A stretch of DNA of 64,000 bases. It comes from Gemmatimonadota bacterium (GTDB lineage Bacteria; Gemmatimonadota; Gemmatimonadetes; JACCXV01; JAHWKZ01). The notes beneath the pieces are model-generated. The model saw only the letters and a program-made list of their open reading frames with translations, searched no databases and was not told the DNA's origin. The translations under genes and the position numbers were made by a program. Below are positions 1 through 64,000 of this stretch, piece by piece. Within the stretch, counting starts at the first letter, position 1. Every line of letters begins with the position of its first letter. The stretch spans positions 33,433 through 97,432 of the forward strand of contig DATLFH010000088.1 in assembly GCA_035524965.1 (NCBI GenBank). Direction: 5' to 3'.

Positions 1-2
1 CG

Positions 3-116
3 GGATCTCGGAGCGGGTCCGGCGGCGATACCGGGGAGGAGGAAAAGACCGCGGCGGAGCACACGATCTCGGCGGGGCCTCACGATCGGGAGGGAAGACG
101 CGATGACGGAGAGTAA
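3..116 (+). CDS. 3' end of a CDS entering from the left edge (partial, product unknown)
   Basis: Frame 3 is open from base 3 to TAA at 114-116 and overlaps the next start by 14 nt, matching the tight coupling seen across the window. Too short to assign. Confidence 0.4.
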   Translation, partial: GSRSGSGGDTGEEEKTAAEHTISAGPHDREGRRDDGE

Positions 117-576
117 GTTTCGCGAGCGCCGCTCGGCCTTCGTCGAGGAGGACGAGGAGGGGCAGGAGGAGACGGACGAGGCGCTGGCCGCCGAGCCTTC
201 GCCCGCTGAGCCTTCGTCCGCCGGGCCGCCCCCGGCCGCCGCGCCGCGGGCCGGACCCACGGAAACGGGCCCGCTCGGAGCGCGGGAAGAGGACCGCGAC
301 GGGGGAGAGTTCGACCCGCTGGAAGGGATCGAGCTCCCGGAAGCATCCTTCCTCGAGATCGTCCAGTACTTCGCGATCCAGGCGATCCAGTTTCTCGGCG
401 ACATGCCCCTGAACGAGGAGGGAGAGCGACGCGTCATGCCTCGCGAGGCCAAGCACTTCATCGATCTGCTCGGCATCCTGGAGGATCGGACGCGCGGGAA
501 CCTGACCGCCGAGGAAGCGCGCTATCTCGACGGGATTCTCACCGATCTCCGGCTCCGATATTTGCGGATCGGCTGA
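103..576 (+). CDS. DUF1844 domain protein with acidic/Pro-rich N-terminus
   Basis: C-terminal AIQFLGDMP...AKHFIDLLGILEDRTRGNLTAEEARYLDGILTDLRLRY is the DUF1844 pattern. Confidence 0.8.
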   Translation: MTESKFRERRSAFVEEDEEGQEETDEALAAEPSPAEPSSAGPPPAAAPRAGPTETGPLGAREEDRDGGEFDPLEGIELPEASFLEIVQYFAIQAIQFLGDMPLNEEGERRVMPREAKHFIDLLGILEDRTRGNLTAEEARYLDGILTDLRLRYLRIG

Positions 577-972
577 ATGAATGCCGCGGTCCTCGAGACG
601 CGAGCCAGGAGCGCCAGGGAGCAGGCGTACGCCCCCTACTCGGGGTACCGGGTGGGAGCGGCGCTGGAGAGCGAAGACGGCCGGGTGTTCGACGGCTGCA
701 ACGTCGAGAACGCGGCCTATTCGGTGACGTGCTGCGCCGAGCGGGTCGCGCTGTTCGCCGCGGTGGCGGCCGGGGCGCGGCGTTTCCGCCGGCTGGTCGT
801 GTGCGCCGGCGGCCCGGCGCCCTATCCGTGCGGCACGTGCCGGCAGGCGCTGGCCGAGTTCGAGCCCGGACTGCCGATCACCGTGCTGGGGGATGATGGC
901 CACCGGCGCGAGTACACGCTCCGGGAGCTCCTGCCGGAACCCTTCACGATGGAGCCGGGGACAACCTCATGA
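577..972 (+). CDS. cdd: Cytidine deaminase (homotetrameric type)
   Basis: [19 protein letters not shown] and PCGTCRQ zinc motifs. Confidence 0.95.
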
Positions 973-1253
973 AGATGGGTCGCGTGGTGGGTAGCGTCGT
1001 GGCGACGCGGAAGGACGAGAAGCTGACGGGACTCAAGCTCCTCGTCGTCCGCAACCTGGACCTGGAGCTGGGGCCGGAGGGTGGCTACGTGGTCGCGGCC
1101 GACGCGGTCGGTGCGGGGGCCGGCGAGGTCGTGCTCTACGCGACCGGCTCCTCCGCCCGGCAGACGGCGATGACCGACAACCGCCCGGTCGATGCCGTCA
1201 TCATGGCGATCGTGGACGAGTACGACGTCGGTGGCGCGCTGACCCGAACGTGA
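969..1253 (+). CDS. eutN: Bacterial microcompartment vertex (pentamer, BMC-P) protein, EutN/CcmL family
   Basis: [37 protein letters not shown] and [11 protein letters not shown] are the EutN/CcmL motifs; ATGA overlap with cdd. Confidence 0.93.
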
Positions 1254-2488
1254 GAGCCTTCCGCATCGCCGCGCTCCCGCTCCTCTTGGTCAGCTTTATC
1301 GGCTGCACCGATGACAGCCGGAGCCCGGTGGGGGTCGATCTCCTGCCGGGCGGCATCCTCGAGGGGGGGCTCCAGGTGATCACGCTGACCACGCTCGACC
1401 GGGCGGAGGACTTCGAGGTGTTTCCCGCCGGCCGCGGGACGGCCGATCGCCTCGTGACGGCGCGCTCGTGGCCGGAGGAGCCGGGGATCGAGAGCCGCGC
1501 GCTCGTCCGGTTCTCACTGAGCTCCCTGGACACGCTGCCCGAAGGGGCCGAGATCGTCGGCGCCGGCATCCGGCTCGTCTTCGTGCCGGTAGATCAGCCG
1601 ATCACCTTCCATCTCCACGTCATCACGGACTTCTGGAGCGAGGAGGCGGCGACGTGGGAGCGGCGCGACTTCGGGGAGCCGTGGACGACTCCCGGCGGCG
1701 ATTTCGAAGCCGCGCCCGTGGCCACGTTCACGATCCAGCCGACGGCGCCCGACACCGCGCGCGCCGATTCGGTCGCCTTCGCGGATTCGGTCCGGGTCTC
1801 GCTCCCGGCATCCCTGGTCGAGGCGTGGCGGTCGGAGACGACGCTCAACGCGGGGCTGATCCTGATCCAGGAGACGCCCGGGGAGGCGGTCGCCTTTCCT
1901 TCGGCCGCCGGGCTCAACCCGCTCGGGCCGCGGCTCGATGTCGATGTCCTGCTCGAGGACCCCGGCAGCTTGGCCTTCGTCCAGCGGATCCAGGCCGAGG
2001 AGGATACGTTCATCGTCGACGATCCGGGGAGTCTCCCGCCCGGCGGCCTCGCGGTCAGCGCGGGCGATCCCTTGCGCCGAACGTTCCTCGTCCATTCGCT
2101 CGAGGGGGTGCCGCCCGGGGCGACGGTCGTCGAGGCCCAACTGATCGTCTCCCCGGACGGGGTCCGCATTCCCGGCGACTCCCTGTTTCTGTCCCTGAAT
2201 CAGGTGCTGGGGGAGTTCCGGGAAGAGAATACGATCCTCGGCACGACGCTGGGAGTCGTCAGCCTCGCGGCCGGCGAGGCCCCCGACTCGCTCGTCTTCC
2301 AATCGGGCGCGCTGACCAGCCGGGTTCGTCAATGGCTGCGCGATCCGGAGAGCAACGAGGGCGTGATCCTCAGCGTTCAGGACGAGGATACGGCCTTCGG
2401 CGAGGTGCGGCTTTTCGGGCCCGACGCCGCGATCCTTCTTCGGCCACGGATACGCCTCGTTTTGTTTCCGCCTCCGCTCCCATCGTGA
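1250..2488 (+). CDS. Lipoprotein with DNRLRE/CBM96-like beta-sandwich repeats
   Basis: Signal peptide ending FIG-C; SRALVRF...WSEEAATW...PWTTPGGDF resembles DNRLRE-type domains, and a second similar unit follows. Confidence 0.6.
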
Positions 2489-3735
2489 GCCCCTTCGTGG
2501 GTGCCAGCCCGGCGGCTGGGGCGAGCCGGTTCTTTCGCCGAGGGGTTGTGGCGCTGGCGCTGGCGACCGTTCAACCCGCCGCGCCCGCCCTCGCCCAGGA
2601 GAGCGTCTTCAACCTGCCGGGGTTCGGCCTGCCGGCCCCCGGGGAGAGCGTCCGCTCCAGCGCGCTGGGCGGGGCCGGAACCGTACTCTCGGGCGAGGTC
2701 TTCTCGCTCGACAGCCCGGCGCCGCTCGGCCGATTCGAGCGCGCCGGCTTCTACCTCTCGCTCCTGGGCCAGCAGACCGAGGTCGAGGATCGCTCCGCCT
2801 CGGGCACGTTCGAGGACGTCGTGTTCCCGATGGCTCAGGTGGTGGTTCCCGCGGGGGATCTCACCCTGGCGGTCGGCTACTATCAGTTCGTCGACTTCGA
2901 CGCGGCGCTCGAGTCGAGCGTGGTCTTCGAGGCGGAGACCCTGCCGGCCACCCTCGATTCGGAGGGCGGGATCAGCGTCCTTTCTCCCGCGCTGGCGTAC
3001 GCCCTGGATGGTCGCACCTCAGCGGGCGTGTCCTTCGACATCTATCTCGGGTCGCGAGAGGAGATTCGTGCCATCGAGACCCTGGACGCGCTCGGAAGGT
3101 CGCTGTCGACCGCCGACACCCTCGTCCGGGACTTCGCCGGGGCGGGGCTGACCCTGGGAATCGAGCGGGGCCTCGGCGAAGGTCTACGCGTGGGGGCGTC
3201 GTACCGGCTCCGTCCAACGATCACGAGCGAGGTCACCGATGCCTCGGGCGAGGGACTGATCGGGCGCGAGAGCCAGCTCGACCTTCCCGACGAGCTCATG
3301 GTGGCGGCGGCGGCGCGCCTTTCATCGCAGGTCGAGGTCGGGGCTCTCGTCCGAACCTCCGGTTGGGGTGGATTCGAGAGCGACGCCCGCACCGCCGGCG
3401 ACTTCACGAACGCGGTCGAGATCGGCGGCGGCGTGGAGTACGCGCCCCAGTCCAGGACCGCGCTCCTGCTGGGCCCGCAGGCGCCGCTGCGCGCAGGCTT
3501 TCGGTGGCGCCGGCTTCCGGTCGAGGTCGACGGCGAGCCGGTCAGGGAGTGGACCACGAGCCTGGGGCACGGCCGCTCGTTCGGTGGACGCAGCCGGATC
3601 GACCTCGTGCTCGAGTACGGTGAGCGCGGATCGGTCGAAGCGAACGGTCTCTCGGAGCGGTTCCTGCGCTTCGGGGTCGGGGTGGCCGCGTTCGAGCAGT
3701 GGCGGCGCCAGGGAGGCGGAGGCGGGGCGAATTGA
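2485..3735 (+). CDS. Outer-membrane beta-barrel protein, FadL/OmpP1-like
   Basis: True start is GTG 2485, overlapping the upstream TGA (the ORF-track start at 1468 is a shadow extension). Signal peptide ending ALA-Q, SSALGGAG plug motif, alternating beta-strands. Confidence 0.65.
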   Translation: MSPFVGASPAAGASRFFRRGVVALALATVQPAAPALAQESVFNLPGFGLPAPGESVRSSALGGAGTVLSGEVFSLDSPAPLGRFERAGFYLSLLGQQTEVEDRSASGTFEDVVFPMAQVVVPAGDLTLAVGYYQFVDFDAALESSVVFEAETLPATLDSEGGISVLSPALAYALDGRTSAGVSFDIYLGSREEIRAIETLDALGRSLSTADTLVRDFAGAGLTLGIERGLGEGLRVGASYRLRPTITSEVTDASGEGLIGRESQLDLPDELMVAAAARLSSQVEVGALVRTSGWGGFESDARTAGDFTNAVEIGGGVEYAPQSRTALLLGPQAPLRAGFRWRRLPVEVDGEPVREWTTSLGHGRSFGGRSRIDLVLEYGERGSVEANGLSERFLRFGVGVAAFEQWRRQGGGGGAN

Positions 3736-3748
3736 GACGGCGCCCAAA

Positions 3749-3778
3749 TTGACATCCGGCCGGCGCGGTGCCTAACTT
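3749..3778 (+). promoter_or_regulatory. Putative sigma70 promoter for secDF
   Basis: TTGACA (3749-54), 18-bp spacer, TAACTT (3773-78), upstream of the secD ATG at 3815. Confidence 0.6.
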
Positions 3779-3814
3779 GCCGCCCGCTCACTCCTCTTTT
3801 CACAAGCGAAACTC

Positions 3815-5554
3815 ATGCGAAAAAAGCTGCAGATCCGCTGGGCGATCCTCGCCGTCTCCGCCCTGACCGCGCTCTGGTATCTGTGGCCGTCGATCCGCCT
3901 CTACTCGATGTCGCCTGCCGAGCGGGAGGCGATGGAGCAGGCCGATCCGTCGGCCTGGGAGAGCCTCAAGGGCCGCGCGATCAAGCTGGGGCTGGACCTC
4001 CAGGGAGGGATGCACCTCGTGCTCGAGCTCGACGAGTCCGAGCGCGCCTTCACCGATGAGGAGCGGCGGGATGCGGTCGATCGGGCGCTCGAGATCATCC
4101 GCAACCGCGTTGATCAGTTCGGAGTCTCCGAGCCGCTGATCCAGAAGGTCGGAGACGAGCGGATCATCATCGAGCTGCCCGGCATCCAGGACGAGGAGCG
4201 CGCCAAGGAGCTCGTCCAGCAGACCGCCTACCTCGAGTTCCAGATCGTCGTCGAAGGCGATCGGGCCGCGGACGAGATCCGCGCGCTCGATGCGGCCCTG
4301 GCCGGCCGACCCCTGGCCGCGGATACCACGGGGACGGCGGACACTACAGCGGGCGCTGACACCACGGCGGTTGCTGACACCACGGCGGCCGCGGGAACCG
4401 ACACCGTTGCCGCCGACACCGGCGCGCAGACGCTGGGGGAATTCCTGGGGGAGACCCCGCCGGCCGACGCCTCTGCGGCCGCCTTCCCGGGGGCCGAAGA
4501 CCGCCCGTTCTCGTCGCTTCTCCAGGTCGATCCGACCGGCCAGGCGCAGTTCGTCGTGCCCGAAGGCGAGGTGGCGCGCGTGCGCGCGCTGCTGGCCGAT
4601 TCGGCGGCCGCGCGCGAGATCGGTGACGAGATCGAGTGGCTGTGGGGGAGCGGGGCCGACACCTACGCTGACGGCCGATCGTACCGGGCGCTCTGGCTGG
4701 TCGAGAAGGAACCGGTCCTGACCGGTGAGGCGATCGGCACCGCGGCCGCCGGATTCGATCCCCAGTTGACGAATCAGCCGATCGTCTCGCTCGAGATGAC
4801 GCCCGAGGGCTCGACGACGTTCGCCGAGGTGACCGGCCAGCACGTGAACGAGCGCATGGCGATCGTCCTGGATCAGATCGTTCGCATGGCGCCCAACATC
4901 CGACAGCGGATCGTGGGGGGGAACGCCCAGATCGAGGGCTTCGATTCGGTGGAGGAGGCGCGCGACATCGCGATCGTCCTGCGCGCCGGGGCGCTGCCGG
5001 CGCCGCTCGACATCATCGAGGAGCGCACCGTGGGCCCGTCCCTCGGAGCGGATTCGATCCAGCAGGCCCGGCGCGCAGGGCTCATCGCGGTCCTCGTGGT
5101 CGCCGCCTTCATGATCTTCTACTATCGCGCTTCGGGCGCGATCGCGGTCGTCGCCCTGACGCTCAACATGGCGCTCATCATGGCGGCGCTGGCCGGCTTT
5201 GGGGCGACGCTCACCCTGCCGGGGATCGCCGGCCTGATCCTGACCGTGGGCATGGCGGTCGACGCCAACGTGCTCGTGTTCGAGCGAGTGCGAGAGGAGC
5301 TGGCGGTCGGCAAGTCCGTGCGTGCCGCGGTGGAGGCGGGCTACGACCGTGCCTTCGTGACGATCCTCGACGCCCAGATCACGACCCTGATCGCGGCCGC
5401 GGTCCTCTTCCAGTACGGGACCGGACCCATCAAGGGGTTCGCGATCGTCCTCACGATCGGGATCGTGAGCTCGATTTTCACCGCCGTCTTCGTCACGCGC
5501 ACGATCTTCGACACCTGGACGCGGCGCACGAGCGCTCGGAGGCTCAGCATCTGA
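3815..5554 (+). CDS. secD: Protein translocase subunit SecD
   Basis: LGLDLQGG, IIRNRVDQFGVSEP, IIIELPG, LRAGALPAP, GPSLG and AVDANVLVFER motifs. Confidence 0.98.
   Translation: MRKKLQIRWAILAVSALTALWYLWPSIRLYSMSPAEREAMEQADPSAWESLKGRAIKLGLDLQGGMHLVLELDESERAFTDEERRDAVDRALEIIRNRVDQFGVSEPLIQKVGDERIIIELPGIQDEERAKELVQQTAYLEFQIVVEGDRAADEIRALDAALAGRPLAADTTGTADTTAGADTTAVADTTAAAGTDTVAADTGAQTLGEFLGETPPADASAAAFPGAEDRPFSSLLQVDPTGQAQFVVPEGEVARVRALLADSAAAREIGDEIEWLWGSGADTYADGRSYRALWLVEKEPVLTGEAIGTAAAGFDPQLTNQPIVSLEMTPEGSTTFAEVTGQHVNERMAIVLDQIVRMAPNIRQRIVGGNAQIEGFDSVEEARDIAIVLRAGALPAPLDIIEERTVGPSLGADSIQQARRAGLIAVLVVAAFMIFYYRASGAIAVVALTLNMALIMAALAGFGATLTLPGIAGLILTVGMAVDANVLVFERVREELAVGKSVRAAVEAGYDRAFVTILDAQITTLIAAAVLFQYGTGPIKGFAIVLTIGIVSSIFTAVFVTRTIFDTWTRRTSARRLSI
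4319..4423 (+). repeat. Degenerate 18-bp coding repeat in secD encoding (A/T)DT(T/V/G) units
   Basis: Asp codons at 4322, 4340, 4358, 4376 (18-bp period), then 4400 and 4415: ADTTGTADTTAGADTTAVADTTAAAGTDTVAADTG. Confidence 0.85.
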
Positions 5555-5555
5555 G

Positions 5556-6518
5556 ATGATCTGGCTCTTCCGGGACGCGAACTATCCCTTCCTCAAGTAT
5601 CGCAAGTACGGCTACTGGATCTCGGGGCTGCTGACGCTGGCCACGGGGGTCTCGATCGCGCTCCACGGCGGCCTCCGGTACTCGATCGATTTTACCGGCG
5701 GCACGCTCATCCAGCTCGAGTTCGACGAGCCGGTCGAGACCCAGTCGCTGCGCCGGGCGGTGGGCCGGATACCGGGCCTGGAATCAAGCGAGGTCCAGCG
5801 CTTCGGCGATCCGTCGGACGTCGTCATCCGGGCTCAGGTCCCGGAAGGGGCGGAAGAAGACTTCGGCGACCGGATCGAATCCCATCTGAGACAATCGCCC
5901 GAGCTGGCCGGCCGCTCGTTCGACGTCGTGCGCACCGAAGCGGTAGGTCCCAAGATCGGCGAGGAGCTCAAGCGCGACGCCCTGCTGGCGATCCTCTACT
6001 CGCTCGGGCTGATCCTCATCTACGTCGCCTTCCGCTTCGATCTGAAGTTCGGGGTCGCGGCGATCGTCGCCACGGCGCACGACGTCATCCTCTCGCTGGG
6101 GATCTTCTCGCTTGTGAACAAGGAGATCTCGCTGGCCGTCGTCGCGGCGTTTCTCACGATCATCGGTTATTCGCTGAATGATACGATCGTCGTATTCGAC
6201 CGGATCCGGGAGGACCTGAAGCTGATGCGCCGGGAGCCCTACGAGGAGATCGTGAACAGGGCGCTCAACCAGACCCTTTCGCGCACCGTGCTGACCGCAG
6301 GCACGACCCTCGTCGTGCTCGCGTTCCTCTACTTCCTGGGCGGCGAGACGATCCACGATTTCGCGTTCGCGCTGATCATCGGGATCCTCATCGGGACCTA
6401 CTCGTCGATCTACATCGGGGCCCCGCTGGTCGTGGAATGGAAGACGCGGATCGAGGACCCCCGGGCGGAGATGGCCCCCAGGAAGAAAAGGAAGACGCGC
6501 GCCGCAACGCGCGGCTGA
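5556..6518 (+). CDS. secF: Protein translocase subunit SecF
   Basis: SIDFTGG, VGPKIG, GYSLNDTIVVFDRIRE, TLSRT and GTYSSIYI motifs. Confidence 0.98.
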   Translation: MIWLFRDANYPFLKYRKYGYWISGLLTLATGVSIALHGGLRYSIDFTGGTLIQLEFDEPVETQSLRRAVGRIPGLESSEVQRFGDPSDVVIRAQVPEGAEEDFGDRIESHLRQSPELAGRSFDVVRTEAVGPKIGEELKRDALLAILYSLGLILIYVAFRFDLKFGVAAIVATAHDVILSLGIFSLVNKEISLAVVAAFLTIIGYSLNDTIVVFDRIREDLKLMRREPYEEIVNRALNQTLSRTVLTAGTTLVVLAFLYFLGGETIHDFAFALIIGILIGTYSSIYIGAPLVVEWKTRIEDPRAEMAPRKKRKTRAATRG

Positions 6519-6546
6519 TTCACCGCACTGGACCCGGAGTTGAAAG

Positions 6547-7329
6547 ATGGGCGCGGAAAGCGTTCCGGAGAATGTGGGCCGCGAGATCGTCGCGGCCGGC
6601 CGGCGGCTCTACGCCCGAGGCCTGATCGGGGGCTCGGAGGGGAACATCAGCGTCCGGCTGGATGGGGCGCGGGTCATGGCGACCCCGGGCGGCGCGTGCA
6701 AGGGGTTCCTCGAGCCGGACCTGCTCGTCGTGACGGACCTGGAAGGGCGTCGGCTCGCGGGCCGGGAGAACCCCTCGAGCGAGCTCAAGATGCATCTCCG
6801 GATCTACCATCTCCGGGATGACGTCCGCGCGGTCGTCCACGCCCACCCTCCGGCCGCGACCGGCTTCGCGATCGCCGGCCGGCCGCTCGACGAGTGCGTC
6901 GTCCCGGAGGTGATCGCCACCCTGGGCCAGGTCCCGATCGTCCCGTACGGGACGCCGTCGACAGAGGATCTGCCCGAGCGGCTCGCCCCCTACGTGCAGG
7001 CCCACGACGCTCTGCTTCTGGCGAACCATGGCGCGGTCACGTTCGCGCCCACGCTGGCGCGGGCGCTCAATGCCATGGAGTCGATCGAGCAGGCGGCGCG
7101 CTCGATGCTGGTCGCCCATCTGCTGGGACGGATCAACCGGCTCACCCGGGAGGACGTGGACAGCCTTCTTGCGCTCGATGCCTACGGCATGCCGGTGCGA
7201 AACCCCGGCTGCGCGTGGACGGCCGAGGCCGGCCCGGGTGGCGCTGGCGGCCCGGGTGGCGCCGACGATGACCTGCGCCGGCGGATCGCCGGGATCGTCC
7301 GGGAGACGCTGAACGGGACGAAAGGATGA
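6547..7329 (+). CDS. Class II (Zn) aldolase/adducin family protein with C-terminal linker plus amphipathic helix
   Basis: EGNISVR, TPGG, PSSELKMH, VHAHP and NHG metal/phosphate motifs; tail NPGC...GPGGAGGPGG-ADDDLRRRIAGIVRETL. Confidence 0.9.
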   Translation: MGAESVPENVGREIVAAGRRLYARGLIGGSEGNISVRLDGARVMATPGGACKGFLEPDLLVVTDLEGRRLAGRENPSSELKMHLRIYHLRDDVRAVVHAHPPAATGFAIAGRPLDECVVPEVIATLGQVPIVPYGTPSTEDLPERLAPYVQAHDALLLANHGAVTFAPTLARALNAMESIEQAARSMLVAHLLGRINRLTREDVDSLLALDAYGMPVRNPGCAWTAEAGPGGAGGPGGADDDLRRRIAGIVRETLNGTKG

Positions 7330-8219
7330 GGAGCGGGTCGGTCGCGCTGGTGACCGACTCGACGGCCGAGATCCACGCGCTCGATCCCGGCTCCGAGTGG
7401 CACGTCGTCCCGCTCGAGCTCGAGATCGACGGCCGGCGGCTCAAGGAGGGCCCCGAGCTCTCGGCGGACGAGTTTCACCGCCTCTTTCAGCGCGTGAACA
7501 CGGTTCCCGCCACGCTGCCGCCGTCGATCGACGCCTTCGCCTCCGCCTACGCCCCCCTCCTCGCTCGCCACGATGCGGTGCTTTCGATCCACCTCTCGGG
7601 CGGCTTGAGCGACACGGTCCTCCATGCGCGCGAGGCAGCCCGCCGTCTGGGCGCGGCCGACCTCGTCACGATCGTCGACTCGCGCCTGGCGGGGCTCGCG
7701 CTGGGCCTCCTTTGCCGCGAGGCCGAGACCCGGCTCGCGGAGGGAGCGACCGTCGGCGAGACAAAGGCCGATCTGGATCGGATCATCGCCGCCTGCCGGG
7801 TCTACTTCTCGGTGTTCACGCTCGATTTCCTGTATCTGAGCGGCCGGCTCGCACGTTCGAGTCGGCCCGACCAGGCCGCGGCAGGCGCCTCCCACGCGGC
7901 CGATGACCGCCCGATCCTGACGCTTGAGAACGGCCGGCTGTCGCTGGTCGAGCGGGTCATCGGGGAGACGACGCGCGTCCAACGGATCGCGGAGCTGCTG
8001 GAGGGGGAGTATGGGGTCGGCGAGCCGCTGATCGCTGGCTCGGTCCACGCGGGCCGGCGCGGCGACGAGGCGGCGGCCCGGCTCGAGCAGGCGCTCACCG
8101 CCGCGCTGCATCCCGGGACCGCCTGGTACCGAAGCCCGCTGGGTCCCGTGCTCTGCGCCCACACCGGCTTCGATGTCTGCGGGATCGCGGTGTATCCGCG
8201 CCGGCTCTCGAAACTATAG
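7326..8219 (+). CDS. DegV/FakB family lipid-binding protein (divergent)
   Basis: VTDST, VVPLEL, SIHLS, IVDS, TLDFL..SGRL, RPIL and AHTG are DegV-like motifs. Confidence 0.85.
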   Translation: MRSGSVALVTDSTAEIHALDPGSEWHVVPLELEIDGRRLKEGPELSADEFHRLFQRVNTVPATLPPSIDAFASAYAPLLARHDAVLSIHLSGGLSDTVLHAREAARRLGAADLVTIVDSRLAGLALGLLCREAETRLAEGATVGETKADLDRIIAACRVYFSVFTLDFLYLSGRLARSSRPDQAAAGASHAADDRPILTLENGRLSLVERVIGETTRVQRIAELLEGEYGVGEPLIAGSVHAGRRGDEAAARLEQALTAALHPGTAWYRSPLGPVLCAHTGFDVCGIAVYPRRLSKL

Positions 8220-8222
8220 GCG

Positions 8223-8483
8223 CTAGGCGGCTTCGAGCCGGGCCACGTGGGCGCCCAGGCGGGACTTCTGGCGCGCCGCGGCGTTCGCATGGATCACGCC
8301 CTTGCTGGCGAGCCGGTCGAGCAGGCTCTCGGCCCCGCGCAGGGCCGATCGTGCACCATCCGGCGACTCCGCCTGGCGCACCTTCTTGATCGCTGTCCGG
8401 AGGCGGGATCGATCGCGGCGGTTCCTCTCCCGCTGCTTGAGGTTGGTGCGGGCGCGCTTCTCGGCGGATTTGGCTTTCGGCAC
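8223..8483 (-). CDS. rpsT: 30S ribosomal protein S20
   Basis: GTG start at 8483 with AAGAGAGG RBS; KSAEKRARTNLKQRERNR...LDRLASKGVIHANAAARQKSRL. Confidence 0.97.
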   Translation of the reverse strand: MPKAKSAEKRARTNLKQRERNRRDRSRLRTAIKKVRQAESPDGARSALRGAESLLDRLASKGVIHANAAARQKSRLGAHVARLEAA

Positions 8484-8516
8484 GGTTCCTCTCTTGATGA
8501 TGTCGATATCGCTGTG

Positions 8517-8545
8517 AAGATAGAAGCCGGTCGGGGGGGCGGCAA
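8517..8545 (-). promoter_or_regulatory. Putative sigma70 promoter for rpsT
   Basis: Minus strand TTGCCG-17 bp-TATCTT. Confidence 0.55.
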
Positions 8546-8579
8546 CGTGCGCCGAAGAGATTTGCGATGCCCGGCCGCT

Positions 8580-8609
8580 TTGACACGCGCCTTCGGGCAG
8601 GACTACTTT
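8580..8609 (+). promoter_or_regulatory. Putative sigma70 promoter for the S2P-trpS-scpAB-rluB operon
   Basis: TTGACA (8580-85)-18 bp-TACTTT (8604-09), divergent from the rpsT promoter. Confidence 0.6.
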
Positions 8610-8664
8610 CTGCCACTCACCCCGTCCGCAACAACGTCCGCAACCACAACGAAAACACCGCCCC

Positions 8665-9303
8665 GTGCTGGAATCGTTCCTGTTGCTGGCCCCGATGCTC
8701 CTGTTCTCGATCATCGTGCACGAGTGCGCGCACGGGTACGTGGCCGAGTGGTGGGGAGACCCCACGGCGCGGATGCTGGGCCGCCTGACGCTGAACCCGC
8801 TGCCGCACATCGATCCGCTGGGATCGATCCTCGTCCCGGGCCTCCTCCTCATGTCCGGCTCGGGGGTTCTGTTCGGATGGGCCAAGCCGGTTCCGGTGAC
8901 GCCGCAGAATTTCCGCGACCGCAGGTGGGGCGACATCACGGTATCACTCGCCGGGCCGGCTTCCAACGTGTTGCTGGCGCTGGGCCTGGCGGGGGTGCTC
9001 CTGGGAGCCCGGTTGGCCACCGGCGGTGTACCCAACGCGCTCTTCCAGGTCTGCGCATACGGCATCCTCCTGAACCTGGTCCTTGCCGTCTTCAACCTGC
9101 TTCCCGTGCCGCCGCTCGACGGCTCTCACGTCGTCGCCAACTTGCTGCCGAGGCGGACCGCGTACGCCTATCAGTCGCTCGGTCGGTTCGGTCTGGTGAT
9201 CGTCTTGCTCCTGCTCTTCATCCCGGGGCTGATAGACGTGATCTTCCTGCCCGCCCGGGTGGCGACCGGAGTGCTGTTGCAGGTCGCGACCGGATTCTGG
9301 TGA
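8665..9303 (+). CDS. Site-2 protease family (M50) membrane metalloprotease
   Basis: HECAH, NPLPHID, WAKPVP and NLLPVPPLDG motifs. Confidence 0.93.
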   Translation: MLESFLLLAPMLLFSIIVHECAHGYVAEWWGDPTARMLGRLTLNPLPHIDPLGSILVPGLLLMSGSGVLFGWAKPVPVTPQNFRDRRWGDITVSLAGPASNVLLALGLAGVLLGARLATGGVPNALFQVCAYGILLNLVLAVFNLLPVPPLDGSHVVANLLPRRTAYAYQSLGRFGLVIVLLLLFIPGLIDVIFLPARVATGVLLQVATGFW

Positions 9304-10355
9304 GCGGGGGGCCCACGGAGCCGGCCGGCGCCCCCGACCCGAGCCACGGTCGGGGTCGGGTCATGAGCGGGATCCAGCCCACCGGCGAGATTCACATCGG
9401 CAACTACTTCGGCGCGATCCGGAACTGGGTCGAGCTGCAGGACCGCTACGAGTGCTTCTACGCGATCGTCGACTATCACGCGATCGCGACGCCTTACGAT
9501 CCGGTCGGGTTCCCGGAGCTGCTCGAGGACGCCGCTGTGTCGCTCCTGGCGGCCGGGCTCGACCCCGAGCGCTGTCATCTCTTCCTGCAGTCGGAGGTGC
9601 CCGAGCACACCGAGCTGGCCTGGATCCTCACGACGCTGGCGCCGCTCGGGCAGCTTCAGCGGATGACCCAGTTCAAGGAGAAGGCGGGGGAGGGGGAGGA
9701 GGTCGCGATCCGGGCCGGCCTTCTCATGTACCCGGTCCTTCAGGCGGCGGACATCCTCGTCTACAAGGCGGATCGGGTGCCCGTGGGCGAGGATCAGGTC
9801 CAGCACCTGGAGCTGGCGCGCACGCTGGCGCGCCGATTCAACACCACCTTCGGCGCGACTTTCCCCGAGCCGCAGCCGCTCCTGACCCGGGCCCGGCGCA
9901 TCCTGGGGCTGGACGGGCAAAGCAAGATGTCGAAGACGAAGGGGAACCACATCGGGCTGCTCGACCCGCCGGAGACGATCCGCGAGAAGATGGCGACGGC
10001 GTTCACCGATCCGCAGCGGAAGCGTCGATCGGACCCGGGCCGTCCCGAGGTCTGCAACGTGTTCACCCTCCACCACTACTTCAGCGACCCGGATACAATC
10101 GCCCGGGTCGATCGCGAGTGCAGGAGCGCCCGGATCGGCTGCTACGAAGACAAGATGCTGCTCGCCGACATCATGATCGAGTCGCTGAGGCCGATGCGGG
10201 AGCGGGCCGCCGAGCTGCGCCGCGATCCGGGTCGGATCCGTGAGATCCTGGACCGCGGCCGCGCGGCCGCGCGCCGGGTAGCGAGCGAAACGATGGACGA
10301 GGTGCGCGCGGCGCTGGGACTATGGCCGACATCGATCCGGACATCCAGAGCGTAA
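9300..10355 (+). CDS. trpS: Tryptophan--tRNA ligase
   Basis: SGIQPTG, HIGN, YPVLQAADI, VPVGEDQ and KMSKT. Start taken as GTG 9300 overlapping the upstream TGA (ATG 9363 is an alternative). Confidence 0.96.
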   Translation: MSGGPTEPAGAPDPSHGRGRVMSGIQPTGEIHIGNYFGAIRNWVELQDRYECFYAIVDYHAIATPYDPVGFPELLEDAAVSLLAAGLDPERCHLFLQSEVPEHTELAWILTTLAPLGQLQRMTQFKEKAGEGEEVAIRAGLLMYPVLQAADILVYKADRVPVGEDQVQHLELARTLARRFNTTFGATFPEPQPLLTRARRILGLDGQSKMSKTKGNHIGLLDPPETIREKMATAFTDPQRKRRSDPGRPEVCNVFTLHHYFSDPDTIARVDRECRSARIGCYEDKMLLADIMIESLRPMRERAAELRRDPGRIREILDRGRAAARRVASETMDEVRAALGLWPTSIRTSRA

Positions 10356-11101
10356 AGCTGGCGGCCCTCGATTTCGAGGGACCGCTGGACCTGCTCGTCT
10401 ACCTCGTGCAGACGAACGAAGTCGACATCTACGATATCCCGATCGCGCTCATCGCCGAGCAGTTCCTCGAGTACGTCGAGTCGATGACGCCGGAGCGCCT
10501 CGCGGAGGCGGGCGACTTCCTGCTCATGGCGGCGACGCTGCTCCGGATCAAGGCCCAGATGCTGTTGCCGCAGCCGACCGCGGGGGACGAGGAGAAGATC
10601 GAGGACCCGCGCCGGGAGCTGGTGCTCAAGATCATCGAGTACCAGCAGTTCCTCGAGATCGCCGAGCACCTGCGGGAGCACGAGTCCGCGCGGCGGCTGG
10701 TCTTCCCGCGGGGGTATCGGGACTGGGTCGAGGAGGATGCCGCGGAGGATGCCGCGGGCGGGACGCGGGAAGGGCGGGGCGAACCCGGCGGCCGCGCCTC
10801 CCTCGCCGATCTCCTGCGCGCTTTCGCCGCACTGATGCGGCAGGCGGAGCGGGACCGGGCCCACCGGCTGGAGCCGCTGCCGATCTCGATCGAGGACAAG
10901 GTCCGGTTCATCCGCCGCCATCTCCTGGGGGCGGGGCGAACGACGCTGCGCGAGCTCTTCCTCCCGGCGGAGCCGCGCGCCTACTGGATCGTGACGTTCA
11001 TCGCTCTCCTCGAGATGGCGCGCGAAGGGGAGCTGCGGTTGAGACAGGGAGACACCTTCGGCGAGGTTCACGTCTACCCCGGAAAATCGAATCGCCGATG
11101 A
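10322..11101 (+). CDS. scpA: Segregation and condensation protein A
   Basis: FEGPLDLL, EVDIYDIPI, LLRIKAQMLLP and VTFIALLEM motifs. Confidence 0.95.
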   Translation: MADIDPDIQSVKLAALDFEGPLDLLVYLVQTNEVDIYDIPIALIAEQFLEYVESMTPERLAEAGDFLLMAATLLRIKAQMLLPQPTAGDEEKIEDPRRELVLKIIEYQQFLEIAEHLREHESARRLVFPRGYRDWVEEDAAEDAAGGTREGRGEPGGRASLADLLRAFAALMRQAERDRAHRLEPLPISIEDKVRFIRRHLLGAGRTTLRELFLPAEPRAYWIVTFIALLEMAREGELRLRQGDTFGEVHVYPGKSNRR

Positions 11102-11164
11102 GTGAGTCGCCACCGATGAGTGAGTCGCCACCGATGAGTGAGCCACCGCCGATGAGTGAGTCGC
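11095..11164 (+). repeat. 18-bp tandem repeat (about 3.9 copies, CCGATGAGTGAGTCGCCA) at the scpA stop/scpB start
   Basis: Copies start at 11095, 11113, 11131 and 11149; they encode MSESPP MSESPP MSEPPP MSES. Confidence 0.95.
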
Positions 11165-11724
11165 GGGACGACGCGCCGCCGAGCGCGGGCGAGATCGTAG
11201 AGGCGTTGCTGTTCGCGACCGACGAGCCCTTGACGGCGCGCGGGCTGGCGGCGCTCGTGGGCGACGCGACCCCGGCGGTGATCGAGGACGTGATCGCCGC
11301 TCTCAACGCCGACTATCTGCGTGAGCGCAGGGCGTTCCGCATCGAGCCCGTGGCCGGGGGCTACCAGATCGTGACGCGCTCGGCGTTCGCGCCCTGGGTG
11401 CGGCGTCTCCGCGCCTCGCCCCCCACGCCGCGCCTCTCGCAGGCCGCGCTCGAGACGCTCGCCATCGTCGCCTACAAGCAGCCGGTCTCGCGAGCCGAGC
11501 TGGAGGCGATCCGCGGCGTCTCGGTCGACGGAGTCCTGAGGACCCTGGTCGAGCGAGAGCTGGTGACGATCGCCGGCCGCGGGGAAGGGTTGGGCCGGCC
11601 GTTACTGTACGGCACAACCGCGCATTTCCTGGAGTACTTCGGTCTCACGGGTCTGGACGCGCTCCCGCGTCCCGAGGAGCTGGAGATCCTGTTCGCCGAC
11701 CGCGAGCGGGAAGGGGAGGCGTAG
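11098..11724 (+). CDS. scpB: SMC-Scp complex subunit ScpB
   Basis: EALLFA, GGYQ, LSQAALETLAIVAYKQP, IRGV and GRPLLYGTT motifs. Confidence 0.96.
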   Translation: MSESPPMSESPPMSEPPPMSESRDDAPPSAGEIVEALLFATDEPLTARGLAALVGDATPAVIEDVIAALNADYLRERRAFRIEPVAGGYQIVTRSAFAPWVRRLRASPPTPRLSQAALETLAIVAYKQPVSRAELEAIRGVSVDGVLRTLVERELVTIAGRGEGLGRPLLYGTTAHFLEYFGLTGLDALPRPEELEILFADREREGEA

Positions 11725-11725
11725 A

Positions 11726-12505
11726 ATGGCGGTCCGTCTGCAGCGCTACCTGGCCCAGGCCGGCGTGGCGTCGCGCCGCAGGTGCGAGGATCTGATCGCG
11801 GCCGGCCTGGTGGCGGTGAACGGGAAGGTGGTGACGGCCCCCGGGACGACGGTCGATCCGGAGAGCGATCGGGTCACGCTGCGCGGGCGGCGGGTCCGTC
11901 CCCGGTTCGCGGAGCTCTCGCCCGGGGCGGCTCTGGGATCGATCCTCCACAAGCCGCGCGGCGTCCTTACGTCGCGGTCGGACCCCGGCGGAAGGCCCAC
12001 CGTCTACGATCTCGTGCGGGAGCCGGCGGAGGGTCGTCTCGTCTACGTCGGCCGGCTGGACCGCGACACGGAGGGCCTTCTCCTGTTCACCACCGACGGC
12101 CGGCTCGCACACCGTCTCACCCATCCCCGCTGGCGGATCGAGCGGGCCTACGAGGCCGAGGTCGAGGGGGCCCTGGACGAGAAGCGCCTCTTCGCCGGCG
12201 CCCGCCGCGGGATCGTGCTCGAGGACGGCCGCACGGGTCCGTTCCGCGCGCGGGTCCTCGCCTCGCGGCCCCATTCGCCACGCCGGCGGCGCGTCGAGCT
12301 CGTGCTGACCGAGGGCCGCAAGCGCGAGGTCCGCCGGATCCTCGGCGCCTGCGGCGTCCAGGTCGAACGGCTCGTGCGGACGCGGTTCGCCTTCCTGACG
12401 CTCGCGGGGCTCACCCCCGGCGAGTCCCGGAAACTCGCTCCCCGTGAGATGGACCGGCTGCGGAGACTGGTGGGCCTGCCTCCCGTCCCGGGGATGGAGA
12501 GCTGA
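11726..12505 (+). CDS. rluB: rRNA pseudouridine synthase, RsuA/RluB family
   Basis: S4 domain RLQRYLAQAGVASRR, HKPRG, GRLD catalytic Asp, EGRKREVRR; scpAB-rluB context. Confidence 0.88.
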   Translation: MAVRLQRYLAQAGVASRRRCEDLIAAGLVAVNGKVVTAPGTTVDPESDRVTLRGRRVRPRFAELSPGAALGSILHKPRGVLTSRSDPGGRPTVYDLVREPAEGRLVYVGRLDRDTEGLLLFTTDGRLAHRLTHPRWRIERAYEAEVEGALDEKRLFAGARRGIVLEDGRTGPFRARVLASRPHSPRRRRVELVLTEGRKREVRRILGACGVQVERLVRTRFAFLTLAGLTPGESRKLAPREMDRLRRLVGLPPVPGMES

Positions 12506-12507
12506 GC

Positions 12508-14232
12508 GTGGAGCTCAAGGACCGGACCGTGCTGATCCTGGGCGGCTGGGGCCTGGTCGGCTCGGCGATCGCCCGCGCCGTCCTCCCCGAGTCGCCGGCC
12601 GCGCTCATCGTCCATTCGCTCCGCCGTGAGGAAGCCGACGAGGCGGTCGCGGCGCTCACGCAGCAGTTTCCGGCCCTCGCGGGTCGGATTGCGCCCGCGT
12701 GGGGAAACATCTTCGTGCGGAGCGAGCTCAAGGACCATGACCGCTCCGAGCTCCTGGCCCGTCGCGAGACCCGGCGGATGATCGTCGACGACACGATGCA
12801 GGACCTGACCGACGACATCGTCCGGGAGTCCTACCTCTACCGGCTCCTCGTCGAGCATTGCCCGGAGGTGGTCGTGGACTGCATCAACACGGCCACCGCG
12901 TTCGCGTATCAGGACGTGTTCTACAGCGTCCGTCGGGTCCGCAAGGTCGTCGCGCAGGTCGACGCGGGAGAAGCCGGGGCAGCGGCGCTCCGGGATGTGA
13001 TCGAGGATCACCTGACGACGCTCAGCCTGCCGCAGCTTATCCGTCACGTCCAGATCGTGCGGGAGGCGCTGCGCGCGGCGGGGGCGAGGATCTACTTGAA
13101 GGTCGGAACGACCGGCTCGGGGGGGATGGGTCTCAACATCCCGTACACGCACTCGGAGGAGAGGCCGAGCCGGGTCCTCCTCTCCAAGTCGTCGATCGCG
13201 GGAGCCCACTCCATGCTCCTGTATTTGCTGGCGCGTACCCCGGGGGCTCCGGTCGTGAAGGAGATCAAGCCCAGCGCCGCGATCGCCTGGAAGGAGATCG
13301 GCGCCGGGCCGATCGAGCGGCGTGGCCGTCCGATCGAGCTCTATGACTGTTCCCCCGATCGGGCGCTCGGCGTGGCGGATTCGCTGAGCGACGACGCCGG
13401 CGGATGGCACCCGCTGCGGGATCCGGACGGGAAGCCCCGCGTGCTCGAGTCGGTCTACATCGATACCGGCGAAAACGGGGTCTTCTCGTGCGAGGAGTTC
13501 GAGACGGTGACCGCGCTCGGTCAGATGGAGTTCGTGACCCCCGAGGAGATCGCCGCCGACGCGCTGATCGAGATCCGGGGCGGCACGACGGGACGCGAGG
13601 TCATCGCGGCCCTGGACGGCGGCACCCTCGGTCCGACCTACCGGGCGGGCGTCCTGCGCCACCGCGCCATCGAGACGATGCGCCGCATGGAGGCCGACCA
13701 CGAGCACGATTCGGTAGCCTTCGAGATGCTCGGCCCGCCGCGCCTGTCGAAGCTGCTCTTCGAAGCATACCTGCTGAAGCGGACTGCGGGGAGCTTGTCC
13801 GCGGTGGCGGAAGGCGACCCGGGGTCGATGAGCGCGGCGTGTGCGCGTCTGGTCGTGGAGGACCCCGAGATCCGGGCGCGAATCCTCTCGGTCGGAATTC
13901 CGATCCGTCTTCCGGACGGAAGACTTCTGCGCGGGCCGGAGATGAAGACCCCCCCCTACAAGGAAGAGGCCCGGGAGGAGCTCGCCCCGGCGGCGGTCGA
14001 GCGCTGGGCGGATGCGGGGTGGGTCGACCTGCGCACTCCCAACCTCGGGCGGTGGCGCGACCGGGCGCGGGCGATCCTCGACGAGATGCAGGCGCTCCCG
14101 GCGGGAGACACGTCATCCGCCCGCTTCCAGGACCGTGCCTACTGGGCCGCGGAGAGCGATCTTCCGGTCGGCCGCGTGGCGGCCTGGATCCTGGGCGTCG
14201 AGGAGAAAGGAGCGCGGGGAAAGGCGGTATGA
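12508..14232 (+). CDS. Uncharacterised 574-aa Rossmann-fold (NAD(P)-binding, SDR-like) protein
   Basis: N-terminal VLILGGWGLVG dinucleotide-binding motif; host-like codon usage; coupled to flanking genes. Confidence 0.7.
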   Translation: MELKDRTVLILGGWGLVGSAIARAVLPESPAALIVHSLRREEADEAVAALTQQFPALAGRIAPAWGNIFVRSELKDHDRSELLARRETRRMIVDDTMQDLTDDIVRESYLYRLLVEHCPEVVVDCINTATAFAYQDVFYSVRRVRKVVAQVDAGEAGAAALRDVIEDHLTTLSLPQLIRHVQIVREALRAAGARIYLKVGTTGSGGMGLNIPYTHSEERPSRVLLSKSSIAGAHSMLLYLLARTPGAPVVKEIKPSAAIAWKEIGAGPIERRGRPIELYDCSPDRALGVADSLSDDAGGWHPLRDPDGKPRVLESVYIDTGENGVFSCEEFETVTALGQMEFVTPEEIAADALIEIRGGTTGREVIAALDGGTLGPTYRAGVLRHRAIETMRRMEADHEHDSVAFEMLGPPRLSKLLFEAYLLKRTAGSLSAVAEGDPGSMSAACARLVVEDPEIRARILSVGIPIRLPDGRLLRGPEMKTPPYKEEAREELAPAAVERWADAGWVDLRTPNLGRWRDRARAILDEMQALPAGDTSSARFQDRAYWAAESDLPVGRVAAWILGVEEKGARGKAV

Positions 14233-14870
14233 ACCCCGGGACGATGTCGGCCTCCGAGAGGTCGGTCTCGGAGAGATCGGCCCCGCAGATCACCGCCGTC
14301 GGTCTGTCGCCGGAGGCGGAACGGGTCGCTGCGCTCGTCGGCCTGGCACAGGGCGGCGACCCGCGCGCGTTCAGTGAGCTGATGGCCGCCTATCAGAACG
14401 CCTTCTACGGCCTCGCGCGGCGCTACACCCAGTCCCACGAGGACGCCGACGATGTGCTCCAGGAGGCGTTCGTCAAGATCTTCCAGAACCTGTCGGGCCT
14501 GACGCGGCGGGAGGCCTTCTTCCCGTGGGCGCGGCGGATCATGGTGAACACCGCTCTCGACACGATCCGCAGGCGCCGGCGGAGCTCCGAAGTGGAAGTC
14601 CCTGCCACGGAGGGGATCGAGGTCACCCAGGAGGACTCACGCCTCGAGCCCCCCGACCGGCGTGTCGAGCGTTGCGAATTCTTCCTCAAGCTGGAGCGGG
14701 CGCTGCGGGCGCTGCCCCCGCGCCAGCGCGAGATCGTCACTCTCCACGACATCGAGGGCCTGGACACGGAAGAGATCGCCCGCCGGTGCGACTGCCCGCC
14801 GGCTACCGTTCGCTCCAATCTGTTCTATGGTCGGGAGAAGCTGCGTCGCATGCTTTCGGGTCACCGCTGA
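14229..14870 (+). CDS. ECF (group 4) RNA polymerase sigma-70 factor
   Basis: ATG 14229 overlapping the upstream TGA; DADDVLQEAF, region 2 WARRIMVN, LPPRQREIV and TVRSNLFYGREKLR. Confidence 0.93.
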   Translation: MNPGTMSASERSVSERSAPQITAVGLSPEAERVAALVGLAQGGDPRAFSELMAAYQNAFYGLARRYTQSHEDADDVLQEAFVKIFQNLSGLTRREAFFPWARRIMVNTALDTIRRRRRSSEVEVPATEGIEVTQEDSRLEPPDRRVERCEFFLKLERALRALPPRQREIVTLHDIEGLDTEEIARRCDCPPATVRSNLFYGREKLRRMLSGHR

Positions 14871-14892
14871 GGCGCCGCTGGGCTATTCCGCA

Positions 14893-14921
14893 TTGAACGG
14901 TTCGCTGCGCGGCGCGTCAAA
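14893..14921 (+). promoter_or_regulatory. Putative ECF-sigma promoter upstream of the anti-sigma gene
   Basis: TTGAAC-16 bp-CGTCAAA fits the general ECF AAC-N16-CGT layout; GAGGAGG RBS follows. Confidence 0.5.
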
Positions 14922-14942
14922 GGGAAGGATCGAGGAGGTTCA

Positions 14943-15515
14943 ATGGTGCACGACACCGAGCATCTCGCTGCCGAGACGATCTACGCGCTGCTGGACGACC
15001 GGCTCGACGCCGTTCGGGCGCGGCAGGTCGAGTCTCACCTGTGGCGCTGCGAACCGTGCCGCGCGCTCAGGGAAGAGTGCGGTGCGCTGCGCAACGCCCT
15101 GGCGTGGTACGCGGCCGAGCCGCCGGGGCCTCCCGAGGGTTACTGGAAGGAGTTCTGGCGGCGGAGCCCCCTCGCTGTCCGCACCGCGGGAACCCTCCGC
15201 ATGGCCGGGACCCGCACGGCCGGGACCTCGCGCCCGGGCTTCCGGCGGGTGGCGATCGCGCTCGCCCCGGCGCTCGCCGTCGCCGCCTCACTCCTGCTTC
15301 TCGTCGGTCTCTGGCGAACGGGTTCGGAAAGGCCAGAAAGATCGGTAGGACCGGAAGGGATCAGCGAACCGTCCCCTTCCATCGTCTCGCCGGTCCTCGG
15401 CCAGGCCGAATGGGCCGACGATTACGATTTCTTCGAACAAGTGACGATCGCGGTCGGCAGCGTCGACCCGATGTCGAAGGGCGTCGTTCTGGCGAGTCTG
15501 GCCCAGGCTCCTTGA
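14943..15515 (+). CDS. Zinc-finger (ZAS, zf-HC2) transmembrane anti-sigma factor
   Basis: HLWRCEPC (HxxxCxxC), single TM helix, directly after the ECF sigma gene. Confidence 0.88.
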   Translation: MVHDTEHLAAETIYALLDDRLDAVRARQVESHLWRCEPCRALREECGALRNALAWYAAEPPGPPEGYWKEFWRRSPLAVRTAGTLRMAGTRTAGTSRPGFRRVAIALAPALAVAASLLLLVGLWRTGSERPERSVGPEGISEPSPSIVSPVLGQAEWADDYDFFEQVTIAVGSVDPMSKGVVLASLAQAP

Positions 15516-16357
15516 AGTCCCCTTTCCCGTTCGTTCCCCTCCTCGTCGCGGTCCTGGCGGGAGCGCTCGCGGCGTGCACCGAGTCGCCCGCGGAGTCGGG
15601 CGTCCGGCTCCGCCTTCGGTACGAAATCGGAGACACCCTCCATTACGAGTACGTAGCGACGGGGACCGTCACGATGCCCGACTCGGCGGGCCCGGTCACC
15701 GAGTCCTACGAGCGACGCCTGCGGGTCGATGAGGTGGCGACCGACGCGACCCCGCGCGGCAACTACATGCTCGCCTGGACCTACCATCTGACGCATGACA
15801 CGCTGGGGTCGGCCACGGCGGTTCCGATGCAGTTCACCGTGCATGTGGAGATCAGCCCACAGGGCAAGATCGTCAACGTCGAAAACGTCGAGACCGCCAG
15901 GCCCCTCTTCGGCGATCTCGACTTCCGCACCTACCTCGAGCAGACCCAGCCGGTCTTCCCCGAGCGCCCGCTGACGGTAGGGGACAGTTGGACCCAGGAG
16001 GTCAAGGTCCTGTCGCCCCAGGCCGAGCCGGTCATCACGTCCTCCACCTACGTCCTCGAGGCGCTGCGAAGCGAGGCCGGAGAGCTGATCGCGGTCATCG
16101 CGTTCGACGGCGATGTCTACCTGCCGGTCGTCTACGAGAGCGACGGCGAGGACGAGGACGAAGAGCTGCGGTCGGTCGAGGAGCGGATCGGGGTCCGCGG
16201 CCGGATGTTCTTCGCGCACGAGCGGGGACTGGTGCGGCGCGTCGATTCTGACGCTCAAGCGACGATGACGAAGATCTCCTTTCGCGCCGACCGGCCGATC
16301 CGCCGGGAGATCGAGATCACCCAGGAAAGCACGCTGCGCCTGATCGACCGCGAGTAG
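15512..16357 (+). CDS. Hypothetical lipoprotein, beta-rich
   Basis: TTG 15512 overlapping the upstream TGA; lipobox LAA-C. Confidence 0.7.
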   Translation: MKSPFPFVPLLVAVLAGALAACTESPAESGVRLRLRYEIGDTLHYEYVATGTVTMPDSAGPVTESYERRLRVDEVATDATPRGNYMLAWTYHLTHDTLGSATAVPMQFTVHVEISPQGKIVNVENVETARPLFGDLDFRTYLEQTQPVFPERPLTVGDSWTQEVKVLSPQAEPVITSSTYVLEALRSEAGELIAVIAFDGDVYLPVVYESDGEDEDEELRSVEERIGVRGRMFFAHERGLVRRVDSDAQATMTKISFRADRPIRREIEITQESTLRLIDRE

Positions 16358-16436
16358 CCCGGCTGCCGCGGCGCGCTTCGACCCCTGTTCTCCTTGGCGG
16401 TCATTCTCCTTCGAGAATCGCTCCTGAAAATCGGAC

Positions 16437-16464
16437 TTGACTGGTCCGGTTTTTTGCGTATGCT
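16437..16464 (+). promoter_or_regulatory. Putative sigma70 promoter for the TonB receptor
   Basis: TTGACT-16 bp-TATGCT. Confidence 0.55.
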
Positions 16465-16466
16465 GT

Positions 16467-16483
16467 TTGAGACCGGGTCTCAA
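16467..16483. promoter_or_regulatory. Perfect 7-3-7 palindromic operator TTGAGAC-CGG-GTCTCAA (probable iron-repressor box)
   Basis: Exact inverted repeat 2 bp after the -10 hexamer, upstream of a FecA-like receptor. Confidence 0.65.
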
Positions 16484-16528
16484 GCATCGCAAATCACTCT
16501 TAAGTCTACTGGATGAGGGTTCCGCCCG

Positions 16529-19048
16529 ATGACAAGCCGGCCGCTGCTCGCTTCGCTGCTCGCCGCCGTTCTCTGCCTCGCCCCGGATCGACCCGCGGTC
16601 GGCCAGGAAACCGCTCACGAAGCGGGGACGGTCCTGACCGGGACCGTCCGGGCGCTCGACTCGGGGGATCCGCTCGGCGGGGCCACGGTGCGCCTGCTCG
16701 AGCTGGGTCGGCAAACGACGACCGGCTCCGATGGGGGCTTCGAGTTCAGTGGGGTGCCAGAAGACTCCCTAACGGTCGAGATCACGGCGTTGGGACGGCT
16801 GGTCGAGCGTCGGTCGGTCCACCTGCGATCGGGAGAGCCGCGCTCGCTCGAGATCGCGCTGGCAGCCTCGGCGCTCGACGCGCCGAGAATCGACGTCGTG
16901 CTCGACCGGTTCCGGGTCGTCGGCGAGCCGGAGGCGCTAACCGGGATCCCCGGTTCGGCGCACGTCCTGGGTCCCGAGGAGCTCAACGCCCAGAAGCAGC
17001 TCTACGACGATATCCACACCATACTGCGGCAGGTTCCCGGGATCACGATCCAGGAGGAGGATGCGTTCGGCCTGCGCCCGAACATCGGGATCCGCGGCAC
17101 CGGTTCGGAGCGGAGCTCGAAGATCACGGTGATGGAGGACGGCGTGCTGATCGCCCCCGCCCCCTACTCCGCCCCGTCGGCGTATTACTTCCCGGTCGCC
17201 GGGCGGATGGAAGCGATCGAGATCCGAAAGGGGTCGAGCCAGATCAAGTACGGCCCTCACACGATCGGCGGGGCGCTGAACCTGATCTCGAGCCCGATCC
17301 CCGGTGACCTGACGGGAATCATCGAGCTCGAAGGGGGGCAGGACCGTACCGGCAAGGCCCACCTCGAGGTGGGGAACAGCTACGAGCACTTCGGATGGCT
17401 GGCGGAAACGTACCAGATCCGGACGGACGGCTTCAAGCGGCTGGACGGCGGTGGGGACACGGGGTTCGAGATCGGGGACTACCTGGTGAAGCTCAGGGTC
17501 AACGCGGACCCTGACGCCGAGCGGTACCACGAGCTGGAGCTCAAGCTGGGCCGCTATGATCAGACGTCCAACGAGACGTACCTGGGTCTCACGGAGGCCG
17601 ATTTCGCGAGCGACCCCTACCGCCGCTATCCCGCTTCGCAGCAGGACGTGATGGACGCCGAGCAGACCCAGGTCCAGCTGCGTCACTTCGCTCGCCCGGT
17701 GGACGGATTCGACATCACGACCGTCCTCTACCGCAACGACTTCGACCGCAACTGGTACAAGCTCGGTCGGGTGGGCGGCGAGGGGATCGAGGAACTCCTC
17801 GACGAGCCCGGGCGATTCGCGAACGAGCTGGCCGTGATCCGCGGCGCGACGAGCGCCCCCGACGCGCTCGAGGTAACCGCCGGCATCCGGTCGTACTACG
17901 GTGAGGGGGTGCAGTCGATCGCGGGCCTCGAATTCGCCGGCCCCGCCGGCCGCCACGAGATCGAGCTCGGCGGGCGCTACCACGCCGACGAGGAGGACCG
18001 TTTCCAGCACGCTGATCTGTACCAGATGGTCGACGGCAGGATGGTCCGGACGACCGCCGGCGCGCCGGGCAGCGGTTCCAACCAGGTGAGCGAGGCGCGC
18101 GCGTGGGCGTACTTCGCGCAGGACCGGGTGTCTTTCGGTCGCTGGACGGTGACGCCGGGCCTGCGCCTGGAGACGATCGACTTCACGCGGACCGACTACG
18201 GCGCCGATGATCCCGGGCGCAAGGCCCCGAGCCGTGTCCGGGAGAGCGACGTGACGGCCTGGATCCCGGGAATCGGAGCCACGTTCGCGGTGACTCCGAG
18301 TTGGAACCTGTTCGGCGGCGTCCACAAGGGGTTCGGACCGCCGGGACCGGGCGCCGAGGAGGAGACCGAGCCCGAGGAGAGCGTCAACTACGAGCTGGGC
18401 GCCCGTTACGACGGGAGCTCGATCGCCGCTCAGGTCGTGGGCTTCTACAACGACTACGAGAACATCCTGGGGAAGGCGACCCTGGCGAGCGGCGCTCCGA
18501 CCGGGGCCGGGGAGCTGTTCAACGGCGGGGCAGTGGACGTGACCGGTCTCGAGCTTTCGATCGACTTCGATCCCCTGGCCGGCTTGCGTTGGACCGGAGC
18601 TTCCGGGACGGCGGGCGCGTCGCGGGGATGGTCGCTACCCGTCCGATTGGCCTACACCTACACCGACGCCGAGTTCAGGACGAGCTTCGAGAGCGACTTC
18701 GAAGTCTGGGGCGCGGTCGAGGCCGGCGACGAGCTGCCCTATCTTCCGGAGCACCAGCTGCACGCCAGCCTGGGCCTGAAGCGCGAACCGTGGTCCCTCC
18801 GCCTGGAGGCCACCCACGTGGACGAGATGCGAACGGTCGCCGGCTCGGGTCCGGTCCCGGAAGGGGAGGGCACCGACCCGGTCACCGTCTGGGGGCTGAG
18901 CGGCCAGCTCGCGCTGAATCCGTGGAGCTCCGTGTTCGCCGGTGTCCAGAACCTGACCGAGGAAGCGTACGTGGTCGCACGGCACCCGGCCGGTGCCCGG
19001 CCGGGGCTCCCCCGGACGCTCCTGGCGGGGGTCCGCATCGCCCGCTGA
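16529..19048 (+). CDS. TonB-dependent receptor, FecA-like, with N-terminal carboxypeptidase-regulatory-like domain
   Basis: Signal peptide, plug LRQVPGI...GLRPNIGIRG, APYSAPSAYYFP, IEIRKG..QIKYGP..IGGALN; C-terminal GLPRTLLAGVRI. Confidence 0.93.
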   Translation: MTSRPLLASLLAAVLCLAPDRPAVGQETAHEAGTVLTGTVRALDSGDPLGGATVRLLELGRQTTTGSDGGFEFSGVPEDSLTVEITALGRLVERRSVHLRSGEPRSLEIALAASALDAPRIDVVLDRFRVVGEPEALTGIPGSAHVLGPEELNAQKQLYDDIHTILRQVPGITIQEEDAFGLRPNIGIRGTGSERSSKITVMEDGVLIAPAPYSAPSAYYFPVAGRMEAIEIRKGSSQIKYGPHTIGGALNLISSPIPGDLTGIIELEGGQDRTGKAHLEVGNSYEHFGWLAETYQIRTDGFKRLDGGGDTGFEIGDYLVKLRVNADPDAERYHELELKLGRYDQTSNETYLGLTEADFASDPYRRYPASQQDVMDAEQTQVQLRHFARPVDGFDITTVLYRNDFDRNWYKLGRVGGEGIEELLDEPGRFANELAVIRGATSAPDALEVTAGIRSYYGEGVQSIAGLEFAGPAGRHEIELGGRYHADEEDRFQHADLYQMVDGRMVRTTAGAPGSGSNQVSEARAWAYFAQDRVSFGRWTVTPGLRLETIDFTRTDYGADDPGRKAPSRVRESDVTAWIPGIGATFAVTPSWNLFGGVHKGFGPPGPGAEEETEPEESVNYELGARYDGSSIAAQVVGFYNDYENILGKATLASGAPTGAGELFNGGAVDVTGLELSIDFDPLAGLRWTGASGTAGASRGWSLPVRLAYTYTDAEFRTSFESDFEVWGAVEAGDELPYLPEHQLHASLGLKREPWSLRLEATHVDEMRTVAGSGPVPEGEGTDPVTVWGLSGQLALNPWSSVFAGVQNLTEEAYVVARHPAGARPGLPRTLLAGVRIAR

Positions 19049-19097
19049 CGGAACCGGGACGCTTGCGCGTCCCTCCCGGACCGTCAAGTTTAACTCC

Positions 19098-20228
19098 ATG
19101 GGTTGGCGTACCCGCTGCGGGAGCCCGGTCGCGCTCGCCGTCGGCGCCGTGATCGTCGCTTGCGCGACGGCCGAGCGGGCGCCGGCCGAGGACCCGGCCG
19201 TCGCGATCGCGGTCGACGAGGCGCGCGAAGAGCTGGCGGGGGTCGTCCTGACGCGCCGCCATTTCTCTCTTGGCAGCCAGGTGAGCGCGACGGTCGCCGC
19301 CCCGGACTCGGCGACAGCGGAGGCGGCGCTCACGGCCGCGTTCGCCGTCATGGACTCGGTCGAGACCCTCACGAGCCTCTACGTCCCTGCCAGCGAGATC
19401 AATGCGGTGAACGAGGCGGCCGGTCGCGAGCCCGTGGTCGTCAGCCCGTGGACCGAGACGATCCTCGCCGCCGTGCTCGAGTGGGCGGAGCGTTCGGAGG
19501 GCGCGTTCGATCCCACGGTCGGTCCGATGGTGGAGCTGTGGGGGTTCGGTCGCGCGACCGTCGAGGCTCCCAGCCCGGCTTCCCTGGCCGAGGTCCGGCG
19601 GCGGGTTGGCTGGCGGAAGGTGCGGCTCGACCCGGCGGCCCACACCGTCTTCCTGACTGAGCCGGGAATGGTGCTGGATCTGCGGGCCGCGACGAAGGGC
19701 TTCGCGCTCGACCGCGGTCGCGAGGCGATGCAGGCGGCAGGGGTGACAAGCGGCATCGCGGACATCGGAGGGGACATCATTTTCTTCGGACCCGGCACGG
19801 AAACGAGCTCGGATCTTTGGACGATATCGTTGCCCGATCCCTACGATCCCGGCAGCACCTATGCGCGGTTCGAGCTTCCGCCGGGGGCGGTCTCGACATC
19901 CGCGGCGCTCGATCGGGCGATCGTCATCGGCGGCGAGCGATACGGACACCTGATCGACCCGCGAACCGGATGGCCGGTGCAGGGCCTGGCCAGCGTCTCG
20001 GCCTACGCGCCGGACGCGATGACCAGCGACATGGCCGCCACCGCCCTGTACATACTGGGGCCGCGAGACGGGCCCCAGCTCATCGAGGAGTGGACGGGTG
20101 TGGAAGCGGTGTTCGTGACCGAGGCCGAGCCCCGGACCCGCAGCGTGGTCATCGTCACCACCGGAATCGAGCGATACCGGCGGGAGCTGGAGCCGCCGTA
20201 TCGCCCGATAGCCCCCGAAGACGAATAG
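19098..20228 (+). CDS. apbE: FAD:protein FMN transferase (ApbE family) lipoprotein
   Basis: ATG 19098, lipobox VA-C; SEINAVN, GAFDPTVG, LDL..ATKG, GGDI, HLIDPRTG motifs. Confidence 0.9.
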   Translation: MGWRTRCGSPVALAVGAVIVACATAERAPAEDPAVAIAVDEAREELAGVVLTRRHFSLGSQVSATVAAPDSATAEAALTAAFAVMDSVETLTSLYVPASEINAVNEAAGREPVVVSPWTETILAAVLEWAERSEGAFDPTVGPMVELWGFGRATVEAPSPASLAEVRRRVGWRKVRLDPAAHTVFLTEPGMVLDLRAATKGFALDRGREAMQAAGVTSGIADIGGDIIFFGPGTETSSDLWTISLPDPYDPGSTYARFELPPGAVSTSAALDRAIVIGGERYGHLIDPRTGWPVQGLASVSAYAPDAMTSDMAATALYILGPRDGPQLIEEWTGVEAVFVTEAEPRTRSVVIVTTGIERYRRELEPPYRPIAPEDE

Positions 20229-20241
20229 CGGCTGCTGTCGC

Positions 20242-21234
20242 GTGACCCTCAAGATCCTGTATCTCTCTCGCGCGGCGCGGGTCCCGGAGGCGCTCGAGCG
20301 CTTCCTCGAAGGCGAGCCGGGAAACGAAGCGACCCGGTTCGACAGTCCCGCGGATGTCGAACAGGCGCTGGACCGCGGGATCGTCGAGCTGCTGGTGCTG
20401 GACGCGGACCAGGACTTCGATGGGGCGGCGGGCCTCTGCGCGCGGCTCAAGGGCGATCCGTTCAACTCCGTCGTTCCCATCGTCTTCTACTCGCGAGAGC
20501 ACCGGGTCGAGGAGATCGCGCGCGCGTTCGAGAGCGGCGCCGATGAGTTCCTGAGCGGGACGCACTCCGGCCGCGAGCAGCTGCTGCGGCTGCGGATGGT
20601 TCTGAAGCGCGCCGAGCGCGACGTCTCGGTTCATCCCTCGACGATGCTTCCCGGCACTAAGATCATACAACATGACATCCAGCAGCGGATCGCGAGCGGC
20701 GAGCGGTTCGCGGTATGCTACGCCGACATCGACTCGTTCAAGGAGTTCAACGACAAATACTCCTACCCTCGCGGTGATCGCGTCATCCGCATTCTTTCGC
20801 TCATCCTCCGTGACACCGTGCGCCGCCTCTCGCGGCGCGGCTTCGTCGGGCACATCGGGGGAGACGACTTCATCTACACGCTTCCGTTCGAGGATCTGGA
20901 TCGCGTTTCCGAAGCGATCATCGAGACTTTCGACACGCTGCTGCCGTTGCAGTACTCCGCCGAGGATCAGGCGCGGGGCTCCTATCTGGCCGAGGACCGG
21001 CAGGGAAACCTGCGCGAGATCCCGCTCATGACGCTCTCGATCGGATGCGTCACCAATGTCCGCCGACGCTTCACCCACCCCGCCAAGGTGAGTGAGCTGG
21101 CGAGCGAGATGAAGGCCTACGCGAAGTCGTTCAAGGGATCGTTGTATGTCGTCGACCGCCGGCGCGATCACGTGCGCTCGAGGGTGGCGGCACGTCCGGA
21201 GGATTCGCCGTCGGGCGAGCCCGACACCCCGTGA
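20242..21234 (+). CDS. Receiver-like domain plus diguanylate cyclase (GGDDF)
   Basis: YADIDSFKEFNDKY, GDRVI, GHIGGDDF; degenerate REC N-terminus. Confidence 0.85.
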   Translation: MTLKILYLSRAARVPEALERFLEGEPGNEATRFDSPADVEQALDRGIVELLVLDADQDFDGAAGLCARLKGDPFNSVVPIVFYSREHRVEEIARAFESGADEFLSGTHSGREQLLRLRMVLKRAERDVSVHPSTMLPGTKIIQHDIQQRIASGERFAVCYADIDSFKEFNDKYSYPRGDRVIRILSLILRDTVRRLSRRGFVGHIGGDDFIYTLPFEDLDRVSEAIIETFDTLLPLQYSAEDQARGSYLAEDRQGNLREIPLMTLSIGCVTNVRRRFTHPAKVSELASEMKAYAKSFKGSLYVVDRRRDHVRSRVAARPEDSPSGEPDTP

Positions 21235-21253
21235 AGCGGTATCTTCCTCGATT

Positions 21254-22361
21254 ATGGCGGATGAACGCGAGACCCGGCGGCGGCTGGCGAACCTAGAGGA
21301 GCGGCTCGAGCTCCTCGGGAGCTATCTTTGACCTGCCCACCCGGCGCGATCGCATCGCCGCCCTCCAGAGCGCCTCGGCCGCACCCGGTTTCTGGGACGA
21401 CCAGGAGCGTGCACGGAGCGCGCTCGCCGAGCTGAAACAGCACGAAAACTGGGTTATGGCCCACGACGCGCTCGGGCGCGACCTCGGGGAGGCGCGGGAG
21501 ATGCTCGATCTTCTGGCCGGCGAGGAGGACGCCGCGCTGTGGGACGAGCTCGAGACCTTGGGGGGCCATCTCGAGGAGCGCCTCGAGCGTTTCGAGTTCC
21601 GCGGTATGCTCCAGGATCCGGACGACTACCGGGGCGCGATCGTAACCGTGCACTCCGGCGCCGGCGGTACGGAGAGCCAGGACTGGGCGCTCATGCTCCT
21701 CCGGATGTACAGCCGCTGGATGGAGGCCGCCGGCCACGCCTATCGCATCGTCGACCTGCAAGAAGGTGAGGAGGCCGGGATCACGCGCGCCACGATCGAG
21801 GTGGAGGGTGAGTACGCGTACGGATACATGAAGGCCGAGAAGGGAGTCCACCGACTGGTCCGCATCAGCCCGTTCGACGCCAATGCCCGACGCCACACCT
21901 CGTTTGCCGCGGTATTCGTCTATCCCGACATCGCCGACGAGATCACGATCGATCTCCAGGACCGGGACCTGCGCGTGGATACCTATCGGGCGAGCGGGGC
22001 GGGCGGGCAACACGTGAACAAGACGTCCTCGGCGGTACGGATCACCCATCTTCCGACCGGGATCGTGGTCCAGAGTCAGTCCGAGCGCAGCCAGCACCGG
22101 AACCGGGAGACCGCCATGCGCCTCCTCCGCGCCCGCCTCTATCAGTACCTGAAGGCCGAACGGGAGAAGTCCCGCGAGGAACTCGAGGCGGAGAAGAAGG
22201 AGATCGCGTTCGGCAGTCAGATCCGCTCCTACGTGCTGCATCCGTACACGCTGGTCAAAGATCACCGGACGGGCCACGAGACCTCGGACGTGGAAGCGGT
22301 TCTGGCCGGTGAGATCACGCCGTTCATGGAAGCGTACCTGAAGCAACCCGCCGGAGCGTAG
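21254..22361 (+). CDS. prfB: Peptide chain release factor 2 (+1 programmed frameshift)
   Basis: ATG 21254; frame 0 ends TAT CTT TGA C (21323-32); +1 frame continues DLPTRR...FWDD; SPF and GGQ motifs present. Confidence 0.98.
21317..21332 (+). other. prfB programmed +1 frameshift cassette
   Basis: Internal SD-like GGGAG, then CTT TGA C slippery/stop site. Confidence 0.95.
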
Positions 22362-23888
22362 CTGTCCAGCGACGACCTCCGGCGCGTCCCCGCGGCCTCG
22401 CCCGAGACCGACCCCCTTCTCTCCCGTAGGAGAAAGCTCGAGTCCCTGGAAGAGCGGGGCATCGATCCCTACCCGCCTTCGTACCCGGTGGCGGACACGG
22501 CGGCGTCCCTCAAGGAGGCGTTCGACGACGGCGGCCGGGCGGTGCGAGGCCGGATCGCCGGACGGGTCGTCTCCGTGCGGACCCACGGCCGCTCGACCTT
22601 CCTCCATCTGGCCGATCGCAGCGGCCGTATCCAGGTTTACCTGAAGCAGGACGAGCTCGGCGATGCGTACGAGCTCCTCGACGGGATCGACCTGGGGGAC
22701 ATTCTCGGTATCGAGGGGACCGTCTTCCGGACGCGGACCGGGGAGGTCACCCTGCGGGTGGAAGAGGTCAGCCTCCTCGCCAAGGCGCTCCGCCCGCTGC
22801 CGCTCGGCAAGGAGGTCATGGAGGAGGGGGAGTGGCGCGCCTATCATCGCTCCAACGATCCCGAGTTCCGCTACCGCCAGCGGTACGCCGACCTGGCAGT
22901 CCGGCCCGAGACCCGCGCGCTCTTCGCCGAGCGGACGCGGATCATCCGCTACCTGCGGGAGTTCCTCGACGAGCGCGGGTTTCTGGAGGTCGAGACGCCC
23001 GCGCTCCAGCCGGTATACGGCGGCGCCGCGGCGCGGCCCTTCGAGACCCGTCATCATGCGCTCGACATGCCGCTCTACCTGCGAATCGCCGACGAGCTGT
23101 ACCTGAAACGGTGCATCGTGGGCGGTCTCGACCGCGTCTACGAGATCGCCAAGGACTTCCGCAACGAGGGGATGGACCGGTTCCACAACCCGGAGTTCAC
23201 GATGCTGGAGTTCTACCAGGCGTACGCCGACTACCGTGACTTCCAGGCGCTCGCCGAGGAGATGCTGTCGGGGCTGGTACGCCGGCTCAAGGGCGAAATG
23301 GCGCTGACTTATCAGGGACGGACCGTGGATGTCGAGCCGCCCTGGCCGCGGCTCCGGTTTCTCGATGCGCTCGCGGATCGCGGGGTCGCGACGGACGACC
23401 TGTCGCGGGGCGCGCTCGCCTCCGAGGCGCGCGGTCGAGATCTCGACGTGGCGCCCCAGGACGGCCCGGGACGGCTCCTCGAGGCGTTGTTCGGCGCGCT
23501 GGTCGAACCGGATCTCGAGGGCCCGGTTTTCGTCGTGGATCATCCCGCGGAGCTATCCCCGCTCGCCAAGCGGCACCGCGGCGATGCCCGGCTCGCCGAG
23601 CGGTTCGAGGCGTATCTATTCGGGCGCGAGTGGGCGAACGCGTTCAGCGAGCTCAACGATCCGCGCGACCAGCGGGCGCGGTTCGAGGCGCAGGCCGCCC
23701 TCGCCGCGGCGGGCGATCTGGAGGCGCCGGTGACCGTCGACGAGGACTACCTGCGCGCGCTGGAGTATGGGATGCCTCCCACAGCCGGGATGGGGGTCGG
23801 CATCGATCGGCTGGTGATGTTCCTCACCGACCAGCCGGCGATCCGCGACGTCATCCTCTTCCCGATCCTGCGCCCCGAAGGGAGTTAG
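22362..23888 (+). CDS. lysS: Lysine--tRNA ligase (class II)
   Basis: OB-fold, YRQRY, FLEVETP, YLRIADELYLKR, FRNEG and GMGVGIDRL motifs. The conserved RRRKLESL..GIDPYP lies upstream of the ORF-track start 22488, so the start is placed at CTG 22362. Confidence 0.95.
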   Translation: MSSDDLRRVPAASPETDPLLSRRRKLESLEERGIDPYPPSYPVADTAASLKEAFDDGGRAVRGRIAGRVVSVRTHGRSTFLHLADRSGRIQVYLKQDELGDAYELLDGIDLGDILGIEGTVFRTRTGEVTLRVEEVSLLAKALRPLPLGKEVMEEGEWRAYHRSNDPEFRYRQRYADLAVRPETRALFAERTRIIRYLREFLDERGFLEVETPALQPVYGGAAARPFETRHHALDMPLYLRIADELYLKRCIVGGLDRVYEIAKDFRNEGMDRFHNPEFTMLEFYQAYADYRDFQALAEEMLSGLVRRLKGEMALTYQGRTVDVEPPWPRLRFLDALADRGVATDDLSRGALASEARGRDLDVAPQDGPGRLLEALFGALVEPDLEGPVFVVDHPAELSPLAKRHRGDARLAERFEAYLFGREWANAFSELNDPRDQRARFEAQAALAAAGDLEAPVTVDEDYLRALEYGMPPTAGMGVGIDRLVMFLTDQPAIRDVILFPILRPEGS

Positions 23889-23889
23889 C

Positions 23890-25128
23890 GTGAGCCTCGA
23901 GTGGCAGATCGGGATGCGTTATCTCGCCTCCAAGCGGCGGTCGGGTGTGATCTCGGTGATCGGGTTGATCGCGATCGGTGGCGTTTTCGTCGGAGTGGCG
24001 GCGCTGGTGATCGTGATGAGCGTGATGAGCGGCCTGCAGCGCGACTTGAGGGAGAAGATCCTGACGAACACGCCGCACCTCCTGATCCAGAAGTACAACG
24101 CGGAGCCGCTGGCGGACTATGCGGAGGTGCGTGACATCATTGGCTCGACCGAAGGGGTGATCGGGGCGGCGCCGTTCATCTACACCGAGGGGATCATCGG
24201 CCACGGTCGCGGTCGCAACGAGGGGGCGGTGATCCGCGGGGTGGAGCCGCGGCACGAGGACGAAGTCGCGGATACGAGGAATCAGGTCGTATCGGGGAGC
24301 TACGACCTCGAGCAGGCTCCGGACGAGGCCTACCCCAAGGTGGTAGTGGGCTATTTGCTCGCCGATCGGCTCGGAGCTTTTCCCGGCGACACTCTGACGC
24401 TGACGACCCCTGAAGCGGCGGCCGTCTCGCCGCTCCACGGCACCGTGCCCAGGCTTCAGAAGTTCATCCTCGCCGGCACCTTCAAGAGCGGCCTGTTCGA
24501 GTACGATTCGAAGTTCGTTTATGCGTCGATGATCGCGATGCAGGAGTATCTGCAGGCGGGGGACATCGCATACGGCATATCGGCGCGCGTGGACGACATC
24601 TGGGAGGCGCGCGCGATCGGCGACGAGGTCGTCCGGAGCCTCGAAGGGGCGTTCTACGCGACCACCTGGATCGAGCTCAATCAGCCCCTCTTCGCGGCGC
24701 TCAGCTTGGAGAAGAAAGCGATGTTCATTATATTGGTGCTTATCGTACTGGTGGCGGCTTTCAACATCATCAGTACGCTGACGATGATCGTGATGGACAA
24801 GACCAAGGAGATCGGAATTCTCCGCTCCATGGGCATGCAGGGCCGTGCGATCCGTCGGATCTTCGTCTACCAGGGAATCCTGATCGGCGTGGTCGGCACG
24901 GGGTTGGGGACGCTGGCCGGGCTGATCGCCGTGTTCCTTCTGGGGCGCTACCGCTTCATTTCGCTGCCCGGGGACGTGTACTTCATCGACGTCCTGCCCG
25001 TTGCAGTGGAGCCGCTGAACGTCTCGTTGATCATCGCCGCGAGCCTCGGCATCTGCCTCGCGGCCACTCTGTATCCCGCGATGCAAGCGGCGCGAATGAC
25101 GCCGGTGGATGCCATCCGGTATGAGTAG
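23890..25128 (+). CDS. Lipoprotein-releasing ABC transporter permease LolC/E
   Basis: VMSVMSG, EKKAMFIIL, FNIISTL, EIGILRSMG and YPAMQAA motifs. Confidence 0.93.
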   Translation: MSLEWQIGMRYLASKRRSGVISVIGLIAIGGVFVGVAALVIVMSVMSGLQRDLREKILTNTPHLLIQKYNAEPLADYAEVRDIIGSTEGVIGAAPFIYTEGIIGHGRGRNEGAVIRGVEPRHEDEVADTRNQVVSGSYDLEQAPDEAYPKVVVGYLLADRLGAFPGDTLTLTTPEAAAVSPLHGTVPRLQKFILAGTFKSGLFEYDSKFVYASMIAMQEYLQAGDIAYGISARVDDIWEARAIGDEVVRSLEGAFYATTWIELNQPLFAALSLEKKAMFIILVLIVLVAAFNIISTLTMIVMDKTKEIGILRSMGMQGRAIRRIFVYQGILIGVVGTGLGTLAGLIAVFLLGRYRFISLPGDVYFIDVLPVAVEPLNVSLIIAASLGICLAATLYPAMQAARMTPVDAIRYE

Positions 25129-25870
25129 GGCCGGGTGGGACCGGCCGGCCGGCCCGGTGCTCATGGCGCACCGCTTGCATAAGGAGTACGGCGGGGGAGG
25201 CGGGCCGCTCAAGGTCCTCAAGGGGGTAGACCTCGAAGTCCTCCCCGGCGAGACGGTGGGGATCGTCGGGCGCTCCGGCTCGGGCAAGAGCACGCTGCTT
25301 CACTTGCTGGGCGGCCTCGATCGACCCAACCAGGGGCAGGTCGTGCTAGGGGATTGGCACCTGAATCGGCTCTCTGACATCGAGCTCTCGCGCGTGCGCA
25401 GCCGGCTGCTGGGGTTCGTGTTCCAGTTTCACCATCTGCTGCTGGAGTTTTCCGCGCTCGAGAACGTGGCGCTGCCTCTCCGCATTCAGGGAGCGGAGCG
25501 TGGGGAGGCGGAGGAGCGCGCGCGGCGCATGCTGGTGGAGGTCGGGCTGGCGGAGCGGCTTACGCACCGGCCGAACGCGCTCTCCGGCGGCGAGCAGCAG
25601 CGGGTCGCTTTCGCCAGGGCGCTGGTCCACGAGCCGATCCTCATCCTGGCGGACGAGCCTTCAGGCAACCTGGATCGCGCGAACAGCGAGCACCTCCATG
25701 ACCTGATGTTCGTCCTCGCCAGGGAGAAGCGAGTGGCGTTCGTGGTCGCCACCCACGACGAGCGGCTGGCCGAGCGGACGGACCGCCTTCTGCAGATCGA
25801 AGACGGGCTCCTGGCGCCCGTCATCGAGGATCTCGCGGCCGGGGTTCGCGCGCCGCGGGGCGTGGATTGA
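25121..25870 (+). CDS. lolD: Lipoprotein-releasing ABC transporter ATP-binding protein LolD
   Basis: GRSGSGKST, FVFQFHHLL, LSGGEQQRVA and DEPSGNLD motifs; ATG 25121. Confidence 0.92.
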   Translation: MSRAGWDRPAGPVLMAHRLHKEYGGGGGPLKVLKGVDLEVLPGETVGIVGRSGSGKSTLLHLLGGLDRPNQGQVVLGDWHLNRLSDIELSRVRSRLLGFVFQFHHLLLEFSALENVALPLRIQGAERGEAEERARRMLVEVGLAERLTHRPNALSGGEQQRVAFARALVHEPILILADEPSGNLDRANSEHLHDLMFVLAREKRVAFVVATHDERLAERTDRLLQIEDGLLAPVIEDLAAGVRAPRGVD

Positions 25871-25959
25871 ACGGCCCGCGGCGGGGGTACGTTTACTCGG
25901 TGCCCGTGTGCGATTAGCATTGAGGCGGCGAGGAAATCCCAACTGACCAGGATTGACGT

Positions 25960-26502
25960 ATGCTGTGTGCGGACTGCCAGAAGAATAAAGCTATCGTCCA
26001 TTTCACCCAGATCGTCAACGACGAGACGGAAACGTTCCACCTGTGCCAGAGCTGCGCGCAGGCGCGCGGTCTGAAGACGACGCCGAGCACGTCACAGGTG
26101 CCGCTTTCCGACTTCCTGTACGAGTTGGGCGCCCCGATCTTCACGAAGGCGACGAGCGCCAACCTGTCATGCCCGCGGTGCGGCTGTACGTTCCGCCAGT
26201 TTCGGAAGACGGGACGACTGGGCTGCGCGGAGTGCTACACGACCTTCGAGCAGGAGATGAGCGCGCTTCTCAGGAAGATCCATGGTTCGAACGAGCACGT
26301 GGGGATCCTGGAATCCGAAGGCATCGAGCCCCAGGACGATCGTCAGGCGCAGATGGCCGACCTCCGGCGCCGCCTCCGGCAAGCGGTCGATAGCGAGGAG
26401 TACGAACGGGCGGCCGAGCTGCGCGACCAGATCGTCGAAATCGAGGAGGAGCGTCGTGCTGTCGGGCAGGCGGCTCCCCGGAGCAGCCGTGGAGAGACGT
26501 GA
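25960..26502 (+). CDS. mcsA: McsA (four CXXC motifs plus UVR domain)
   Basis: CADC, CQSC, CPRC, CAEC; C-terminal EEYERAAELRDQI. Confidence 0.95.
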   Translation: MLCADCQKNKAIVHFTQIVNDETETFHLCQSCAQARGLKTTPSTSQVPLSDFLYELGAPIFTKATSANLSCPRCGCTFRQFRKTGRLGCAECYTTFEQEMSALLRKIHGSNEHVGILESEGIEPQDDRQAQMADLRRRLRQAVDSEEYERAAELRDQIVEIEEERRAVGQAAPRSSRGET

Positions 26503-27566
26503 TGACGTTGCCCGAAGACGACCTGCTGAAGCCGGTCGAGGGCGGACTGGCGTGGATCAGCGGCGACGGCCCGCACGCCGACGTCATCCTGTCCACGCGC
26601 ATCCGGCTGGCCCGCAACCTGGAGCGGTTCGCGTTCCGGGAGACGATCACCGGCGACCAGCAGGACCTGGTGACCGAGGAGCTGCTCGAATCCCTTCAGG
26701 CGGCCGATCTCGAACAGGGAACGCAGTTCCTGAAACTCGGAGTTCTGACCGATATCGATCTCACTCTGCTCCTGGAGCGACATCTGGTCAGCCGTGAAAT
26801 GATCAAGTTCAAGGAAGCAAGCGCGCTGCTGATCGGCGACGGCGGACGGGTCGCGCTGCTGATCAACGAAGAGGACCATCTGCGGATCCAGTCGCTGACA
26901 CCGGGCTTGCAGCTCGAGGAATCCTGGCAGATCGCGAGCCGGACCGAGCAGGCGCTCCGGCAGCGGTGCCAGTTCGCCTATCATCACCGGTTCGGGTTCT
27001 TGACGAGCTGCCCGACGAACACGGGTACCGGCCTGCGGGCCTCGGTTCTGATCCACCTGCCGGGCCTGGTGCTGACTCGTGAGATCCACAAGGTCCTCCA
27101 GGGCCTCGCCCAGATCGGGCTGACTTTCCGCGGCCTCTACGGCGAGGGCTCGGATGTGATCGGGAACTACTTCCAGCTGTCGAATCAGACCACGCTTGGG
27201 AAGAGTGAGGACGAGCTGGTGGGCCACCTGGACCGGATCACCCGTCAGGTGATCGAGTATGAGGAAAACGCACGGCAGGTCCTGGTCAGGGACGCCCTGG
27301 ACGAGATCGAGGACAAGGTCTGGCGCGCGTACGGACTGCTGCGCAGCGCGCGCTCGATGTCTTTCGACGAGATGATGAACCTGCTGTCGGCAGTGCGCCT
27401 CGGGGTCAGCATGAAACTGCTCCCCGACATAGGGGTATCGAAGTTGAATCGTCTATTGCTGTGGACCCAGGTGGCGCATCTCGAAAAGCGGGCGCAACGC
27501 TCGCTCGACGCGCGGGAGCGCGAGATTGAGCGGGCTTCCCTGGTGCGGGAGATCCTTGAAGGGTAG
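26499..27566 (+). CDS. mcsB: Protein-arginine kinase McsB
   Basis: STRIRLARN, LLERHLVS, INEEDHLR, CPTNTGTGLRAS and QLSNQTTLG motifs. Confidence 0.96.
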   Translation: MMTLPEDDLLKPVEGGLAWISGDGPHADVILSTRIRLARNLERFAFRETITGDQQDLVTEELLESLQAADLEQGTQFLKLGVLTDIDLTLLLERHLVSREMIKFKEASALLIGDGGRVALLINEEDHLRIQSLTPGLQLEESWQIASRTEQALRQRCQFAYHHRFGFLTSCPTNTGTGLRASVLIHLPGLVLTREIHKVLQGLAQIGLTFRGLYGEGSDVIGNYFQLSNQTTLGKSEDELVGHLDRITRQVIEYEENARQVLVRDALDEIEDKVWRAYGLLRSARSMSFDEMMNLLSAVRLGVSMKLLPDIGVSKLNRLLLWTQVAHLEKRAQRSLDAREREIERASLVREILEG

Positions 27567-27583
27567 GTCGCTGAGCGACCTAC
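27563..27583. promoter_or_regulatory. Perfect 9-3-9 inverted repeat between mcsB and clpC
   Basis: GTAGGTCGC-TGA-GCGACCTAC with no U-tract. Confidence 0.5.
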
Positions 27584-27611
27584 GAATCCTGCAGAAGAGA
27601 CGTAGAGGTCT

Positions 27612-30104
27612 ATGAATAGCAACTTTACGGATCGAGTTCGAAAAGTGCTGTCGATGGCCCGCGAGGAAGCGACCCGGCTGCATCACGACTACGTCGGAAC
27701 CGAGCATATCCTGCTCGGCCTGATCCGCGAAGGCGAGGGTGTAGCCGCCGCGATCCTCACCAACTTGAACGTGGATTTGGACGAGCTGCGGCAACGAATC
27801 GAGGAGCGGGTGGATCAGGGAAGGAGCGACATGGCCGCCGACGAGGTTCCCTATACGACCCGCGCCAAGAAGGTGCTGGAGTTTTCTGTCGCCGAGGCGC
27901 GCAGCCTTAAGCATTCCTATGTTGGAACCGAGCATCTAATGCTCGGATTGCTGCGCGAGGAGAAGGGGGTCGCCGCACAGGTGCTCGACGAGACCGGCGT
28001 AACGATCGATGTCGCGCGCAACGAAACGATTCGACTGCTCGGGGGGGAGCTGAGCTCTATGGAAAGCGGAGGCCAGACATCCAAGTCGAGCGACAAGAAA
28101 TCGAAGACGCCGGCGCTTGATCATTTCTGCCGGGATCTGACCGATCTCGCCCGCGAAGGCGAGCTGGATCCGACGATCGGTCGAGGGAAGGAGATCGAGC
28201 GCGTCATCGAGGTGCTATCCCGGCGCAAGAAGAACAACCCGGTGCTGATCGGCGAGCCGGGTGTGGGGAAGACCGCCATCGTCGAGGGTCTGGCGCAGCG
28301 TATCACGAGTGGCGAGATCGTCCACAGTCTGCGCGATCACCGGGTGCTGTCGCTGGATATGGCAGCCGTCATCGCGGGGACCAAGTACCGCGGTCAGTTC
28401 GAGGAGCGCCTCAAGGCCGTGATCAACGAGATCAAGCAATCGCGGAATGTGATCCTCTTCATCGACGAGCTCCACACTCTGGTCGGGGCCGGTGCGGCCG
28501 AGGGCGCCATAGACGCCTCGAACATGCTGAAGCCGGCGCTGGCCCGCGGCGAGCTGCAGTGCGTCGGCGCCTCGACGCTCAACGAATACCGCAAGTACAT
28601 CGAGAAGGACGGTGCGCTCGAGCGGCGGTTCCAGCCGGTGGTCGTGGATCCCCCGACGATCGAGGAGACATTCGAGATCCTGAAGGGGCTCCGATCCCGG
28701 TACGCCGAGCACCACAACGTGGAGATCCCGGACGGCGCCATCGAAATCGCGGCGCGGCTCTCGGAGCGCTACATCACCGATCGCTTTCTACCCGACAAGG
28801 CGATCGACGTGATCGACGAAGCCTGCGCGCGGGTCCATCTGGCGACCCAGGTTCCGCCTCCCGAGCTGCTGGCGCTCGAGGAAGAGGTTCAGGAGATCAT
28901 CGGACGCAAGGATCACGCGATCAAGGCCCAGGACTATGAAACGGCGGCCAAGCTGCGCGATACCGAACGCGAGCTGAAATCCACGATCAAGCGGAAGAAG
29001 GTCGAGTGGGAGCGCGGCAACCATGCCGACCGGCCGACCCTCTCACTGGAGGACGTGGCCTTCATCGTGAGTCGCTGGACAGGTGTACCGGTCGTGCGGC
29101 TGCGCGAGGAGGAAACGGAACGGCTGCTGCACATGGAAGACGAGATCCACAAGCACATCGTCGGTCAGGACGCCGCGATCCATGCGATTTCCAAGGCGAT
29201 CCGCCGCACCCGCGCCGGCCTCAAGGATCCTCGGCGGCCGATCGGATCGTTCATCTTCTCGGGTCCCACCGGAGTCGGGAAGACCGAGCTCGCGCGCGCC
29301 CTGGCGCGGTTCCTTTTCGCCGATCCCAACGCGCTCATCCGGATCGATATGTCCGAGTACATGGAGAAGTTCACGGTGAGCCGGCTGCTGGGCGCCCCGC
29401 CGGGCTACGTGGGTTATGAGGATTCGGGCTATCTCACCAAGGAGGTTCGGCGCAAGCCCTACTCGGTGGTGCTGCTCGACGAGATCGAAAAGGCCCATCC
29501 GGATGTATTCAACATCCTTCTCCAGATCCTCGACGAGGGGCACATCACCGACAATTATGGTCGTAAGATCGACTTCAAGAACACGGTCGTGATCATGACC
29601 TCGAACATCGGCGCGCGCCGCATCATGGGCTCCCGCTCGCTGGGATTCCAGCGCCCGAGCGAGACCGCCCGGATCGACCAGATCGAGGAGGCGGTGAAGG
29701 ACGAGATCAACAAGACCTTCAACCCCGAGTTCCTGAACCGTCTCGACGAGACGATCGTCTTCCATCCACTTACCGAAGATCACATCGTCCAGGTCGTGGA
29801 CATCCTGTTCAAGGAGATCCTCGACCGCCTCGATGACCGTGACATCACCCTCGTCCTCTCGGAGGGGGCCAAACGGTACCTGGCCCGTAAGGGCTTCGAC
29901 GAGAAGTTCGGGGCCCGGCCGCTGAAGCGTGCGATGCAACGCTACCTGCAGGATCCCTTCTCCGAGGATCTGCTGAAAGGCCGGTTCGTTCCGGGTGACG
30001 AGGTCGTGGTCGAGGTGAGCGAGGACGAGGACCGCCTCGTCTTCACGTCCCGGGGCTCGCGCGCGCCACGGGAGGAGGAATCGGTTCAGGAAGAGGTGGG
30101 CTGA
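27612..30104 (+). CDS. clpC: ATP-dependent Clp protease ATP-binding subunit ClpC
   Basis: Two Clp-N repeats (GTEH), Walker A motifs GEPGVGKT and [11 protein letters not shown] middle domain, LGF ClpP-docking loop. Confidence 0.97.
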
Positions 30105-30106
30105 GG

Positions 30107-32452
30107 GTGAAGCGGCCCGAGTCGCGACCCCGCGCGTGGGCTGTGGCCGCGATGCTCCTCGCCGTTACTCCGGCCGTCGCTCAACAGCCTGCGCCCCGGA
30201 TCTCGAGCATCGTCGTCGAAGGCACCCGCACGCTGGACGCGGAGCGCGTGCGCGCGCTGTCCGGTCTTTCCCCGGGATCGACGCTGACGGCGCGGGCCGT
30301 ACAGGAAGCGATCCGCGCGCTCTGGGCGACGAATCTTTTCAACGACATCACGGTGACCACGCAGTCCGGCACGGATGCGCACGAGCAGGTGGTCGTGGTC
30401 ATCCGCGTGGCGGAGGCGCCCGTCATCACCCGCCTCGATTTCGAGGGCGCCGACGAGATCGACCGCGAGGATCTCGAGGCCGCGCTCGCGATCCGGCCGG
30501 GAGATCGACTGCTCGAGCACCGTCTGCACCAGGCCGAGATCGACCTGGAGACGCTCTACGAGGAGCGGGGCTACTACCTGGCCGAGGTCCAGCTTGTGGC
30601 CACGCCCCACTCCGCGGGTGGTCCGGCCGCCTCCGATTCGACGGCAGTCACAGTGCGGATCGATGAGGGACGCAAGGTAGCCATCAAGGAGATCGAGTTC
30701 GACGGCAACACCGCTTTCTCCGGCGCGCGGCTCAGGAAGGCGCTGGAGACGGACACAGAGGGGTTCTGGTTCTGGCAGGACGGGGAGTTCGACGAGGCCA
30801 AGTGGCGTGCCGACCTGGGCCAGCGCCTCCCGGCCTTCTACGGGTCGCGGGGGTATCTGGACATGCGGGTCGTCTCGGACTCGATCGCCGTCGATCCGGA
30901 TCGCGGCGCCATGCGGTTGTACGTCACGGTCGACGAAGGGCGACAATACCGCATCGGCGACATCACGATCGAGGGGAACCGGCGCTTCTCACGCACCGAC
31001 TTGAGCCAGTTTCTCCGGCTCGAGCCCGGCGCGGTGTTCGACACACAGGTGGTCGAGTCGACGCAGACCGATCTGGGCAACCTGTACGCCGACGACGGAT
31101 ACATCTACGCGCAGATTCAACCGGTTCGCCGGGTGCGCGGGGACAGCGCCGTCGTCGATCTCACCTGGCAGATCCGGGAGGGCGAGCCCGCCCACATCCG
31201 CCACGTCGCGATCCGCGGCAACACCGTGACCCACGAGTCGGTGATCCGCCGGCAGCTCTTCGTGGAGCCCGGGGAGCGCTTCCGGCGCACCGACGTGCGC
31301 AACAGCCTGCTGTCGCTGGAAGGCCTGGGTTTCTTCGAGCCGGGGATCATGCCGACCACGAGGATGGTCGACGAGGAGTCGGGCGACATCGACCTGATAT
31401 TCGAGGTCGAGGAGCGGCGCACCGGTTCGTTGACGCTCGGCGCCGCCGTCGGCGGGGGCACGGGCTTGTCGGGATTCGTCTCGTACGAGCAGCCGAACCT
31501 GTTCGGGCAAGCCCGTTCGGGCCGGATCCGGTGGGAGTTCGGTTCGCGCAACAACGATCTCGAGCTGAGCTACTCAGAGCCCGTTTTTCTCGGGTCTACG
31601 ACATCGGCCTCGGTCTCGTTCTTCGATATCGACCGCCGCTTTATCAATCAGTCATTCCGCCAGGACGCGATCGGCGCCAACGTGCGGTTCGGCACACCGC
31701 TCCCCTGGGACGACGCTTCACGCTTCTTCTACGGCTATAAATGGCAGCGGATCGATCTGGAGTCGACGGGCGGAGGCGAGGACCGCTTCGAGGGCGAGTA
31801 TCCGCGGACCGAGTCGAGCCTCAATCTGGCTCTCGTCCGCGACACGCGGTTGCCGCGGCGACACCCGATCCAGGGCGCGCGACACAATCTCAGCGTAGAT
31901 CTGGCCGGGGGTCCGCTCCAGGGGAACGTCGGCTTCCATAAGTACCTCTTCGACACCGCCTGGTTCGCGGCCACGTTCAATGACCGGACGGTGCTGAACC
32001 TGAGCCTTAAGACGGGGGGAATCCGTGCCACTCGCTTCGTGCCGCTGACGGAGCAGTTCGTCCTGGGCGGGGTACAATTCCCTTCGCAGGGGCTGCGCGG
32101 ATACGACGAGGGGTGCGTCGGCGTCTTCAACGTCGGCGCCGGTCGTCCCGGAATCGGGTGCGGAGAGGATCGCGGCAACGCGTTCCTGCTCCTTACGGCC
32201 GAGCACTTCTTCAAGATCAGCGACACGATATACGCCTCGGTTTTCTACGATGCGGGAGACGTCTTTCGCGAGTTTGGAGACGTGACGTTCGCCGATCTCA
32301 AGCGGGGGGCGGGGGTCGGGTTCTCCATCGATCTGCCCGGTCTGGGGCCACTCGGGCTCGATCTCGGATATGGTTTCGACCGGATCGACAACGCCGGAAA
32401 CCTCGATCCGGGATGGCAGGTGCACTTCCGGTTCGGCAATCTCGCCCGTTAG
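30107..32452 (+). CDS. bamA: Outer membrane protein assembly factor BamA
   Basis: Signal peptide, POTRA repeats, beta-barrel with LRGY loop motif. Confidence 0.95.
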   Translation: MKRPESRPRAWAVAAMLLAVTPAVAQQPAPRISSIVVEGTRTLDAERVRALSGLSPGSTLTARAVQEAIRALWATNLFNDITVTTQSGTDAHEQVVVVIRVAEAPVITRLDFEGADEIDREDLEAALAIRPGDRLLEHRLHQAEIDLETLYEERGYYLAEVQLVATPHSAGGPAASDSTAVTVRIDEGRKVAIKEIEFDGNTAFSGARLRKALETDTEGFWFWQDGEFDEAKWRADLGQRLPAFYGSRGYLDMRVVSDSIAVDPDRGAMRLYVTVDEGRQYRIGDITIEGNRRFSRTDLSQFLRLEPGAVFDTQVVESTQTDLGNLYADDGYIYAQIQPVRRVRGDSAVVDLTWQIREGEPAHIRHVAIRGNTVTHESVIRRQLFVEPGERFRRTDVRNSLLSLEGLGFFEPGIMPTTRMVDEESGDIDLIFEVEERRTGSLTLGAAVGGGTGLSGFVSYEQPNLFGQARSGRIRWEFGSRNNDLELSYSEPVFLGSTTSASVSFFDIDRRFINQSFRQDAIGANVRFGTPLPWDDASRFFYGYKWQRIDLESTGGGEDRFEGEYPRTESSLNLALVRDTRLPRRHPIQGARHNLSVDLAGGPLQGNVGFHKYLFDTAWFAATFNDRTVLNLSLKTGGIRATRFVPLTEQFVLGGVQFPSQGLRGYDEGCVGVFNVGAGRPGIGCGEDRGNAFLLLTAEHFFKISDTIYASVFYDAGDVFREFGDVTFADLKRGAGVGFSIDLPGLGPLGLDLGYGFDRIDNAGNLDPGWQVHFRFGNLAR

Positions 32453-32538
32453 AGGAGTGACCTCGCCGGTCCGGGGAGTGGGACGGTAAATTGTTGACCC
32501 AGGGAGTCTTCGGCTACCATACGAGGAGGGATGCGAGA

Positions 32539-33093
32539 ATGTTCGCTACACGCGGAGTCTTCGGCGCGCTTCTCCTGCTGGCCGTCGCGCCGGTAGGGAC
32601 CGCGGCGCAGGACGCGCCGCTGAGGATCGCCTACATCGATTCCGAGGAGATCGTCAAGCAGGCGCCCGGCTACTCGGAGGCCAACGCCGAGTTCAACCGG
32701 ACGGCCAGCGGCTGGCAGGACAGCCTCGAGCAGAAGCGCGGCCGGCTCAAGGAGCTGTACGACGAGTACAAGGCGCAAGAAGTCATCCTCTCGCCCGAAA
32801 AGAAGGCCGAGCGGCAGGAAGAGATGCTGCGGATGGAGGGAGAGATCCAACAGTACTTTCAGATCAAGTTCGGGCCTCAGGGCGAAGCCAGCACGCGGCA
32901 GGCCGAGCTGATGCAGCCCATCATCGAGCGCGTGAATCGCGTGATCGACCAGGCGCGGCAGGAGCTCGGATACTCCCTGATCTTCGACCTGAATGACGGG
33001 GCGCTGGTCGCCGGGGATCCGGCCCTCAACATCACCGACGAGGTGATCCGGAGGTTGCAGTCGAGCCAGGGGGTGGCAGCACCCTCGCGATAG
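32539..33093 (+). CDS. skp: OmpH/Skp periplasmic chaperone
   Basis: ATG 32539; [10 protein letters not shown], coiled coil, GYSLIFD and NITDEVI motifs. Confidence 0.93.
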
Positions 33094-34169
33094 TGAACCA
33101 TCCGCAGGGGATCCCTGATCCCGGAGACCGAGGAGGCGGCGGGGAATTGGCACGAGCGAGTGTACCGCTGGGCGAGCTCGCCGCAGCGATCGGGGCCCGG
33201 CTGGAGGGGAATCCCCGTTTGGAGATCCGCGGAGTCTCGACGCTCGAGGGTGCAGGCCCGACGGATCTCTCCTTCCTTGCCAACGCCCGCTACGAGGAGG
33301 CTGCCCGCCTGACCAATGCGGGGGCGATCGTGGTCGGATCGGACTACCGCGCCAACGGCCAGAACGTCCTGCGGAGCGACAACCCTTACCTGGCGTTCGC
33401 TCAGGCGATCGCCCTCCTCTGGCCCCCTCCCCCGGTCGAGCCAGGCGTTGCGCCCACCGCAGTCGTCGATGCGACGACCCGGGTTCCGGGCGACGCGTCC
33501 ATCGGGCACCACGCGGTCATCGGCGCGAACGTCGATCTCGGGCGGGGTGTCGTGGTCGGAGCGGGAACGGTGATCGAGGAGAGCATCGTGATCGGGGAAG
33601 GGTCGCGACTCTTTCCGCGGGTCACGCTCCTGCACGGAACCCGTCTCGGGAAGCGTTGCGTGGTTCAGAGTGGCAGCGTGCTAGGCGCCGACGGCTTCGG
33701 ATACGCCACGGATGGCGCCGGCCGCCATCACAAGGTCCCCCAGCGCGGCGGACTCGTGCTGGGCGATGACGTCGAGATCGGCGCCGGCGTCACGATCGAC
33801 CGCGGATCGATGGAGGATACTACGATCGGGGATGGTGCCAAAATTGACAACCTGGTCCATATCGGGCACAATGTAAAGATAGGTAAAAACGCGATCATCG
33901 TTGCCCAGGTGGGCGTCGCGGGCAGCACGAAAGTCGGCGACTTCGTCGTCGTGGGTGGACAGGCGGGAATCGTGGGCCACGTGAGTATCGGGGATCGCGC
34001 GCGGATCGGGGGGCAGGCGGGAGTCATCGGTGATGTCCCCGCCGGGGCGGAGTATTCGGGCTATCCCGCCCGCTCCCATCGCGAACAGATGCGGGCCCAC
34101 GTGCTCTTCAGCCGTCTCCCGGAGATCTTCGCGCGTCTCAAGGCGATCGAGCAGAGGATTCGCGCATGA
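33093..34169 (+). CDS. lpxD: UDP-3-O-(3-hydroxyacyl)glucosamine N-acyltransferase
   Basis: [26 protein letters not shown] and [11 protein letters not shown] motifs. Confidence 0.97.
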
Positions 34170-35545
34170 AGAACGATCGCCAGCTGACGATCGCGCGGCC
34201 GGTCACCTACAGCGGCGTTGGCCTCCATACCGGCGACCAGAGCCATCTGACGTTCCTTCCCGCCGAGGCCAACACCGGCCTGCGCTTCGTCCGCGTAGAC
34301 CTCGATGGAGATCCCGAGATCATCGTCGATCCGGAGCATGTCATCGGGGTCGATCGGGGGACCTCGATCGGTCTCGACGGAAGCAAGGTTCATACGATCG
34401 AGCACGTGCTGGCGGCTGTTGCGGCGCGCGGAATCGACAATTTGCGGATTGAGCTGGACGCGAGCGAGCCGCCGGTCGGTGACGGTTCCAGCTTGCCTTT
34501 CTGGCGCGCGCTGCAGGAGGCGGGGCTCAAGGAGCTGGACGCTCCACGACGCCGATATCGGGTGGAGGAACCGATCTTCTACGCGGACGGAGATGTGGAG
34601 ATCACCCTTTTGCCATCCGATCGCCTGCAGGTTTCCTTCACGATCGATTTCGACCATCCGCTGGTAGATCACCAGTTCGAATCCTTCGAGATCACGCCCG
34701 AGATCTTCGAACGGGAGATCGCACCGGCTCGGACTTTCGGCTTCCTTCACGAGATCGAGCAGCTGAAAGCGGCGGGGCTGATCCGCGGAGGGAACCTGAG
34801 GAATGCGATTGTGATCGGCGAGGATAAGATTCTCAACGAAGAGCGGCTCCGCTTTCCGACGGAACTCGTCCGTCACAAGATCCTCGACCTGCTCGGAGAT
34901 CTGAAAGTGCTCAATGTCGATATCGAGGCTCACATCGTCGCCCATCGGTCGGGGCATCGCGCCAACTTCGCTCTCGTCCAGCTGCTGAAGCGGCGGATCG
35001 ATGGACAGAGCGGCAACGGTGCGGGCAGGCTCGGGGAGACGCGCCGGGGGCCGTCCAGAACGCGCCGGGGGGCGTCCAGGGCTCGCCGGGAGAGGAAGGT
35101 CGAGCGCCCCACGATACTGGACGTCAGCCGCATCCTGGAAATCCTGCCCCATCGCTATCCGTTCCTGCTGGTGGATCGTGTCGTGAGGATCGAGGAGGGC
35201 CGACGGGTGGTGGGGATCAAGAACGTGACGATCAGCGAGCCGTTCTTCCAGGGTCATTTCCCCGGTCATCCGGTCATGCCCGGCGTTTTGATCGTAGAGG
35301 CGATGGGGCAGGTCGGCGGGTTGCTGTTGATGAGCCTGGTCGATGATCCAACCGGAAAGGTGGTCTACTTCACCGGGTTGGACAGAGTCCGGTTCCGCCA
35401 GCCGGTGCTGCCCGGCGATCAGCTCATCTGCGAAGTCGAACTGGTCCGGCGCCGGGGAACGTTCTGCAAGATGCGCGGGGTTGCGCGCGTGGACGGTGCG
35501 GTGGTTGCCGAGGCCGACCTCATGGCCTCGTTGGTTCCAAAATGA
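34166..35545 (+). CDS. lpxC-fabZ: Bifunctional LpxC deacetylase / FabZ dehydratase fusion
   Basis: [23 protein letters not shown] and HKILDLLGD motifs (LpxC); [11 protein letters not shown] and [16 protein letters not shown] motifs (FabZ). Confidence 0.97.
35039..35090 (+). repeat. 21-bp tandem duplication in the LpxC-FabZ linker
   Basis: ACGCGCCGGGGGCCGTCCAGA / ACGCGCCGGGGGGCGTCCAGG / GCTCGCCGGG encode [17 protein letters not shown]. Confidence 0.75.
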
Positions 35546-36327
35546 AATCGCTGACCGGACAGATCCATTCCACCGCGATTGTCGATTCCAGCTCGGAGAT
35601 CGGCGACGATGTCGTCATCGGCCCCTACGCGATCGTCGGACCGGGCGTCTCGATCGGCGCAGGAACACGGATCGCAGCCCACACCGTTATCGAGCGGGAT
35701 ACCACGATCGGCGAACATTGCCAGATCTACTACGGGGCCGTTCTTGGAAGCGATCCGCAGGACCTCAAGTATGAGGGAGAGCCAACCACCTGCGTGATCG
35801 GCAGCGAGACCGTGATCCGCGAGTACGTCACCGTGAATCGTGGAACCCGCGCTCTCGGCACCACGCAGATCGGCGAACGTTGCCTGCTCATGGCCTATGC
35901 GCACGTCGCCCATGACTGCCAGATCGGAGACGACGTTATTCTCTCGAACGCCGTCGGTCTGGCGGGTCACGTGACCGTCGACGAGCACGCGATCATCGGC
36001 GGCATGACGGGCGTCCATCAGTTCGTGCGTGTGGGTGCGCACGCGTTCGTGGGCGGCGTCTCGCGCGTGCAGAAGGACGTGCCGCCGTACGTCAAGGCGG
36101 CCGGAAACCCCACCGCGTTGTTCGGACTCAACACGGTTGGTCTCGAACGGCGCGGTTTCCCGCAGAACGTCCAGACGGAGCTGAAGCGGGCGTATCGGCT
36201 TTTCTTCAACTCCAAGCTGAACGTTTCCCAAGCGCTCGCCCGCGCGAGCGAGGAGCTTCACCCCTATCCCGAAATCGAACGCTTCCTGACGTTCATCACC
36301 GACAGCGAGCGTGGCGTCACCGTCTGA
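35542..36327 (+). CDS. lpxA: UDP-N-acetylglucosamine O-acyltransferase
   Basis: Hexapeptide repeats, PQDLKY, IREYVTVNRGT, AHVAHDC, HQF and KDVPPY motifs. Confidence 0.97.
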   Translation: MKSLTGQIHSTAIVDSSSEIGDDVVIGPYAIVGPGVSIGAGTRIAAHTVIERDTTIGEHCQIYYGAVLGSDPQDLKYEGEPTTCVIGSETVIREYVTVNRGTRALGTTQIGERCLLMAYAHVAHDCQIGDDVILSNAVGLAGHVTVDEHAIIGGMTGVHQFVRVGAHAFVGGVSRVQKDVPPYVKAAGNPTALFGLNTVGLERRGFPQNVQTELKRAYRLFFNSKLNVSQALARASEELHPYPEIERFLTFITDSERGVTV

Positions 36328-36437
36328 GGCGAACGCGCGGGACGGCTTCTCAACCGAGTTCTGCGAATGGGCTTGATTCGGGATTGGCGGGATCGTAAGG
36401 CGATCTCTCCTCATCGCCCCAAACGGGCACGGACGGC

Positions 36438-37196
36438 GTGGATGGTTTTCGCCCTGGCGAGCGTGTTGATCCTGATCTGGCTCCTGAACCGATTTTGAGC
36501 CGTCCCGTCCTCCGGGCGATCGCCAGTCGCGGGGGGTGGCTCGTTGCAAGGCTCGTCGAGGCGCTCTCCCGGACCTGGCGGATCGACGTATCGGGAAACA
36601 GGCACCTCCAGGCGATCGAGGCCGAAGGCGACGGCGTCGTCTTTTGCTTCTGGCACGGACGGATGCTCGAACTGGCGGTCGCCCACGCCCGCCACGGTGT
36701 CGGCGTCCTGGTTTCGAGCCATCCCGACGGGATCATGGCCGCCCGGATCATCGCGCCGCTGGGATATATCCCGATCAGGGGATCGAGACGGCGTAACCCC
36801 GTGGCCGGCTTCCGGGCCATGCTGCGGCACGCCGAGTCGGGCGGCGACCTGGCACTCAGCCCTGACGCCCACTCGGACATCCATCGGGTCCTGCCGGGAG
36901 CGGTCGCGCTGGCGCGCCGTTCCGGTCACGTGCTCGTGCCGGTGGCCGCTGCGGCGCGGCCCTGCAGGCGAGTCGTATCCTGGGACAGGTTCGAGATTCC
37001 ATGGCCCGGCGCGCGCGTGCGAATCCGCTACGGCGAGCCGGTTCGGGTGCCGGCGGGCGTCAGCGCCGCCGCGTGCGAGAAGATCAGCCGTGACCTCGAG
37101 AGGCGGCTGCGCGCCCTGCACCGCGAGATCGAGGAAGAGCTGGCGGGCCGTCCGCGCCGCGTAGCCCGTCGCCCGTCCGCTCTGACACCGCGATGA
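36438..37196 (+). CDS. Lysophospholipid acyltransferase family protein (DUF374); start uncertain
   Basis: FCFWHG, VSSHPDG, IRGS, LSPD, GAVALA and SWDRFEIPWP motifs. Confidence 0.8.
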   Translation: MDGFRPGERVDPDLAPEPILSRPVLRAIASRGGWLVARLVEALSRTWRIDVSGNRHLQAIEAEGDGVVFCFWHGRMLELAVAHARHGVGVLVSSHPDGIMAARIIAPLGYIPIRGSRRRNPVAGFRAMLRHAESGGDLALSPDAHSDIHRVLPGAVALARRSGHVLVPVAAAARPCRRVVSWDRFEIPWPGARVRIRYGEPVRVPAGVSAAACEKISRDLERRLRALHREIEEELAGRPRRVARRPSALTPR

Positions 37197-38335
37197 GCCG
37201 AGGCCCGTGCGCGCCGTCGGCCGGGGGCGAACCGGGGGCGGTGGTGGAACGGGCCGCGGGATACGGCTGGGCCCGAAGGACGCTCTACGGCGAGGGCGGA
37301 TGGTCCGGGGCGGCGTGGCGCGGGCTCGCGCGGCCGCTGGGGTGGGGCTGGCGCCTCACGGCCGAACGGAGGCTCACGGCGGGGCGCGCGACGTACCGTC
37401 TGCCGGCTCCCGCCATCGCAGTCGGCAACGTCACGGTGGGCGGCGGCGGCAAGACGAGCCTCGTCCTCTGGATCCTTGCGAACGCCGTACCTTTCGGCGC
37501 GCACGCGGCCGTCCTGACGCGCGGATACGGACGATCCGAGCCCGGCGCATGGGTGATCGCTCCCGGCGAGCTTCCGGGGCCCGCGCGCGCGGTGGGCGAC
37601 GAACCGTTGCTACTCGCGCGGGCCGGCGCCTGGGTCGGGGTCGCCGCGGATCGGGCCCGCGCAGCGCGCGCCCTTGGATCGCGTTTTCACCCCGACGTGT
37701 TCCTTCTCGACGACGCCCTCCAGCACCGGCAGGTCGCGCGGGCCCTCGATCTCGTCACGTTCACGGTGGACGACCTAGTCTCACCGGCCCGGTGCCTCCC
37801 CGCGGGACCGTTGCGCCAGGGTCCGGAGTGGCTGCCGCCGAACGGGGGCTGGGTCGTCGCCGGTGGGGACCCCCGTGCCCGCCGGTGGCCGTCCGGCTCG
37901 ATCGGGGCGGCGTTCAGCCGCTGGTGGACCGAACTGCCGGGAACGCCGGCGCGGTGGGCGGACGCGGGCACAGTCACGCTGGCGGCGTGGCGGGGAGGGG
38001 GGGAGGAGCCGTACGATCCCGGCGGGCGGCGCGTCGTCGCCTTCGTCGGCGTGGCCCGGCCGGGGGCGGTGGCCCGATTCGCGGCGAAGACGGGGCTTCC
38101 CGTCGAGCGCGTCGTCGCCTATCGGGACCACCAGCCGTACCGCGCCGCCGACATCGCCGCGCTCCTGGCGGAACATCCCGATGCGTCCTTCGTGACGACC
38201 GAGAAGGACGCCATCAAGTGTGATCCGGAATGGTTCGAGGATCGTCCGGTGGGCGTCCTCCGCCGGCGTCTGGATCCGTTCGATCCCGAGCTCCTGAAAG
38301 GTCTGGTCCGCGAAGCGGCCGCGTGGCCCCGGTGA
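37193..38335 (+). CDS. lpxK: Tetraacyldisaccharide 4'-kinase
   Basis: VGNVTVGGGGKT, LTRGYG, GDEP, LDDALQH, GPLR, YRDH and TTEKD motifs. Confidence 0.93.
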   Translation: MSRGPCAPSAGGEPGAVVERAAGYGWARRTLYGEGGWSGAAWRGLARPLGWGWRLTAERRLTAGRATYRLPAPAIAVGNVTVGGGGKTSLVLWILANAVPFGAHAAVLTRGYGRSEPGAWVIAPGELPGPARAVGDEPLLLARAGAWVGVAADRARAARALGSRFHPDVFLLDDALQHRQVARALDLVTFTVDDLVSPARCLPAGPLRQGPEWLPPNGGWVVAGGDPRARRWPSGSIGAAFSRWWTELPGTPARWADAGTVTLAAWRGGGEEPYDPGGRRVVAFVGVARPGAVARFAAKTGLPVERVVAYRDHQPYRAADIAALLAEHPDASFVTTEKDAIKCDPEWFEDRPVGVLRRRLDPFDPELLKGLVREAAAWPR

Positions 38336-39948
38336 GGACGGAGCGCCGTGCCGCGTCGTTGCCGCCCAGGCCCCGGGTGCTGGATACGGACGTGCTCGTC
38401 CTGGGAAGCGGAATCGCCGGGCTCTCCTACGGGATCAAGGCGTCCTCCTTCGGCAGCGTCCTCCTCCTCACCAAGAAGGAGGACTCCGAGGCCAATACCA
38501 ATTACGCCCAGGGTGGGATCGCCGCTGTCATGGACGCGGCCGATTCGTTCGCGGCTCACATCGAGGACACGTTGGATGCCGGAGCGGGGCTTTGCGACCC
38601 GGAAGCGGTGCAACTGCTGGTCGCGAGCGGCCCGGCGCGTGTCCGCGAGTTGATCGAGCTGGGGGTCCGCTTCAGCTACGAGGGGGACGATTCAGGCCGC
38701 CTGTCGCTGGCGCGGGAGGGAGGTCATTCGGCGCGACGGATCGTTCGCGCCGACGATCTGACCGGCCGTGCGATAGAGAAGGGTCTCCTGGAGGCCGCGG
38801 CGAGGGCGGGGGTCGCGATCTACGAGCACTTTTTCGCGCTCGATCTCTGGATGACCGGCCGCGGACGGAAGCGGCGCTGTGCGGGCGTGGTGGCCGTCGA
38901 TCGCGAGAGCGGCGAGCTGGTCGCCGTTCGCGCCCGCGTGACCTGCCTGGCCACCGGAGGATGCGGTCAGGTCTACCGCTACACGACGAACCCCGCAATC
39001 GCCACCGGCGACGGAGTCGCGATGGCGTACCGGGCGGGCGCACCGGTCGCCAATCTGGAGTTCATCCAGTTCCACCCGACCGCCCTGTATCCGGTCGCCG
39101 AGAGGCCGTTCCTGATCAGCGAGGCGGTGCGCGGCGAGGGCGCCGTGCTGCGCGAAGGCGGGGGTCGCACGATCATGGACGATCAGCGGGGAGGCGACCT
39201 GGCGCCGCGAGACGTGGTGGCGCGCGCGATCGATGCCGAGATGCGCCGCTCGGGCGCCCCCCACGTATGGCTGGACTGCCGGTCGATTCCGCCGGCGCGG
39301 TTCGCGGAGCGGTTTCCCAACATTCTGGAGACTTGCCGCGCACGCGGCTTCGATCCACCGGACGAGCCCCTACCGGTGGTTCCGGCAGCGCACTACGCAT
39401 GCGGCGGCGTGAGGACGGACCTGGCCGCGCGCACCGGAATCCCGGGACTCCTCGCGGCTGGGGAGGTGGCGTGCACCGGGGTCCACGGCGCGAACCGGCT
39501 GGCGTCCAACTCGCTGCTCGAGGCGGTGGTCTTCGCCGACCAGGCAGCGGCGAGCACGCGCGACCTGCTCGAGGAAGGGGAGCCGCGGCGGGAGCCGCTG
39601 CCGCCGCGGCCTCGTACGGCGAAGCATCGGCCGGATCTCGACGTCCTGCGCCAGGAAGTCCGCGCGATCCTGTGGGAAGGGGCGGGGATCGTGCGGCACG
39701 ACGAGGGGCTGGCGAGGGCCGGCGAGCGGCTCCGGGCTCTCGCGTCGGAGATTCCCGCCTGGCCGCTAGACCCGGCCGCCGCCGAGCTCGCCAACCTGCA
39801 CCTCGTCGGAAACCTGATCGTGGCCTCGGCGATCGCGCGTCGGGAGAGCCGCGGACTTCACTACACGCTCTCCCACCCGACCTCGGATCCTGCCTTTCGA
39901 CGGGACACCATGCTCGTGCCGGAGAGCACCTCGCGCCGGCTTGCCTGA
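38332..39948 (+). CDS. nadB: L-aspartate oxidase
   Basis: GTG 38332; GSGIAG, YAQGGIA, EGGHS, QFHPT, LISEAVRGEG, GVHGANRLASNSL and ESRGLH motifs. Confidence 0.95.
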   Translation: MRTERRAASLPPRPRVLDTDVLVLGSGIAGLSYGIKASSFGSVLLLTKKEDSEANTNYAQGGIAAVMDAADSFAAHIEDTLDAGAGLCDPEAVQLLVASGPARVRELIELGVRFSYEGDDSGRLSLAREGGHSARRIVRADDLTGRAIEKGLLEAAARAGVAIYEHFFALDLWMTGRGRKRRCAGVVAVDRESGELVAVRARVTCLATGGCGQVYRYTTNPAIATGDGVAMAYRAGAPVANLEFIQFHPTALYPVAERPFLISEAVRGEGAVLREGGGRTIMDDQRGGDLAPRDVVARAIDAEMRRSGAPHVWLDCRSIPPARFAERFPNILETCRARGFDPPDEPLPVVPAAHYACGGVRTDLAARTGIPGLLAAGEVACTGVHGANRLASNSLLEAVVFADQAAASTRDLLEEGEPRREPLPPRPRTAKHRPDLDVLRQEVRAILWEGAGIVRHDEGLARAGERLRALASEIPAWPLDPAAAELANLHLVGNLIVASAIARRESRGLHYTLSHPTSDPAFRRDTMLVPESTSRRLA

Positions 39949-40050
39949 TGGAAACCCGCTCTTAAATTCATCGTTCTCTTACCCCGGGCTCCCGACCGAG
40001 CGGAATCGTCCAACCGGCAACCCCCCGTCGTACGCCAGGAGCACATCGAA

Positions 40051-41340
40051 ATGATCGAGAAGCAGGTGGCCGTCTACCAGCCCATCCGGTCGGTCGACGA
40101 GAGCAACCCGTTCGAGGCGATGATGTCGCGTTTCGACCGCGCCGCCGAGTTGCTCGATCTCGATCCCGGCCTCTACCGGATCCTGCGCCACCCCGAGAAG
40201 CAGCTCATCGTTTCGATCCCCGTGCGGATGGACGACGACGAGATCCAGGTGTTCACGGGCTATCGAGTCCATTACAACGTGGCCCGCGGCCCGGGCAAGG
40301 GAGGGATCCGCTTCGCACCCGACGTGACGCTCGAAGAGGTGAAGGCCCTGGCGGCCTGGATGACCTGGAAGTGCGCGGTCGTCAATATCCCGTTCGGGGG
40401 CGCCAAGGGGGGTGTCGTCTGCGATCCCCGCCAGCTTTCCACGCGCGAGCTCGAGCACATCACCCGCCGTTACACAGCCGAGATCATGCCTCTTCTCGGA
40501 CCCGACACCGACGTCCCCGCACCGGACATGAACACCAATGAACAAGTCATGGCGTGGGTCATGGACACGTACAGCCAGCATGCCCGACACACCGTCACGG
40601 CGATCGTGACCGGCAAGCCGATCGAGATGGGTGGGTCACTGGGCCGTCGCGAGGCGACCGGGCGGGGGTGTATGCTGGTCACCGTCGAGGCGCTCAAGCA
40701 CCTGGGGATGCCGGCGACCGAAAGTCGCGTAGTCGTGCAGGGGTTCGGGAACGTAGGCTCGATCGCGGCTCGGCTGTGCGCCCGGCAAGGGATGAAGGTG
40801 GTCGGAATCAGCGATCACACGGCGGCCTTCGCCGCTGAACAGGGGATCGACGTTGAGGCCGCGATAGGACACGTGGCAGAGCACGGATGGCTGGCCGGGT
40901 TCCGGGGCGGCGACGCGATCCCCGGCCGGGAGCTGCTCGAGCTTCCGTGCGAGGTCCTGATGCCCGCCGCGATCGAAAATCAGATCACCCAGGCGAACGC
41001 GCGGAACATCAAGGCGCGGGTCATCTGCGAAGGCGCCAACGGGCCGACCACCGCGCTCGCCGACGCGATCCTCGAGGAAGCCGGCATCTTCGTCGTCCCC
41101 GACATCCTGGCAAACGCGGGCGGGGTCACCGTCAGCTATTTCGAGTGGGTGCAGAACCGGGAGGGGTACTACTGGAGCCGCGAAAGGGTCGAGCGGCGGC
41201 TCAGGAAGATCATGGTGAACTCGTTTCGCGACGTGGTGAAGTACACGGAGACCCACAGCGTGAACATGCGCACGGCGTGCTACATGCTCGCGATCGACAG
41301 AGTCGCTTTCGTTCATCGCCTGCGGGGGATCTACGCCTAG
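40051..41340 (+). CDS. gdhA: Glu/Leu/Phe/Val dehydrogenase (probably glutamate dehydrogenase)
   Basis: [36 protein letters not shown] and [10 protein letters not shown] motifs. Confidence 0.92.
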
Positions 41341-41370
41341 GGTGTAGGCACGCCACTCGGAGAGCTGTAC

Positions 41371-41835
41371 GTGCGAATCGAGATTCTGGCGGTGGATCGC
41401 CTGCGTTCCGACTGGGCGCGAATGGCGATGGCGGAATACCTCGAGCGGACGAGACGCTTCAGCGGCATCGATCGACGCGAGATCAAGGCGGCAAGGGGCG
41501 GTGATTCACGCGCAGTGGAGGAAGAGGGAAAACGGCTGCTCAAGGCGGCGGCCAGAGGGCCGAGGGATCAGCTCGTCGCCCTCTCACCGGCGGGCGAGAG
41601 CATCGACTCCGAGGGCTGGGCCGCGCTCTTCGCCGAGTGGATGGAGCACCGGGTCAACCGGGTGGTCTTTGCGGTCGGCGGGGTGGGGGGACTTTCACTG
41701 GTGGTGCTCGAAGAGGCGGACAGGACCCTCGCGCTCGGCCCCCACACACTGTCTCACGAGCTCGCCCAGATCGTTCTCGTCGAGCAGATCTACCGCGCCT
41801 GGACGATCATGGCCGGCGAGCCGTATCACAAGTGA
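41371..41835 (+). CDS. rlmH: 23S rRNA pseudouridine-1915 N3-methyltransferase
   Basis: VEEEG, FAVGG..G, LSHELAQIVLVEQIYRAWTI..GEPYHK motifs. Confidence 0.93.
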   Translation: MRIEILAVDRLRSDWARMAMAEYLERTRRFSGIDRREIKAARGGDSRAVEEEGKRLLKAAARGPRDQLVALSPAGESIDSEGWAALFAEWMEHRVNRVVFAVGGVGGLSLVVLEEADRTLALGPHTLSHELAQIVLVEQIYRAWTIMAGEPYHK

Positions 41836-43163
41836 ATCCGGCGCCTGACCGGCGCGGGCGGGCGGTCATGCGGCCGATTCCAGACGCGCTCGAGAAGCTT
41901 GTAAAGCGCATAGGCTGCGAGCAGGACCAGGAAGGGCTCGATCGGTAAGCGGTACCGGTAGTGATGTACGATGGTCAGATAGTTAGGTATGGGAATCGAA
42001 ACGAGGAACACGACGAGAAGCTGGACCCCGCTGTTTCGGAGATCCGTCAAGAAGAGCCCTGCACCAGCAAGTCCAAGTATTGCGAGATAGGTTACGAGCG
42101 AGAGTTGCTCCTGCCAGGTGTTCACGGGTCCCATGACGGTCCAGTAACGGGCCACGCGAGTCAGGATCGAACGAGCCGTCTGGAGCGGGTTGTCCGCCAT
42201 GAAGTCGATGGCTTCATGGAGCAGAAAGCGGTTGAAGGCGGGTTCCTCCGGCCGCGTCCAGGGGTCCTGACCGGATTCGGCAAAGGCCGATCGAATGCTG
42301 CTCCCTCGCTGATTCGCGCCTCCTCCGCCGTACTCATTGTTTCCCAGGAACAACTCATGTCCAAAATTCGACTTGATGAAAACGAACTCTCCGAATACCG
42401 AGTAATTGCGCAGAAGCCACGGGGAGATCACGAGACAGAAAGCCACCATCAATCCGGTGGCTGTCTTGAGAATCATCCGTGAAGGGCCGGCGGCGTGCCA
42501 GTACAGCCACACGAGTACGAAGGGCAACGCGGCCACGACGACAGGTTCGACGAGAGCCGTAAAACCCAACACGGCTCCGACCCGCATACCACGCCGTAGA
42601 TCGGGTCTTGCGGCGAGCCCGAGCAGCATCAGCGTGAGGAGGAGGAGGCAAGCAGCCAGGAGGGAAGTCGACCAGAGTTTCTGAACCGCAAAGTGAATGG
42701 AGGGCGGGTAGAGGGCGAAAAGAGTTGCGGCGATCAAGCCCGTCGGCGCGTTGAAGACACGTCTTCCGATGAAGTAGAGGAGCACGCAGCTCAGGGCCGA
42801 GACCACTACCTGGAAGAGCTCGATCGCTACCGCAGCCCTCACGCTGTAGGCCCCAAACGCCTTGAAGGCCGCGCCCATGAGAAACGGCTGAATGGGCGCC
42901 ATCCAGGCCGTCGGCCCCTGCGGATAGGCCGACCACGAGGGCCAGCTGAAACCGTCCCCGCTGGAGAGCGACGCCGCGATCTGGCCCATCTCGTAGCCAT
43001 ATTGCCAGAAGTGGTCTGTGCTGGGGAACACCCAGCTCGTCGTAACCACCCCGACAAGCACTCGGATGGCGACAGCCAATCCGAAGATGCACAGTATCCA
43101 GCGGATTTCCCTGCCGGTCTCGGTAGGCGGCGTTCCGGGACTGCCATCGGTTGCGGTGTACAT
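41826..43163 (-). CDS. GT-C fold membrane glycosyltransferase (PMT/ArnT, GT39/GT83-like)
   Basis: Multi-TM protein; YEMGQIA..L..GDGF, TAWMAP, SPWLLRNY, NFGHELFLGN, YRYRLPIEP. Start taken as ATG 43163 (track gives 43214). GC is lower than core. Confidence 0.8.
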   Translation of the reverse strand: MYTATDGSPGTPPTETGREIRWILCIFGLAVAIRVLVGVVTTSWVFPSTDHFWQYGYEMGQIAASLSSGDGFSWPSWSAYPQGPTAWMAPIQPFLMGAAFKAFGAYSVRAAVAIELFQVVVSALSCVLLYFIGRRVFNAPTGLIAATLFALYPPSIHFAVQKLWSTSLLAACLLLLTLMLLGLAARPDLRRGMRVGAVLGFTALVEPVVVAALPFVLVWLYWHAAGPSRMILKTATGLMVAFCLVISPWLLRNYSVFGEFVFIKSNFGHELFLGNNEYGGGGANQRGSSIRSAFAESGQDPWTRPEEPAFNRFLLHEAIDFMADNPLQTARSILTRVARYWTVMGPVNTWQEQLSLVTYLAILGLAGAGLFLTDLRNSGVQLLVVFLVSIPIPNYLTIVHHYRYRLPIEPFLVLLAAYALYKLLERVWNRPHDRPPAPVRRRIHL

Positions 43164-43234
43164 CAGCCTGTTCGGCTCACGCGATTCCGCCCACCAGGAC
43201 CATCGGGGGGGCAAGGGGGTCCGCTCGAAGCCGG

Positions 43235-43263
43235 TTGATCGTCGGTGAGAGAGGTCGTAAATT
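43235..43263 (+). promoter_or_regulatory. Putative sigma70 promoter for tRNA-Ala
   Basis: TTGATC-17 bp-TAAATT. Confidence 0.55.
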
Positions 43264-43305
43264 TACAGTCTGGTTCATCCGGCGACACCGTCGGGCCGTA
43301 TTCGT

Positions 43306-43381
43306 GGGGCTGTAGCTCAGCTGGGAGAGCGCCTGAATCGCACTCAGGAGGTCGTCGGTTCGATCCCGATCAGCTCCACCA
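43306..43381 (+). tRNA. tRNA-Ala(CGC)
   Basis: 76-nt cloverleaf: acceptor GGGGCTG/CAGCTCC with G3:U70, anticodon arm CCTGA-ATCGCAC-TCAGG, TTCGA loop, encoded CCA. Confidence 0.98.
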
Positions 43382-43389
43382 CCTTAATC

Positions 43390-43430
43390 GAAGGCCCGGC
43401 AAGCGCTTAGCGATCCGGGCCTTCTTCTTT
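43390..43430 (+). terminator. Rho-independent terminator after tRNA-Ala
   Basis: GAAGGCCCGG...CCGGGCCTTC stem followed by TTCTTT. Confidence 0.7.
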
Positions 43431-43533
43431 CCGGTCAGCGAAACCAACCGTGAGTGCGCATTAAGTGCGCGCCGGCTCGCCCGAGGAGCTCACCTCCTCC
43501 TCGTCGAGGTCGCCAAGTCGCCGCCCAATACGC

Positions 43534-43767
43534 TCACGGAGCCAGGAATCCATCATGGATTCGGCCCCCGGATCGGATTAGGCGGAGAACGGCTCGCGGC
43601 TGGTACCTGCCGATTTGCGTCTGGATGATCAGGGCCCCCGACTCGAGTCGTCGGACTCCGGTCAGGCGTGCCTCGGCCATGTTGAGAGGGGGAGTGTTAC
43701 CGCGGAAGGACTTCGCCCACGACAGAGAGTCCCAGTCGGGCTCCTGCCTCAGGTCTTGAAGCTTCAC
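43534..43767 (-). CDS. Small hypothetical protein (77 aa) inside the islet
   Basis: GTG start with a perfect GAGGAGG 10 nt upstream; no recognised domain. Confidence 0.4.
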   Translation of the reverse strand: MKLQDLRQEPDWDSLSWAKSFRGNTPPLNMAEARLTGVRRLESGALIIQTQIGRYQPRAVLRLIRSGGRIHDGFLAP

Positions 43768-43984
43768 GTTTCATCAGCCTCCTCGAGCTGAGGGGTTCTG
43801 GTAGTCGAGCACACCTCAGAATCTACCACCTCCGGCGTCGAAAGTCCTCTACGCCGACATTGTCGGCTCGACCGCGCGCGCTGCGGAGTTCCGCGACACG
43901 CCTCGCGGTTCGTCCCACCTGAGCCCTCCATGTCGGGGGTGCGCAAAGAGTTCGCACAAGAAGCGGAATCCTTCGCGCGCGTGT

Positions 43985-46642
43985 TTACTCTTGCTCGAGA
44001 TCCGCGAGGCTAGCGGCTGCTCTCCGGGCCTCGACGACCAACGGTCGAAGCTCGGGATCGGCGTCGCGCCAGGCGACGGCGAACAACTCGTAGTTCTCGC
44101 GGGCGTCGCGGAAGTGCCCCAGCTCTTCCTGAACGCGGGCGAGCGCCAGCGTGGCGAGGGGATCGGCCCTGAGGCTCTCTCCGCGCGAGAGGGAGTGGAG
44201 GAACCGCGCGGCCCGCTCCCGCTCTCCGACCTGTAGCGCCCGCCTCGCCTCCCACCAGCGGATGGCGAAGTTCACGGGCACGGACTCACCGGCGGTCGCG
44301 GTCTTCCTGCGCGCGTTCTCCAGGAGGGTATCCGCTGCGCTCATTCGTCCTTCGCGCCAGGCGCGGAACCCCTCGAGGGCCTCTGTGGCCCCCTCGGCAT
44401 AGAGAGCCCCCAGGGAGTCCCCCTCTCCCAGCCAGTCGCTCTTAATGGACCGGATCGCGGCAAGAGATTCCTGGAACTCCCGAGTGCGGGACTGCTCAAG
44501 TGCCCACGCACCTCGGAAGACGTATCCCGTGATCGGGTCGGGACGACCACCCCTTATGACGATTGAATCCGGCGGTTGACCGTTCTCCTGTGCCGCGAGC
44601 GCTCGTTCCAGGCGGTCGGTCGGAATCTCGAATCCGCTCACGTGCGCAAGGTAGAGGATCACGTCGACATCCACGGGCGAGCCCGCCGCCTCGAGCGCGG
44701 CGGAGCGCTGGCCCCGGAAAAGAAGCGTTCGGACCAGTTGGGGAGCCACGCGGGCCGGGCTCTGCGAACGGGCAAGCCGAAAGAGCTCGGCCTGCACGTC
44801 GAGGAAGCGGGGGTGAGAGAAGTACAGCAACCCAAAGAACATCGCGAAAGGTACCGTTCCTTGGGTATGGGAGATACTGTCGAGCGCGGCGATTCCCGCG
44901 ATCCGCGCCGCCGAGTCACCGAACGCGATCGCCGGGATGAAAGGGATTTCCAATGGGTCGGGCGTCAACTGCGTGTACGTCCTCGCCAGTTGGGCCACCC
45001 GGGAGCTGTCCGGCGCGTTCTGCATGGTCGCGGCGATCGCGTGCTCGTAGGCCGGGGCGAATGTCGGATCGAGTTCGATTGTGCGCTCGAAGGCCTGGAG
45101 GGCGTCGCTCGCGTCATAAAGCCACATGCCTCCCAAATGGTAGATCTTGTCACCGAAGATAAACCATCCCAGCGCATCGTCGGGGTACTTGGTGGTCAAC
45201 TTGCGGAGCCTTTCAAAACCCTCAGGCCTCCCGCGGTAGATGTCGTCGACTCCTCGCGACAGCAACGCTTCGCGCTCGGGGAGCCGATCGATGTAGCGGA
45301 GCGCCCGACCGAAGGGCGCGATGGGGCGGATCTCGCTGAGCTCTGAGGGACAGGAGCACCATTCGATCGCCCAATTCAGGTGTAACCAGGCGAGCGCGAA
45401 TGTGGAGTCGGCCTCGACCGCTTGAACATAGTCCTCGATCGCCCGCGCGTATTCGCTGCGACGGAAGTGAACCTGGCCCGCGAGGTACGCACGCAGGGCG
45501 GGCAGCGAAGCGGTGGTCGCCCGCGCGAGGTGGATCCCCGCGAGTCTCTCGTCCGCATCGACGATCTTTCGCATGAGCTGGATCGTCATCTGGTCGACGA
45601 GGCCGAAGATCGAGTCGACGGCGCCATCGACCTGGCTGCTGGAGATCGGCTGACCGGAATCCACGTCGTACAGCTCTGCGACGAGGCGGAGGCTGCCCCC
45701 CGACGGCACCACGCTTCCCAGAACCGCGTACCGGGCTCCGGCACGTGCAGCGATGTCGAGGGCGGTGGGCGTGTCTGGCATTGCGTCGTCGTCGACGCTC
45801 TCCCGCCAGCGGGCGAGCACGGTGCGGCTGTCGATCGCGCGGTATCCCGGGATCCCGTCCAGGTTCCTGGATAGGAGGTCGACCATCCCTTCTTGCCACG
45901 TCTCGAGGTCCTCGCCGCCCACGCGAAAGGGCAGGACGGCGATTCCAGGAGCCGCGACAGTGGCTTCGGAGTCCCCGGGGTCGCCGGTGGTCTGCCGCGT
46001 GAAGAGATAGATCATCGTGGATGCGACCAGCAGGCTCGCAAGAACCCCCAGCGCCACCGCTTGTCGCTCGCGCACAGCCGGCGGAACCCACGAGCGCTTT
46101 GGAACTACCCCATCGGGGGGAAGGGTCTCGAGTGAGAACAGCCTCCACTCGCCCGGAGTTCCCTTGAGCTCATGCTTGCCGCGGTCCTCGAACCGGAATC
46201 CGGAGCCCATCTCCGCCTCGCGAACGGCGTTGGAGACGAGGATCTGTCCGGGGTCGGCGGCAGATGCGATGCGCGCTCCGACGTGGATGACGATGCCGCC
46301 GAGATCCCCGCCGTGGCGATCGACGGCTCCCATGTGGATCCCGGCTCGCACCTCGAGCCCGACCGCTCGCAGAGTTTCGCGGATTGCCCAGGCACACAGG
46401 AGGGCGTTCGCCGGGTGGGAGAACGCCGCCAGGAACCCGTCGCCCGTCGCCTTGACCTCGCGCCCGCCGAAGCGGTGGATTTCCCGGCGAGCCCGAGCAT
46501 GGTGCTCCTGGAGGAGCGAGCCCCACTCGCGATCCCCGATCTTGATGGCACGCTCGGTCGAGCCGACGATGTCGGTGAACAGGATGGTTTGGAGAGTTCT
46601 TCTTTGATCCATCACATGAGCAGCATACATCGAAAACGACAA
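43985..46642 (-). CDS. Membrane receptor class III nucleotidyl cyclase: cyclase-TM-TolB_N-like-TPR
   Basis: ILFTDIVGST, VKATGDGF, VRAGIHMG and GAR cyclase motifs; TM AVALGVLASLLVASTMIYLF; IAVLPF TolB-like domain; helical repeats. Start could be 46630 or 46612. Confidence 0.88.
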   Translation of the reverse strand: MSFSMYAAHVMDQRRTLQTILFTDIVGSTERAIKIGDREWGSLLQEHHARARREIHRFGGREVKATGDGFLAAFSHPANALLCAWAIRETLRAVGLEVRAGIHMGAVDRHGGDLGGIVIHVGARIASAADPGQILVSNAVREAEMGSGFRFEDRGKHELKGTPGEWRLFSLETLPPDGVVPKRSWVPPAVRERQAVALGVLASLLVASTMIYLFTRQTTGDPGDSEATVAAPGIAVLPFRVGGEDLETWQEGMVDLLSRNLDGIPGYRAIDSRTVLARWRESVDDDAMPDTPTALDIAARAGARYAVLGSVVPSGGSLRLVAELYDVDSGQPISSSQVDGAVDSIFGLVDQMTIQLMRKIVDADERLAGIHLARATTASLPALRAYLAGQVHFRRSEYARAIEDYVQAVEADSTFALAWLHLNWAIEWCSCPSELSEIRPIAPFGRALRYIDRLPEREALLSRGVDDIYRGRPEGFERLRKLTTKYPDDALGWFIFGDKIYHLGGMWLYDASDALQAFERTIELDPTFAPAYEHAIAATMQNAPDSSRVAQLARTYTQLTPDPLEIPFIPAIAFGDSAARIAGIAALDSISHTQGTVPFAMFFGLLYFSHPRFLDVQAELFRLARSQSPARVAPQLVRTLLFRGQRSAALEAAGSPVDVDVILYLAHVSGFEIPTDRLERALAAQENGQPPDSIVIRGGRPDPITGYVFRGAWALEQSRTREFQESLAAIRSIKSDWLGEGDSLGALYAEGATEALEGFRAWREGRMSAADTLLENARRKTATAGESVPVNFAIRWWEARRALQVGERERAARFLHSLSRGESLRADPLATLALARVQEELGHFRDARENYELFAVAWRDADPELRPLVVEARRAAASLADLEQE

Positions 46643-46702
46643 AACGTGTCTATTTTAAACCGCCCCACGGCATTCGTCGTCTGCAATCAAGTTCATCGTG
46701 AA

Positions 46703-47136
46703 TGTGCACCATGGTGTGCGACATCGACTTTGGAGTTGACCCGTTTTCATGGACGGGTGAGCACTGCGGGCTTCAGACGGGCGCAAGCCACCTCCTCTCG
46801 TAGTTGACGGGGGACGAAAAGGACGTTATGAGAAGAGCCTTCCACTCCGAGTCCGGCCCCTTAACTGATCTCGAAGAGCCGCCGGCTCGGGTACCTCTTC
46901 CAGATCCTCCACGACCCACCCAGATGTCCCGGAAGGCGATTCTGGGCCGTAGACCTCCGCCTGACAGACAATCATGTGATCAGCACTCCTAGACATTATT
47001 CCAACAATACTTAGGCCCACGCTGTGCGAAAAGCCGTGCAAGATGTCGGGTCTTACTAGCACGAGGTTGTCCTCGGTCCCAAGTAAAGAGGATCCGATCT
47101 CCTCGGCAACTGTGCGACATGGTGTGCGACATCGAC
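46703..47136 (+). repeat. Three 12-bp-period tandem pairs of a TGTGCGACAT-like decamer (arm-type-site-like)
   Basis: 46703-24 TGTGCACCAT-GG-TGTGCGACAT; 47023-44 TGTGCGAAAA-GC-CGTGCAAGAT; 47111-32 TGTGCGACAT-GG-TGTGCGACAT. An exact 19-mer is shared by 46710-28 and 47118-36. Confidence 0.75.
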
Positions 47137-47234
47137 CCTAATTCTGCGTGGAGAACGAGGCGGAGGGTTCGCCAGCACGTGGACGAAACCAGCGTGGTTA
47201 CAACAGATCGTGGAAACAGGCGTTTCTTGACCGG

Positions 47235-47281
47235 GAATCGCACTCAGGAGGTCGTCGGTTCGATCCCGATCAGCTCCACCA
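47235..47281 (+). repeat. attR: duplicated 3' 47 nt of tRNA-Ala(CGC)
   Basis: Identical to 43335-43381 (tRNA positions 30-76); the 5' half of the tRNA is absent. Confidence 0.95.
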
Positions 47282-47298
47282 AAGGCGGAAATCGACGC

Positions 47299-47337
47299 GC
47301 GACCCGGCAGCGAACCCCGTTGTCGGGTCGCTTTTTT
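47299..47337 (+). terminator. Rho-independent terminator after attR
   Basis: GCGACCCGGCAGC-loop-GTTGTCGGGTCGC-TTTTTT. Confidence 0.8.
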
Positions 47338-47449
47338 CAGGTCTGCCCTACGCGGCCGGCGGGCCGTTGCCCGCATCCGGGCTGGAATGTACAATTACTG
47401 GCCATGAATACTCGGGCCGCTGACCCCCCAGGCCGGGAGGTGGAGGAGG

Positions 47450-48475
47450 ATGGATCGCAAAGAATTCCGGCGGCTGTTGGTCACCCGGCTGTTGGTACCC
47501 GCGTGGAGCGTGATCGCTTTCGCCGGCTGCAACGGCGACGGAAGCGCGCTTACGAGTTCCTTCACTCCGCCTGCTGACCCTCCACAGACCCAGCCTCCGC
47601 CATCGCCACCGCCCGCGGCCGGAGTCTGCCCGATACCGAGGGGAAGAGTGGAAGTACAGAACAACACGGTAGTGGCGGATAACGGTGCATTGCTGCGCGG
47701 AGCGCACGGCAATGCCACGAATCATGTATACAAGGACCTCTCGTGGTGGGAGGATCTCAGAGATACCTACAAGCTGAATGTTGTCCGGCTCGATACGCGC
47801 ATAACGAAGCCGCATGACTCCAACGATGTTGAAGATCTTGTCAATATGAACAATCTCTTTGCGAACGTGGACGATGCCGTGGATACGGCCGAGCTGGCCG
47901 GCATGTACATCATCATCGACAATCACACGTCATGCTGCCTGAAGTACAATCCGGAACTCGTCAGGAGATTCTGGGAAATGGCGGCCCCTCGATATAAGGA
48001 CCGCACGCATGTTATGTACGAGCTCCAGAACGAGCCGGTAACGGGCAACAAGGGGTTCGAGGACGTGGACATTCAGTTTCAGGAAGAGATGTATCATTTC
48101 ATCCGGCAACGGGCGCCGGACACGCACATCATCTTATGGTCATTCGCCAAGATCACGAACACCTCGAAGAGCGCCGTCGACCGGGCGCCCGGTATCGACT
48201 ATTCGAACGCATCGGTGGGCGCACATCCGTACGGTCATCTGACCCGCGACATCGGGTTTGAACACCTGAGCGAATTGAGAAGCAGTTATCCGGTTTTAAT
48301 CAGCGAGTTTACGATCCTCAAGGAGACCGATCCGGCGCAGGTATGGAACTATGCGGAAGATCAAGAGCTGAGCTGGGTGTATCTCGATCGCAGAGATGGC
48401 GGGAATCATGGGGATGGAGTCGCCGACCCGGAGGAGTGGCCCCTCAACTGGCCGGGGGATCCAGCGTGCCCATGA
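47450..48475 (+). CDS. Glycoside hydrolase family 5 lipoprotein (cellulase-like)
   Basis: Lipobox FAG-C, Pro-rich linker, LNVVRL, IIIDNH, YELQNEP (acid/base Glu), HPY and VLISEF (nucleophile Glu); GGAGGAGG RBS. Confidence 0.88.
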   Translation: MDRKEFRRLLVTRLLVPAWSVIAFAGCNGDGSALTSSFTPPADPPQTQPPPSPPPAAGVCPIPRGRVEVQNNTVVADNGALLRGAHGNATNHVYKDLSWWEDLRDTYKLNVVRLDTRITKPHDSNDVEDLVNMNNLFANVDDAVDTAELAGMYIIIDNHTSCCLKYNPELVRRFWEMAAPRYKDRTHVMYELQNEPVTGNKGFEDVDIQFQEEMYHFIRQRAPDTHIILWSFAKITNTSKSAVDRAPGIDYSNASVGAHPYGHLTRDIGFEHLSELRSSYPVLISEFTILKETDPAQVWNYAEDQELSWVYLDRRDGGNHGDGVADPEEWPLNWPGDPACP

Positions 48476-48490
48476 CTCGGCGGTTGGCCG

Positions 48491-48874
48491 TTGACGGATC
48501 CCGTCGCTGAGGAGCTGCCGCTCTTCGTTTACGGGACCCTGCTCGACCCGACCTTCACCGGCCGGCTCCTCGATCACCCGGTAACCACGGTCGAAGCGCG
48601 GCTGCCCGATTTCGAGATCCTGCGGCTCGAGGGTCTTCCCTTTCCGGCACTTTTCGAGGCGCCCGGGGAAATTGTTGAGGGCCGCCTCTACCGGCGCCTT
48701 GCGGCCGAGGATTACGTCCGACTGGACGCCTACGAGGGCGTTTCGGAAGGGCTCTACCGGCGAGGCGAGGTAGAAGTCGTGGCCGGCCCCCGCGAAGAGA
48801 AGCGGGGGACCGAGCCGGCGCACGTGTACCTTCTGACGGAGAAGACGCTCCGCAACCACGGGATCGTCGAATAG
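48491..48874 (+). CDS. Gamma-glutamylcyclotransferase (AIG2-like) family protein
   Basis: LFVYGTL, FPAL, VEGRLY, LDAYEG and Y.R.EV motifs. Confidence 0.88.
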   Translation: MTDPVAEELPLFVYGTLLDPTFTGRLLDHPVTTVEARLPDFEILRLEGLPFPALFEAPGEIVEGRLYRRLAAEDYVRLDAYEGVSEGLYRRGEVEVVAGPREEKRGTEPAHVYLLTEKTLRNHGIVE

Positions 48875-48887
48875 GATACCCTTCCTC

Positions 48888-50825
48888 ATGTCCGAAAAGA
48901 GGGCGATCACCGTCACCCTGCCGGACGGCTCGGACGTCCAGGTGCCGGCCGGAGCCTCTCCGCTCGATGTCGCGGCGCGAATTGGCGCCCGGCTGGCCGC
49001 GGCCGCGATCGTGGCCGATGTCGACGGCAGCCTGCAGGATCTCGCGCGTCCGCTGGCGGGCGACGCCCACCTCCGCATCCTGACCGATCGCGATCCCGCG
49101 TCGCTCGAGGTGTACCGCCACTCGACCGCCCACCTCATGGCTCAGGCGGTGCAACGACTCTGGCCGGAGACGCGGGTCACGATCGGTCCCGTCATCGAAG
49201 GCGGCTTCTACTACGACTTCGACCGCGCGGAGCCGTTCACGCCCGAGGACTTCGAGGCGATCGAGGCCGAGATGACGCGGATCGTCGCGGAGGACCTGCC
49301 GATCCAACGCGAGGTCGTGGCGCGGGACGAGGCGATCGCGCTCTTCCGCGAGCGCGACGAGCCGTACAAGGTCGAGATCGTCGAGGATCTCCCGCCGGAC
49401 GCAATCCTGACCCTGTACCGACAGGGGGAGTGGCTGGACCTCTGTCGTGGACCCCACGTCCCCGCGACCGGGCGCCTCGGCCACTTCAAGCTCCAGACGA
49501 CCGCGGGCGCCTACTGGCGGGGGGACGAGCGGAACCGGATGCTGACCCGGATCTACGGGACGGCGTTCTTCCGCAGGAAGGACCTGGACGAGCACCTCGC
49601 GCGGCTGGAGGAGGCCAAGGCGCGGGACCACCGGAAGCTCGGCCGCGAGCTCGACCTCTTCTCGTTCCATCCGAACGCGCCGGCCAGCCCCTACTTCCAT
49701 CCCAAGGGAGCCTGGATCTACAACCGGTTGCTCGGGTTCATGCGCGATCTCTATGCCGACGACTGGCCGCACGACGAGATCGTGACCCCCCAGATCTACG
49801 ACGTCGAGTTGTGGCACCGGTCGGGCCATTACGACAACTACCGGGAGCACATGTTCTTCACCGGCGCGGACGAGCGGGAGATGGCGGTCAAGCCGATGAA
49901 CTGCCCGGCGGCGACCTTCGTCTACGGGGGCCAGAAGCGTTCCTACCGTGATCTGCCGCTGCGGTACGCGGATTTCGGCCGCCTCCACCGCTACGAAAAG
50001 TCGGGCGTCGTGACGGGCCTCTTCCGCGTGCGGACGTTCGTGCAGGACGATGCCCACATCTTCTGCACCCCCGAGCAGATCCAGGCGGAGGTGACGTCCC
50101 TCATCGGGCTCGTGCAATACGTCCTGGAAGACGTATTCGGCTTCGAGATCGGGATCGACCTGTCGACCCGGCCGCCCGACCCATTCGGATCGGAGGCGAT
50201 TTGGGACATGGCGGAAACCGCGCTGCGGCAAGCGCTTGAGACCAACCACCTCGAGTACCGCATCGCGGACGGGGAGGGGGCCTTCTACGGACCCAAGATC
50301 GACTTCCAGGCGACCGATGCGCTCGCTCGGAAATGGCAGCTCTCCACGATCCAGCTCGACTTCAACCTGCCCGAACGTTTCGATCTCACCTACACGACGC
50401 CGTCCGGTGAGGAAGCGCGGCCGGTCGTCATCCACCGCGCGATCCTGGGGTCGATCGAGCGTTTCATGGGGATCCTGATCGAGCACTACGCTGGCGCCTT
50501 CCCGACGTGGCTGGCGCCGGAACAGGTGCGGATCATTCCCGTGAGCGACGCCTACGTAGAGTATGCCGAAACGGTCGCCGACCACTTGCGGCAGAAGGAG
50601 CTGAGGCCGCACGTCGACGCCCGCCGCGAGGGGGTCGGCTACAAGATCCGCGATGCCGAGGTCCACAAGGTGCCGTACATGATCGTGGTCGGCGAACGCG
50701 AGGTCGGGACGAGCCAGGTCAGCGTACGCTCCCACGGCGCCGGCGAGCTGGGGTCGATGGATCTCGATCATTTCGTCCACCGGCTCCTCGACGAAGCCGA
50801 GCCGCCCCGTCCACCGCGGGGGTGA
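48888..50825 (+). CDS. thrS: Threonine--tRNA ligase
   Basis: TGS domain, RHSTAH, DLCRGPH, RDHRKLG, KPMNCP, GAFYGPKID and HRAILGSIERF motifs. Confidence 0.98.
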   Translation: MSEKRAITVTLPDGSDVQVPAGASPLDVAARIGARLAAAAIVADVDGSLQDLARPLAGDAHLRILTDRDPASLEVYRHSTAHLMAQAVQRLWPETRVTIGPVIEGGFYYDFDRAEPFTPEDFEAIEAEMTRIVAEDLPIQREVVARDEAIALFRERDEPYKVEIVEDLPPDAILTLYRQGEWLDLCRGPHVPATGRLGHFKLQTTAGAYWRGDERNRMLTRIYGTAFFRRKDLDEHLARLEEAKARDHRKLGRELDLFSFHPNAPASPYFHPKGAWIYNRLLGFMRDLYADDWPHDEIVTPQIYDVELWHRSGHYDNYREHMFFTGADEREMAVKPMNCPAATFVYGGQKRSYRDLPLRYADFGRLHRYEKSGVVTGLFRVRTFVQDDAHIFCTPEQIQAEVTSLIGLVQYVLEDVFGFEIGIDLSTRPPDPFGSEAIWDMAETALRQALETNHLEYRIADGEGAFYGPKIDFQATDALARKWQLSTIQLDFNLPERFDLTYTTPSGEEARPVVIHRAILGSIERFMGILIEHYAGAFPTWLAPEQVRIIPVSDAYVEYAETVADHLRQKELRPHVDARREGVGYKIRDAEVHKVPYMIVVGEREVGTSQVSVRSHGAGELGSMDLDHFVHRLLDEAEPPRPPRG

Positions 50826-51970
50826 AGCGGATCTCGGTCTTCGGCGCCGGGCGGGTCGGGGCGTTGATCGCGCGCGATCTGGCGGCTGACCCGGGGCTCG
50901 AGGTCCATGTGGCCGACCGGAGCGCCGCGGCCCTCGAGCGCCTGACCGCCGACGTCCCCGTCCGGGTCCATCGCCTCGATCTGGGCGAATGCGAGGCGAT
51001 CCGCGAGGTCGCCGGGATGTCCGACGTCGCGGTCGGGGCAGTCCCCGGCGCGCTCGGCTTCCGGCTGGTCGAGACGCTGATCGATGCCGGCACGCCCGCC
51101 GTCGACATCTCCTTCTTTTCTGAGGATCCCTTCCTCCTGGACGCGGCTGCGCGCGAGCGCGGAGTCCCCGTCGTCGTCGACTCCGGGGTAGCGCCGGGAA
51201 TCTCCAATCTCCTGGCCGGCCGCGCCGCCGCCGAGCTGGAGCCGCTGGAGTCGATCCGGATCCTGGTCGGCGGCCTTCCTCTAGCGCCGGTGGCTCCGTG
51301 GGGATACCGCGCGGTTTTCTCGCCCGCCGACGTGCTCGAGGAGTATGTCCGGCCCAGCCGCTTCAGGGTGGATGGAGCGGAGATCGTCGCCCCGGCCCTC
51401 TCCGACGTCGAGCTCGTCGAGTTCCCGGGGATCGGCACGCTCGAGGCGTTCCTCACCGACGGTCTCAGGACGCTCCTCGCGACCTCACCCGCGCGAACGC
51501 TCGTCGAGAAGACGCTCCGTTGGCCGGGTCACGCCGACCGGGTGCGGCTGCTTCGGGACACGGGGTTCTTCGACACCGAGCCGATCGACCTGGGCGGCGC
51601 CGAGGTCGCGCCGCGCGACCTGACGCTCGCCCTCCTCGGCGAGCAATGGGCGCTCGGTGAAAGCGAGGAGGAGTTCACGCTGCTGCGGGTCGAGGCGATC
51701 GGAATCCGGGGCGCCCGTCGCGAGCGGATCCGCTGGGATCTGCTCGATCGCACCGATCCGGCCACCGGGGCGACCTCGATGGCGCGAACATCGGGCTTCC
51801 CGGCGGCGATCGTCGCGCGGTTGTTGGCCGAGGGCCGCTGGAACCAGCCGGGCGTCTACGCTCCGGAGGAGCTCGGCGCCAGGGCCGAGGTCGCAGAGCG
51901 GGTCCTGTCCGAGCTCGCGCGGCGCGGCATCCGCGTGCGGCGGGAAGCAACCCCGCTCGATCCGGAGTAG
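50822..51970 (+). CDS. Saccharopine dehydrogenase / lysine 6-dehydrogenase family protein
   Basis: GTG 50822; GAGRVG, DISF, DSGVAPGISN, VGGLP, EAFLTDGLRTL, EKTLRWPGH and SMARTSG motifs. Confidence 0.88.
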   Translation: MKRISVFGAGRVGALIARDLAADPGLEVHVADRSAAALERLTADVPVRVHRLDLGECEAIREVAGMSDVAVGAVPGALGFRLVETLIDAGTPAVDISFFSEDPFLLDAAARERGVPVVVDSGVAPGISNLLAGRAAAELEPLESIRILVGGLPLAPVAPWGYRAVFSPADVLEEYVRPSRFRVDGAEIVAPALSDVELVEFPGIGTLEAFLTDGLRTLLATSPARTLVEKTLRWPGHADRVRLLRDTGFFDTEPIDLGGAEVAPRDLTLALLGEQWALGESEEEFTLLRVEAIGIRGARRERIRWDLLDRTDPATGATSMARTSGFPAAIVARLLAEGRWNQPGVYAPEELGARAEVAERVLSELARRGIRVRREATPLDPE

Positions 51971-52001
51971 AGCCTTGCCGCCGGGCGACACGGCGGCAAC
52001 G

Positions 52002-54368
52002 TCACGCGTCTTTCGCGCAGCGGAAGCCGGCGAAGATCTGCCGGCGCTCGGGGAGATCCCAGTTGCGGAAGGTGTTGCGGGCGACGATCGACGACGTCGC
52101 CCAGGACCCACCGCGCAGGACCCGATACCCCCTTCCGAAGTGGACCTCCGAGTACTCGCGGTAGGGAAACGGTTCGAAGCCGGGGTAGGGCAGGAGCTCG
52201 CTCGCCGTCCACTCCCACACATCGCCGATCATCTGATGGCAGCCGTAGAAGGACCGCCCGCCGGGATAGGCCCCGACGGATGCGGGCGCGAACGTCCGGG
52301 CGTCCAGGTTCGCGCGCCGGGCCTCGGGTGACTCATCGCCCCACGGATAGCGACGGGTGATCCGGATCTCGGGGTCCCACGCCGCCGCTTTCTCCCACTC
52401 GATCTCGGTCGGGAGGCGCTTGCCGGCCGCACGCGCATAGGCGTCCGCCTCGTACCACGAGACGTGCTGGACGGGTCGCGCGGGAACGAGCGGCTCGGAG
52501 CCTCCGAAGCCGACCTCCTGCCAGCTTGATCCGGCAGCGCGCCAGGCGCCGGGGTGACGGACCTCCGCCTCCAATCGCCATGCCCAACCTTCCTCGGTCC
52601 ACCACTCGCGGCATTCGTAGCCGCCCCGCTCGATGAACTCCAGGAAACCGCCGTTGGTGACCGGAGCGGTGTCGATCCAGAAGTCATCCACAGGGACCCA
52701 ATGGACGGGCCGCTCGTTGTCGTAGGTGCCAGTCGGGTCGTCGCTCCCGGCGGGGAAATCACCTCGCGGGACGATGACCATCTCGGTGTCGGGCGGGAGG
52801 CTCGGCCGCGGCGTCGCCTCACGCTGGGCGGGCTCGTAGACGAGGTCCTCCATTCGCGCAACCGCCTGGAGGATCGTCTCCTGATGCTGTGCCTCGTGCT
52901 GGGCGAGCATGTGGTAGACGAAACCGCCCTTCAGCAGCGCGTCGCCGCCGTCCAGGTCCGCGCCATGCAGCTTCCGGAGACGTTCGAGTGCTTGCTGCCG
53001 GACCTTCCCGAGGCGGCGGAGGAGCTCCTCGCGTGCGGGGAGCGCCAGCGCGCCCCTCCTGGAGCGCGGCGTCCTGACGGCGTCGTAATCGGGGGTCAGA
53101 ACGCCGCGCGGCCCCTCCCCCGATGCCGGCGCGTCGATCGCCCTGACGAGCCACAGCTCCTCGAACTCCGCCATGTGCGCCAGGTCCCACCCGATCGGCG
53201 AGAGGATCGGGAGGACCTGGCGGCGGAGCTGCTCCTCGGAGAGCGCGTCGATCAGGGAGAGGGTCTGCCGGCGCACGGCCTGGAGCCGGGCCGCGAGGGG
53301 CGCCCACGCAGGCGGGCGCGAGGCGGCCACGGCCCGCCGGCAGAGGAGGAGCGCGAAGCGGCCGCCACCATCTGTCAACGCCCGCTCCAGCCGGAAGTCG
53401 AACCGCGCCAGATCGGACTCGATGCCGTCGAGCCGGTACTTCCGGCTGATCTCGGTCAGGATCATCTCGCCGGCGGCGATACGGAAATTGCGCTCGATCG
53501 CCGGGAGCTCAACCCGGACGGCCTCGCGGAAGCGGGCGTAGATCTCGATCCGCTCGAGCCGGTCGTTCCAGTAGGCGACGTGCTCGATCGCGCCCAGGGG
53601 GATGTCGCAAGCCAGCTCTCGGTTCATCCGGCGGAAGAGGTTCCTGGTGAACTCCTGGCTGGCGCCGGCCGCGTCGTTGTAGGCGGCCTCGAGAACGGCC
53701 ACGTCCTTGACGAGATCGATCCCGAGGAGGAGCGCGTCCTCGGGTGCGAGGCGCGCATTCAGGCGACCCAGGAAGGCGTCGGTCTCGGCGGGGTTGAAGT
53801 TCCCGATCGTGGAGCCGAGGAAGACGAGGCAGAGCGGAGAGTGGCCTGCGATCACGTCGAGGCCCCGCTCGTACGAGGTCGCGAGACCGGTGATCGAGAG
53901 GCTCGGAAACTCCCCCGCGAGCCGTTCGGCAGCGGCGGTCAGCACCGAAGCGTCGATGTCGATTGGAACGTACTGGGCCGCATCCCCGGCTTGCGTCCAG
54001 GCGGCTAGCAGATGGCGCGTCTTGGACGCCGTCCCGGCGCCCAGCTCGACCAGGGGAAGGGGGCCGACCGCGTCACGGATCGTGCCGGCTTCGGCGGCCA
54101 GGATCTCGGTCTCGGCGCGGGTCGGATAGTACTCCGGCTGGTCGGTGATCCTGGTGAAGAGCTCGCTCCCGGCCTCGTCGTACAGGTAGCGGCAGTGGAG
54201 CCAGCGCGGGTGGTCGGACAGGCCGCGGGCGACGCTGTACGCGAAGGCCTCGGCGGCGGTCGGCGTCGCGTCGACGAAGACGATCCAACCATCCCCCGAC
54301 CGCTCGCTGAACGACGGAGGGCCGGTGATGAGGAGGTCCGCAGTGGCGGTTCGGGTGGCGCCCGGCAT
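52002..54368 (-). CDS. egtD-egtB: Fusion of EgtD-like SAM methyltransferase (N-terminal) and EgtB sulfoxide synthase (C-terminal, DinB + FGE domains)
   Basis: EgtD: YLYD..GSELF..IT..PEYYPTR, ELGAG, FLGSTIGN, TEISRK. EgtB: WDLAH, QHEAQH, LPTEIEWEKAA, GDVWEW, PYREYS, RNWDLPERRQIFAGFRCA. One continuous 788-aa frame. Confidence 0.92.
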   Translation of the reverse strand: MPGATRTATADLLITGPPSFSERSGDGWIVFVDATPTAAEAFAYSVARGLSDHPRWLHCRYLYDEAGSELFTRITDQPEYYPTRAETEILAAEAGTIRDAVGPLPLVELGAGTASKTRHLLAAWTQAGDAAQYVPIDIDASVLTAAAERLAGEFPSLSITGLATSYERGLDVIAGHSPLCLVFLGSTIGNFNPAETDAFLGRLNARLAPEDALLLGIDLVKDVAVLEAAYNDAAGASQEFTRNLFRRMNRELACDIPLGAIEHVAYWNDRLERIEIYARFREAVRVELPAIERNFRIAAGEMILTEISRKYRLDGIESDLARFDFRLERALTDGGGRFALLLCRRAVAASRPPAWAPLAARLQAVRRQTLSLIDALSEEQLRRQVLPILSPIGWDLAHMAEFEELWLVRAIDAPASGEGPRGVLTPDYDAVRTPRSRRGALALPAREELLRRLGKVRQQALERLRKLHGADLDGGDALLKGGFVYHMLAQHEAQHQETILQAVARMEDLVYEPAQREATPRPSLPPDTEMVIVPRGDFPAGSDDPTGTYDNERPVHWVPVDDFWIDTAPVTNGGFLEFIERGGYECREWWTEEGWAWRLEAEVRHPGAWRAAGSSWQEVGFGGSEPLVPARPVQHVSWYEADAYARAAGKRLPTEIEWEKAAAWDPEIRITRRYPWGDESPEARRANLDARTFAPASVGAYPGGRSFYGCHQMIGDVWEWTASELLPYPGFEPFPYREYSEVHFGRGYRVLRGGSWATSSIVARNTFRNWDLPERRQIFAGFRCAKDA

Positions 54369-54398
54369 CTTTTCCTATATTCGCGCCCGAGGACGGAA

Positions 54399-55184
54399 AT
54401 GGCGAACCCCTGCTGCGTCGCCCCCTCGCCGGTCGCGGCTCTTCCGGCGGTCGAGTTCGCGGGCGCCACCTTCACACTGCCCGATGGACGTGCCCTCGTC
54501 GATGTGCTCTCGATGTCGGTCGGGGAGCAGGAGACGGTCGTGCTCGTCGGCCGATCGGGAGCCGGCAAGACGACCGCGCTCAAGCTTGTGAACCGTCTCC
54601 TCGAGCCGACCGCCGGAATCGTCCGTGTGGCGGGGCGCCCGACGACGGAGTGGGATCCGGTCGAGCTCCGTCGCCGGACCGGCTGGGTGATCCAGGAGAT
54701 CGGCCTCTTCCCGCACATGACGGTCGCGCGGAACGTGGGGCTCGTGCCGGAGCTCCTGGGTTGGGACAGGAGCCGGATCGAGGCGCGGACGCGCGAGCTC
54801 CTGGAGATGGTGGACCTGCCCGCGAACGAGTTCGCCGATCGACGCCCGCATCAACTGTCCGGCGGGCAGCGACAGCGGGTCGGCGTCGCGCGGGCGCTCG
54901 CCGCGGACCCGCCGCTCCTCCTCCTGGACGAGCCCTTCGGCGCGCTCGACCCCCTGACGCGGAGGGAGCTTCAGCTCGCGTTCCGGTCGCTCGTTCGTCG
55001 CCTCGGGAAAGCCGCGCTCTTCGTGACCCACGACCTTCGCGAGGCGCTCGCGCTGGGCGACCGCGTGGGCCTCATGGCGGGCGGCCGGCTCGAGCTGCTG
55101 GCGGGGCCGGATGATTTCCTCGCGTCGACAAGATCCGACGTGCGGGCACTCGTCGCGACGCTCGACGGGTCGCGCGGTGATTGA
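54399..55184 (+). CDS. Osmoprotectant/betaine-type ABC transporter ATP-binding subunit (OpuCA-like, no CBS domains)
   Basis: ATG 54399; GRSGAGKTT, VIQEIGLFPHMTV, LSGGQRQRVGVARALAADP, DEPFGALDP and VTHD motifs. Confidence 0.92.
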   Translation: MANPCCVAPSPVAALPAVEFAGATFTLPDGRALVDVLSMSVGEQETVVLVGRSGAGKTTALKLVNRLLEPTAGIVRVAGRPTTEWDPVELRRRTGWVIQEIGLFPHMTVARNVGLVPELLGWDRSRIEARTRELLEMVDLPANEFADRRPHQLSGGQRQRVGVARALAADPPLLLLDEPFGALDPLTRRELQLAFRSLVRRLGKAALFVTHDLREALALGDRVGLMAGGRLELLAGPDDFLASTRSDVRALVATLDGSRGD

Positions 55185-55851
55185 TCTTCTCGACTATTTC
55201 GCGACGCACCGGGCCGACGTTCTCGGCCGGACGTTAGACCATCTCGTGCTGGTCGGGGTAGCGGTCGGACTCGCCGTCCTGGTCGGTGTTCCGCTCGGGA
55301 TCCTCGCGACCCGACACCGGCGGATCGAGCGGCCGGTCATGGGGACGGCGAGCGTGCTCCAGACGGTCCCGAGCCTCGCTCTCTTCGGTTTCCTGATTTC
55401 CGTCCCTTTCCTGGGGGGCATCGGAGCGCGAACGGCGATTGTCGCGCTCACGCTCTACGCGCTGCTCCCGATCGTGCGAAATACCCACGCCGGGATCCGT
55501 GGGATCGATCCCGCGCTGCGCGAGGCGGGTCGCGGGATGGGAATGACCGACGGGCAGCTCCTGGCGCGGGTCGAGCTGCCTCTCGCCGCCGGAGTGATCC
55601 TCGCCGGAGTCCGTGTGGCGACTGTGATCTCGGTCGGGATCGCGACGATCGCGGCGGCGATTGGCGCCGGTGGTCTCGGCGTCTACATCTTCCAGGGACT
55701 CGCGATGGTCAACACCACGGTCATCCTCGCGGGAGCGGTTCCGGCCGCGATCCTCGCGCTCGCCGCCGACGCGCTTCTGGGGGCAGCCGAGAGACGGCTC
55801 AGCCCGGCGGGCGGCCCGAGCGCCGGCTCCCGCGATCCACGCCCGCAGTGA
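55177..55851 (+). CDS. Osmoprotectant/betaine-type ABC transporter permease
   Basis: GTG 55177; LQTVPSLAL, YALLPIVRNT, EAGRGMGMT, VELPLA and IGAGGLG motifs. Confidence 0.92.
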   Translation: MIDLLDYFATHRADVLGRTLDHLVLVGVAVGLAVLVGVPLGILATRHRRIERPVMGTASVLQTVPSLALFGFLISVPFLGGIGARTAIVALTLYALLPIVRNTHAGIRGIDPALREAGRGMGMTDGQLLARVELPLAAGVILAGVRVATVISVGIATIAAAIGAGGLGVYIFQGLAMVNTTVILAGAVPAAILALAADALLGAAERRLSPAGGPSAGSRDPRPQ

Positions 55852-56729
55852 GTCCGCGGATGAGTGTCGCGGGGCTGTGGGGCGCGGGGTTGTGGGGCGC
55901 GGCGGCGATCGTGTCCTGCGGCGCCGGGGACGCCGTCGTCGTGGGCTCGAAGAACTTCACCGAGCAGAACCTCCTCTCCGAGATCGTCGCCCAGGAACTG
56001 GAAGCGCGCGGCGTCGAGGTCGAGCGGCGATTCCACCTGGGCGGCACGTTCGTCTGCCACCGAGCGATCGTCGGGGGCGAGATCGACCTCTACGTCGAGT
56101 ATTCCGGGACGGCGCTGACCGCGATCCTGAAGGAGCCGCCGATGCAGGACGCCGGGGCGGTCAACCGCACGGTCGCCGCAGCGTATCGCGAGCGCTGGAG
56201 CCTCGCCTGGGGACCGCCGCTCGGGTTCGACAACACGTTCGCCCTCGTCGTGCGGAAGGGTGACGCCGACTCGCTCGGCCTGGCGACGATCAGCGACCTG
56301 ACGGCGGTCGCTGCGGGCCTCACGGCGGCCTTCGGGCCCGAGTTCATGGCGCGCGAGGACGGCTATCCCGGCTTACGCGAGAAGTACGGCATCGACTTCG
56401 GCGCGGTGCGCCAGATGGACCTGGGGCTCATGTACCGCGCGCTGGCCGAAGGCGCCGTCGACGTGGCGGTGGCGAACTCGACCGACGGCCAGATCGCGGC
56501 GCTCGATCTGGTCGTGCTGGCGGACGACCGGCGGTACTTTCCCCCCTACGAGGCGGCGCCGGTCGTGCGGCTGGACGCGCTCGACCGCTGGCCGGCCGTC
56601 GGTGAGGCGCTCCGGGCGCTGGCGGGTTCGCTGACGGAGGAGGAGATGCGGAAGCTGAACCGCGAGATCGACGTCGAGGGCGGCGACGTAGCCGCCGTCG
56701 CCCGCGCCTGGCGCGAGAAGGAGGGATAG
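55848..56729 (+). CDS. Quaternary-amine (betaine-type) ABC substrate-binding lipoprotein
   Basis: Lipobox VS-C; GSKNFTEQ, EYSGT, DNTF, EFMAREDG, STDG and FPPY motifs. Confidence 0.92.
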   Translation: MSPRMSVAGLWGAGLWGAAAIVSCGAGDAVVVGSKNFTEQNLLSEIVAQELEARGVEVERRFHLGGTFVCHRAIVGGEIDLYVEYSGTALTAILKEPPMQDAGAVNRTVAAAYRERWSLAWGPPLGFDNTFALVVRKGDADSLGLATISDLTAVAAGLTAAFGPEFMAREDGYPGLREKYGIDFGAVRQMDLGLMYRALAEGAVDVAVANSTDGQIAALDLVVLADDRRYFPPYEAAPVVRLDALDRWPAVGEALRALAGSLTEEEMRKLNREIDVEGGDVAAVARAWREKEG

Positions 56730-56730
56730 G

Positions 56731-57114
56731 ATGAAGACGGATCTCCTGCACACGATGATCCGGGTCAGGGATCTCGACCGATCGGTCAAGTTCTACACGC
56801 AGGTCCTCGGGATGAAGGAGGCGCGCCGAACGGTGCTCGAAAAGGCAAATGCTACGCTGGTCTTCCTGGTCGACGAGCGGGGCCACCATCCGATCGAGCT
56901 GACGTACAACCACGACGGGCGCGACTACGATCTGGGAAATCAGTTCGGTCACCTGGCGTTCGCCGTCCGCGATCTCGAGGCGGCGGGCGAGGAGCTCCGG
57001 GCGCACGATGTCGAGTTCAGCCGAGGCCCCTACCGGGTCGGCGGAAACGGCTCGCGGATCGCCTTCATCAAGGATCCGGACGGGATCGAGATCGAGCTGA
57101 TCGAGCGCTCATGA
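56731..57114 (+). CDS. gloA: Lactoylglutathione lyase (glyoxalase I, VOC family)
   Basis: LHTMIRV.DL..S..FY, IELTYN, FGHLAF and DPDG..IEL, with all four metal ligands. Confidence 0.85.
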   Translation: MKTDLLHTMIRVRDLDRSVKFYTQVLGMKEARRTVLEKANATLVFLVDERGHHPIELTYNHDGRDYDLGNQFGHLAFAVRDLEAAGEELRAHDVEFSRGPYRVGGNGSRIAFIKDPDGIEIELIERS

Positions 57115-57117
57115 GCG

Positions 57118-57146
57118 TTGACGCCGGCGCAGCGATCGAGTACACT
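57118..57146 (+). promoter_or_regulatory. sigma70 promoter of the infC operon
   Basis: TTGACG-17 bp-TACACT. Confidence 0.75.
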
Positions 57147-57187
57147 TTCTGCGTTGGCTCCGGCTTCGGCCGGAGCCGTTCACAGAT

Positions 57188-57356
57188 CAAGCAGAAGCCG
57201 CCGGCTTCTCGCCTGACGGACGCCGAGGCGCTGTCCGCAGGTACGGGGACGCGACGCCGACTCTTCCCATAACGGGAACTATGCCCGAGGGAAACGCCGG
57301 CGCTGGCGTTTTTTGGAGGCGGGCTTCTGCGAAATGCGCGGGCGGCCCGCTTTTTG
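57188..57356 (+). ncRNA. L20-leader-like attenuator upstream of infC-rpmI-rplT
   Basis: AAGCAGAAGC..CGGCTTCTCGCCTGA...GCAGG resembles the L20 leader as remembered; alternative pairing GCAGAAGCC (57191-99) with GGCTTCTGC (57322-30); terminator ending GCCCGCTTTTT. Confidence 0.62.
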
Positions 57357-57413
57357 TACATCCGGGCCCTGGCGCATCCGGCGCGACCGAAACCCGAACC
57401 CAGGAGGTCCTAC

Positions 57414-57956
57414 ATCAGTCAGAACGAGCCGCGGGTCAATCATCAGATCCGCTTTTCACCCGTTCGACTCATCGACTCGGATGGCGAGCAGCTCGGTGTC
57501 GTTCCGATCGAAGAAGCCCAGGCGGCGGCCCGAGAGAAAGACCTCGATCTGGTGGAGGTCGCACCGAACGCGCGGCCACCGGTCTGCCGAATCATGGATT
57601 ACGGCCGCTACAAGTACGAACAGGCTAAAGCGGACCGCGAGGCGCGCCGGAAGCAACACGTCACGCAGATGAAAGAGATCAAGATGCGGCCCAACATCGA
57701 GGAGCACGATTTCGAGTTCAAGACCCGGCACATCCGCCGTTTTCTCGAGGAACGCAACAAGGTCAAGGTGACGATCATGTTCCGCGGGCGCGAGATGGCG
57801 CATACCGAGAACGGCCGGGAAGTGCTCGACGACGTCGTGGAAGAGCTCGGGGAGCTGGCCGTGATCGAGCAACAGGCGCGGCTGGAAGGACGCAACATGT
57901 TCATGATCCTCGCGCCGAGCATGAAGGCGGGCGTCCGCCGCAACCCGACTGGCTAA
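57414..57956 (+). CDS. infC: Translation initiation factor IF-3 (ATC start)
   Basis: GGAGGT RBS, then in-frame ATC 57414; [32 protein letters not shown] and FRGRE motifs. Confidence 0.96.
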
Positions 57957-57970
57957 GGCGAGGTACCGAA

Positions 57971-58165
57971 ATGCCGAAGATGAAAACAAACCGCGGGGCC
58001 GCCAAACGGTTCCGGAAGACGACGCGCGGGAAGATCAAGCGCAAGCGAGGCTACCTGCGCCATATCCTGACCAAGAAGACGAGCAAGAGAAAGCGGCATC
58101 TTCGGAAAGCCGGATACGTCCACCCGGCCGACGAGGGCCGCATCAAGCGGCTCCTGAGCTCGTAG
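57971..58165 (+). CDS. rpmI: 50S ribosomal protein L35
   Basis: [14 protein letters not shown]...RHILTKK. Confidence 0.98.
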
Positions 58166-58180
58166 GAGCAGGAGGCGAGA

Positions 58181-58534
58181 ATGCCGCGCGCATCGAACAA
58201 CGTCCAGCGCACCCGACGGCGCAAGAAGATCCTCAAGCAGGCGCGGGGGTACCGGGGCGGTCGCCATCGGCTCTACATCCCGGCCAAGGAGACGGTCGAG
58301 CGGGGGCTGCGCTACGCCTACCGCGACCGCCGCGCCAAGAAGCGGCAGTTCCGGAAGCTGTGGATCACCCGTATCAATGCCGCCGCCCGCGAGCACGGGC
58401 TCTCTTACTCCCGTTTCATCCATGGCCTGAAGGCGGCCGAGATCGAGATCGACAGGAAGCTCCTGGCGGAGCTGGCCGTCAACGACCCCGACGGGTTCGC
58501 GCGATTGGCCGCCGCCGCCAAGGGCCGGCTCTGA
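58181..58534 (+). CDS. rplT: 50S ribosomal protein L20
   Basis: [26 protein letters not shown] and [10 protein letters not shown] motifs. Confidence 0.98.
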
Positions 58535-58562
58535 GGCGCCTCCCGGCAGCGACCGTCCTGTC

Positions 58563-59603
58563 ATGATGGTGGAGCTTCGCGATCGGCTGGAGAACCTCCG
58601 CCGCGCGGTGGAGCGGGACCTGGAAGCGGCTGCCGGTCCAACCGAGGTCGAGGCGATCCGTGTTCGCGCCCTGGGCCGCAAGGGCAGTCTGACCGGCGAG
58701 GCGAAGGCGATCGGCGCCCTGGCGCCGGAGGAGCGCCCGGCTGCCGGCGAGCTCGTGAACCGGATCAAGGGCGAGATCGAGGCTGCGATCGAGGCGCGCG
58801 AGCGAACGCTGGCCGAGACCCAGCTCGCCGCGCGCCTCGAAGCCGAAAGGCTCGATGTGACCCTCCCCGGGCGGCGCCGCGGACAGGGAACGCGCCACCC
58901 CATCACGATCGTCACCGACGAGCTGATCGAGATCTTCCGGCGGATGGGGTTCGAGGTCGCCACCGGCCCCGAAGCCGAGACGACGTGGCACAACTTCGAG
59001 GCACTGAACATCCCCCCCGGACACCCTGCCCGCGAGGAGATGGACACGCTGTATATCAGCGACGAGGTCGTCCTACGGACCCACACTTCCCCCGTCCAGA
59101 TCCGGGTCATGGAGGAGCGTGATCCGCCGGTCAGGATCGTGTGCCCCGGGCGCGTCTTCCGGAGCGATACTCCCGACGCCTCCCACTCGCCCTACTTCCA
59201 TCAGATCGAGGGGTTGTGGGTCGACGAGGGGATCTCGCTCGCGCATCTCAAGTGGGCCCTGACCGAGTTCGTCCACCGCTACTTCGGCCCTCAGATCGAT
59301 GTCCGCTTCCGGCCCTCGTACTTCCCGTTCACCGAGCCTTCCGCCGAGCTCGACATGGGATGCCTGTTCTGCCGTGGCGCAGGATGCCGGGTATGCAAGG
59401 GGACCGGCTGGATGGAGCTGCTGGGATGCGGCATGGTGCACCCGGCGGTCCTCGAGGCGGTCGGAACCGACAGCGAACGGTACACGGGCTTCGCGTGGGG
59501 GCTGGGCGTCGACCGGATCGCGATGCTGAAGCACGGGGTCGGCGACATCCGGCTCTTCTTCGAGAACGACGTGCGGTTCCTGCATCAGTTCGCCGTGGCA
59601 TGA
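58563..59603 (+). CDS. pheS: Phenylalanine--tRNA ligase alpha subunit
   Basis: HPAR, LRTHTS, HSPYFHQIEG, FPFTEPS and GCGMVHP motifs. Confidence 0.98.
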   Translation: MMVELRDRLENLRRAVERDLEAAAGPTEVEAIRVRALGRKGSLTGEAKAIGALAPEERPAAGELVNRIKGEIEAAIEARERTLAETQLAARLEAERLDVTLPGRRRGQGTRHPITIVTDELIEIFRRMGFEVATGPEAETTWHNFEALNIPPGHPAREEMDTLYISDEVVLRTHTSPVQIRVMEERDPPVRIVCPGRVFRSDTPDASHSPYFHQIEGLWVDEGISLAHLKWALTEFVHRYFGPQIDVRFRPSYFPFTEPSAELDMGCLFCRGAGCRVCKGTGWMELLGCGMVHPAVLEAVGTDSERYTGFAWGLGVDRIAMLKHGVGDIRLFFENDVRFLHQFAVA

Positions 59604-62017
59604 ACGTCTCCTTCCGCTGGCTGACCACCTTCTTTCCGCTCGGGGCGCTGGATGCGATCGGCGCCGAGGAGCTGGCCCGGCGCCTGACCCTGCAGGGGTT
59701 CCCCGTGGACGAGGTGCGGCGGCCCTTCGCGGCCTTCTCGGGAGTCGTTCTCGGCAAGGTCCTGGCGGTGCGGCCGCACCCCAACGCGGACCGGCTGACC
59801 CTGTGCACGGTATCGGCCGGCGACGGGGAGCGGCAGGTCGTGTGCGGCGCCCCGAACGTGGAGGTGGGCGCCGTTTACGGCTACGCGATGGAGGGGGCGC
59901 AACTCCCCGGGGAACGGAGCATCCGACGAACGAAGATCCGCGGGGTCGAATCCCAGGGCATGCTCTGCTCGGCTCCCGAGCTCGGGCTCGACGCGCTCGG
60001 ATCGGCCGAAGGGATATGGCCGCTTCCCGGCGCCGTCGAGGGGGACCTGGGGAGAGATCTGCGCGAGGTCCTCGATCTGGACGATGTCGTCTTCGCGATC
60101 GACGTGACGTCGAATCGGGGCGACGCGCTGTCCCACTGGGGGATCGCCCGGGAAGTTCAGTGGATGACCGGCGAGCGCTGCACGCTGCCGGAAGTAGGGC
60201 TCGCCGAGACCGGCGCACCAGCCGCCGCGCGTACAAGTGTAAGCGTAGAGGATCCGGACGGCTGCCCGGTCTATCTGGGACGCCTGATCGACGGTGCTCG
60301 AGTGGCCCGCAGTCCGGCCTGGATGCAGACCAGACTCCTCGCCGTCGGCCAGCGGCCGGTCAACAACATCGTCGATGCGACGAACTTCGTGATGCTCGAG
60401 TGCGGACAACCGCTCCACGGATTCGATTTCGACCGCCTTCTCGGCGGGCGGATCATCGTCCGCCGGGGGCGGCCGGAGGAACGGATCACGACGCTGGACG
60501 GCCGTGAGCGAAGGGTCGATCCGGAGATGACGATGATCGCCGATGAGGACGAGGCCGTCGCGATCGGTGGGGTCATGGGAGGGAGCGATTCGGAGGTCAC
60601 CGACGCCACGTCGACGGTGTTCCTCGAATCGGCCCACTTCGATCCGGGACGGCTCGGGCGGACCGCCCGTCGCCTGGGCATCGTCACCGAGGCGTCGGTT
60701 CGTTTCGCGCGCGGTGTCGATCCGGCGATCACCGTTTGGGGGCTGGACCGCGCCGCGGCGCTGATCGCCGAGGGGGCCGGGGGACAGGTGGCCGAGGGCC
60801 GTGTCGGCGTCCCGCCGGCGGTGGAGACCGCAGCGGCAGAGAGAATCCTGCTACGGATGGCGCGACTCGACGCCGTCGCCGGCCGGTCGATCCCGAAGGG
60901 GGAGGCGCGCGGCGTGCTGGAGGCGGTGGGTTTCGGCGTCGAGGAAACCGGCGCCGGCCTGGCGATCCGCGTGCCAGGCTGGCGCTTCGACGTCGCCCGC
61001 GAGGTCGATCTGATCGAGGAGGTGGCACGGCTGAGCGGCTACGACCGGGTGCCGCTCACGCCCCTTCCGTCGCCCCCGGTGGCGTCCGCGGCCGGGAGCG
61101 GAGAGCGCGCCGTGCGTCGGCTCTCGACGGCGGCCCGGGCGGCCGGGTTCGATGAGGCGCGGACGCCCTCGTTCGTAGGTGAGGGAGTGCTGGGAGCCAT
61201 TTTCCCTGTTGACAAAATGGTTGAGTTGCGGAATCCTATCTCCAGAGAGAACCGGTTTTTGAGACCCTTCATCTTCACGACTCTCGGAGGGGCGGTTTGC
61301 TACAATCTGAAGCGCGGGGCCGAGCGGGTGAAGCTCTTCGAGATCGGGCACGCGTTCGCCCCGGGTCCGCGCACCGACGGGCTTCCCGACGAGTCGCGCC
61401 GGTTGGCGTTGGCGGCGGCCGGCGACCGCGGGCCGCTCGACTGGTCCCGCGAGAGCTCTCCGCCCTACGACTTCTTCGACCTCAAGGGGGACCTCGAGGA
61501 CGTGCTCTGGCACGGGGCCGCCCTCCGCGCCCGGCTGGTCCCCTCGGAGCGGGCCTTCCTCCACTCCGGCCGGCGGGCGGAGATCCTGACCCCGGACGGT
61601 GCTCCGATCGGCTTCTGTGGCGAGCTCGATCCGCGGGTCGCCTGGAGCTGGGGGGCGAACGCGAGGCTGTACGTGGCGGAATGCGACCTGGCGGCTCTGT
61701 CGTCGGAACCGGCGACGGTCCTGGCCGAGGAGATCTCCCGTGCACCCGCCGTGCAGCGCGACCTGGCGCTCGTCGTTCCGGAGGCGCACGCGGCGGCCGA
61801 GGTGGTGTCGGCCGTCCAGGACGCCGCCGGCGATCGGCTGGCGCGGATCGCGGTCTTCGACCGCTATCGGGGCCCGCAGGTTTCGGAAGGAGCCTACAGC
61901 CTGGGGCTCCGGCTGACGTTTCAGGCGGAGCGGACGCTGACCGACTCGGAGGTGGACGCGAGCGTGGAGCGAATCGTGAAGCACCTGGCCGAGCAGCACG
62001 GCTATACTCTGCGATGA
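59600..62017 (+). CDS. pheT: Phenylalanine--tRNA ligase beta subunit
   Basis: ATG 59600; HPNADRL, VVCGAPN, RGVESQGMLCS, SNRGD, GQPLH.FD and REVDLIEEVARL motifs; FDX-ACB C-terminus. Confidence 0.97.
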   Translation: MNVSFRWLTTFFPLGALDAIGAEELARRLTLQGFPVDEVRRPFAAFSGVVLGKVLAVRPHPNADRLTLCTVSAGDGERQVVCGAPNVEVGAVYGYAMEGAQLPGERSIRRTKIRGVESQGMLCSAPELGLDALGSAEGIWPLPGAVEGDLGRDLREVLDLDDVVFAIDVTSNRGDALSHWGIAREVQWMTGERCTLPEVGLAETGAPAAARTSVSVEDPDGCPVYLGRLIDGARVARSPAWMQTRLLAVGQRPVNNIVDATNFVMLECGQPLHGFDFDRLLGGRIIVRRGRPEERITTLDGRERRVDPEMTMIADEDEAVAIGGVMGGSDSEVTDATSTVFLESAHFDPGRLGRTARRLGIVTEASVRFARGVDPAITVWGLDRAAALIAEGAGGQVAEGRVGVPPAVETAAAERILLRMARLDAVAGRSIPKGEARGVLEAVGFGVEETGAGLAIRVPGWRFDVAREVDLIEEVARLSGYDRVPLTPLPSPPVASAAGSGERAVRRLSTAARAAGFDEARTPSFVGEGVLGAIFPVDKMVELRNPISRENRFLRPFIFTTLGGAVCYNLKRGAERVKLFEIGHAFAPGPRTDGLPDESRRLALAAAGDRGPLDWSRESSPPYDFFDLKGDLEDVLWHGAALRARLVPSERAFLHSGRRAEILTPDGAPIGFCGELDPRVAWSWGANARLYVAECDLAALSSEPATVLAEEISRAPAVQRDLALVVPEAHAAAEVVSAVQDAAGDRLARIAVFDRYRGPQVSEGAYSLGLRLTFQAERTLTDSEVDASVERIVKHLAEQHGYTLR

Positions 62018-62050
62018 GGCGCTACTCTCGATGAGGCGCCGGAGGCGGGT

Positions 62051-62374
62051 GTGAACGAGCGACGGCGCACCGGTGGGACCGATGCCCGGGACGGCGCGAG
62101 GGCGAGCGGGCCGGAGGCGCGCCTCGGGATCTCGCTGGACAGGCTCGAGGAAAGAATTAAGTTGCTCCTGGCGCGGCACGCGGAGCTGGTGGAACGTTAC
62201 CGCACGCTCACTGCGGCCCGGCAGCGACTCGATGGCGATCTCGATCCGGTCGCTCTCGACGAGCGGTTGCGCACGCTGGAGGCGGAAAACGATCGTCTCG
62301 TGCGTCACACGGCGTTCCTGGAAAGCAGGATCCGCGAGCTTCTGTCACGAATCCGCTATGTAGTCGAGGCATGA
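62051..62374 (+). CDS. Coiled-coil protein, ZapB-like by position
   Basis: Heptad-rich LDRLEERIKLLL...LEAENDRL...IRELL, directly upstream of zapA. Confidence 0.6.
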   Translation: MNERRRTGGTDARDGARASGPEARLGISLDRLEERIKLLLARHAELVERYRTLTAARQRLDGDLDPVALDERLRTLEAENDRLVRHTAFLESRIRELLSRIRYVVEA

Positions 62375-62736
62375 CCCTCTTGAATGAGCCCGACACGATC
62401 AAGGTCACGGTACTCGACGAGCCGCTCCGGATCGCTTCCGAGGCGGATCCCGAGTACACGCGTGAGGTCGCGGCGCACGTCGATCGTACCCTGCGCGCGC
62501 TGAGGGATTCGGCCCCAACGATGGAGCCCTTCAAGAACGCCGTCCTCGGCGCGATGGAAATCACTGACGACCTTCTGCGTGACCGTTCGGAGAGAGCCGC
62601 TCTGGCGGCAGAGCTGACCGGGCGAATCGAACGGTTGGACGCGCTCATCGACGGAGCGCTGAAGCAAAGCGTACCCGACAATGGATCGGGCGGATCGCCC
62701 TCCCGCCGATCGCGAAAGGAGACCAGCGCGCGCTGA
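62371..62736 (+). CDS. zapA: Cell division protein ZapA
   Basis: IKVTVLD..LRI, EVAAHVD and AVLGAMEITDDL motifs; pheT-zapA synteny. Confidence 0.88.
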   Translation: MTLLNEPDTIKVTVLDEPLRIASEADPEYTREVAAHVDRTLRALRDSAPTMEPFKNAVLGAMEITDDLLRDRSERAALAAELTGRIERLDALIDGALKQSVPDNGSGGSPSRRSRKETSAR

Positions 62737-62751
62737 AGCCCAGGATCCGCG

Positions 62752-62956
62752 CCGGGGTGAAAGACCCCGCTCGGCCGATCCAGAGAGATCAATTTTTTGA
62801 GCCAACACGCGCTCAGAGGGATCCTCGCTTCGCCCGTCGATCACATGCCTCGGTTCCCGAGGAAGTGAGAACCGGGTGGGGAGGTTACCCACCGTAACGA
62901 TGAGGGCGTCAAAAAATCCTCTCCGGTGAGGCTGCGGCGGGGTCTTTGACTACCGG
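62752..62956 (+). ncRNA. ssrS: 6S RNA
   Basis: Long rod: AAAGACCCCGC (62760-70) pairs with GCGGGGTCTTT (62937-47), TTTTTTGA pairs with TCAAAAAA, GAGAG with CTCTC. Conserved TGAGCC and GCTGCGGCGG motifs; located downstream of zapA. Confidence 0.82.
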
Positions 62957-62986
62957 GTCGAGACCTGCTCGGGGGCCGCGCCACCG

Positions 62987-63769
62987 GTGGATATTCTCTT
63001 CGTCGCCGACGTATTCGGTCGTCCCGGGAGGCGCGCGCTCGAGCGCGGCCTGGCGGCGGCGCGCCGGCGGTCCGAGCTGTCATTCGTGATCGTGAACGGC
63101 GAGAACGCGGCCGGCGGTTTCGGTTTGACGCCCGCGATCGCACGCGAATTTCTCGATGCCGGGACCGACGTCATCACGAGCGGCAACCACATCTGGGACC
63201 GGCGGGAGATCTACGAGCTGCTGGACAGCGAGCCGCGCGTGCTCAGGCCCGACAATTATCCACCGGGAAGCCCCGGTCGCGGCGTGTGGACCGGGACGAT
63301 GGGCGACGTGCCGGCGGCGGTCCTGAACCTCCAGGGCCGTGTCTTCATGAAAGAGATCGACTGTCCTTTCCGCCGGCTGGACGATCTGCTCGCGCGCGAG
63401 GATGTGAAGAGCGCCCGGATCATCGTGCTTGATTTCCACGCCGAAGCGACAGCCGAGAAGGTCGCCATGGGAAGGTACGCCGACGGGCGCGTCACGGCGG
63501 TGATCGGAACCCATACGCACGTGCCGTCGGCCGACGCCTGCATACTGCCCGGCGGCACGGCGTATGTCACCGACGCCGGGATGACCGGCCCACATGGCGG
63601 CGTGATCGGAATCAAGACCGCGGGCGCCCTCCGCCGCTTCCTGACCCAGACGCCGCATCGTTTCGAGGTCGCCGGCGAGAACGTGCGCTTCCAGGGACTG
63701 CGGCTCAGCGTCGACGAGTCCACGGGCCGGGCGGCCGGGATCGAGAGGATCGACGAACCCGATGACTGA
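62987..63769 (+). CDS. ymdB: TIGR00282/YmdB family metallophosphoesterase
   Basis: DVFGRPG, NGENAAGG, TSGNH, RPDNYP, DFHAEAT.EK, GTHTH and TDAGMTGP motifs. Confidence 0.93.
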   Translation: MDILFVADVFGRPGRRALERGLAAARRRSELSFVIVNGENAAGGFGLTPAIAREFLDAGTDVITSGNHIWDRREIYELLDSEPRVLRPDNYPPGSPGRGVWTGTMGDVPAAVLNLQGRVFMKEIDCPFRRLDDLLAREDVKSARIIVLDFHAEATAEKVAMGRYADGRVTAVIGTHTHVPSADACILPGGTAYVTDAGMTGPHGGVIGIKTAGALRRFLTQTPHRFEVAGENVRFQGLRLSVDESTGRAAGIERIDEPDD

Positions 63770-63842
63770 TTCTCCGGGCTCCCACCGCGCCGGCTTCGAT
63801 GCCCTCGCAGTGCATCTGCGCGCGGAGTTTGGCGGCCGGTGA
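63762..63842 (+). CDS. Possible 26-aa bridging ORF between ymdB and tdk
   Basis: ATG overlaps the ymdB end and its TGA overlaps the tdk GTG: [26 protein letters not shown]. Confidence 0.3.
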
Positions 63843-64000
63843 GCCCGTTCGTCCGCGGGCCCGTCGGGTGGGTCGAGGTGATCTGCGGTCCGATGTTCAG
63901 CGGGAAGTCGGAGGAGCTGATCCGGCGCCTCAAGCGGGCGGGGATCGCCCGCCAGCGCGTCCAGGTCTTCAAGCCGGTGGTGGACGACCGCTACGCCGAA
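63839..64000 (+). CDS. tdk: Thymidine kinase (partial, runs off the window)
   Basis: [21 protein letters not shown]...FKPVVDDRY. Confidence 0.93.

Follow-up and report, generated by a model that had tools for sequence, protein, structure and literature searches.

A microcompartment vertex-protein gene overlapping cdd in Gemmatimonadota and its likely place in a fragmented organelle

In the microcompartment catalogue of Sutter et al. 2021 (Nat Commun 12:3809, PMC8217296), the FRAG types are those whose shell genes are found in up to six genomic places. They carry a triplet of BMC-P genes, which are mostly remote from the enzymes, and Gemmatimonadetes are among the hosts. The FRAG8 type has seven loci, mostly from Gemmatimonadetes, with DeoC in almost all of them (PMC8217296, Supplementary Data 2). 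Three have an aldehyde dehydrogenase (AldDH) with a C-terminal peptide, the BMC-P triplet is composed of green, grey and orange members, and the BMC-H protein is of the standard kind (PMC8217296). The same catalogue includes satellite ‘paleGreen’ BMC-P proteins of 94-95 aa, among them one of 95 aa from Gemmatimonadetes GWC2_71_9 (A0A1G0L335, A2083_03170), which adjoins HO-type sequences in the BMC-P tree and has ‘P_paleGreen_mixed-spu’ as its best HMM. The FRAG microcompartments were called enigmatic by these authors, with no known substrate, regulation or reason for the scattering of their genes.

Several other types are relevant to the locus described here. Deoxyribose phosphate from nucleic-acid breakdown has been proposed as the substrate of the SPU type, and HO type I also places BMC-P genes and a PF00596 aldolase in satellite loci (PMC8217296). 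The MUF2 type, found mainly in Gemmatimonadetes, has an aldolase with BMC-H and a purple/grey/orange BMC-P triplet (PMC8217296). Encapsulation peptides have been reported on the PF00596 aldolases of ACI, MUF2, SPU5 and some HO loci (PMC8217296).

The BMC-P gene considered here comes from a soil Gemmatimonadota genome with 67% G+C and was analysed within a stretch of 64 kb, hereafter the window. Its phylum, its length, its position as a satellite and its neighbours in the tree agree with FRAG8 at the level of the published description. As in FRAG8 the host is one of the Gemmatimonadetes, and no other shell gene occurs in the 64 kb or, in 44 relatives, at a distance of up to 10 kb. Only the green-type member of the FRAG8 triplet is seen in the window. 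DeoC (PF01791), the SPU-type signature enzyme carried by FRAG8, is absent from the window, and deoB is linked to the gene in a sister clade; the DeoC signature agrees with the deoB/cdd context at this site. The window genome differs in having a PF00596 aldolase that bears an encapsulation peptide, an enzyme absent from the FRAG8 description.

Neither cdd nor deoB is mentioned in the catalogue text (PMC8217296), where ‘cytidine’ is absent and every use of ‘deaminase’ refers to a family of adenine deaminases that is unrelated. A literature search returned no paper linking cytidine deaminase with a microcompartment or EutN, and nothing relevant on Gemmatimonadota microcompartments. In these searchable texts there is no match for the invariant overlap with cdd, the deoB-cdd-BMC-P order, the empty site or the peptide-bearing aldolase in a second housekeeping operon, all of which are described below.

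A vertex-protein gene in a tightly packed gene string

The first 6.5 kb of the window form a single string of genes on the forward strand, with several junctions that overlap or abut. The string opens with a gene for a DUF1844 protein (103-576; PF08899, 71 bits), and the ATG of cdd immediately follows its stop codon. The cdd gene (577-972; TIGR01354, PF00383) encodes a homotetramer-type cytidine deaminase of 131 aa that has no terminal extension. Its product passes the TIGR01354 equivalog model (133.6 bits against a cutoff of 113.65) and shows the CAE and PCGTCRQ zinc/catalytic motifs. The BMC-P gene (969-1253) encodes 94 aa, and its ATG (969-971) overlaps the cdd TGA (970-972) to form an ATGA junction at 969-972. 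A second overlap of the same kind, GTGA, is created by the BMC-P TGA (1251-1253) and the GTG (1250-1252) of the following gene (1250-2488), whose product is a lipoprotein of 412 aa with a DNRLRE domain (NF033679, 52.9 bits).

Downstream of the lipoprotein gene is a gene call for an outer-membrane beta-barrel protein (2548-3735) with weak Toluene_X/BamG-like similarity. Its relatives give a weak PF03349 match, and a homologue from the sister clade scores 54 bits on the BamG family, which is below the cutoff. The genes secD (3815-5554) and secF (5556-6518) follow, both assigned by Pfam and synteny, and close a conserved block that runs from alr to secDF. The upstream end of this block is visible on a 7-kb Logan contig from the same organism, where mazG, on the opposite strand, and alr are directly upstream and alr overlaps the DUF1844 gene. 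A scan of positions 1-8400 gave no sigma-70-type promoter and six terminator-like matches against about 2.7 expected by chance, an excess that is uninformative at 67% GC. A search for evidence of co-transcription found no RNA runs containing this stretch.

The identity of the vertex protein is clear. It matches PF03319 over profile positions 1-83 of 83 with 107.1 bits (gathering score 25). The closest solved structure is the Haliangium shell pentamer (PDB 5V74; E = 1.3e-30, residues 1-90), and 13 more BMC-P structures are among the matches of the structure search. This is also a point of likeness to the HO type, to which 5V74 and 6MZX belong. The assigned start at M1 is backed by alignment with the 5V74 N terminus (MKMGRVVG versus MVLGKVVG). 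The initial annotation, which was made from the sequence alone, had placed a EutN/CcmL gene between cdd and a lipoprotein gene, with an ATGA overlap at the cdd end, and both statements hold.

It had also stated that the 64 kb contain no BMC hexamer, AldDH or PTAC gene, and our searches confirm this. By tblastn, four BMC-H queries gave no credible match in the window (best E = 0.89), the BMC-P query found no second copy, and DeoC and DeoB queries matched nothing. Pfam and NCBIfam scans of about 50 window ORFs likewise returned no PF00936, PF00171, PF06130, PF01515, PF01791 or PF02502, and hence no gene for AldDH, PduL/Pta (PTAC), DeoC or RpiB among them. The other genes recognized by these scans have ordinary housekeeping roles, and they include aminoacyl-tRNA synthetases, prfB, scpAB, bamA, lpxD, lpxC-fabZ, lpxA, lpxK, clpC, gdh, an egtD-egtB fusion and an opuA-type transporter. 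The description of the BMC-P gene as an orphan needs one qualification, which is that a class II aldolase encoded in the window (6547-7329) bears an encapsulation-peptide-like tail.

Conservation of the cdd/BMC-P junction and two operon forms

A scan seeded with BMC-P, restricted to one genome per species, yielded 80 loci, of which 44 are from Gemmatimonadota metagenome-assembled genomes (MAGs). In every one of these 44, cdd lies directly upstream of BMC-P. The overlap was measured in 45 loci that have both genes, a set that includes the window’s own organism (L001) and two long-read ENA contigs. The exact 4-nt overlap of the cdd stop and the BMC-P start is present in all 45 (44 ATGA and one GTGA). 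Because the 44 loci had been chosen by their BMC-P gene, a reverse scan was made with cdd alone on JGI metagenome contigs. Contigs were counted as informative if their cdd was at least 66% identical to that of the window and their sequence extended past it; BMC-P is immediately downstream of cdd in 16 of these 16, and three others end inside cdd. The adjacency is consequently not unique to this genome but conserved among its relatives. Within 10 kb of BMC-P in the 44 Gemmatimonadota loci there is no BMC-H, second BMC-P, DeoC or AldDH gene. Homologues of the window protein in public data carry Gemmatimonadota names, and more than 100 clusters at 90% identity are at least 82% identical to it.

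The Gemmatimonadota loci fall into two clades with distinct gene orders. Clade A consists of 26 species plus the window, with BMC-P proteins that are 77-89% identical to that of the window, and its 26 loci have the order alr-DUF1844-cdd-BMC-P-lipoprotein-barrel-secDF, so that the lipoprotein gene keeps its position downstream of the vertex gene. Clade B contains 16-17 species, mostly labelled Gemmatimonadales, with BMC-P proteins 68-76% identical to the window’s. Its order is alr-deoB-cdd-BMC-P, in which a deoB gene of 387 codons stands between alr and cdd, in the place taken by the DUF1844 gene in clade A. The encoded protein passes the phosphopentomutase equivalog NF003766 (463 bits, cutoff 256) and scores 402 bits on TIGR01696 (deoB). 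A deoB homologue is directly 5′ of cdd in all 16 clade-B loci, and these homologues are 57-93% identical to the copy in one representative locus, L034. The alr/deoB and cdd/BMC-P junctions of L034 overlap, and its sequence suggests that the deoB/cdd junction does so as well. Because deoB is directly upstream of cdd throughout clade B, alr-deoB-cdd-BMC-P is probably the older form of the operon, with the vertex gene placed after a nucleoside-salvage pair.

One metagenome contig with 69% G+C (L130) carries what amounts to an empty site. Its linked genes deoB, cdd and lipoprotein lack BMC-P, and the lipoprotein gene has a 1-base overlap with the cdd stop. The deoB and cdd products are 65-68% and 55-61% identical to those of clade B, and the lipoprotein is 35-40% identical to the clade-B protein encoded after BMC-P. 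This arrangement indicates that BMC-P is a discrete and dispensable insert in the operon. Since BMC-P occupies the same junction in both clades, it is simpler to suppose that the L130 lineage lost the gene.

Sequence divergence along the operon is uneven, and BMC-P is its most conserved gene, with median identities to the window of 83% (clade A) and 74% (clade B). For cdd the two medians are 71% and 56%, and for alr they are 63% and 38%; secD (68%) and the lipoprotein gene (46%) gave values for clade A and no detected match in clade B. The cdd/BMC-P junction is constant across a divergence at which alr drops to 33-41% identity.

Ancestry of the vertex gene and a putative cargo aldolase

A maximum-likelihood tree of 125 BMC-P proteins from the 80 loci places all cdd-linked members in a single clade (SH-aLRT 88) of the ‘green’ SPU/HO-like type. 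The clade is nested among green-type proteins from Myxococcota, Chloroflexota, Planctomycetota, Acidobacteriota, Eisenbacteria, Fibrobacterota and Actinomycetota. Most of these relatives from outside Gemmatimonadota, which are 57-70% identical, are encoded directly downstream of an HO-like BMC-H gene. Because the cdd-linked proteins form one clade nested among BMC-H-adjacent relatives, the Gemmatimonadota gene is, judged from these sequence relationships, a relocated vertex gene of SPU/HO ancestry that has been vertically inherited since a single relocation.

A DeoC homologue is present in 13 of the BMC-H-linked orthologue loci, and one of these (L078) has the order RpiB-DeoC-BMC-H-BMC-P-AldDH-BMC-T-BMC-P-BMC-P, which is that of a textbook SPU locus. 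The SPU likeness of the window gene lies in these 57-70% identical orthologues; unlike an SPU locus, the window has no DeoC, RpiB, AldDH or BMC-H gene, is not a compact locus and lacks the defining pair PF01791 and PF02502. Similarly, the orthologous gene in HO loci adjoins BMC-H and AldDH in the main locus, whereas here it stands alone after cdd. The acidobacterial relatives are in ACI-type loci with a class II aldolase, BMC-H and three BMC-P genes. In two loci from Calditrichaceae, BMC-P genes of the same clade directly follow deoB, in the order deoB-BMC-P-BMC-P.

In 25 BMC-H-adjacent orthologues, 24 alignment columns reach a conservation of at least 90%, and every one of them reaches that level in 43 Gemmatimonadota sequences as well. 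These columns include the GAGxGE, GSSARQT and PVDA/IVD stretches. Fixed residues specific to the Gemmatimonadota clade occur at positions 2, 3 and 93 only. This pattern of residues gives no sign of a new function.

The class II aldolase gene (6547-7329) lies on the forward strand just beyond secF. Its 260-aa product matches PF00596 with 160 bits over residues 12-187, and after the domain come a Gly/Pro linker (about 7222-7263) and, at the C terminus, the amphipathic helix DDDLRRRIAGIVRETL (about 7264-7326). The same layout is found in aldolases encoded beside BMC-H in ACI-type loci of Acidobacteriota and in loci of Planctomycetota and Aminicenantes, which is the basis of a likeness to the ACI and MUF2 types. 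Across about 85 clusters of Gemmatimonadota orthologues, the linker varies in both length and sequence and the helix is conserved as LRxx(I/V)AxIVR(E/D)xL. A conserved helix on a variable linker is what characterises an encapsulation peptide. The presence of a conserved candidate targeting peptide argues for a shell in this lineage, and the aldolase is likely to be cargo of the same organelle to which BMC-P belongs.

The gene context of the aldolase does not include shell genes. There is no BMC-H gene beside it in the window or in four distinct loci from relatives (L084-L089, some of which are duplicates), and in these relatives it occurs in the string rtcB-aldolase-DegV-rpsT-M50-tRNA synthetase-scpAB. 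We considered whether the gene could be a MUF2-style satellite composed of an aldolase and BMC-H, and rejected this because the orthologues are all in the rtcB-aldolase-DegV housekeeping string without BMC-H. The window has the peptide-bearing PF00596 aldolase of MUF2, but the aldolase is set between rtcB or secF and DegV, with no adjoining BMC-H and no main locus with AldDH and PTAC. A conserved mini-locus formed by the aldolase and BMC-P, which are 5.3 kb apart, was also rejected. Because the aldolase has its own conserved housekeeping context, its proximity to BMC-P is a lineage-specific juxtaposition of two blocks.

BMC-H genes were also sought outside the window. The top 120 matches to an HO-like BMC-H query are 84-100% identical to it; the named ones are from Chloroflexota or Anaerolineae, and none of the 120 has a Gemmatimonadota name. 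In the source soil metagenome (X1), the window organism has a depth of about 37.5-41. BMC-H-like contigs there have depths of 2.8-28, together with a piece of a mere 118 nt at 41.9, which is too weak a basis for assignment.

Probable microcompartment function and a plausible nucleoside link

We favour the interpretation, to which we assign a probability of roughly two in three, that the vertex-protein gene is a satellite part of a FRAG8-like fragmented microcompartment. BMC-P would be a functional vertex pentamer of an organelle related to the SPU and HO types, with its genes scattered over the chromosome. An ancestor of these Gemmatimonadota would have taken a green BMC-P gene out of its usual place behind BMC-H and put it at the end of an operon for nucleoside salvage and the envelope (alr-deoB-cdd-...). 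Ribosomes that finish cdd would then translate BMC-P by way of the 4-nt stop/start overlap, and this coupling could provide a steady, low supply of the protein. Each shell needs 60 copies of the vertex protein. The pentamers would cap shells made of BMC-H encoded elsewhere in the genome, with the class II aldolase as cargo, probably accompanied by DeoC and AldDH that are also encoded elsewhere. Cdd, together with DeoB in the sister clade, would act in the cytosol as a feeder that channels deoxynucleosides towards deoxyribose 5-phosphate. What the sequences show is the identity of the protein, its invariable coupling to cdd, its descent within a single clade, the strong constraint on its sequence and the aldolase peptide. 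The nucleoside substrate, the existence of a shell in this genome and the purpose of the low-level coupling are inferred. The proposal in the initial annotation of a dispersed, housekeeping-embedded metabolosome fits this evidence, but it is not new as a concept, given that such arrangements have been catalogued as FRAG (PMC8217296). The locus shows that the placement of at least one scattered shell gene is not random; the gene has been kept on cdd, and next to the phosphopentomutase gene in the sister clade, in all examined members of two deep clades. The overlap also hints at an uncomplicated way to set the dose of a protein of which a shell requires only 60 copies.

A less probable but still serious alternative is that the fragmented microcompartment is real and that the attachment to cdd is a frozen accident in a tightly packed operon. 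The substrate would then be that of the aldolase rather than nucleoside-derived deoxyribose, a sugar phosphate resembling fuculose phosphate or rhamnulose phosphate, of the kind put forward for the ACI, MUF2 and PVM types. The rest of the operon is largely envelope housekeeping (alr, lipoprotein, outer-membrane barrel and secDF), so the adjacency could be accidental, and the only cargo-like enzyme seen is the PF00596 aldolase with its encapsulation peptide. Replacement of deoB by the DUF1844 gene in clade A left BMC-P unaffected, Cdd has no targeting peptide, and deoB-cdd pairs are common in bacteria without BMC-P, for example on gut metagenome contigs. An accident is harder to reconcile with the invariance of the junction across the divergence of alr, with the DeoC/RpiB loci that hold orthologues outside the phylum, and with the Calditrichaceae, members of a second phylum, in which BMC-P of this clade has independently come to lie right after deoB. 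The presence of DeoC in nearly all FRAG8 loci (PMC8217296) also stands against it.

We regard a shell-independent role as improbable. Under this explanation the pentamer would have been co-opted, for example to bind Cdd or to serve lipoprotein or outer-membrane biogenesis, and BMC-H would have been lost. It would account for the lack of a hexamer gene within 10 kb in the 44 Gemmatimonadota loci and throughout the 64-kb window, and for the coupling of BMC-P on both sides to genes with no microcompartment function. If the shell genes are in fact absent, no earlier example of a vertex protein that works without a shell would be as well supported. However, nothing points to a change of function, since all 24 family-conserved columns are retained with essentially no clade-specific substitutions outside the termini, and the aldolase peptide that is under selection in the same window makes sense only with a shell. 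Moreover, the empty site in L130 shows that the operon can dispense with BMC-P, and BMC-H has been reported in Gemmatimonadetes FRAG8 genomes (PMC8217296). The possibility that BMC-P is all that is left, in a state of decay, of a microcompartment locus since lost, and persists only because it is wedged between overlapping genes, could draw on its position as the sole shell gene of the window and on the one relative (L130) that lost the gene or never had it. This reading is effectively refuted by strong conservation, as the gene is intact in 44 of 44 species-level genomes, is the best-conserved gene of the operon and recurs in the large set of closely similar clusters noted above.

Within the favoured reading of BMC-P as a satellite of a FRAG8-like organelle, a link to deoxynucleoside catabolism is plausible on the basis of three independent pieces of gene context. 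These are the deoB-cdd-BMC-P order of clade B, the deoB-BMC-P-BMC-P order of Calditrichaceae, and the orthologue loci with RpiB-DeoC-BMC-H-BMC-P-AldDH. They favour the connection to nucleoside catabolism that the initial annotation had drawn from the overlap with cdd, but two features weaken it. The window offers a single cargo-like enzyme, which is a class II aldolase and not DeoC, and the translation of Cdd shows no encapsulation peptide, so that any link between cdd and the organelle must be indirect. The cdd/deoB context and the DeoC-containing orthologue loci nevertheless support a testable substrate hypothesis, in which deoxynucleosides would be converted to deoxyribose 5-phosphate and then to acetaldehyde, for the organelle of abundant uncultured soil bacteria.

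A stronger version, which we consider doubtful, is that the (deoB-)cdd-BMC-P association is itself functional. The organelle would be a deoxynucleoside-catabolising compartment in which the dosage of the vertex protein is tied stoichiometrically to cytosolic Cdd and DeoB, and Cdd might dock at or near the pentamer. If true, this would provide a substrate for the ‘enigmatic’ FRAG microcompartments and the first example in which translational coupling to a pathway enzyme outside the shell sets the dosage of a shell protein. Among the classical deo/cdd nucleoside catabolism genes, deoC-deoB-cdd and deoB-cdd strings are found in unrelated bacteria, and the deoB-cdd pair is retained in clade B; in contrast to those classical genes, a vertex gene joined by overlap to the end of cdd is found only in Gemmatimonadota.

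Gene neighbourhoods of the vertex gene

In the operon that carries the EutN/CcmL vertex pentamer gene (BMC-P), a gene for a DUF1844 protein (window 103-576) occupies the slot held by the phosphopentomutase gene deoB in the sister clade of Gemmatimonadota. The N-terminal half of the DUF1844 protein is of low complexity, acidic, and rich in proline and alanine. On a metagenome contig from a high-GC relative (L130, 1-1348; JGI contig Ga0326597_10486262), the homologue of the lipoprotein gene comes immediately after deoB-cdd, with a stop/start overlap of 1 nt. No BMC-P gene lies between cdd and the lipoprotein gene in this region, and the locus is an empty site for the vertex gene.

A second phylum, represented by Calditrichaceae, has a scattered set of vertex genes linked to deoB. 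In a MAG from this family (L058, 8804-10857), and likewise in L082, deoB is directly followed by two BMC-P genes, a 104-aa ORF that yielded zero family matches, and then an rpoD-like sigma factor gene. No shell hexamer gene (BMC-H) was found within 10 kb of either deoB-BMC-P-BMC-P string.

The class II aldolase and adjacent strain variation

The class II aldolase (window 6547-7329) ends in a Gly/Pro linker (~7222-7263) and a conserved amphipathic helix (~7264-7326), which together form an encapsulation-peptide architecture. In a related strain from soil metagenome X2, 18 nt (GGCGGCCCGGGTGGCCCC) are added past window 7245, inside the linker, so that the linker varies in length between strains and the helix stays intact. 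Strain-level, in-frame length differences of 6 nt and 3 nt also distinguish secD and secF (window 4615 and 6485-6488) from their counterparts on contigs of X2 and of the source soil metagenome, X1.

A frameshift motif, multidomain ORFs and a predicted McsA/McsB/ClpC-type module

Ahead of prfB lies the canonical motif for programmed +1 frameshifting, CTT TGA C (window 21326-21332), which has GGGAGC upstream. The PCRF and RF-1 domains start at 21456, and the N-terminal part is encoded in a different frame, as in E. coli prfB. Three consecutive genes (window 25960-30104) encode a protein with a UVR motif, a McsB-like arginine kinase (an ATP:guanido phosphotransferase) and ClpC; they constitute a predicted McsA/McsB/ClpC-type module, which is better known from Firmicutes. 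Within an lpxD, lpxC-fabZ, lpxA cluster, a 459-aa ORF (window 34166-35545) joins LpxC to a FabA/FabZ-like dehydratase domain. On the minus strand, a single 788-aa ORF (window 52002-54368) combines an EgtD-type histidine methyltransferase (PF10017) with EgtB-like DinB_2 and FGE-sulfatase domains, and is apparently an EgtD-EgtB fusion for ergothioneine synthesis.

Follow-up and report, generated by a model that had tools for sequence, protein, structure and literature searches.

Aldolase gene and catalytic core

Our study analysed a window of 64 kb, the whole stretch of DNA presented above, in which an open reading frame of 260 aa (P0001) lies downstream of secF (Table 1). The initial annotation had assigned this frame to the class II aldolases and this was confirmed by a PF00596 match, which spans residues 12-187 (E = 6e-47) and scores 160.3 bits against a gathering cut-off of 22.2. 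The closest homologues of P0001 are named Gemmatimonadota. The orphan pentamer gene previously reported beside cdd proved to be a true EutN/CcmL gene (PF03319, E = 7e-31), which lies upstream of the aldolase at a distance of 5,294 nt. The two genes that follow EutN were considered as organelle parts and rejected, as they encode a lipoprotein and an outer-membrane-type protein.

Table 1. Features of the aldolase gene and of its neighbours in the 64-kb window
Feature	Residues	Position (nt)	Strand	Basis or remark
cdd, cytidine deaminase		577..972	+	PF00383, PF08211; immediately upstream of EutN
EutN/CcmL (BMC-P) vertex-protein gene		969..1253	+	PF03319, E = 7e-31; overlaps both the stop of cdd and the start of the following gene
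secF		5556..6518	+	PF02355; flanks the aldolase upstream
Class II aldolase/adducin-fold gene (P0001)		6547..7329	+	Open ORF, 260 aa, PF00596 match
Catalytic core	12-214	6580..7188	+	Metal/phosphate-site residues N33, S77, S78, E79, H98, H100, H161
RNPGC motif	218-222	7198..7212	+	After the fold region; ends in Cys222
Hypervariable Gly/Pro-rich linker	223-239	7213..7263	+	High entropy, insertions/deletions
Direct tandem duplication of 18 nt (two copies, 89 % identity)		7230-7247 / 7248-7265	+	Encodes GPGGAG/GPGGAD; repeat search
Terminal amphipathic helix DDDLRRRIAGIVRETL, candidate encapsulation peptide	240-255	7264..7311	+	AlphaFold2 helix; one-sided conservation
degV, DegV-family		7326..8219	+	PF02645, E = 5e-49; 4-nt overlap with the aldolase stop

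The metal/phosphate-site residues of the core were invariant across 80 aligned homologues. Pairwise mapping to Escherichia coli FucA revealed that the metal His triad and the catalytic Glu are present, with H98, H100, H161 and E79 corresponding to FucA H92, H94, H155 and E73; the core residues were also aligned to the structures 6voq, 6btd and 4c24. The acid/base (general-acid) residue of FucA, Tyr113, is replaced by Glu121, which is likewise invariant in the 80 homologues. An AlphaFold2 model, for which the 80 homologues served as input, had a mean pLDDT of 87 with a confident core, and Foldseek matched YgbL, FucA and DrdA to ~205 residues of this model with target TM-scores of 0.86-0.91.

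By sequence, P0001 is a metal-dependent enzyme of the class II aldolase fold, and its metal site is intact. With the profile, the free enzymes YgbL/OtnC, FucA and DrdA scored about equally (129-134 bits), and none of the NCBIfam equivalog models came near its cut-off, the best being OtnC with 136.6 bits against 250, while the FucA models gave 77-105 bits against cut-offs of 264-400. Because the free enzymes score alike and all equivalogs fall far below their cut-offs, the transfer of a specific function to P0001 was ruled out. Identification as a specific FucA, OtnC, DrdA or MtnB was rejected on the missed NCBIfam cut-offs and, for FucA, on the replacement of Tyr113 by Glu.

The C-terminal tail and its relatives

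The initial annotation had described, beyond the catalytic domain, an NPGC motif, a duplicated Gly/Pro linker and a terminal helix, and each of these was recovered: the repeat search found the duplication, and AlphaFold2 predicted disorder at residues 230-237 (pLDDT <50) followed by a helix at residues 238-257 (pLDDT ~66-72). Cys222 was invariant in the aligned sequences of Gemmatimonadota and of the acidobacterial ACI type of microcompartment (BMC), and the preceding R, N, P and G were 94-98 % conserved among Gemmatimonadota. Cys motifs occupy the same place in locus-encoded aldolases of other phyla. The linker that follows was far more variable, with a mean column entropy of 1.94 versus 0.67 in the core and with insertions and deletions among 88 Gemmatimonadota homologues; across the Gemmatimonadota clade, 7 to 36 aa lay between Cys222 and the helix. 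In P0001, residues 229-238 read GPGGAGGPGG. The 18-nt duplication was not listed by Tandem Repeats Finder at its thresholds, and the closest homologues (P0002-P0004) lack it.

Conservation of the helix was one-sided. Among the same 88 homologues, L243 was conserved in 92 %, A248 in 85 %, I250 in 98 %, V251 in 99 % and L255 in 98 %, and the position of I247 held Ile in 61 %, whereas positions 245, 246 and 249, like the linker, were free to vary. The conserved positions are spaced i, i+4, i+7, i+8 and i+12. As this face is 85-99 % conserved over ~90 lineages while the linker drifts, the tail appears to be a tethered binding module that is still in use. The amphipathicity proposed in the initial annotation stood with respect to a single conserved face, but the hydrophobic moment was only moderate (0.57-0.66) and was reached by 8.7 % of shuffles.

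The tail was present in essentially every complete Gemmatimonadota homologue (~90 protein clusters, 64-79 % identity), and when 7,102 ORFs of Gemmatimonadota loci (~0.8 Mb) were scanned with a model of the Gemmatimonadota helix, only aldolases were matched. Of the 131 nearest cluster representatives at 50 % identity, ~83 had tails of at least 20 aa, many with the same architecture, and 48 had tails of <20 aa. The free enzymes of solved structure, YgbL/OtnC (6vop, 6voq), FucA (1fua, 4c24) and DrdA (6btd), share the fold and metal ligands of P0001 but lack its C-terminal extension. With lengths of 203-212 aa, these relatives align to no more than ~205 residues of the model, and the tail has thus been added to the fold.

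An encapsulation peptide (EP), as defined by Kinney et al. and by Aussignargues et al. 2015 (PMC4594438), is a predicted amphipathic helix of 15-20 aa at a protein terminus that a poorly conserved linker sets apart from the domain. All three of these sequence features, namely the helix, its terminal position and the poorly conserved linker, were found in the tail of P0001. In the class II aldolases from PVM, PVM-like as well as GRM5 microcompartments, a C-terminal EP of ~17 aa follows an unconserved linker, whereas homologues not associated with microcompartments lack a C-terminal extension (PMC4594438). These PVM, PVM-like and GRM5 enzymes belong to the same family as P0001; however, they act on fuculose- or rhamnulose-1-phosphate and are encoded in complete loci, and P0001 has Glu in place of the general-acid Tyr.

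An unbiased sequence search found the nearest relatives outside Gemmatimonadota to be the acidobacterial ACI aldolases (52-60 % identity), which carry a C-terminal EP according to the catalogue of Sutter et al. 2021 (PMC8217296, Supplementary Data 2). In both of the two ACI contexts checked, the gene order was aldolase, BMC-H, three BMC-P and 2-hydroxyacid dehydrogenase. The ACI aldolase has the same metal site as P0001 and the same change from Tyr113 to Glu, and its fold is likewise followed by an invariant Cys and by a variable linker leading to a C-terminal helix. It differs in that its gene directly precedes shell genes, whereas the Gemmatimonadota gene has no shell neighbour, in a second Cys within the tail (CQV motif) and in the helix sequence itself, which is EIRLTYRELTALIEDAVRNLR in ACI and LRRRIAxIVRETL in Gemmatimonadota, with a 3-aa insertion/deletion between them. 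Phylogenetic inference recovered the Gemmatimonadota clade as monophyletic (support 98/99) and nested among the BMC-locus aldolases of Acidobacteriota, Planctomycetota and Aminicenantes, all of which have the Cys motif, the linker and the terminal helix.

At the level of the helix sequence, homology to known EPs is weak. Scored with a model of ACI tails, Gemmatimonadota tails did not outperform shuffles, and comparison of the two sets of tails by hhalign gave a weak match over only 13 columns (P = 0.0095). Conversely, the helix model from Gemmatimonadota showed hardly any enrichment on the tails of other aldolases, with 8/67 above the 95 % shuffle level. Searches of FRAG genomes with EP models likewise gave no positive matches in the 2021 catalogue (PMC8217296). 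The earlier classification of the tail as EP-like is carried by its architecture, its clade-wide conservation and the ACI relatives, and is weakened by the poor sequence match to ACI tails.

Genomic neighbourhood and shell genes

The aldolase had been described as parked between secF and a DegV gene. Comparison with other Gemmatimonadota revealed instead that the conserved pair is aldolase-DegV, normally after RtcB: ~19 other loci have the order RtcB-aldolase-DegV, and aldolase-DegV was found in all of the loci with downstream DNA examined (~16). The aldolase gene belongs to a string of housekeeping genes, Archease-RtcB-aldolase-DegV-S20-M50-TrpRS-ScpAB, in which stops and starts overlap, and this suggests constitutive expression. 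Such expression is unusual for microcompartment cargo. In the ~19 other loci, no shell gene lies within 10 kb of this gene, and an upstream walk from the aldolase in another MAG encountered glycolysis genes, SecG and a rhomboid gene, with no shell genes.

By contrast with this conserved pair, the junction between secF and the aldolase is specific to the source genome. It is spanned by a separately assembled Logan contig (4,064 nt, depth 37.7), which may derive from the source sample. In relatives, SecF is followed by TatD or no aldolase was found downstream, and in the >25 genomes that carry the cdd-EutN-SecDF block the aldolase is absent after it; when the region downstream of SecF was compared by tblastx in these relatives, only noise from high G+C emerged. 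A conserved neighbourhood of aldolase and EutN was rejected, their adjacency being unique to the source genome. The 5.3-kb proximity, previously taken as a sign of linkage, is no evidence of it because it was found in the source genome only, and the spacing is an accident of a genome-specific rearrangement, with no operon-like link. A single NCBI accession block of one further MAG contains both the aldolase and EutN (MBA3585498, MBA3584531).

The adjacency of cdd and EutN is, on the other hand, shared by ~45 Gemmatimonadota species, with EutN at 68-89 % identity, and the EutN of the window shares 53 % identity with the first of the BMC-P proteins in an ACI locus. In other phyla, the orthologous pentamer gene lies directly after a BMC-H (shell hexamer) gene, whereas no BMC-H was found within 10 kb of cdd-EutN in the ~45 species. 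When PduA, a CcmK-like protein and ACI shell proteins were used as tblastn queries against the 64-kb window, neither BMC-H nor any further BMC-P was detected. Of the components of an ACI-type locus, BMC-H, a second and third BMC-P and a 2-hydroxyacid dehydrogenase are all absent from the window. With an Eisenbacteria BMC-H as seed, a search for homologues returned proteins of Anaerolineae and Eisenbacteria-like proteins only, and none from Gemmatimonadota. When contigs of the source soil metagenome were compared with three BMC-H genes, 100-250 BMC-H-like pieces were matched at depths of 3-42; one of these, a piece of 118 nt, had a depth of 41.9, near the 37-41 of the window organism, and this proximity assigns no hexamer to the source genome.

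Relation to catalogued microcompartments

The initial annotation had suggested an undescribed microcompartment. This was superseded by the 2021 catalogue, which holds both a dispersed type of Gemmatimonadetes, FRAG8, and a second type found mainly in Gemmatimonadetes, MUF2; each has BMC-H genes, and MUF2 has class II aldolases with C-terminal EPs (PMC8217296). Like the present locus, FRAG8 comes mostly from Gemmatimonadetes, and it has scattered shell genes, including a lone 95-aa satellite BMC-P ('paleGreen'); it is linked to nucleoside and deoxyribose metabolism. The lone BMC-P in the 64-kb window, within a cdd-envelope-SecDF operon, is of this scattered kind and makes the source genome a candidate for FRAG8. 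As a type, FRAG8 comprises BMC-H, a full BMC-P triplet and DeoC (pfam01791), in some cases with an aldehyde dehydrogenase that bears a C-terminal EP; pfam02502 is sometimes listed as well, whereas a pfam00596 aldolase is missing from its description, and the FRAG types are catalogued as having no obvious aldehyde-generating signature enzyme (PMC8217296). The MUF2 aldolase resembles P0001 in being a pfam00596 protein of Gemmatimonadetes with a C-terminal EP (a candidate EP in P0001), and it is often encoded away from the main locus. However, it is encoded with a BMC-H gene, and P0001 was rejected as a MUF2 aldolase because no BMC-H lies within 10 kb of it in the window or in the ~19 related loci.

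We propose, with a probability of roughly 55 %, that P0001 is a class II aldolase-fold enzyme with a C-terminal microcompartment encapsulation module, recruited to a dispersed FRAG8-like BMC. P0001 is probably encapsulated cargo. The aldolase core is probably a tetramer, as is usual for the fold, and would cleave a ketose-1-phosphate into DHAP and an aldehyde. The disordered linker, free in length and sequence, would tether the helix of ~16 residues, the hydrophobic face of which (L243, I247, A248, I250, V251 and L255) may bind the inner surface of the shell or gather cargo. The enzyme would thereby be recruited into the dispersed FRAG8-like microcompartment of Gemmatimonadota, and the EutN pentamer linked to cdd would represent another scattered part of the same organelle. 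The initial annotation's idea of a nucleoside- or deoxysugar-derived aldehyde would fit the catalogue's reading of FRAG8/SPU.

Three other explanations were weighed against this proposal. The tail may be a former EP, in an enzyme that descends from a microcompartment aldolase and is now a free cytosolic housekeeping protein, its helix kept for self-association, solubility or another partner. The conserved housekeeping string with its overlapping neighbours, the ~19 loci with no shell gene within 10 kb, the divergence of the Gemmatimonadota helix from the ACI helix beyond detection by profile models, and the failure of both the tblastn search of the window and the Eisenbacteria-seeded search to find a hexamer gene are all consistent with such a loss. 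Nevertheless, the helix face has remained 85-99 % conserved over ~90 lineages while the linker drifts, and the BMC-P gene is conserved in the phylum and in the source genome, so that we consider a purely relict tail unlikely. To our knowledge, the only role of BMC-P is to cap microcompartment shells.

Alternatively, the tail may never have served a microcompartment in this lineage; its helix may have a regulatory role or bind a partner, for example by docking to DegV or the membrane, and resemble an EP only generically. Amphipathic terminal helices are common, the observed hydrophobic moment is within reach of 8.7 % of shuffles, known EP tails gave no significant sequence match, and the aldolase and DegV genes overlap by 4 nt and are paired in all loci with downstream DNA examined. 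Against this, sister clades have the same Cys motif, linker and helix inside microcompartment loci and with no DegV neighbour, and the simplest reading is therefore that the tail was inherited with its EP role; we regard an origin outside microcompartments as distinctly improbable. Far less probable still is a shell-less complex in which the tagged aldolase docks on free EutN pentamers. It would account for the ~45 species with no BMC-H within 10 kb of cdd-EutN, where the ortholog in other phyla stands beside one, but we know of no pentamer-only assembly. Moreover, the FRAG8 and MUF2 loci of Gemmatimonadetes include BMC-H (PMC8217296).

If the tail of P0001 works as an EP, as we propose, the fragmented Gemmatimonadota microcompartments gain a candidate cargo in the aldolase. 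The gain is incremental, since tagged class II aldolases and dispersed BMCs of Gemmatimonadota have already been described and both the chemistry and the encapsulation are only proposed here; P0001 adds modestly to the catalogued Gemmatimonadota BMC types and is not a new system. The candidate addition is an aldolase of this type, which is absent from the FRAG8 entry of the 2021 catalogue (PMC8217296). Were the proposal correct, a terminal tag would reveal cargo even when it is encoded far from shell genes, and surveys limited to the surroundings of shell genes would miss cargo betrayed only by such a tag.

A more far-reaching suggestion, which we advance tentatively and hold to be somewhat doubtful, is that P0001 is the missing signature enzyme of FRAG8. 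FRAG8 would then represent an ACI-like microcompartment with its genes completely scattered among housekeeping operons, a vertically inherited and constitutively encoded 'domesticated' organelle. The vertex protein would have been wired into cdd-lipoprotein-OMP-SecDF and the tagged aldolase into RtcB-aldolase-DegV, with the parts inherited vertically throughout the phylum rather than carried as a mobile, inducible operon. A functional tie between FRAG8 and the ACI microcompartments of soil Acidobacteria would follow already from a working EP on P0001. In the catalogue, the aldehyde dehydrogenase of FRAG8 is closest to that of ACI (PMC8217296).

Fold, active site and C-terminal extension of the aldolase

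Our analysis confirmed the sequence features reported in the initial annotation, namely the open reading frame, the Gly/Pro linker with its 18-nt duplication and the terminal helix of the aldolase protein (P0001). Residues 12–187 match the class II aldolase/adducin domain (PF00596, E = 6e-47) and an AlphaFold2 model, based upon 80 homologues in the alignment, had a mean pLDDT of 87. Foldseek comparison of this model with the PDB found YgbL/OtnC (6vop, 6voq), FucA (4c24, 1fua) and DrdA (6btd), the last of which is a 5-deoxyribulose-1-phosphate aldolase, with ~205 residues covered and target TM-scores of 0.86–0.91. As these solved relatives are only 203–212 aa long, the last 45–50 residues of P0001 extend beyond the shared fold.

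The metal- and phosphate-site residues N33, S77, S78, E79, H98, H100 and H161 are invariant in P0001 homologues. Where FucA has its general acid, Tyr113, P0001 has Glu121 (6907–6909), which is invariant throughout the clade formed by the aldolases of Gemmatimonadota and of the ACI microcompartment type; the Tyr is kept in YgbL, DrdA and FucA. This change may mean that the acid/base chemistry, or the substrate, differs. P0001 reached no NCBIfam equivalog cut-off (the best was OtnC, 137 bits against 250) and profile scores were near equal for OtnC-like, DrdA and FucA structures (129–134 bits), so its substrate is not singled out.

Features of the aldolase protein (residues) and of its gene neighbourhood (window positions)
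Feature	Position	Strand	Mean column entropy (88 Gemmatimonadota homologues)	Remarks
Class II aldolase-fold gene	6547–7329	+		Real ORF, 260 aa, PF00596
Catalytic core	Residues 12–215		0.67	
RNPGC motif	Residues 218–222			Cys222 invariant, codon 7210–7212
Gly/Pro-rich linker	Residues 223–239		1.94	Follows RNPGC; insertions and deletions
Terminal helix DDDLRRRIAGIVRETL	Residues 240–255		1.32	Candidate encapsulation peptide
C-terminal end	Last five residues, after helix			Variable
DUF1844-cdd-EutN-lipoprotein-outer-membrane-type protein-secD-secF	103–6518			Stops/starts overlap
EutN/CcmL gene	969–1253			PF03319, E = 7e-31; true member
Lipoprotein gene	1250–2488			
Outer-membrane-type protein gene	about 2500–3735			
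DegV-family gene	7326–8219			Overlaps aldolase stop by 4 nt
Ribosomal protein S20, M50 peptidase and TrpRS genes	8223–10355	S20 −		By synteny; M50 peptidase 8665–9303, TrpRS about 9300–10355

The two copies of the linker duplication (7230–7247 and 7248–7265) are 89 % identical, and the duplication is missing in the closest homologues. In the AlphaFold2 model, residues 230–237 have a pLDDT of <50 and residues 238–257 form a helix. Conservation of the tail was measured as per-column entropy over 88 Gemmatimonadota homologues, and within the helix L243 (92 %), R244 (88 %), A248 (85 %), I250 (98 %), V251 (99 %), R252 (82 %) and L255 (98 %) are conserved, with positions 241, 242, 245, 246 and 249 free. 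Read from the alignment, this is the pattern of a single conserved face on a predicted tethered helix. The distance from Cys222 to the helix ranges from 7 to 36 aa across the clade. The hydrophobic moment of the helix is only moderate (0.57–0.66) and was reached by 8.7 % of shuffles.

Relatives and comparison with encapsulation peptides

A search of 5.8 billion proteins returned ~90 clusters at 64–79 % identity to P0001, in which the named members were Gemmatimonadota and all complete ones carried the tail; the next matches (52–60 % identity) were acidobacterial. Both of the acidobacterial contexts fetched consisted of the aldolase, a shell hexamer (BMC-H), three vertex pentamers (BMC-P), (a small ORF) and a 2-hydroxyacid dehydrogenase. 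This gene order is that of the ACI microcompartment in the 2021 catalogue, which assigns a C-terminal encapsulation peptide (EP) to the ACI pfam00596 aldolase (PMC8217296). Unlike the gene for P0001, ACI aldolase genes have no DegV neighbour.

A maximum-likelihood tree was built from the core sequences; it has long branches in places, and its comparison loci were retrieved via pentamer genes. The Gemmatimonadota aldolase clade was monophyletic in this tree (support 98/99) and nested among aldolases from microcompartment loci of Acidobacteriota, Planctomycetota and Aminicenantes; these aldolases all carry a Cys motif, a linker and a terminal helix. Among the nearest 131 cluster representatives (50 % identity, complete core), the tail was ≥20 aa in ~83, many with an architecture like that of P0001, and <20 aa in 48. 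An invariant Cys directly after the aldolase fold is conserved across phyla, as RNPGC here and PxC in ACI aldolases, and other locus-encoded aldolases carry CxxC or C..C (seen in loci L065, L069, L074 and L079); metal binding, a disulfide or redox are candidate roles.

EPs are defined as predicted amphipathic helices of 15–20 aa joined by a poorly conserved linker, located C-terminally in class II aldolases (PMC4594438). At the sequence level the P0001 tail fits this description in its predicted helix, its linker and its uneven conservation. A model built from ACI tails performed no better than shuffles on Gemmatimonadota tails, hhalign of the two tail sets gave P = 0.0095 over 13 columns only, and the Gemmatimonadota helix model was barely enriched on other aldolase tails. 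The Gemmatimonadota helix and the helices of these other tails are not detectably homologous in sequence, in accordance with EPs having properties in common rather than sequence (PMC4594438), and the EP call depends upon architecture and phylogeny.

Gene neighbourhoods of the pentamer and the aldolase

The EutN gene overlaps cdd on one side and the lipoprotein gene on the other; the outer-membrane-type gene, secD, secF, the aldolase gene and degV follow in that order. No BMC-H, aldehyde dehydrogenase, phosphotransacylase or DeoC gene was found in the 64-kb window, the remainder of which is housekeeping. Scanning species-representative genomes with the EutN protein matched ~45 Gemmatimonadota species, in all of which cdd lies directly 5' of EutN, and >25 of which share the DUF1844-cdd-EutN-lipoprotein-SecDF block. 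Orthologues of this pentamer gene in other phyla lie directly 3' of a BMC-H gene rather than of cdd.

The ~19 Gemmatimonadota loci of the aldolase clade, one encoding an aldolase 84 % identical to P0001, all read (Archease)-RtcB-aldolase-DegV-S20-M50-TrpRS-ScpA-ScpB, so the secF–aldolase junction is particular to the window genome. In a relative with a 96 %-identical EutN, TatD follows SecF. The junction itself looks genuine, as a separately assembled contig of the source run crosses it with no mismatch, although this run may be the window's own sample and the support is not fully independent. The Logan contig of the source run is 3 nt shorter than the window at 6488, near the secF 3' end, owing either to strain variation or to a minor discrepancy between the assemblies. 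DegV is the conserved partner of the aldolase, following it in every Gemmatimonadota locus with downstream sequence (L002, L005, L091, L092 and L095–L104). Further downstream, a 702-aa ORF (8247–10355) was rejected as one gene, being composite by synteny with loci L001, L002 and L005.

The initial annotation had linked the aldolase to the orphan pentamer; gene position does not support this link, as the junction is genome-specific and none of the ~45 EutN loci has an aldolase, or BMC-H, within 10 kb. The 5.3-kb spacing has no functional weight. One further genome probably encodes both proteins, judged solely from adjacent NCBI accession blocks.

The aldolase as probable microcompartment cargo

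The proposal of an undescribed system was likewise not upheld, as the catalogue already contains the scattered FRAG8 microcompartments and the EP-tagged MUF2 aldolases in this phylum (PMC8217296). FRAG8 is mostly from Gemmatimonadetes and has scattered shell genes, including lone BMC-P satellites, DeoC in most members and an aldehyde dehydrogenase closest to that of ACI; its entry lists no pfam00596 aldolase, and EP-model searches in FRAG genomes gave no matches (PMC8217296). MUF2, also mostly from Gemmatimonadetes, has a C-terminal EP on all pfam00596 aldolases, which are encoded with a BMC-H gene, and such tagged aldolases also occur in ACI, MUF3, PVM and some HO types (PMC8217296), to which SPU5 has been added (PMC11585597). 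Our literature search on microcompartments of Gemmatimonadota found no paper later than the 2021 catalogue.

The cargo interpretation stands in part: the EP-like tag is credible, but the linkage and novelty claims are not. Microcompartment cargo is the most likely reading of P0001 (probability roughly 0.55), in which a free linker would tether the class II aldolase-fold enzyme to a helix that binds the shell or gathers cargo. The enzyme would belong to a dispersed organelle of FRAG8-like type, with the vertex protein encoded in the cdd operon. The main alternative, in which the enzyme is now cytosolic and its tail a former EP, is favoured by the housekeeping context of the gene and by the hexamer genes in the host genome being only putative; we regard it as rather unlikely.

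Acetaldehyde is released both when a DrdA-type enzyme cleaves 5-deoxyribulose-1-phosphate and when DeoC cleaves deoxyribose-5-phosphate, so two aldolases could, speculatively, feed one aldehyde dehydrogenase, a scheme that would fit the earlier suggestion of a nucleoside- or deoxysugar-derived aldehyde.

Elsewhere in the window, a 788-aa ORF (52002–54368, − strand), in which the EgtB domains DinB_2 and FGE-sulfatase are joined to an EgtD-type histidine methyltransferase domain (PF10017), has the appearance of a fused enzyme of ergothioneine synthesis. At 25960–30104, a McsB-like ATP:guanido phosphotransferase gene (PF00217) is immediately followed by an AAA+ gene of ClpC/ClpB type that has Clp_N and UVR motifs, an arrangement similar to the pairing of protein-arginine kinase with Clp known in Firmicutes. 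A single 459-aa ORF (34166–35545) carries LpxC fused to a FabA/FabZ-like dehydratase; it lies within an lpxD-lpxC/fabZ-lpxA cluster, after bamA and ompH.
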